DNA of 32,571 nt. Origin: Catajapyx aquilonaris (lineage: Eukaryota). The translations under genes were made by a program, and so were the position numbers. The DNA is taken from NCBI GenBank assembly GCA_000934665.2, contig KZ539127.1, forward strand, positions 1 through 32,571, written 5' to 3'. How positions within the stretch are numbered: position 1 is the stretch's first letter; the number at the start of each line of letters is the position of its first letter. The notes beneath the pieces were generated by a model. That model saw only the letters and a list, made by a program, of their open reading frames with translations, was not told the origin of the DNA and searched no databases. Shown piece by piece: positions 1-32,571 of the stretch.

Positions 1-1051
1 AAAGGTCGCCTAGGCTATGTGGTCCGGCCCCGTAACATGGATGGAGAGGCCCCGCAGGATAAGTCGCGGCCTTTAGTGCGCATCATTTACGACCAACATG
101 ACCACGACCTTTGGGCGGGCAGTGCCACCTGTGCGAAAGAGCCCGAACCCGATGGACATGACAAGGTTCCTCCCCAGGGGCGGCCCGTACTTCCGTGGTG
201 CCCATCGAATAAAGGGCAATCGTGCAGGGCATCATTCTGTAGGGTGGGTGGGCAGCAGGAGGGTCGGGAGGTGGGACGAGGGGAGAGAGGGCCGAGTGGG
301 GGTAGGGTAGGGTAGGGTAGAGGCCAGAGGGGGGGGGGGGNTCCGGAAAAGTACCATTTATTTCGAGGGTTGGTACCATTTACTCGATCTCACGATCTGG
401 CAACTCTGATTACGACTGCGGCTCTCTCGGACAGCGGACAGGCAGGGGGACACCACTCGCTTCACACGCCTCTTCCACCGCAAACGGAAGGAAGTGGGAG
501 GGGTGGAGGAGGGAGGGAGGGAGAGGGGTCTGTGCACGCGCCGAGGGGATTATTGCACTCCTTCGCTGGTCGGAGGGGGACACGGAGAGACTGAGGGTCA
601 AGAAGGGGGAAAAAAAGGGACACTGCACAAGGTGAGAGAATAATCGAACTGAGAAGGCGTGCATGTGCCGTATTCCCTTCATTATATGCATGCGGGGGGC
701 AGGTGTGATGACCGGGGCTGTTTCTCAAGGTGGTCCACCTGGGAATATCAACCCAACTTGTTTTCTGTCTCGAGAGATTACTATTTGCCAGGCTGATTCT
801 GAGACCAAGTACATGGCTATTTGAAGGGAAGGCATCATCTTTTTTTTTTGTTTTTCTGTTCAGACTCCAATTATCTTCAAGTTGCAGGGCAGCTTTTACT
901 TTCCTGATCTGACATGTGTTCTTCAACGATGGCATTTTCTATTGCTGTGCAGGAAAACGTTTCATTGCAGTGTTGTACCGATGAATGTGGCTTCGTGGTA
1001 TAATTGCAATTAGTATGTTAAACAACAGTGCATGTGGATCATGCGCTATGG

Positions 1052-1232
1052 CAGGGTTTCTCAACCTTAATACCCTTGTAGAAGCCTGAAAATAATAATA
1101 ATTTCTCAGGGAACCCCTATATAAATAATATGATACCGGTACCTCAAGAGTAATTATTCAAAAAAACATTTAGTCTACATATGATTAGCCTATTCGTCAC
1201 TATTTATCAGAGAACCCCAGTTGAGGAATCTT
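1052..1232. mobile_element. Degenerate hAT-like MITE remnant
   Basis: Starts CAGGGTTTCTCAAC and ends with an imperfect inverted GTTGAGGAATC; internal GAACCCC motifs; no clear TSD. Confidence 0.4.
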
Positions 1233-2042
1233 TCTTTGGTAATTCTAATGCAAAGGTACCATATATATTACTCTGGTGGTGTACTGTACATTACCCCTGG
1301 AGGGTGGTCCCCAGAGAGAGAGAGAGAGAGATGAAATCTGTTCCCGTATGCACATGCTTAATTTTTCCCAACTATTTCTGGTGACTGGATAGATACAAGG
1401 AAATGGTCTGCTGCAGATAAAAAGCAGCAGGAGGTGGCCCCAGGATCAAACCCACATGATCTTAATGGTTTGCAGGAAAGGGGTGTGACTGGGAGAATAC
1501 TGTGACCCTTGACATTTTTTTAAACAAGTACATCCTCCTGGGCATAATGTTATAGAGGTTACAGTAGATGAGTATTGAAGTAGTCACTTGACTGAATTAA
1601 GGGGCAGTGTCCCTTGCTCCATATGCTTCACCCCTCTCACAACATGCTGCAAAAAAAAAGTGGGAAAAAGCCAGTGGGCAACAACTATACTGCCTCTTGC
1701 ATAATTGAACCAGCAGGCAACCGGTAGGGAGAGGAGAGGAGAGAAGCCACAGTTCATGCTCAATTATGCAGGAACCACGAATGCTGGATGAAGCTTGGGG
1801 ATCGATGCTGCAGTAGTCCAGCAAAAAAAGAGGAGGTAACGCTACCTCACACTTGCCATCTTCTGGCAGAACTATCCCTGCCTTTGCAGTGGGTATATAT
1901 ACTTTGCATTGCAAAGTATGGCCCATTAAGCAGTTAAAATGACAGATTAATGGCAGTGAGGAATGCTGAGAGTGTAATTTTTGTGTCTGATTTGTTTGCA
2001 GACTGAGAGATGTGTAATGTAAGTTGAAGAGAAGAACTGAGA

Positions 2043-5000
2043 ATGAAGCACGCTGAGGTGGGTGCTGTTGCTGCTTTGGCCTGTTGTCTGTTGCTGGCGC
2101 CTGGTTGCTTACCAAGGAGGATACGCCCAGAGCAATTGCAGGCCTCGCACCAGTCTTCGTCTTCCAACCGGCGTCCAGCCTCACACTCAAAGGATGCAGG
2201 CAGACCAAACATCATCCTCTTTCTCACTGATGACCAGGATGTTGAGTTGGGTGAGATACATGTTGTAATTACAGTTAAGCTTCACTTCATGATCTGATGA
2301 AAATGTAGTGTGACAAATTATCACTTTTCTTGTGTTCATGTGGTTTAATTTTGGAATTACTGACACTCCTTCCTGTATTTTGTTTTTCTTCTGTTAACCA
2401 TTTCTGGTTTGGACTCTTGAATATGGGTTACTAAACTGAATTCCTTTCTAGCAGTAGGAGGGGCAGCATTTATAACTTGAACCCAGGAATGTTTACATGA
2501 GAGAATGAGGAATCCAAGTAGTACTATGCAATTTGCCCAGTGGCATAAGGGCAAGAATTTCAGTTGGTGAGGATGCAGATTATTTCTTGTCAGGACTAAA
2601 TAGTTTCTTAACTCCCTACAATTGCGATAAGCCTGCAAGAGCCAGTTCTCAGCAAGTAGTAAATATAACCTCCTGATTCCTTGAGCAAGTGTACATGAAA
2701 GGAAGAGTAGTCCTTTTGCAAGTTCAACTCCAAAAATCAGAAATGAATTCTCGATTCCAAATATTATGTAAGTTTTCATTCAATTTCAATATAATAATAC
2801 TTCAAGTCAAGGATGGTTTCGTTGGCTGGTAACAGTGTCAAATTTCCAATCCTCCACATCACTATTTAGAAGAGTATGAAGGTAGGCAGGTACTCATAGG
2901 AAACACAAGACAACCACATCCCTTGGGAAATGGATAATTTCTAGGCACACCTATGATGAGTCAGCCACATTGTTCCTTACGCTGGCTTATCATGTCAAAT
3001 TGTAAGATGGTGATAAAGTAATTAAATGAATGGTAAAGAAATCAGTTAAGCAGAAATGAATTGATAGATTCCCCAATCACAAGGACGACTTCTGGGAGGG
3101 TTTGTTTGCGCAGGAAGTGATGACTCACAGTTGTGCTATTAATTCTGCATCAGACTTCCAGGAAGCTGTTCCTTCGTCAATATTTACACCTCTCTTAGTG
3201 GAAATGCCTTCACTAATTTACGTTTATGATCCCCAGGGTCAATGGCATTCATGCCTAAAACTCGGCGCATCCTTCAGGAAGGAGGAGCTGAGTTCCGTCA
3301 TGCTTATGTAACTACACCCATGTGCTGCCCTTCGCGCAGTTCCCTCTTGACTGGACTCTATGTCCATAACCATCAGGTTTTCACCAACAACGACAACTGC
3401 TCTTCCCCACTCTGGCAGTCTTCCCATGAAACTCGTACATTTGCTTCCTACTTATCCAATGCTGGATATAGAACTGGTGAGTGGTTGGAAATTTAATCAA
3501 GGAGCATATCAAAAGTAACACATGATTGTGTCTTCTTTACAGGCTACTTTGGAAAATACCTTAACAAGTATAATGGGTCGTATATTCCTCCTGGATGGCG
3601 GGAATGGGCTGGTCTCATTATGAACTCCAGGTTTTACAACTATACAGTCAATGTTAATGGGAATCACATTAAGCATGGATTTGACTACCATCGGGTGAGT
3701 GTGAAGGATGTAGTATAGAGAGGCACCTGATACTTGGCTCTTAGTGTGCTGACAGAGAGAAAGATCAGCATGGCAAATGTGCAAAGTTGTCAGAGAAAGG
3801 CACGTGCAGGGGTTTTGTTTATGACTTGTGCATATGGCTATAGATCGGTCGCTATGCAAATGCAACCGAGTGGCCAATTTTATTGGAGGAATTTTATTAC
3901 AAACTGTATTCGTAATAAAATTGGCCACTCGGTTGTGTTCGTATAGCGACCGATCTATAGGTAATAACCTACTGCAGGAAATTTTTATTGGATCAAGAAA
4001 AATTTGTGAGTCAGTAAGTGTACAGTTGGTGCTTGGTGTTATTGTCATATATCATGGTTTCAGGACTATTATCCAGACCTAATAACCAACGATTCTGTGG
4101 CTTTCCTGCGCCGCTCAAAACGCTACTTCGCCAAGAAGCCTGTCTTGCTAGTGCTAAGCTTCCCATCTCCACATGGTCCTGAAGATGCTGCACCTCAGTA
4201 TGCTGAGAAATATTTTAATGTCACCAGTCATCAGTGAGTGTTCCTTATTCTTATGTGGTAGTCACTCCATACTAACGACATCTATTTTCATTTGGCAGCA
4301 CCCCTTCATATGACTTTGCCCCCAATCCAGACAAGCAATGGATATTGCGTGTGACTGATCGTATGGAACCAATACACAGGCAATTTACAGATTTGCTCAT
4401 GACCAAGAGATTGCAGACCTTGCAGAGTGTTGATGAGGCAGTGCACAGGGTTGGTGTGTGGTACATTTTCCCTTGTGAAGATTGTCATACTTGACTTCTT
4501 TTCTAAAGATTTATGAGGAACTGGTGGCTCTTGGAGAACTGAACAACACTTACATATTTTACACTTCTGACCATGGGTACCACTTAGGTCAGTTTGGATT
4601 GGTCAAGGGGAAGGCCATGCCCTTTGAGTTTGACATTAGAGTTCCATTTTATGTGCGTGGACCTGGAGTTACACCTGGAACACAGTGAGTTGGGTTATTT
4701 AATGACTTGGGATTTCAAATTATGTGGGGCTGCAGTTATATTCTTCTTTTTATACCTGTCATAAGGTAAATTTTATTCAATGGAAGGCAGCAAACTTTTT
4801 AAAGTAATGGTTCATTCAGACTAGACATACAATCAGTGAATTCTGAAAGGTGTGAGATGTGACACAAAGAGCTATTGGACTACTTTCGCCAGAAGGCTGG
4901 GAGAACCACTCACCAATCTTCACATGCAGTAGGCCTACGTGACACGTTGAGGTGGATATGAAGTAAATTAAAAAGGTGCACACTTAAAAAAGCGCCTCGT

Positions 5001-8000
5001 TAAAATTCAGGAAAAGTGCACAATTAAGACATGCCATAATTTGAGTGGTGTATGAAAGTACCCACTTTTTAATGCTTTGGGTGCAATAAGTATTTAATTT
5101 TCCTGAAAACAAGCCAGTGGTCTTCCTCAGACCACCAATGTAACCTGGAGAAAAAATTACCTTTGGCACAGGTTGTACATTCATTAAATGAATTTGATTA
5201 AATTTTATATTGTATGCTTTACCTGAAATGGGCTATAAACTTTTGTTGATACAGGTAAAATCTCGTTACAACGAAGACCGCGGGACCAGGCAAATCTTGT
5301 CGTAATGACGGAATTTCGTTAAATCGAGATCAGTTATTTTTATTTCCTAAATGCACCGTGCCTTAGAGGTTACAAACAAATATCACTTCTGATCTCCCGC
5401 ATTGTGAATTAAGAGGGAGATAGGTCAAATAATCATGGAAGGTAACTTCATCCGGCACGCCGCTGCTTTCAGCGACTTGTAGGGGAAAGAAAAGAACGGT
5501 ACATTTATGCCTTTACGGCGCACTCGCTTATCGCTATAGACAGTGCTGGAGCACGTGTGGCAGAGCATTTCACTAGTGCATATTTCGTTATATCGAGTTC
5601 AATACTAGCCCGGGATCCACCTTTCGTATTCGTTGTACTGAAAATTTTGTAGTAACGCATTTCGTAATAACGGGATTACAAATAGGGCCTACGTTGCTCT
5701 TATGGCTGGCCAACCAAAATTTTATTTTTATTGCGTTCTATTGAAATTTCGTTGTATTGGTATTCGCTAAAACGAGATTTTACTGTATAATTTAATCAAT
5801 GGGAGATTCTTGAAAGGTTTTGATATGTAAAGGTCATGTGCCGGGGTCTGTGGTAGCCTGAAGATCATATTCAGTTACCTTCTGAAGGAAGTGCATACCA
5901 CAATATTTGCTTGCAATTATGTGTTGTGTCTTCAATTTGAAAATGAGATGTTTATGCATTGAAATAGTACTTTCATACTTCCACCTGTTGAAACTATTCC
6001 ACCATAATGACAGAGATGTGAAAATAGGATCACCACACCTCAGCACAGGCAAAGTTGGTGCCCTATCACCTTGGGTTTAGTTGAAAAAGTTAACAATAGT
6101 ACACACTCATAACCTAACATGAAATGGCATGCAACAACAATGAAGATTCAACTGATGGAAGGTTTCAGTACATCACAGGTTGAGCTCTGATCATGCCATT
6201 TCTTGTTGTAAGCTACTTTATACTGCTGTTAATGTGACAAGGAATAGTGCATATAATGGGAATGTTTATTGGGAATAGGCTGTATCGATTATGTTTATGA
6301 ATATGCAGGATTCGAGAACTGGCCCTCAATGTAGACCTAGCTCCTACCTTCTTGGACCTTGGCGGAGTGGATTCCCCTCCACACATGGATGGCCGATCTC
6401 TCCTGCCTCTGTTGCATCGCAAGTGAGTTAGGGAAGCACTATGTGCTAAACTGTTTGCTTCCCTTATGATATTATTTCAGTGCATTCATTGACACACATT
6501 GTATTTTATCCCTGCTATTTTGCACTGCTTATTTTTTGGTTAGTTTGTCTGGGGGTGGGGGTTTTATTTTTCTGTCTCGCACCCACAGCTCAGTGAGCGC
6601 TTCTTCCTTCCTGCATCGTCGCAGCTCCTGGGACGAGGAGCGCCAACAGTGGCCTGATACCTTTCTCGTCGAAAGGTAGTCCGACACCACACTCGCTTCT
6701 TTCTCACAACCTCCTCTTTTAAATCTGCCTGACCAAAAACAGCTAGTGAAGGTATGCTGGCCTTTTATTGTGAATCAGTTGCTGCTGGCTAATCTCTGTT
6801 CTGGCCAAGTCTGTTGACAGATAAGACCTTGCACTGTTGCAGACTTTGAAGCGTACTACTGCGCCATGTATTGAATATTACAAGAAAAAATAACACCTTT
6901 GCCTAATTATGATGTGTTCTGTTGCATGATTTTCATGGGTTAATCACTAAAATTGTGCACTTAAATCCTCTGAAATAATGATGTTAACAAATACTGGATT
7001 GTGTGGCACAATGGCAGAACAAATTTAGTATATTTATAATGAAAGAACTGAATCACTTTTTATAAGAAGGGAACAAGTCCAACTTAAAGTTATTGGACTT
7101 GTTCCCTTCTTATAAAAAGTGATTCCTATTACAGTAATCATGATAATCCACAGTGCACCTGATCTGACAAAGTACAAGGGTTGGAATTTTAATGCTGGCA
7201 ATATATCTGTAGGATAACAGTGAATGGAGGAAGTTTACATCGCTTATGACACACTCAGATTGGGTCCTTATCTTACCTGAGAATGAGATTGTCCTACCAT
7301 AACATGTGGGTGCAGTATTGAGAAGCATGTGAGCCTTCATTACCAGATAACCAGACTATTCATGATGTTTTTGACATTGGAACAGCAGTGCTCGATCAAG
7401 ATTGAAATTGCCAGAGGATGCACAGCATGAGAGTTGTAGGGGCTTGCGGTGCATCTGCATTCCTGTATAGAACTGTTGCAATGTGGGCAAAAGCCATCCA
7501 TCAGTGAAGTAAAACTCTGACAGATGAGCCGTGGCCAGGATGTTCCAGTGCAAGTGAGTCGGAACAGATAATGCTGTTACTGCACTGACGGGAGAAAGAT
7601 GTGTGGTGGGCAATTCGTGAGTTAGCCTCTGCAAGTGTATCATGGCACACTCATGCTGTAGCCATTTAAAATTTTATTCAGTACCATTGCTTCAATTTTG
7701 AAAACATAATGAAAGACCAGCTGGTTGCAATAGCTCATGTTCTTGTCAATGGACAGATGTATGTGGTGGTGAACCTATTCTGCCCTGAGGTGAGATGTAG
7801 GGACCTAACCTGTCTGTGCCATAAGCAGTATAAACTTCTTGCATTTTTCTGCTACCCTACAGATGTGTTACCATTATTAAAATTCCAACCCTCGTATTAC
7901 ATAACCACATTTCAAATGAAGGTTTGCCTCAAAGAGAGATGTAAAGGGAAATCATTTCAGGTTTGCACAATGTGATCTCTTTTTTTTTAATGTGCAGGGA

Positions 8001-11000
8001 GTGAAGTAAGTGCATATTTACCAGATTTTTGCTACATGTCAGTGAAAAGAGATAATATCAGTAATTGGTTTTTCCATCGAAGGGTGTAGAGTCCATAGCA
8101 TTGCCAATTGATAAATTCCTTGCTAATTTTACAGCAAGTTTCAATCCAGATTTACACTGTCTTGAGCAGTTTTCAATGCTTGACATTCCTCACTGAGGCA
8201 ACACTTCAGTTATTAATTGATGCAACGCCTACAACTCCAGCTCTCTTTGCTTCAGCTCAGGGCGTCGGGAATCTTGGAAGGGACTGAAGTGGCGAGACTC
8301 GCTTTTGGTGGAGAGGGGTCGACCGTCCCCTCCTCCCTCCTCCCTTCCATCTCATCATCCCTACCAATTGCTGCCTCATCCTCACCCACACTGGAACAAG
8401 TGGGAGCGCCTAGCTACAGAATGCCGCAAGCCCCAGTATCGCTCCCCATGCAGAGGTTTCCAGAAGTGGGAGTGTGTCTGGGAAGATGGAAGGTGGAGGA
8501 TGCATAAGTGCAAATGGGCTGGATCAACCTCCACCTCCACCTCTGCCAACTCACATCGATGTGCATGCCCCTCTGAGGCAACAATCCCACCTCTCCCTCC
8601 AGCCTCTAGGAGTAGGTTGTATGCCAAGTTGGAGCCAAATGAGCGGAAGATGCAGCGTGCCTTTTTGAGAGACCACCTTAATAAGGGTAAGAGAGTTTTA
8701 GCATTCAGTATCAACTTAAGTTCACCTGCCTTAGCTGTCTCTCAAGGTACGTGTTTTTGTTAGAATGTATTACCTAAATAAATCAATAACTAGAGGATAT
8801 CAAGGAACAGAGATAGGTATACCTACACTAGATGAGTTTAGGAGTACTTCTCAACTCTCACTTATGGATATAATCATTATATGGTGCTGTGAAGTGTCTT
8901 CAATAATAATAAACGTATGCACCCACGGATGTTAGGGTCCCGGGTTCGATCCCAGCCCGGGGTTCCCCCCTTCATCTCGTGCAGAGTTCGGGGTCATCTC
9001 TGGCTGGTGGTATCTCCGTTAAGACAAACCACCTGGGGGAGTTCACAAAATGACCGCATCAGTGACATTGCACTGCACCTTGCACATCCCCTCCTGTCAT
9101 TCTGCCCATGGGCCCGGGCGTTTCATAAACTATGGTTCCAATGTACTATTAACAGTAAAAGTAATGTCGCCACTGTTTGTGTGTGTGTTTATGTGTTGGT
9201 AAACTTGGGCGCAGCCAGGTTATGGATATGTTTATATGGCGATGTTCCAGAATCCACAAGACTCTGCTCACCGGTCGCGGCCGCGGCCACTGTTCCACGG
9301 TCACGTGGCCGAACTGTCCGGGTCGCGGTTTGAGAGTGCCAATACTTATTCGTGCAACTTATTTTTAGTTTATATAGAGTCTGCGTATTTATAAAACAGA
9401 ACCCACTCATTTATCAGCGATTAAATCCACACTGCTATAAAATAGTACTCCATTAGCTCTGAACATGATTTCACTTGTTCGAAAACATTGTTCTTGGTTC
9501 TTGCCGTGCAAATTGGCTGATTCCGTTGTGTTATTGCGACTTGCCACACAAAACCAAGACATGTCATGCCAGCACCTGGTGGGTTATAACCCAAGAAGGC
9601 TGGTCGGTGAAGAAGACTATACTAATCACTCTAAGAAATGTCTGGATTAAATATCCATGACAAAAGTGACGTCACTTTTGTCATGGATATTATTTTAACC
9701 TGGACATTTCTTAGAGTGTAATCTGATAGGGGAACCTATCCTAACCTGACTGTGACGTAATGGGTTCGCTCCGTTTGCCTGAAGCTACAGTCAATGGAAA
9801 TCTGCCTAATGCACCTCTGGAACCTTCCACTCTTCCTGTTTCCAAGGGAATGCCCTCATGCAGCAATAGGAGTCATCCGCGGTTTTAAAGTTTGGTTTCA
9901 TTTTTGTGACATGGATCTTCTGGGTGCTTCAGGCAGTTGAGCACGCAGAATGTTCTTTTTGGGAGGCTGGCAGGCGAGGAAGCCCGCCGCAGGCGAAAAA
10001 TTTTGTGTATTCAAGGTCACACAAGCAGAAAGAAATATCATCTTCAGGGTTATTTTGCATTTCTGGGAAAAAGTCCCTAAGATGCACTACAGTTTTGACT
10101 ACCAGTCCAATAATATACTGTTTGCAGATATTTTCGTAATGAACGCACATCTTGTCATTGTCCCGGACAATACACAAGAGAAGGAGGGTTAGCATGAAAG
10201 ATTTCTGATTTACGACCACCACTTCCAATTCAACCCTACCTCTTTGGTGGTAGTTAATTACAGTAATCGCTAAATTAACACATCTCGTTTACGGGCAAAT
10301 TTTCTAGAGAGATAGAATCAGTTTGCACAAATAACTAGTTATCCTTCCTCGCGACCCAAAGTTGGGGTCGCGACCGCAAAACGGAAAAGATCACACAGAC
10401 AGCGGCGGATTTCCCATTGGGCACAGTAGGCACTGGCCTAGGGGCGGCCGCCCTAGTTGCAATAAATAATATTTATCCAATATAATAATAGGAAATTAAG
10501 GCGAGATCACAAAGAAAATCGCATTTTTGAGAGCTTGATTTACCACAACAGGCAGAAAAGGTCATTGCTGATGGGTGGCCGCCCTCTGGTCGGCCATAAC
10601 TTTCAATATAATATTTTAAAAATAAAATAACATTAAATTGAAGGAGATAACACAATAAAAAAATTTGCATTTTTAGGTGTCAGGCCGGGGGGGGGGGGGG
10701 GGGGGGNNNATCTCAAGTGCCTAAGGGCGGCCGGGGGGGGTAAATCCGGAGCTGCACACAGAACAGTGCAATGTGCATGTGACAAATAGGAGGAGTGGAA
10801 GATTCCAGGGGTGCTTTTATCTGAACAAGAAAATGGATACTGATGGAAATATTTTGACTTCAAATTCAAACTCAGCGCATACTAATACATATTAATAAAA
10901 GGTGAAAATTCCTTATTTAACAAAACCATTGAAGGGCAACACGGTGGCGGAGTGGTTAGTGTCACAGCCTTTCACCTCTAAGGTCCCGAGTTCGATCCCC

Positions 11001-13891
11001 GGGTCGGAAGGAGGATACTTATGTTGATAGAGTTTTGATGGGTTCTCTCCATGTTCACGCGGATTTTCTCGGGGTTCTCTCGTTTCCTCCCGCAATAAAA
11101 ATCCATCACAGCGCAGAGGCAATGATTAAAGTCGGTATTTAAAAGATGGTCCCCTAAGAGGCCCAATGAGGCCTATCATGGGGTATCCATTATTAGGTAT
11201 TATTATTATATTTAACAAAACCATTGTTGACCATATTAGTCACATTGAGCAATGTGCAGTGTACTTTCCCCAAAATAACTTATGGCAGTTTCAAAAAAAT
11301 GGAGGGTGATGGACACTTTCTGACTTCATATTCGGAATCAGCACATATGAATGCATTAGAAACAGCTAAAATGGTTCATGTGCCAAAAACCTTGTTGACT
11401 AGTGTAATGTAGATGTAAAACATAAGAAAAAGGTATTGCTAGAGTATTAATTTTCTTGTGCTGCAGATATTCGTGAATACAAACCCCGTTTCCTGAAGAC
11501 ACCACGTGCTAGGAGGAGTAGTGATGATGGGGGTAGGCAGAGGAGGGAGCAGGAAGATGCAGACCAAGAGATTGAGGAAGTAGAGCTAATAATGGAGGAG
11601 CTGTCTGAGGAGATAAGAGGATTGCAGGTGAGATGTTATGAGTATATATGGCACTGTTACAGTTATAACTTAAAATTTTTACACCATAGAACCTTCACAA
11701 CGACTCTTCCGAGTTGGACATGGGATCAACCCCTGATACTCCCAGAACTTCTCCCCTGACCCCTAACCGGCCATTTCCCTTTACAACTGCCATTCCTTGG
11801 TCTTCCCCTGCACCAGTGGAAAGACACATGACCACTGCTTCTGCAGTAGATGAGGAATTGGCAGAATCCCGCTGTTCCCTTGGGCCTGGAGGACAAGTCT
11901 TCTGCTCACACAGTGTCTATTCTGACCTGCGCTCATGGAGGTTCAGTAAGGACCACATAGACAAGCAGATCAGGCGACTCAAGACTACACTGGATGAGCT
12001 ACGGGTGAGAGTCATGATAGTTCATCAGAAGTTAGGATCATGTGGGGTAACACTTAAGATTGGAATTATTTGCATGTTCTTCCGCACAATAGCCCCAACT
12101 GCTGATGGGATTACTTACAACGGAACATGATATTTCTTTGGGTGGCTTGATTGTTAAAAGTGCATGACAATAACCGAAGCGGTGGTGGCGGAGGGGATAT
12201 GGTATCCGACTGCTAATCGGGAGGTCCTGGGTTCGAATCTCGGGGCCGGCAACTCTAACCGTGGTTTTCTGTGGTTTCCCACGGTTCCTCCAGGAGAATT
12301 CCGGAGTTGTTTTCTAAACTAATAGGCCACAGCCGCCTCCTTCCTTTCCTATCATATCCCAAAAAGCGCAGTAAAAACTAAATGAAAAAGTTCCAGTCAA
12401 AACAAAAATATCCCCCCTAAAGAGCCGCAGGCTGATAACGGGGTATGAATTATTATTATTATTATTATTAAAAAGTGCATGACAATATGTACATATTAAT
12501 AAGCCAACTGCACTATCATCTCATGATTCAAAAAATGGTTCCAATATTGTTCAGTAAAATCTTGATAGAAAACTACTTTTGGGAAGAGGGAGGCAACCAC
12601 CACAACCCCTTCTTAAGATACTACATTATGTTGATGTCTTTTCCTTCCAAACTCTTAACACCCCAATCAATATTCAATGTCGCAGCAGTCGTCCTGTCTT
12701 TAGAGCATCAGAATTACTGTAATACAAGGTTGACATTTATGCAGGAGATACGTCGTCACCTGAAAGAAAAGCGGCCTGATGGATTGGATGACTTGGATGA
12801 CTTGCTGGATTTGGAGGATGATTACTCTGAGGAAGCAGTTGACAGTGAGGAAGAGGAGGAAGAAGGCACTCTCCCACTTATACCTCTTGGCACATCTGCT
12901 CCTGATTGGCATCGACCAGAAAGGAATATATCAAAAGGCCGCATTGATGTACTGATCTTGGAGCCTAGTACAGCTACTCCCAATGTGTGGGGCAGTAGAA
13001 ACAGGAAAAAAGTGAATAATAAGGGGAAGGGGAAGTGCGTATGTGACCCAAGGGCAAGAGAAAAGATGCAAAGAGCAGCTGAAAAGGCAGCAAGGAAAGC
13101 AGAGAGGGAACGACTCAAGGCGGAAAGGCTTAGGCGGAAGGAGAGGAAGATGCGCAAGAAGGGAATGCTGGGTGGTGTTGGGTGGGTGGCTGCAAGTTTG
13201 CTTGGTGGGGAGGGGTGTAACTCAGAGAAGATGAACTGCTTTGTACACGACAACGATCACTGGAGGACCCCTCCTTTGTGGACACATGGACCTTTTTGCT
13301 TTTGCATGAATGCAAACAACAATACATACTGGTGCCTTCGAACTGTCAACGCTACCCACAATTTCCTCTACTGCGAGTTTATCACTGGGTTTGTGCTCTT
13401 CTTTGACATGAATGTAGGTGAGTTTCATGCCATGTTCATTTTAAGGAGTATTTTTTTGTGTAAGTCCCAAGTAATTCCACTGGAGGCTGTGACTGTGAGG
13501 TTGCATGCGATGTTCTAAAAATTTAATTTCCAAATGTCTCTTTGAACTTCCCTTCACTAGTAATTACCTTTTGCAGGTAACGGAAAGTGCCTGAGATAAT
13601 TTTCTGTTTCCACACAGACCCGTACCAGTTGCGAAATGTGGCTCACACACTCAAGGAGGAGGAGCGCCAATTGATGCATGAGCGCCTGGAGCGTTTACGC
13701 ACATGTCGAGGTGCACGTGAATGTGCACTGGCATCACTGCCCGAGTCAGACAACCGCCTGAGAGGATTGCCTGATCCACAGGATGTCATCTCGGCTCAGA
13801 AGGCGGACAACCAAGTGCAGGATCAGGACAGGTGTGATTTTCCTTCCACATCTAATTATTTTACTCGTGCATTGTCACATTCCTGCTTGCC

Positions 13892-13924
<33 letters not shown>

Positions 13925-15710
13925 GGGTATAGTGCCATACCTCATCTGAGGTTTTGGCATGGACCTTTGTTTCCAAGATGTATCATCAGTCCAAAAAGAA
14001 TTGTCCCTCGCACCGAGTGGGCAGCCACGCGTCAGGATGAAAGGAACCAGTTAATCCTGACTCTGGAGAACTCTGCACGACATAAAAGGGGGGGATGCCC
14101 GAGCTTGGTATCGAACACGGGACCCTTCCATCCCTGGGCGTGTGCGTTACCGCAGCTCATCTTCGCCTTCCCTCCTGCTTGCCATAAGGAATTTGTGCCC
14201 AAAAGTGGAAATAATCTTTTGAGTACCAAGGAATCCAAGCAATGAACTAAGGAATTTGCTCCTTAGTCGAGTGTTGAAAGTCCACTTCCCTCTTGTGTGA
14301 CCTTGAGTCTGATTTGGGAAGTTACAATTTTGTAAGCCTGCTTGCCCTCTCTTTAACTCTCATCTAACTACAAAAATGTGAAGGATAGTGTTAGTGCTGT
14401 CACCCCATTGCCACACAGATACACCAACACAAATTGCATCTCAGAGCACACCCCACCTGCTATGCTTGTGTGGCCTTCTTGATGAGCTTGCCCAAAGTGC
14501 AATGCTATACCCTCCATGTGGAGGTTTCTCCTAACTGTGCAGTTATTGAAAAATTAATAATTTTTAAAATTATAAATAGTATGATCAAGTTACTTGGGTA
14601 AGAAATGCTGATCAGGCTTAGATGAAGCGTACTCTGCGAAAATTCAGAGATCAAGGTCAATACTTTTTTGTGGGATTTTCTTACATGAAGGAAAAAAATA
14701 CTAACAGAAAAATTGCAGGCCTATTTTGTCATCAACGAAAAAATTTCCGTTATGGACATTTGCCTACTCTTAAATTCAAGGATTCAGTTGTCACAATCGA
14801 GTCAAACACTTCTTTGGGTACATCTGGTAGACGGAGATCAGGAAATTGAGCCTTTTTGTACATGTGGCCTACTCTTTACCCTTCGGCTGGGAAATGAGAA
14901 AATTTTCCGTATTCGCCAACCTGAACTTCGACTTAGGGAGACTGAAAATGCATTGATATCTCATCGTAAGGCCCTGCCTGCACTTCGAGTTATAGAAATT
15001 CCAGCTAGGGAAGTTTATTTCCTATTATTTTACATTGTGACCAACCAAATAATAATTTTCTTCGACTTATAGAGAACTTCGACTTAGGGAAGTTTGACTT
15101 ATAGAAGTTTTACTGTATCTATGTTTTACTGTATCTATTTTACTGAAGGAACCATTGACAGTACATATCTACGTAATATTCAGTTGGGTGTAAGAGTTTA
15201 TCAGGAGTGCTTGTAATGAAACGCATGCGTGAGGGAAAGACTTAATAGTATATTTAGGTTTTAATGATGGTTTTGTTGCTACATCTGATTGTAACCATGA
15301 GAAAAACTACAGTCTGTTAAACCAAAGAATGATATGGCGTCATGTTCAGCCCGCCTCCACCCGGCTCTTTCCTTTTATTATGTCCCCGAATCGCTCTGCA
15401 ATCATACTACTCTGCATGTTCAGAAAACATGGCTGGTGATCCATCATATCATTCTTTGGTTTAATGGACTGCACTTCTCTTGTTTAATACTCGTAGTATT
15501 TATGTCAGATTTAGGAATAATACCTGTGACATCATTACAATAATTTCTCTGAAGTACAAAACCTTTGGTAATGGGTTGGAGGATGGCTACAACAAAAGTG
15601 TTGTTCATTTCAGCATCTGGCCTGAAGACCACCGGGATCATCAACATCACTGGAGACGAGGATGGAAGAAGCACAAAAGGCGGCCTGGTAGCCATAGAGG
15701 ACAGCTCTGA
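2043..15710 (+). CDS. Sulf1: Extracellular sulfatase Sulf1 (heparan sulfate 6-O-endosulfatase), 14 coding exons, about 1062 aa
   Basis: Exons: 2043-2250, 3237-3476, 3543-3694, 4064-4233, 4299-4449, 4509-4684, 6309-6422, 6589-6675, 8256-8686, 11467-11627, 11690-12004, 12745-13417, 13618-13831, 15614-15710. All are GT-AG and phase-consistent (3189 nt). Motifs: signal peptide, [18 protein letters not shown], formylglycine motif [46 protein letters not shown], a hydrophilic domain with furin-type RARR/RQRR, and the C-terminal [28 protein letters not shown]...DPYQL. The last exon is the least certain (it rests on phase and acceptor only). Confidence 0.95.
3838..3960. repeat. Foldback inverted repeat / MITE in Sulf1 intron 3
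   Basis: 47-nt arms at 3838-3884 and 3914-3960 with 4 mismatches, all transitions. Confidence 0.85.
5252..5785. mobile_element. Tc1/mariner (pogo/Tigger-like) MITE
   Basis: TIRs CAGGTAAAATCTCGTTACAACGAA and TTCGCTAAAACGAGATTTTACTG, TA on both flanks (5250-51, 5786-87), and repeated subterminal TTTCGTT motifs. Confidence 0.8.
7050..7125. repeat. Perfect 33-bp inverted repeat with a 10-nt spacer (Sulf1 intron 8)
   Basis: GAATCACTTTTTATAAGAAGGGAACAAGTCCAA (7050-7082) and its exact reverse complement (7093-7125). Confidence 0.92.
8917..9060 (+). mobile_element. tRNA-derived SINE fragment related to the element at 13896-14172
   Basis: B box GTTCGATCC at 8944-8952, followed by CCCCCCTTCATCTCGTGCAGAGTTC, which resembles CCCCCCCTTTTATGTCGTGCAGAGTTC in the minus-strand SINE. 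Boundaries are approximate. Confidence 0.65.
9627..9718. mobile_element. Short foldback MITE with CACT termini and a loopless 42-bp palindromic core
   Basis: TIR CACTCTAAGAAATGTC / GACATTTCTTAGAGTG; perfect palindrome at 9650-9691. Confidence 0.75.
10400..10754. mobile_element. hAT-type MITE with a perfect 8-bp TSD
   Basis: TSD CACACAGA at 10392-10399 and 10755-10762; TIRs CAGCGGCGGATTT / AAATCCGGAGCTG; internal G-run containing Ns. Confidence 0.85.
10932..11208 (+). mobile_element. Full-length tRNA-derived SINE with a V-domain-like centre
   Basis: A box TGGCGGAGTGG, B box GTTCGATCC, (TAT)n tail, and an 18-bp TSD TATTTAACAAAACCATTG at 10914-10931 and 11209-11226. Confidence 0.9.
12173..12470 (+). 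mobile_element. Full-length tRNA-derived SINE
   Basis: A box TGGCGGAGGGG, B box GTTCGAATC, (TTA)n tail, and a 17-bp TSD AAAAGTGCATGACAATA at 12156-12172 and 12471-12487. Confidence 0.9.
13896..14172 (-). mobile_element. Full-length tRNA-derived SINE, antisense to Sulf1
   Basis: B box GTTCGATAC (minus strand, 14116-14108), a (TTA)n tail seen as (TAA)n near 13893-13924, and a 15-bp TSD TCCTGCTTGCCATAA at 13881-13895 and 14173-14187. Confidence 0.88.
14920..15117. mobile_element. Right end of a pogo-like MITE (left end not found)
   Basis: Repeated TTCGACTTA/TTCGAGTTA subterminal motifs ending in GTTTTACTG+TA, the same terminal style as 5252-5785. Confidence 0.5.
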
Positions 15711-15919
15711 CTGCCATGAAATGGTGTATAATTTGGTCATCAAGTGGAAATTCCAGGCTGTGGACTGGTTTAGTTACCTTGGTTACTGTGATTAGCTACC
15801 AAGATATTATTAAGCAGTACAGTACTTGCTCTTACATTAGTGGAAACTGGAACGTGAAATTGGCAGCTGATGTGAGAAGTTACTCACAACCATGTTCTTA
15901 CAGTAAGGTCCAGGTTAGC

Positions 15920-16314
15920 CCCCTACAACTCCTACAATATGGTAGCGAACTTAGAGTCTCCGCCACCCCAGATTTGACGCTGGCAGCGTTCCACAGTCAT
16001 CTATCGCCCAAGTCGGATTCAGGTGGCTGGCCGACTTTGTCTGCGAATGCACTCCACACCCAGCTGCAGAGGAAAGGTCAGTTTGGGTTGGTTCAGAAGG
16101 TGTCTGCCTGAATCTGACTTGGGCGATAGATGACTGTGGAGCACCGGCAGCGCCAAATCCGGGGTGGTGGAGAGACTCGAAGTTTGCTATGGTGCTGGTG
16201 TAGTCTCCACACTTTCCGAGCAACGGTGGGGAGTGTGGAGACTACACCAGCATCGAAGCGAGACAAGCCAAGGTCACAGGGGTCTCCATAAGGCTCGGGT
16301 AGGAGTGTCAGGGG
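15920..16314. other. Multi-branched inverted-repeat (structured RNA) domain in the predicted Sulf1 3' UTR
   Basis: About 85-bp stem 15942-16026/16104-16190, hairpin 16190-16255, and a closing stem 15920-15935/16299-16314. Confidence 0.85.
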
Positions 16315-16553
16315 TCTGCTCACAACCAACTTGACCATTTTTGAGTAATTATTTTTAGCATTTGCTATTGTACTGCTAGCACTCTCCCTAAAAGAAATCC
16401 TCTGATTTTCATGTGCTTTGACAGATTCCTCAGAAGGGTGGCTTATTTAGGGATAACCACTGTAGTTGGGCATTACTTAGTATTATGCAAGGTGACTAAA
16501 CTAAACCATTGCCCATGAATGGTTGGTAAAAATGTGTTAACTTAATGGTGTGA

Positions 16554-16772
16554 TTTATTTGTACAAAGCATAATACTTCACCATCCCATGTACACGCCTT
16601 AGATCACTAAATTTTTTCTACCTTGCAATGTCTCTTGCACACATCACCTCGCATTGTAGTTGCCATTTATACATAACATTGGGATGAAATGTAACTTGCA
16701 GGGAATAAAAATCATAGCTGTTAGTTAGATAAATGCAAGCTCATTGTTGAAAAGCACGTGTAATCCTTTAAT
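16554..16772 (-). terminator. Candidate PEF1 polyadenylation signals (ATTAAA 16772-16767; AATAAA 16559-16554)
   Basis: Both hexamers lie on the minus strand downstream of the TAG at 16848. Confidence 0.4.
16704..16709 (+). terminator. Probable Sulf1 polyadenylation signal AATAAA
   Basis: First AATAAA I see on the + strand after the predicted stop at 15710. Confidence 0.5.
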
Positions 16773-16847
16773 TTTGAAAGAAGATACATGGGAAATAATA
16801 GAGGTCATTTATCCTCCACAAAAATACAAGTGTTTGAAAGTTGTCAT

Positions 16848-19338
16848 CTATGTGGTACAGCTGAATACAGTCTGCAAAAAGTCTTCATAGGAGATGTTAA
16901 TGATTCCTTGCATCTGCTGGTCTCGTGCACGAAATGCATCTAGAATAGATAGAATATTTGACACTTTTAAAATCTCAGCAATACTATGCTATCAAGTAAT
17001 TTTCCAGTTCTTCCAAGCAATGGAAGGGACTTGGAAGTATTAATACCTCAATTCAGGTGGAACTAAAGACTAGTTCACAAATGAAATGTAAGAAGATAAG
17101 GGAACAACACTAGATATGTTACTCTGGGCAATTTGTGCCATCTCATAAAATATGTGAAGGGGATACCATAATACCCACTAAAACTAAATTTCCCCACCTT
17201 AAATATCACCTTTCATCACACAATGATTATTATCATCATGCATATATCTCTAATTACACCTAAAGTGCAGAAATATTTTGATTTCAGTTAAGTTTGTGGT
17301 TATTACTTACCCGTGCATCGCTGGATAGTGATGACAGCAACAATGAACTGGTCGACAGTCATCATGTTCTGTGTCTTGCAATCAAACTTGGCAACAAGCT
17401 GGTCCACAAACTGGGGTGAGAAGCGGTAGCCCATTTGCTGTAAAGCTGCAGATGGGGGACGGATTACTATATAAACTCTAATTATGTGTGACTCCTGGCA
17501 GATGTGATAAATTGTGAATGAAGGTAACTAACTCGATCTTAAATCATCAGAGGTTCAGAGCTTAAAAATCTATTACAGCAGGACAAATAATGCAGACTGA
17601 ATTATTTTTTTAAATCCCCAAGTAAAAAAAATATATAGGAGAAAATAGTCTGGACTTTGTGGCCATATTCACACCTTGTGCCAGTTCACCCTTGTCGATA
17701 GTTCCTGAGTTGTTGCGATCAAAGGAGCGGAATGTCTGCAGCCACTCATTGACATACTTGTACAAATGCTGGAAGCCATGTATATCAATCGTGCCTGTCT
17801 TTTGTGGGTCAAACATTCCTGAAAAGAAAAATATGAGTTACAAACACCTGATTGAGAGAAATGTTAGATGAAAAATTCACTTAATGCTTGATTGAAGTAG
17901 AATGTAACGAGACTGCCATCAGAGGCTGACAGCCTTCCTTTTGCCATCCTGCCTCTGATGCAAGGTGTCCCCAAGTTATTATGACAATATTATTACCTAG
18001 CATGAGCTTGCAACATTCGTAACTGAAGCGAGCTCCATTGCTGTTGACAAGGGCAGCCTGAAGCTCCTGACCAGATATGCGCCCAGATCTGTCAGCATCC
18101 ACAGCAGCGAACCACTGTTGAATCTCAGGATTGATACCTGGGGTGCCACCATAAGCCTGCAGGAAAAGAAAGAAAGAAAAAAAAACACTCCCATTTAGAT
18201 ATATTCAAGACAGTTCTGTTGGATTGCACCACTCATGGTAGATGATTTGGTACATGGTATGTGTCACATGTCTCAGTCAAGCAGTGGTTAAAATGTAAGG
18301 TAATTTTGGCTTTCTGAAGGGCATGAAAGTTATTTAAACTTTGTGAATGAAGGCCCATTCACATGTGGCCACATAATAATCAGCAGCAATCAGTGCCTCC
18401 ATTGGCCAGTCACATGTCTCTTGCATCCTGTGACAGGGTGATCTCTGTGCTGATTGGGGGACAGCATGTACGTATTGTCAGCAGCTCTGACTGCCCAAGT
18501 GAAAACCCTGTATCTTGCCTATTTGTCATTTCCAGATATTCGTGGTTTAAATTTTTTGTGTCCATTATTGTATATGGAAGTGCATGGCTTTAATTGGTCA
18601 AAACTTTGCATGGGTTGCTCCTACAGTAAGTTGCCGCCTCTGTACCAAAAGGTCTGGCTTGCAAAGAGAAATGCCATGGTACATTTATCTCCATTTACAT
18701 GATTTCCGAAGATACGGGGATTCCACTTGGGCCGTCAGAGCTGCCTTGAGTCATCCCCACACATCCATGAATGTACAGTACATTGAAGATTGTACCTTAC
18801 TGTCCGTCATCCTCTGAATATTCACTGAAATTTCACCTCTCATGTGCCAACATGCACGAGCAAAACTTAATGCAGCGTCCAAGATGTGATCCAAGACCAG
18901 GACATATCCTAGCAACGTCAAGCAGACTGTTATGTTGTTGGTTGCTGTTTGGAGTGGTTTTCCCCAGGAGTCAGTTGACAAGTGACCATACTTGCGCATA
19001 GATGTGTCAAAATAGAGTTCCCTTGAGGTTATTTACCAAGAACCCCTGTGTTCGGTTATTCTCTTGTGGTATTTAGTGGCGTTTGATCATCGGCAGTAGG
19101 CAAACAGTGTAACCTAAATGTTGTGGAAGTTATCTGCAAATTCTTGAACGTTCAAAGTGAACGTCCAAAGTGTGATGCTGCGGGGAATGTAATGCGCTAG
19201 CACGTGCGGCAAGGGCACTCCTCTGACCTGCTGGCCGTATCCGTACTGTCCCGGCGGCTGCTGGCCAGGAGCGGGGCCTCCGTAGCCTTGCTGCGGAGGT
19301 GCGCCGGGTTGCTGCTGACCGTAGTTGTAGTACGCCAT
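16848..19338 (-). CDS. PEF1: Peflin-like penta-EF-hand Ca2+-binding protein, 5 exons, 213 aa
   Basis: Exons (minus strand): 19338-19228, 18156-17997, 17818-17675, 17445-17311, 16939-16848. Gly/Pro/Gln/Tyr-rich N-terminus, EF loops DADRSGRISGQE and DRNNSGTIDKGE, then ALQQMGYRFSPQF and DAFRARDQQMQGIINISYEDF, ending in TAG. The pattern fits peflin better than ALG-2/PDCD6 or sorcin. Confidence 0.88.
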
Positions 19339-19735
19339 GACAGCAATTGCTATACACTTCTTTCTTTTTTTCTTTTCTTGTTTTTTTAGGTCGTACGGCC
19401 GGCTGCTTCCAACATTCCAGTGACGTAGAGGCAGCGTCCGATTTCCTCAATTTCAAACAAAGCATTTTTAAAATTCATTTAAGCTACGGTTGAACCATTC
19501 ATTTTTAAACCGTCTAAAATGCCTCGTATGACATCAATGGATGGGTGCTGCAGTTTATAATCCGTATTAGCTGTGAGAGGCAACGGCTGGAAATGCAACT
19601 AATCGAGTGAGTGACGTCACTCACCAGTGTAAGATGGCGGCCCATCCCTAGTAAGCTTTGTGTGTGATTATTTGTTCTCCCTGCTTTTGGAATTCGATTG
19701 GGAGAGTCGCATTCCCTTCGTGGGGATCCGTCAGG
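19339..19735. promoter_or_regulatory. Bidirectional promoter region between PEF1 and SMNDC1
   Basis: Divergent ATGs are about 400 bp apart. A CRE (TGACGTCA, 19612-19619) sits inside a perfect 18-bp palindrome (19607-19624). There is a YY1-type AAGATGGCGGC at 19631-19641 and a CRE-like TGACGTA at 19421. Confidence 0.7.
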
Positions 19736-21174
19736 ATGGCAGCCATGGCAGAGGATCTGCAGGCCAACCTGAAGACATACAAACTTCAGATGCAGCAGGT
19801 ATAAGGGGACTGTGCACCACCATTGCAAGGTGCAGGGGATATCTGGAGGATCAGTTCGTTTGTACCACACGGGGTGGATGCTTGGGTGTTGGCCATGTTG
19901 CGGATTTATATTGTGAAGATGCGAGACTGTGCCTTTGCCATAACGTTTATTGCTTGCTTTTTGTCTTCCCAAGGTGGAAGCTGCCCTAACTACAGACCCA
20001 TTGAATGAGGAGCTGCAAAAGTTGAAGACAGATTTGCTGGAGGTCATTGCTCTGACCAAGGATCTCCTACGAGTGCAGTGTGGTGATACCGCAGGAGAAC
20101 CAAGTGGTGAGGCTGACCAGCCAGAGGACGTAGCCAACTCTCTAGCTTTTGTATTCCTGTAGATATGAAATAACTCCAGAATTTTATTTATTAGTTACTG
20201 AATCCCTGATAAAATTGTCTTACATAGTGCCAAAGAAGTGGCAATACCATGATGCAGCTAGTGGTGTGTGCCTACCACAAAAAAATAACATATTTAACGC
20301 TGCACAGGCAGCCAGGGTGTATTCGAGATTTGTGGCATTAAACTGAACTTTGCAACTGGATGCATATGTGGTTGGGAGTAAATTCAGGAGAAAAAGCTAC
20401 ATAGTTTTGATCAGGTCCTAACTATTGAGACCACAGTATTACAAGAATAGGTCAGGGCACTCGCCACCATCTTACGTGCCGTTAACCCTTCCCACATTGG
20501 TCCTAGTATATCTGCAATGGAATCGCGCTCTGGAATACTACTCACTGAAGCATAATGACTAGCAACCCTGATGGTACAACTCTGCATTAGCACCTAGTTA
20601 CTGATAGCGATACACCAAGATGCAGAGTTGCACAGTCAGGGTTGCTAGTCGTTATGCTTCAGCGAGTAGGATTCTAGTGGGAATACCACTAGCGCCGGGG
20701 TGGGAAGAGATAATAGCAGAACTTTTTCTATTGGCCTGGGATAGAAGTGACCGGGAGCTGAATGAGACAAAGGATCCCGTCGACAAACATTTTTTCTCTG
20801 CCTGCCATTATTTTAGTGGAAGTTGTTCATAATGATGTCATGGAAAAGTGTAATTCTAGTTAGTTTTAAATTGCCAGTATTGTGAAAATTATCAATTTTG
20901 TGCTATTTTCTACTTCAAAATCCTGACATGATGCTAGGAATATTAGATGATGTTAATTTTAATTTATTAAGTAATTGTGACTGATTTTTATTAGAAATGG
21001 CAATTGTTCATTAAATTGGTCTGAGTGCTGATATTAATGTCCAAAATTATATCCTCCCATTGCATTACCGTCACTCTAATCTATGTAAACGGTGTTGCAA
21101 ACTCATTTATTTCATTAAATGTTTGCTGTAGGGAAGAGTATGCAGCTCTAAAAATTGAGCATCATCTGCCATTG

Positions 21175-21238
<64 letters not shown>

Positions 21239-23911
21239 GAAGAAGAAGAATTATAATAGTGTAACTCTTCTAGGGCCTCCTGTCATGGTTTTAAAGTGAG
21301 GAAAAATTTCAAAACTGAATTTTAAATGCAGATTTCTGCAATGCAAGAATAGATATAAGATGAAACTGAATTTTGCCATTTCATATTATGTTGTTATAAA
21401 TAACTTCCACTAACACTTGTGGTGTTCATAGGAAGAGCCTATTCTAAAAGGGATCCTCTGGTTGAAATCAGAAAAACAGGAACCAGTGACAATTCCAGCC
21501 ACTCATCTGACTATTTCAGACCTAATTGCTACAGAGGAGGGTAACGATAGGGATGTGGGATGGAATTGTCTTTCCTTGTCAACCAAACTAGATGCATGGA
21601 TAGGTATGACTGTACTTATTACTTGCTGCCTTATTCACATATGATTAACTGGTTCCCTTTCCTGTGATTGAATTATGTTTTACAGGCCTGACTTTATTCA
21701 AGTCTTGTGATCAGTCAGGGCCAGTGTTAGAGGGGTGTAGGGCGGTGTGAGGCTCCAAAACCAGAGGCCTAGTGCAGTTGCACTGTTTGCATCCCCTTAA
21801 TGCTCGCCCTAGATCAGCTGCCCATTTTAACATTTGCACTTTTTGAAGCAATTTCGGGACTTTTTGGGCCTATTCCAGGCCTATTCCTTCACAGCCTTGT
21901 TTAGTTTTTTGCAGAGTATATTCTGTGCTCCTGAAAGGACCAAAACCGTTCAGAAGTAATGCGAATCATGTTGCCGGGAAGCATATACATGCTAAATATT
22001 TGTCTAAATTTTCCTCTGAACTATCAGGAAAATTGAGAAACATATTTGGCAACAGATGTGCATATGTGCAAGTGGAAAGTGGCTATAAGTGGTCGAGTCC
22101 ATAGCAAATGATCCTGACTTGCACTTGTGTCTTTTGCCCAAGTTTTGTGATTTTCTATCAGTTTACCATTGTTATTTGGTTTTCGTTCTGGTTTGTGTCC
22201 ATGTTGAAAGCATTATTATAATGTGTACTGAAGTAATTTAAAAGATTTAATTGACCATATCACCAAATTTCAGATGAAACTGAACCAGAACCGACAGCTC
22301 CAGAGGAGCCTGAGGAACATGTACCTAGCAGTGGAGGAGGGCCTAGAAGCAGGCCGAAGCGCAATTGGAAAGTTGGGGACCGTTGCCTAGCCTTCTGGAC
22401 TCAGGATGGGCAGTAAGTATCATATTGCTTGAGTTGTGTTTAAAGGTGTTGTTACACACACGTCTACTGTTGTTTGCTTGTTTGAGTGGGCAGGAACCAA
22501 AGCAACTAAGGGTGTCCGGCTATTACAAGGTTCCTTTGTGAGGGATTTATGCACTTTAAAAAATTTATTTTCAGCTACTATGAGGCAACTATTGAAGATA
22601 TTACACAAGATGGGGATGTATCAGTCAAGTTTGATGCATACCGCAGTACGGGTGTGACTACTCTGGCTCGGTTGAGGGAACTGCCTCCCAAGGATCCAAT
22701 TAACAAGCGCAAAGCAGATGAAGCCTCACTTATAGACCAGATCCAAAACAAGTAAGTCACATTATTTAGTGAATTTTAAAATACTGTAGAGGGACTTTTT
22801 ATAACCTGAATCTCAAAGGGACCAGAAAAAACCTTGAGTTGCAGAAGCTTTGAGTTAGAGAAGATTGAAAAGATATCCACCACACAAAACTGTACAAGGA
22901 CATTGGTTCCATGCCTCTCATCCATCCCCCCCCCCCCCCTCCCCCACTACATCACGTCATTAAAGTATGTGATAGGCTTCTGCCCATTATTTAAAAAACT
23001 TTTTGTTACAGTCACTTTCAAAGCAACCGCATCAGCTGGCACTCCCATTCATGATTCAATCCACAATCTTAGACTTCAGCTATGTATAATGAGACAGGAT
23101 TTTTAAATTATTTACAGTGTTTAAGCATGCAACTAGTCACCTTACGCAATCTGACATTGTTGAGAGATTTTGCACCTGTATCTGCACCATGTGTAACAGA
23201 CTTTGTTTCACATATATACTGTTGAACAGTTCGTGGAATCTTTGGCTTGAAGGTGTCATGGCAAAACAGGTCTGGTCCTTAAGAAGTTTTATTGCATTCT
23301 TTTGGAGTGAAGTTGTTCTGTTGTTTGTCACTGAGCATTTTTCTGCCAGACAAGTGTTTTACAGCTGGTATTCACCTCCAGGAAGCAGGCTATTCAGAAG
23401 CAGAGGGAGTACCTGAAGAAACGCAAGGCCAAGAAGCAGCAGCGATTCAAGCAGATTGAGGAGGAGAGGGAAACCGAGAAGAACAAGTGGCTACAATTTA
23501 GCCAAAAGGTACTGTTGAAAGACATTACTATTGCAATTTTTTATTATTTAACAAAAATATCAAATCATTTACTGACAGACTTGATGGTGGAAAGATGTGC
23601 CATGAGCTGTGGAGTGTTGGTGTTTTATGTCGTACACTTACACAGTATACACTTTTGTGCCTAATCTGTCAAAATAACCTTCGTGAAACCTGGAACACGG
23701 CTTACGATATGAGCACTCTCACCATGAAGTGTTGTGGTTAAGTTCTAACAGTTTTTCTTTTCAGGCACAGGGAAAGAAGGGGATGATCAAGAAGAGCATA
23801 TTTGCCTCCCCGGATAATATCAATGGCCGGGTTGGTATTGGGACTTGTGGTATAGGAGGCAAGCCCATGACAGAGTACACCCAGGCAGAAAAGTGGCGCA
23901 AGGGAGTGTAA
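19736..23911 (+). CDS. SMNDC1: Survival motor neuron-related splicing factor 30 (Tudor domain), 6 exons, 261 aa
   Basis: Exons: 19736-19798 (alternative ATG at 19745), 19974-20106, 22274-22412, 22575-22751, 23382-23508, 23765-23911. Motifs: MAEDLQANLKTYKLQMQQVEAALTTDP...EVIALTKDLL, Tudor WKVGDRCLAFWTQDGHYYEATI...KFDAY, REYLKKRKAKKQQRFKQIEEERETEKNKW, and KKSIFASPDNINGRVGIGTCG. Confidence 0.95.
20482..20713. mobile_element. piggyBac-like foldback MITE in SMNDC1 intron 2
   Basis: Left end TTAA|CCCTTCCCA and right end TGGGAAGAG|ATAA; long imperfect arms at about 20482-20590 and 20620-20713. Confidence 0.65.
21179..21237 (+). repeat. (AAT)n microsatellite, about 19 units
   Basis: Read directly from the sequence; followed by a short (AGA)n run. 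Confidence 0.95.
21716..21811. mobile_element. Small hAT-like MITE remnant
   Basis: CAGGGCCAGTGTTA ... TAATGCTCGCCCTA, flanked by GATCAG on both sides. Confidence 0.5.
21830..22170 (-). repeat. Internal fragment of the element at 26284-26986, in inverted orientation
   Basis: Reverse-complement matches such as TGTGCTCCTGAAAGGACCAAAA versus TTTTGGTCCTTTCAGGAGCACA, and TTTTGCCCAAGTTTTG versus CAAAACTTGGGCAAAA. Confidence 0.85.
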
Positions 23912-25080
23912 GAATACCTCTCTCATTATCCAAGAGAGCGTAAACCAGTGCTTCTGACCTATCTGTGGAACAAGGAGGGGGAGAGAGACTCGCACATCAC
24001 TGATGTTGTGTGGGGGTGGCAGAAAAAGTGGAAAGGTGCACAAGGATGGTTTTGAAAGGATTGTTTCATTGCCTTTCCTTGCAACTTGAATTTGGAAGAT
24101 GAAATTAATGGTTTGGGTTCTCAGGGAACAATAACAGTTTTGTTCAACGAGAAATAATGGTTTGCTGATGAGGATTTCACATGGCTGTAAATACTGTACT
24201 GCTTTAGCAGTTTCTACTCTGTGTTGATTGATTTTGTCTGCTGGAGTCCATTGCTGTGGTCTCTAATTTAACTGTTTAATTGTTGTTTGAAGCATGGTGA
24301 GTGTTGCTGGATTCCACCAATTTTTCTCTCGGGAAACCAAAGCATATGTGATTTTCACAACCACACTGATTGCAACTGAATATAAGACAAGTCCTTTTTA
24401 GCCATCATCAAGGAGAAGTGGTCAGGTACCTGCTGCAGGAACCACGACCTTTTGTAACTTTTTATTTTGACTTCTGAGAGTAAGGAGTGTGTTACTGCAC
24501 ATTGCAAGCATCTGGAAAATGCAAGCTTCTCTGCAGTCAATATCTATTCACGATTGTGGGGTTCCAGAAAGCAAGAGGTATGAGCGACTGGGTTGGCAAA
24601 ATCGCTCTTCCATCCCCCACTGATGTAGTTGCTCAAGACCCCTGCTTCCTGACACCCCAAGTTGAGGATAGAACTCTACTGGAGAGAGACTTGTATTTTC
24701 CCTTTGCATGCAACATGGAGTAGTCTGCTTTATGTTTTGTATTTGTGTAATTTATTTTTTTAGGACTACGATGATGTCTCCACTCTCAATACATAGCTAG
24801 CACGACAAAGTAACAGTATGGTGGCTTTACTATGATATTGCTAACTTCAGTTTCTCTTGTTTTTACTGACCTGGGATTAAAGTGAATCAAAATGGAATGA
24901 CTGCAGTACTTGGAGAGGACAACAAGTTATTTTTGCAATATTGGGAGTTCTCAGATGTTGATATTCATTCAGTGGAACTGCCTCTCACTGAGAACACTGC
25001 CCACCTTCACACCCTGCAAGTTACAAAAACCAGCAGAATGAAGACATTGTCACCAACTTTGCTTGTGCAAAAAAAAAACT

Positions 25081-25086
25081 AATAAA
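25081..25086 (+). terminator. Probable SMNDC1 polyadenylation signal AATAAA
   Basis: AATAAA followed by a T-rich tract (25102-25118), about 1.17 kb after the stop. Confidence 0.5.
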
Positions 25087-25356
25087 AACATAGCGTAGCA
25101 ATTTTTAATGTTTTTTTTGAGACCTCATAGTGGTCAATGCCACTAAGACTTGCCCTTCCCCCACCGATGTCCTGGGTTTGATCCCCAATTCAGACCAATG
25201 TGAGGTTCATAATGTTAGTTGACTTGCCTTAGTTGTCGTTTTACAGAAGTTTCTTTTTCCTCCCAGTTTCAGAGTTAATAAGTTATCGTGCAGACCTTAC
25301 CCATAATTAAGTTGGGAAAGCCAGAAAATATACCATAACAAGCCACAAGCTTATAA

Positions 25357-25573
25357 CACCAGGAATCGAAACATTCATCAGATGCAAAGGTGCAATTTGC
25401 ACTCCAAACTGATCCTTGGAGTGCAAAGTCTGCATGCCAGTTGGTCTTGCTTTTTCACGTGGCCAAACGCAGTAATGACAAATTAGGCACTTTCTAGTAA
25501 GTAATTTGCACTTAGATGAAAGTTTGGAGTGCAAATTTTGCACCTGGACAAAAAATTTAAGATTCAACCTGTG
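25357..25573. mobile_element. Foldback MITE remnant
   Basis: Inverted arms at 25388-25410 and 25521-25545, internal TTGGAGTGCAAA repeats, and imperfect termini. Confidence 0.55.
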
Positions 25574-26283
25574 TCGTATGGTGACACGTTGCGGTGTGAG
25601 ATCGGCATCAGAAAGATCATTTTCTCACTTCAATGGATTTCTGTCAGGAGGTATATTTCTGCTGAAGGGAAATAGTGGTTGTGATCCTTCCACTTTCCTG
25701 ATGTCATCAGCTTTATCCCAAGGTCAAACAGAGGGATTTCTCCTGTGAACAGCTTCAGTGGATCATATCTGTGCTTTTATTGGTGTACTCGGGGGTATGG
25801 TGGTCAGGGGTTCAAATCTCGTCCCCCATCACCTTTGATTGGTAACGTCTTTTCCCTCATTTTACCTAAAGGGCCAATGCACTCCTTTCCCTTGCCACTT
25901 GCCAGAGTCAAAAGAAACGTCTGGATTTTCAGAGGATCCAAAATCACTCATAAATGACCCAGGAGTGCCCTTCCCTGGGCATAACCTACGTAAAGAAATT
26001 AAAGTTCGTGAGGTATACCCTACTAGGGATGAAAGTCCTACATAGATTGTTGTTAATTGGTTACCTAGATGTTGTGCTACTGTCTCCCTCTCTCCCATTT
26101 CATTAACAAAGAAATAATTCAGCACTCAGGTATTGTATGGATTTCATATGAGGCTGCAAGCATATCTTTGTATCCACCATGACTGCCAGCACTGGTCTAC
26201 TGTTATTGTTTTGGTGGTAACTGGTGGTGGTCTTTGCTTCCCCTTACTCTGTTCAACTCTCTTTGTATTGTAATGACTAATGA

Positions 26284-26986
26284 CTGGAGTCCGGATTTTT
26301 AGGCACGAAAGAACCTCACATAGGCACAAAAAGGTTACTTTTTTGGGAATATGGAGGATCCTGTTACAGAAACTAATAAAGCCAGAATAATTTTTATGGG
26401 CCTAAAGTATAAATATAAGGTCGCAAACCGGAGCAAAAATCGAACGAGAAACTGACAGAAAATCCCAAAACTTGGGCAAAAGGCACAAGGTGCAAGCAAG
26501 TATCACTTGCTCTGGACTCTATGCCGCCTATAATAGACAGTTTCCACTTGCACCAGACTTGTACAATATGTTGCCAAATATTTTTCCAATCAGAAGAAAA
26601 TTTAGAAAAATGTTTGGCATACGTGTCACGGAAACATGATTCGTATTAGGCTACTTCTGAATGATTTTGGTCCTTTCAGGAGCACAAAAAAAATACTCTA
26701 AATAACCAAACATGCCTCAGAAGGAATAGGCCCGGGATAGACCCAAAAAGTCACGAAATTACTGCAAAAAGTTCAAGCAAGTACCACAAAAAACGGCCAA
26801 ATAAAGCATGAAAAGTCGCGAAAAGCCAGAGTAGGCAAAATAATTCCCAAAACCACGAAATAGGCAATTTTAGGCACTATTAAACCTACATTTTCCACAT
26901 CCTGCACGAAACGGATAGATCTATTCACAAAACGATCCCAACTGTTAAGGAACTAAATAGGCATTTGCCTAAAAATATGGACTCTG
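26284..26986. mobile_element. Non-autonomous DNA transposon of about 700 bp
   Basis: TIRs GAGTCCGGATTTTTAGGCA / TGCCTAAAAATATGGACTC; a second partial copy lies at 21830-22170. Confidence 0.7.
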
Positions 26987-27404
26987 CTAGTAATAACATA
27001 TACCTCTGATGAACCTGAAGTATATGTTCAAATCAATGCTATGTGCAAAAAAGGATGCATTATTGCAATTGCAATAGTTAAATTACATTTTTGTTGCTAT
27101 AGGTCTAATAAACCAGTTTTTATATGCAGTACACATCTCAAGGGCGCGTGCTTTTCACTCAAGTCAAAAGGAATGGGAGATGAATATAATTATGCATGTA
27201 AAGCCATTTTTCTCTTTCATGGCAAACAGTAGCTACTTGTAACACTAGAATTTGTAATTAAGGTTGAGAAAAACCTCGGGTGAGAACAACCAATATATTT
27301 TAAACCTGTATTATAGTTAAATATATTTAAATATAACTTACGTAAAATCTATATTAAAACAATTGGTGATAAGAAATATTTAATATACTACTGTAATCAC
27401 TAAT

Positions 27405-27715
27405 CAGTGACGTAGCCAGGATTCCGGTTCGGGGGGGGGGGGGGNNNNNNNNNNNNNNNNNNNNNNNNNNNNNNNNNNNNNNNNNNNNNNNNNNNNNNNN
27501 NNNNNNNNNNNNNNNNNNNNNNNNNNNNNNNNNNNNNNNNNNNNNNNNNNNNNNNNNNNNNNNNNNNNNNNNNNNNNNNNNNNNNNNNNNNNNNNNNNNN
27601 NNNNNNNNNNNNNNNNNNNNNNNNNNNNNNNNNNNNNNNNNNNNNNNNNNTCGAAAAATTTCGGGGGGGGGGGCTCGGGCCCCCTGCCCCCCCCCCCCCC
27701 CTGGCTACGTCCCTG
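27405..27715. mobile_element. hAT-like MITE spanning the assembly gap (Ns at 27445-27650)
   Basis: TIRs CAGTGACGTAGCCAGG / CCTGGCTACGTCCCTG; ACTGTAAT at 27390-27397 and 27716-27723; G/C homopolymers at the gap edges. Confidence 0.75.
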
Positions 27716-28274
27716 ACTGTAATGATATATCGTGACTTTAAGACATCATAACTTTTGCAAATATGGGGTTCCGCACGAAATATTTCATTTTTGGGTATAA
27801 TTAATTATACTGTATTGTCCTGTATTAGCATGATCAATTTCATCAAGATCCGTCATTATCACCCCGTGACCTTCCCTTGTAAGATAGTATTTAGTTTGTT
27901 CCAAGGGTAGGTAGGAGGGGATGTGCAAAGTGCAAGTGCAATGTCTCTAATCGTAATTTTGTGAACTGTAGAGTCTGTAGGAAATTGCCACCCGAAGTGA
28001 AGCCAGAGATGGCCCAACTCTGCACGGATAAAGGTGGTACACCTCCCCAGGGGAGTGTGAGTTGCCTCACAAGAAATAATTTTATCCATATTTTGTGTCA
28101 GTTACACAAAATTCTAGAACGATCGAGTATTAGTAACTAGGCTAAATACTTATCCTGCCTAAACCTAAAGTTTAGGCCAGAGGTGTGGGTCGTAAGATTT
28201 TCATCATACTCGAGTAGGCCTATACGTATCAAGATACGTAGTATAGTCCTCGAGATTCGAAAGTCAGTTGGTAT

Positions 28275-28380
28275 GTACTATATCGCTCAAAAAGATAGGG
28301 ACGATTGGCATTTGATTCAAGTGCAAGTTGCACTTGAGTCAAATGCAAAATCGTCTCTATCTTTTTGGGCGATATAGTAC
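28275..28380. repeat. Near-perfect 106-bp palindrome (foldback MITE)
   Basis: Arms at 28275-28326 and 28328-28380 with a 1-nt centre, about 4 mismatches and 1 indel. Confidence 0.85.
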
Positions 28381-29699
28381 GTATAGATAATACATCCGTA
28401 ATGTCAAAAGTCACGAAGGTTCGTGACTTATGTAGAGAAGTAACTTACACTAACTGTAAGATTAGGCTTACTTGCATATTTCTCAGACTAATAACACATG
28501 CTCGCTCCGTATAATTTAAAGCAGCCAATGCTTATCATCTGAGGTACTCGACACGGAGAGACCTTGTGGAGTGCGTAGTGAGGAGGGCATGCATATACTG
28601 ACCTTGGATGAAGTTGTGCAATGCCCATAAAGGCACGATTAGCGAACGCTGAGCCCATTTTATAGAATTTATTGAAATTTGCGACGCATCTTGTTATATT
28701 GATTCACAAACACAACAGGTGACATCATATTTTGCTCGCATTAATTCTATTGTCATGCTTCAAGGTAAAGGTATATAATAACTTCGGCGAGATGCAAGAC
28801 ATGCGCCTGCCCAGGAAATGGAACTGGTTTTCCATCTTATACCCGGCACTAGTTGTTTTCCATATTAATTATGATCCATCTGGTCTTTAGAAAGCAAAGT
28901 TCACCTGATAGACTCTTGTAGTTTATGAATAGCAGCAGACGTGGTAACAGTTATTTCCTGAACACTGTAGTTTTTCTAATCTGAAAGTCAACATTGTGCG
29001 TCCGGCTGCACAGTCACACATTTACTGAGAAACGGTGTTCACAAGTATTTAGGGGAACATCAGGTGACGCAGATGGGTCAGATTTCATCAGTCACATTAG
29101 CCACCCAGTAAGGGTCTTCGAACCTCTTGTTGATGTGATTTTTTTTTTTTCAAATAAGATGGTGTGTGATAGTTTTAGAATTCCCGGCAGATTGATGATG
29201 CATGTCTTGGAAAGATTGCACTGGCATTGATTGTGAAACTTATTGCGTAGTCGAGAGCAAGACTTCCTATCAATATCCTTCCAATGTTATCGGAACCAGC
29301 TAAGACTGACTTACAAATTGTAATTTGGAGAAATACTAATTGCCCAGAGATTCTGAGGCCAGATAATTCGCTGATTTCTTTACGGATCATCGTGCTTTTA
29401 TCCTCATATTGCATGATAGGTATACGGAAGTCGGAAGGTAGTTGATCAAGGAGGTACCAACACAAACTGACGAGATGCTTCATCGCTCAGTACACGTAAC
29501 TCAGTTACGTGTGAACTGAGCTATGAAGAATCCCGTCAGTTACTCGTCGTGACTTTGTACCAATCCCAGCTGGCCTCTTACTCGCGTAAAAAGATGACCA
29601 ATGAGGCGAGTACTCGAAGCTATTGCCGCCTAGATCATTTTGCGAATCTGTGTAGTTCTTTCCTGCATGCAATTGAGGCGAGTTTAAGTTGACGTGAAA

Positions 29700-32483
29700 A
29701 TGATAATTGAATTGTTACTATTCTTCACATTTTTTATTATTGGAATCTTCTACGTGAGTAACCGGCGTCCAGAACGATTTCCTCCAGGTAAACCTTTTTG
29801 AAATACTATTCGTAACTCATCGGCAGGTAACGATAAAGTGAAATAAGGCTATGCTTCGTACGGACACAAAATCGCAGGAAGGCTTATCATTGTGCAAATT
29901 TATTTACAATAGTTTTGCAACAATAATTTTGTGGCAACTTCAGACGATCAAAACAAACATTTGATACAGTATGAGATACAGAGAGAGTACTTTGATACTC
30001 GTACGTGTGACTAGTTTAAACCATCACGTGCATCTATATCACGTGTTACTGATCCATATTAATCCTGGTTATTTCAAAACTTGGAATTCATTCAATATTA
30101 TGGTGAAAGGCTAAGTGAGGTAGGCTGATAAGAGAGTGATGAAATCCTGGTTGTATTTTTGCCTTGACTTTTACTTTTCAGGCATCAGCTGAAAATTTGC
30201 ATAAACATGCTGGGTATAATTATTTGCAATTACTATTTCAATGTGAATTATTATGCTGTCATGGGTAATGTTTTGCAGACACTGTCCAAATATTTTGCGC
30301 ATAATTACAATATTATTACCATCTTGTTGCTAAACATTAGGAGCTCTTAGAAAGCTTTAATTTTCAAAATATGACTTTTTAGCTGAAACTAACTTGATAT
30401 AGCTTGTTATGCGAATATTTTCAGCAAATTTCAGCTCTGGACGTTGTTAGTTGGCACGTACCTTTTCTTAAAAATAATTTTATCATTGAATCGGAACTCA
30501 TTCTCGTTCAGTAATGAAGTTCTCTACTTATGATAACCAAGAGCTAAAATAACTTGGTATAACTCATCAGGATATGAGACAGGCATAAAACATGGCCAGA
30601 AACTTTTCTCCAATCTCAAAAATATATTCGAATTCCATGAATCTTCGACTAAAGATAGAGACTAAGCCCACGGAGCCTTGAGTACACCATGCTTTGTACT
30701 CAAGGCTTAAATAGCGAAGTATATAGATTGGTGTAAATGGCGTAAGTTAATATATTAAGGACCGATCATTAATGTCTTTAGAATAATATGGAACAGCAAG
30801 GATGGTATTACGGTATTACTCTCTCTAGTATTGTAATACGAAGGTGGAAACTGGTTGTCCTGCATGTAGGCCTAGAGATAATTATTTTAATTTTCACTTT
30901 GCATTTGGCAGTACAGTCTATTGTAATTGAAGTTGCAAAATATGAGCACAGGGCCATGCATCATTGCCACATCTGGTGATGTATATTATGAAACTTTAAA
31001 ATGATAAATAAATACTGCATGTATTTTTTGTAGGACCATGGGGACTTCCTCTCGTTGGATACAATCCATTCTTGGGAAAGCACCCTTACAAAACATTCAT
31101 CAAGATGGGGAAAAAATATGGCGACATATTCAGTGTACCACTGGGTACAAAAAGGTAATATAAAAAATCTTGTTATTAGGGTATTAAGTCTCACATTTGA
31201 AAATATACGTATGATGCGAATGCAGGGCCGTGATCCTAAATGATGCAAAAGTAATCCGAGCTGCTTGGAAGGAGCCGGTTTTCAATGGCCGTTCTCAATC
31301 GGACATGGACAAGGTCTGGGGAGGTGACGGAACAGACTTCGTCCATGGAATCATCTTCAGCGAGGGACCTTATTGGGTGGAACAACGCCGCTTTGCATTA
31401 CGGAATCTAAAAGATCTCGGAATTGGAAAACAGTCCATGGAAACTATTATCCAAAATGAGGTACGGCCATTTCATACGCTATGAGCAATAATATATGCAG
31501 TAAAATGTGTGTATACGTATACTGTACAATTTAAAGGACACTTTGTGTAATTCGTCAGATTCAAATCATGTGCCAGTCCTTGGATGAGAAAGCTGGAAAA
31601 TCAGTGGACATGTACCACTTCTTTGACCTGGCTGCCGTTAACTCTCTCTGGACCATCGTTGCTTCAACGCGGTTTGATCACGGAGATCAAAAGTTTAAGA
31701 ACCTGATTGAAAATCTTATGCAGTAAGTACAGATCCGTGATGGCATAATATATTATTGGCTTAATTATGTTTTCATATTTCATCATATTTCATGATCATC
31801 TCATAGCCGAAAAAATATGGTGTTAGGATGTTTGAAAGGGACATTGAAGAGTGAAACCATGAGAATATTTTAATATTTTAGCAACAGTTGTATAGATGTT
31901 CCGCCATCAAAATTCATTGCGTCACCTCGTGCACTAATTAATCATACACCTAATATATTTCCCCTCTGCTCTAGCACTTTCCTGGGTGATCCCGTCACTG
32001 GACTTCGGTACCACTGCGATTTTGTTATGAAGTGGTTTCCTAATTTGCTAGGGTGGAATCGCATGGTTAAGGCCATTAATAAAATTATGGACTACAGTGC
32101 CGACGTGATCAAAGAGCATGTGGACACTTTTCAAGAAGGATCTCCTAGGGATTTTACCGACTTATTCCTCGAGGAAATGAAGCGCACTACTGATCCTACA
32201 TCAAGTTTTTATGGAAATACAGGGGGTATGACCAGCACATTTTCATTCTTTTTAGGAAATTCTTGTAGTGGAAAAATGCATTGGTATACATTTCAGAGAG
32301 GTCACTTAAGATTACCTTGCTGGACTTGTTTTTGGGTGGAAGTGAAACTACTGGAACTACTCTCATGTGGTTTGTGCTGCTCATGGCTACACATCCAGAC
32401 AAGCAACAGAAGTTGCAAGAGGAAGTAGATCGTGTTGCTGGTATAGATCAAAGATCTCCACCAGCACTTCACCACAGAAAGGA
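29700..32483 (+). CDS. Cytochrome P450, CYP2 clan (microsomal); first six exons, 3' part lies outside the window
   Basis: Exons: 29700-29787, 31034-31154, 31226-31460, 31559-31722, 31975-32225, 32297-32483. N-terminal anchor MIIELLLFFTFFIIGIFYV, hinge PPGPWGLPLVG, C-helix WVEQRRFALRNLKDLGIGK, PRDFTDLFL, and I-helix DLFLGGSETT. The ExxR and heme-Cys exons are not in the window, so the family cannot be assigned by eye. Confidence 0.92.
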
Positions 32484-32571
32484 GTACGTGTACAATAATA
32501 ATAATTGTGGATTGACTGAGAATAGGCAAATCTGAATCGGTCAAGAAAACGAGATTTTAGATAAATTAATG

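Follow-up and report, generated by a model that had tools for sequence, protein, structure and literature searches.

A candidate foldback transposon relic between convergent Sulf1 and sorcin-like genes in Catajapyx aquilonaris

The interval between the convergent Sulf1 and sorcin-like genes on contig KZ539127.1 of Catajapyx aquilonaris was found to contain a GC-rich, self-folding block of 426 bp (positions 15893-16318 of the 32,571-nt stretch of DNA that was analyzed, hereafter the window), bracketed by the two copies of a short direct repeat. With a probability that is somewhat better than even, this block is what decay has left of a non-autonomous transposon of the foldback or MITE type, with the very stable RNA fold predicted for the region being a by-product. 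An earlier note on the same DNA had instead read the fold as a possible cis-regulatory RNA or small-RNA source in the Sulf1 3′ UTR.

The GC content of 15893-16318 is 55.4%, compared with 39.1% and 35.0% in the 1-kb flanks—in agreement with the GC-richer island that had been described previously—and the step in composition coincides with the repeat-bounded block. The direct repeat, CTCACAACCA, occupies 15883-15892 on the left and 16319-16328 on the right, and is the longest common substring (10 nt) of the 80-nt flanks 15846-15925 and 16300-16379. This repeat was picked out post hoc; among 5000 shuffles, a common substring of at least 10 nt had a probability of 0.004, and 3 of 404 pairs of control windows shared one of this length. 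The direct repeat and the GC-richer 426-bp block together read as the footprint of an insertion, and the repeat is a candidate target-site duplication (TSD). On the right, the inverted repeat abuts the repeat copy that starts at 16319; on the left, 8-18 extra bases separate the repeat copy from the end of the inverted repeat, so that the TSD reading needs a later small rearrangement and departs from a clean target-site duplication. The claim in the earlier note that a terminal TSD is lacking is nevertheless not supported, given the 10-nt direct repeat flanking the block, and neither is the contrast that had been drawn on this ground between the GC-rich 426-bp block and the MITEs of the window.

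The plus strand of 15900-16340 was predicted to fold as RNA with a minimum free energy of -252.9 kcal/mol, against a mean of -156.73 kcal/mol (sd 6.14) for 100 dinucleotide-preserving shuffles, none of which was as stable (z -15.66, 0/100); this comparison had been proposed in the earlier note as a check of the fold, and its outcome upholds the claim. Furthermore, the nested hairpins were recovered in the fold at the coordinates that had been claimed for them, including the long stem 15942-16026/16104-16190, its core, the second hairpin, and the outer stem. Hairpin 1 (15942-16190, plus strand) consists of arms 15942-16026 and 16104-16190, forming an imperfect duplex of ~85 bp, and an apical region at 16027-16103. 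In the helix list of the predicted fold, this stem contains an uninterrupted 39-bp helix (15988-16026/16104-16142), inside which lies a perfect 25-bp core (15990-16014/16116-16140), and hairpin 1 folded alone has an energy of -158.7 kcal/mol (z -15.4, 0/200 shuffles). Hairpin 2 (16191-16254, plus strand) has a 28-bp stem (16191-16218/16227-16254) closed by an 8-nt loop, contains G-U pairs and zero mismatches on the plus strand, and folds alone with -56.7 kcal/mol (z -10.5, 0/200 shuffles). Both hairpins are enclosed by an outer stem, with the inverted repeats thus making up most of the block. According to the helix list and arm alignment, the left half of the outer stem (15907-15935, plus strand) pairs with the right half (16299-16336, plus strand), the latter with extra bases that include the right repeat copy; the core of this stem is 15920-15935/16299-16314, and the pairing extends to 15907/16336. 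An inverted-repeat search placed arms of 67 nt with 88% complementarity at 15957-16023/16107-16173 and arms of 28 nt with 89% complementarity at 16186-16213/16232-16259. The idea that hairpin 2 is a diverged copy of hairpin 1 was rejected, as the best local score was reached by 20% of shuffles (P 0.2).

The minus strand of the same region folds nearly as stably as the plus strand, with a minimum free energy of -237.2 kcal/mol and a z of -16.05, the plus-strand fold being better by ~16 kcal/mol. Since both strands fold almost equally, the structure has the character of a DNA palindrome and not of a strand-specific RNA fold. The RNA-element reading of the earlier note is thus upheld with respect to the fold itself, which lies far beyond chance, and is weakened with respect to its RNA nature. 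If the block is a transposon relic, it also illustrates that a striking RNA fold with a z near -16 can arise from a DNA palindrome alone.

In the alignment of the arms of hairpin 1, 72 positions match, 16 are mismatched, and there is a single 2-nt indel. Transitions account for 13 of the 16 mismatches, giving 9 G-U and 4 A-C oppositions on the plus strand, and the remark in the earlier note that most arm differences are of these two kinds was therefore accurate. In view of these 16 mismatches and the indel, an assembly artefact in the form of a fold-back chimera was rejected. When hairpins 1 and 2 are taken together, the transitions on the plus strand comprise 14 G-U versus 4 A-C (two-sided binomial P 0.031), or 12 versus 4 under a stricter count (P 0.077). 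In addition, an even spread of the 17 differences would be expected to leave a perfect run shorter than the 25 bp seen (P 0.029). The G-U bias and the long perfect run could result from selection on a plus-strand RNA duplex; both patterns would also be produced by gene conversion between the arms or by a mutation bias linked to transcription. A plus-strand excess of G-U (17 versus 12) was likewise counted over nine further palindromes of the window, with no difference from the block in this respect (Fisher P 0.22). Strand assignment from the G-U bias, while suggestive, was consequently set aside, the bias not being distinct from that of the other palindromes. The transition-rich arm differences, including the A-C oppositions, fit repeat decay as well as they fit selection for pairing.

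No transposase or other coding capacity was recognized in the block by Pfam and protein searches. None of the four reading frames through the block (0/4) matched Pfam, and the 96-aa frame at 15954-16241 on the minus strand had 0 matches both in a word-indexed protein search limited to 52-168 aa and among 1.84 billion representatives. In an exact look-up, none of the block's own six frames was present in the protein collection, and the protein nulls therefore say nothing firm on copy number. No Rfam family was found at gathering thresholds in the whole window; at E<=10, the region 15700-16600 gave only livK (22.3 bits versus a cut-off of 65), taken as a chance match, and no miRNA family. ARAGORN reported no tRNA or tmRNA. 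At the nucleotide level, blastn (word size 7) and nhmmer turned up no further copy in the rest of the 32.5-kb window, with the best off-self match, in the apical loop region, being 18 nt long with one mismatch. Tandem sub-repeats are absent from inside the block, the only arrays lying outside it at 15060-15145, and no target-like complementarity to the arms was detected elsewhere in the window, nor any target homology at the protein level. Prokaryotic origin or contamination was rejected as well: a 25-mer and a 22-mer from the stems had, as expected, 0 exact matches in bacterial and archaeal genomes. The stem sequences were absent from the searchable literature, supplements aside, and no hairpin in a Sulf1 3′ UTR was among the literature matches listed, with the same restriction.

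The window is rich in other compact palindromes, for example those at 3838-3960, 7050-7125, 9627-9718, 15305-15476, 18481-18744, 20530-20677, and 28272-28383, which suggests that palindromic insertions are common in this genome; the block at 15893-16318 is the longest and most GC-rich among them. The other compact inverted repeats, including that at 7173-7896, have arms of 25-58 nt that are 83-100% complementary, probably represent insertions of MITE-like elements into intronic and intergenic DNA, and show no relation in sequence to 15893-16318. Apart from repeats, all three N runs of the window (341, 10707-10709, and 27445-27650, with 1, 3, and 206 bases, respectively) come immediately after 13 or more consecutive G, which looks like a sequencing or assembly artefact at poly-G tracts. 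Cytochrome P450 exons are found at the right end of the window (31215-32535, plus strand; Pfam p450, best E 3.4e-15).

With respect to the neighboring genes, exons of Sulf1, an extracellular sulfatase, were recognized on the plus strand from ~2028 to 13895, with the Pfam Sulfatase domain on the exon at 3230-3493. The Sulf1 frame at 12472-13515 matches 337 Sulf proteins; all organism-named matches listed are from arthropods, and the best of those listed (millipede, spider, locust, and shrimps) show ~50-53% identity. The last recognizable Sulf1 reading frame is that at 13581-13895 (plus strand), which carries a conserved C-terminal motif and ends in the stop codon at 13893-13895. In pairwise BLASTP, this frame was aligned to the Sulf-1 proteins of millipede (E 8e-07) and shrimp (E 3e-11); a protein search restricted to longer proteins gave no match for it. 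After the conserved motif, the relatives have 80-120 further residues versus 56 in the frame at 13581-13895, and on account of this shorter tail a further downstream Sulf1 exon is possible. An (AAT)n microsatellite at 13897-13924 directly follows the Sulf1 stop codon and forms an inverted pair with a complementary (ATT)n tract ~1.4 kb away, at 12449-12470, upstream of the large Sulf1 exon.

The gene on the other side of the block encodes a sorcin-like penta-EF-hand protein on the minus strand and spans 16848-19446. Its last coding exon (16848-16940), with the stop codon at 16848-16850, was identified by translation and by an alignment (E 2e-05) that covers residues 135-166 of the 167 of sorcin, at its C-terminus; EF-hand domains were detected by Pfam on upstream minus-strand exons (17613-18204), and the N-terminal exon (19114-19446) is rich in Gly, Pro, Gln, and Tyr. 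Sulf1 and the sorcin-like gene are thus convergent, with 2952 bp between their stop codons; within this tract, 1997 nt separate the block from the stop of Sulf1 and 529 nt from that of the sorcin-like gene.

The first plus-strand AATAAA past the Sulf1 stop was found at 16704-16709, confirming that the block lies between the Sulf1 stop and this signal, as the earlier note had stated. In the 2808 nt of 13896-16703, AATAAA or ATTAAA occurs 0 times on the plus strand versus 6 times on the minus strand; shuffles predict 2.8 plus-strand hexamers, and the fraction of shuffles with none is 0.06, a marginal value. This strand asymmetry is weak evidence that the whole 13896-16703 tract would be transcribed with Sulf1. 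On the minus strand, the first AATAAA downstream of the sorcin-like stop is at 16554-16559, 235 nt to the right of the block, with the result that both this signal and an ATTAAA at 16767 precede the block in the direction of transcription; further minus-strand signals are found at 15483, 15460, 15374, 15260, and 15014. The plus-strand signal at 16704 lies beyond the minus-strand signal at 16554, and if both are used, the transcripts are predicted to overlap, minimally at ~16530-16730, with the hairpin outside this overlap. Judging from these hexamers, the block is probably located inside a long Sulf1 3′ UTR that overlaps the tail of the sorcin-like transcript, the reason for the Sulf1 placement being the plus strand's freedom from AATAAA and ATTAAA before 16704. 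The 3′ UTR assignment of the earlier note accordingly stands as plausible by position; the convergent sorcin-like gene had been left unweighed, and the transcription of the block with Sulf1, like any effect on that gene, is an inference.

The sequence of events leading to a foldback relic would be as follows. A foldback DNA insertion would have landed between the stop codons of the convergent Sulf1 and sorcin-like genes, with a transposase supplied in trans recognizing the terminal inverted repeats and inserting the element. The insertion would have duplicated a target of ~10 bp (CTCACAACCA), after which the two arms would have drifted apart, chiefly via transitions, leaving the RNA fold as a by-product of the DNA palindrome. 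From the structure, GC step, and direct repeat that were observed, we infer transposition and membership of a transposon family of this kind. If carried in a long Sulf1 3′ UTR, the element would form an ~85-bp imperfect duplex and a perfect 28-bp duplex, which arthropod Dicer-2 could cut or ADAR could edit, and the Sulf1 mRNA might thereby be lowered or marked in cis.

It is unlikely that the block was instead generated locally, as an inverted duplication of unique sequence through replication template switching or hairpin-capped repair, in which case it would be neither mobile nor functional. Such an origin agrees with the finding of no other copy within the window, with the left end of the inverted repeat not being flush with the flanking repeat, and with arms that have diverged like a neutral duplicate; however, the block is foreign in composition (55% versus 35-39% GC), with no source sequence nearby, and one local event would hardly yield three separate inverted repeats nested in this way, given that the two hairpins are not related to each other. 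In addition, the flanking 10-nt direct repeat marks an insertion, and not a fold-back duplication. A microRNA precursor, with hairpin 2 as a canonical pre-miRNA or hairpin 1 as a "giant" miRNA hairpin, is highly improbable: the 28-bp stem and 8-nt loop of hairpin 2 would suit such a precursor, but a flawless 28-bp stem in a repeat-flanked block of foreign composition fits a palindromic repeat better, and no miRNA family was matched in 15700-16600 at E<=10. Although very long miRNA hairpins have been reported in invertebrates, the giant hairpins are described, in excerpts of the same source (PMC12553114), as lengthened conserved miRNAs, and none is recognizable here.

The foldback relic is also to be weighed against readings in which the duplex matters as RNA. 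One of these, regarded as unlikely, holds that the plus-strand hairpin, irrespective of how it arose, is kept by selection in the Sulf1 3′ UTR, where it would tune the Sulf1 mRNA as a Dicer-2 source of hpRNA or endo-siRNA, a substrate of ADAR, or a Staufen-type dsRBP site. The duplexes, with a 39-bp helix in the 85-bp stem and a perfect 28-bp stem, are long enough for dsRNA-binding enzymes, and the length of the perfect core exceeds expectation (P 0.029); still, the stem is interrupted by 4 A-C mismatches and 3 transversions. The excess of G-U over A-C on the plus strand (14 versus 4, P 0.031) and the ~16 kcal/mol advantage of the plus-strand fold point in the direction of selection, but this G-U bias is not distinguishable from that in the other palindromes of the window (Fisher P 0.22). 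The zero count of plus-strand hexamers in 13896-16703 is consistent with plus-strand read-through, though the gap in poly(A) signals is marginal (0.06 of shuffles with none), and hpRNAs can arise within existing transcription units, including a 3′ UTR, according to excerpts of PMC10317233; against this, no target-like complementarity was found elsewhere in the window. It is likewise improbable, at about one chance in ten in our judgment, that the block belongs to an extended minus-strand 3′ UTR of the sorcin-like gene or to a 3′ overlap zone yielding cis-NAT siRNAs, with the hairpin being incidental. The convergence of the two genes (stops at 13893-13895 on the plus strand and 16848-16850 on the minus strand) speaks for this arrangement, as does the transcript overlap to be expected if the signals at 16704 (plus) and 16554 (minus) are both used; with the distal minus-strand signals from 15483 to 15014, a longer 3′ UTR of the sorcin-like gene would even include the block, the fold of the minus strand is strong as well, and convergent 3′ UTR overlaps are given as the dominant class of cis-NAT siRNA loci in Drosophila in the excerpted part of PMC4079977. 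However, the minus-strand signals at 16767 and 16554 precede the block, so that the default 3′ end of the sorcin-like transcript would be expected to fall short of it, and the minus-strand fold is the weaker of the two.

A bolder extension, to which we attach a similarly low probability, combines the transposon origin with a function: a domesticated foldback insertion would act as a dsRNA switch in the long Sulf1 3′ UTR, its plus-strand duplex having kept the 25-bp core and the G-U bias of the arms. On being diced by Dicer-2 or edited by ADAR, this switch would set the level of Sulf1, and there may be an interplay with antisense transcripts that read through from the sorcin-like gene opposite. 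If such a switch exists, it would affect an enzyme with a part in shaping the gradients of Wnt, Hh, and FGF. More broadly, if transcribed in the Sulf1 mRNA, the insertion could alter how much is made of a morphogen-modulating heparan-sulfate 6-O-endosulfatase; as a transposon relic, in contrast, the block would be an everyday matter of annotation, to be masked like any repeat.

In human 3′ UTRs, inverted Alu pairs form dsRNA, and a palindromic repeat in the non-coding tail of a gene, as proposed here, would form a long intramolecular duplex in the manner of other transposon-derived UTR dsRNAs. Most long cellular dsRNAs are located in introns and 3′ UTRs, and are often derived from transposons, according to excerpts of PMC6239182, and editing-enriched regions have been profiled in C. 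elegans (PMC4408787, in excerpt). Unlike in those systems, the host here is arthropod-like and neither a nematode nor a mammal, and the duplex is a potential one, read from sequence. The block resembles the hpRNA loci of Drosophila in that a long inverted repeat would give a Dicer-2-sized duplex; the arms of hpRNAs are homologous to a target gene or transposon, whereas the block is without target homology in the window or at the protein level. In excerpts of PMC10317233, hpRNA loci are characterized by Dicer-2-dependent 21-nt siRNAs and by a primary transcript that rises in dcr-2 mutants. The likeness to 3′ cis-NAT loci, as these are presented in excerpts of PMC4079977, lies in the convergent genes, whose predicted 3′ ends cross if the hexamers are taken as a guide; unlike in such loci, the hairpin lies outside the minimal predicted overlap at ~16530-16730. 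If in the Sulf1 mRNA, the block would be a potential Dicer-2 or ADAR substrate. Such substrates include, in other animals, UTR palindromes that derive from transposons (PMC6239182, in excerpt) and, in Drosophila, transcripts of inverted repeats as well as convergent 3′ overlaps (PMC4079977 and PMC10317233, each in excerpt).

The closest resemblance under the preferred reading, that of a decayed foldback or MITE-type relic, is to foldback and Mutator-superfamily non-autonomous DNA transposons (Drosophila FB and Tetris) and to MITEs, which, like the block, are non-coding, consist nearly entirely of inverted repeat, and snap back. Differences from these foldback and MITE families are the single copy in the window and the left end of the inverted repeat, which is not flush; differences from foldback elements in particular are the want of internal tandem sub-repeats in the block and its size, 426 bp being much smaller than the classical elements. 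A further resemblance is that the block sits among other small palindromic elements. Moreover, Tetris is flanked by a duplication of 8-10 bp, on which basis it was assigned to the Mutator superfamily (PMC4079207, in excerpt), and the candidate 10-nt duplication of the block falls in this range.
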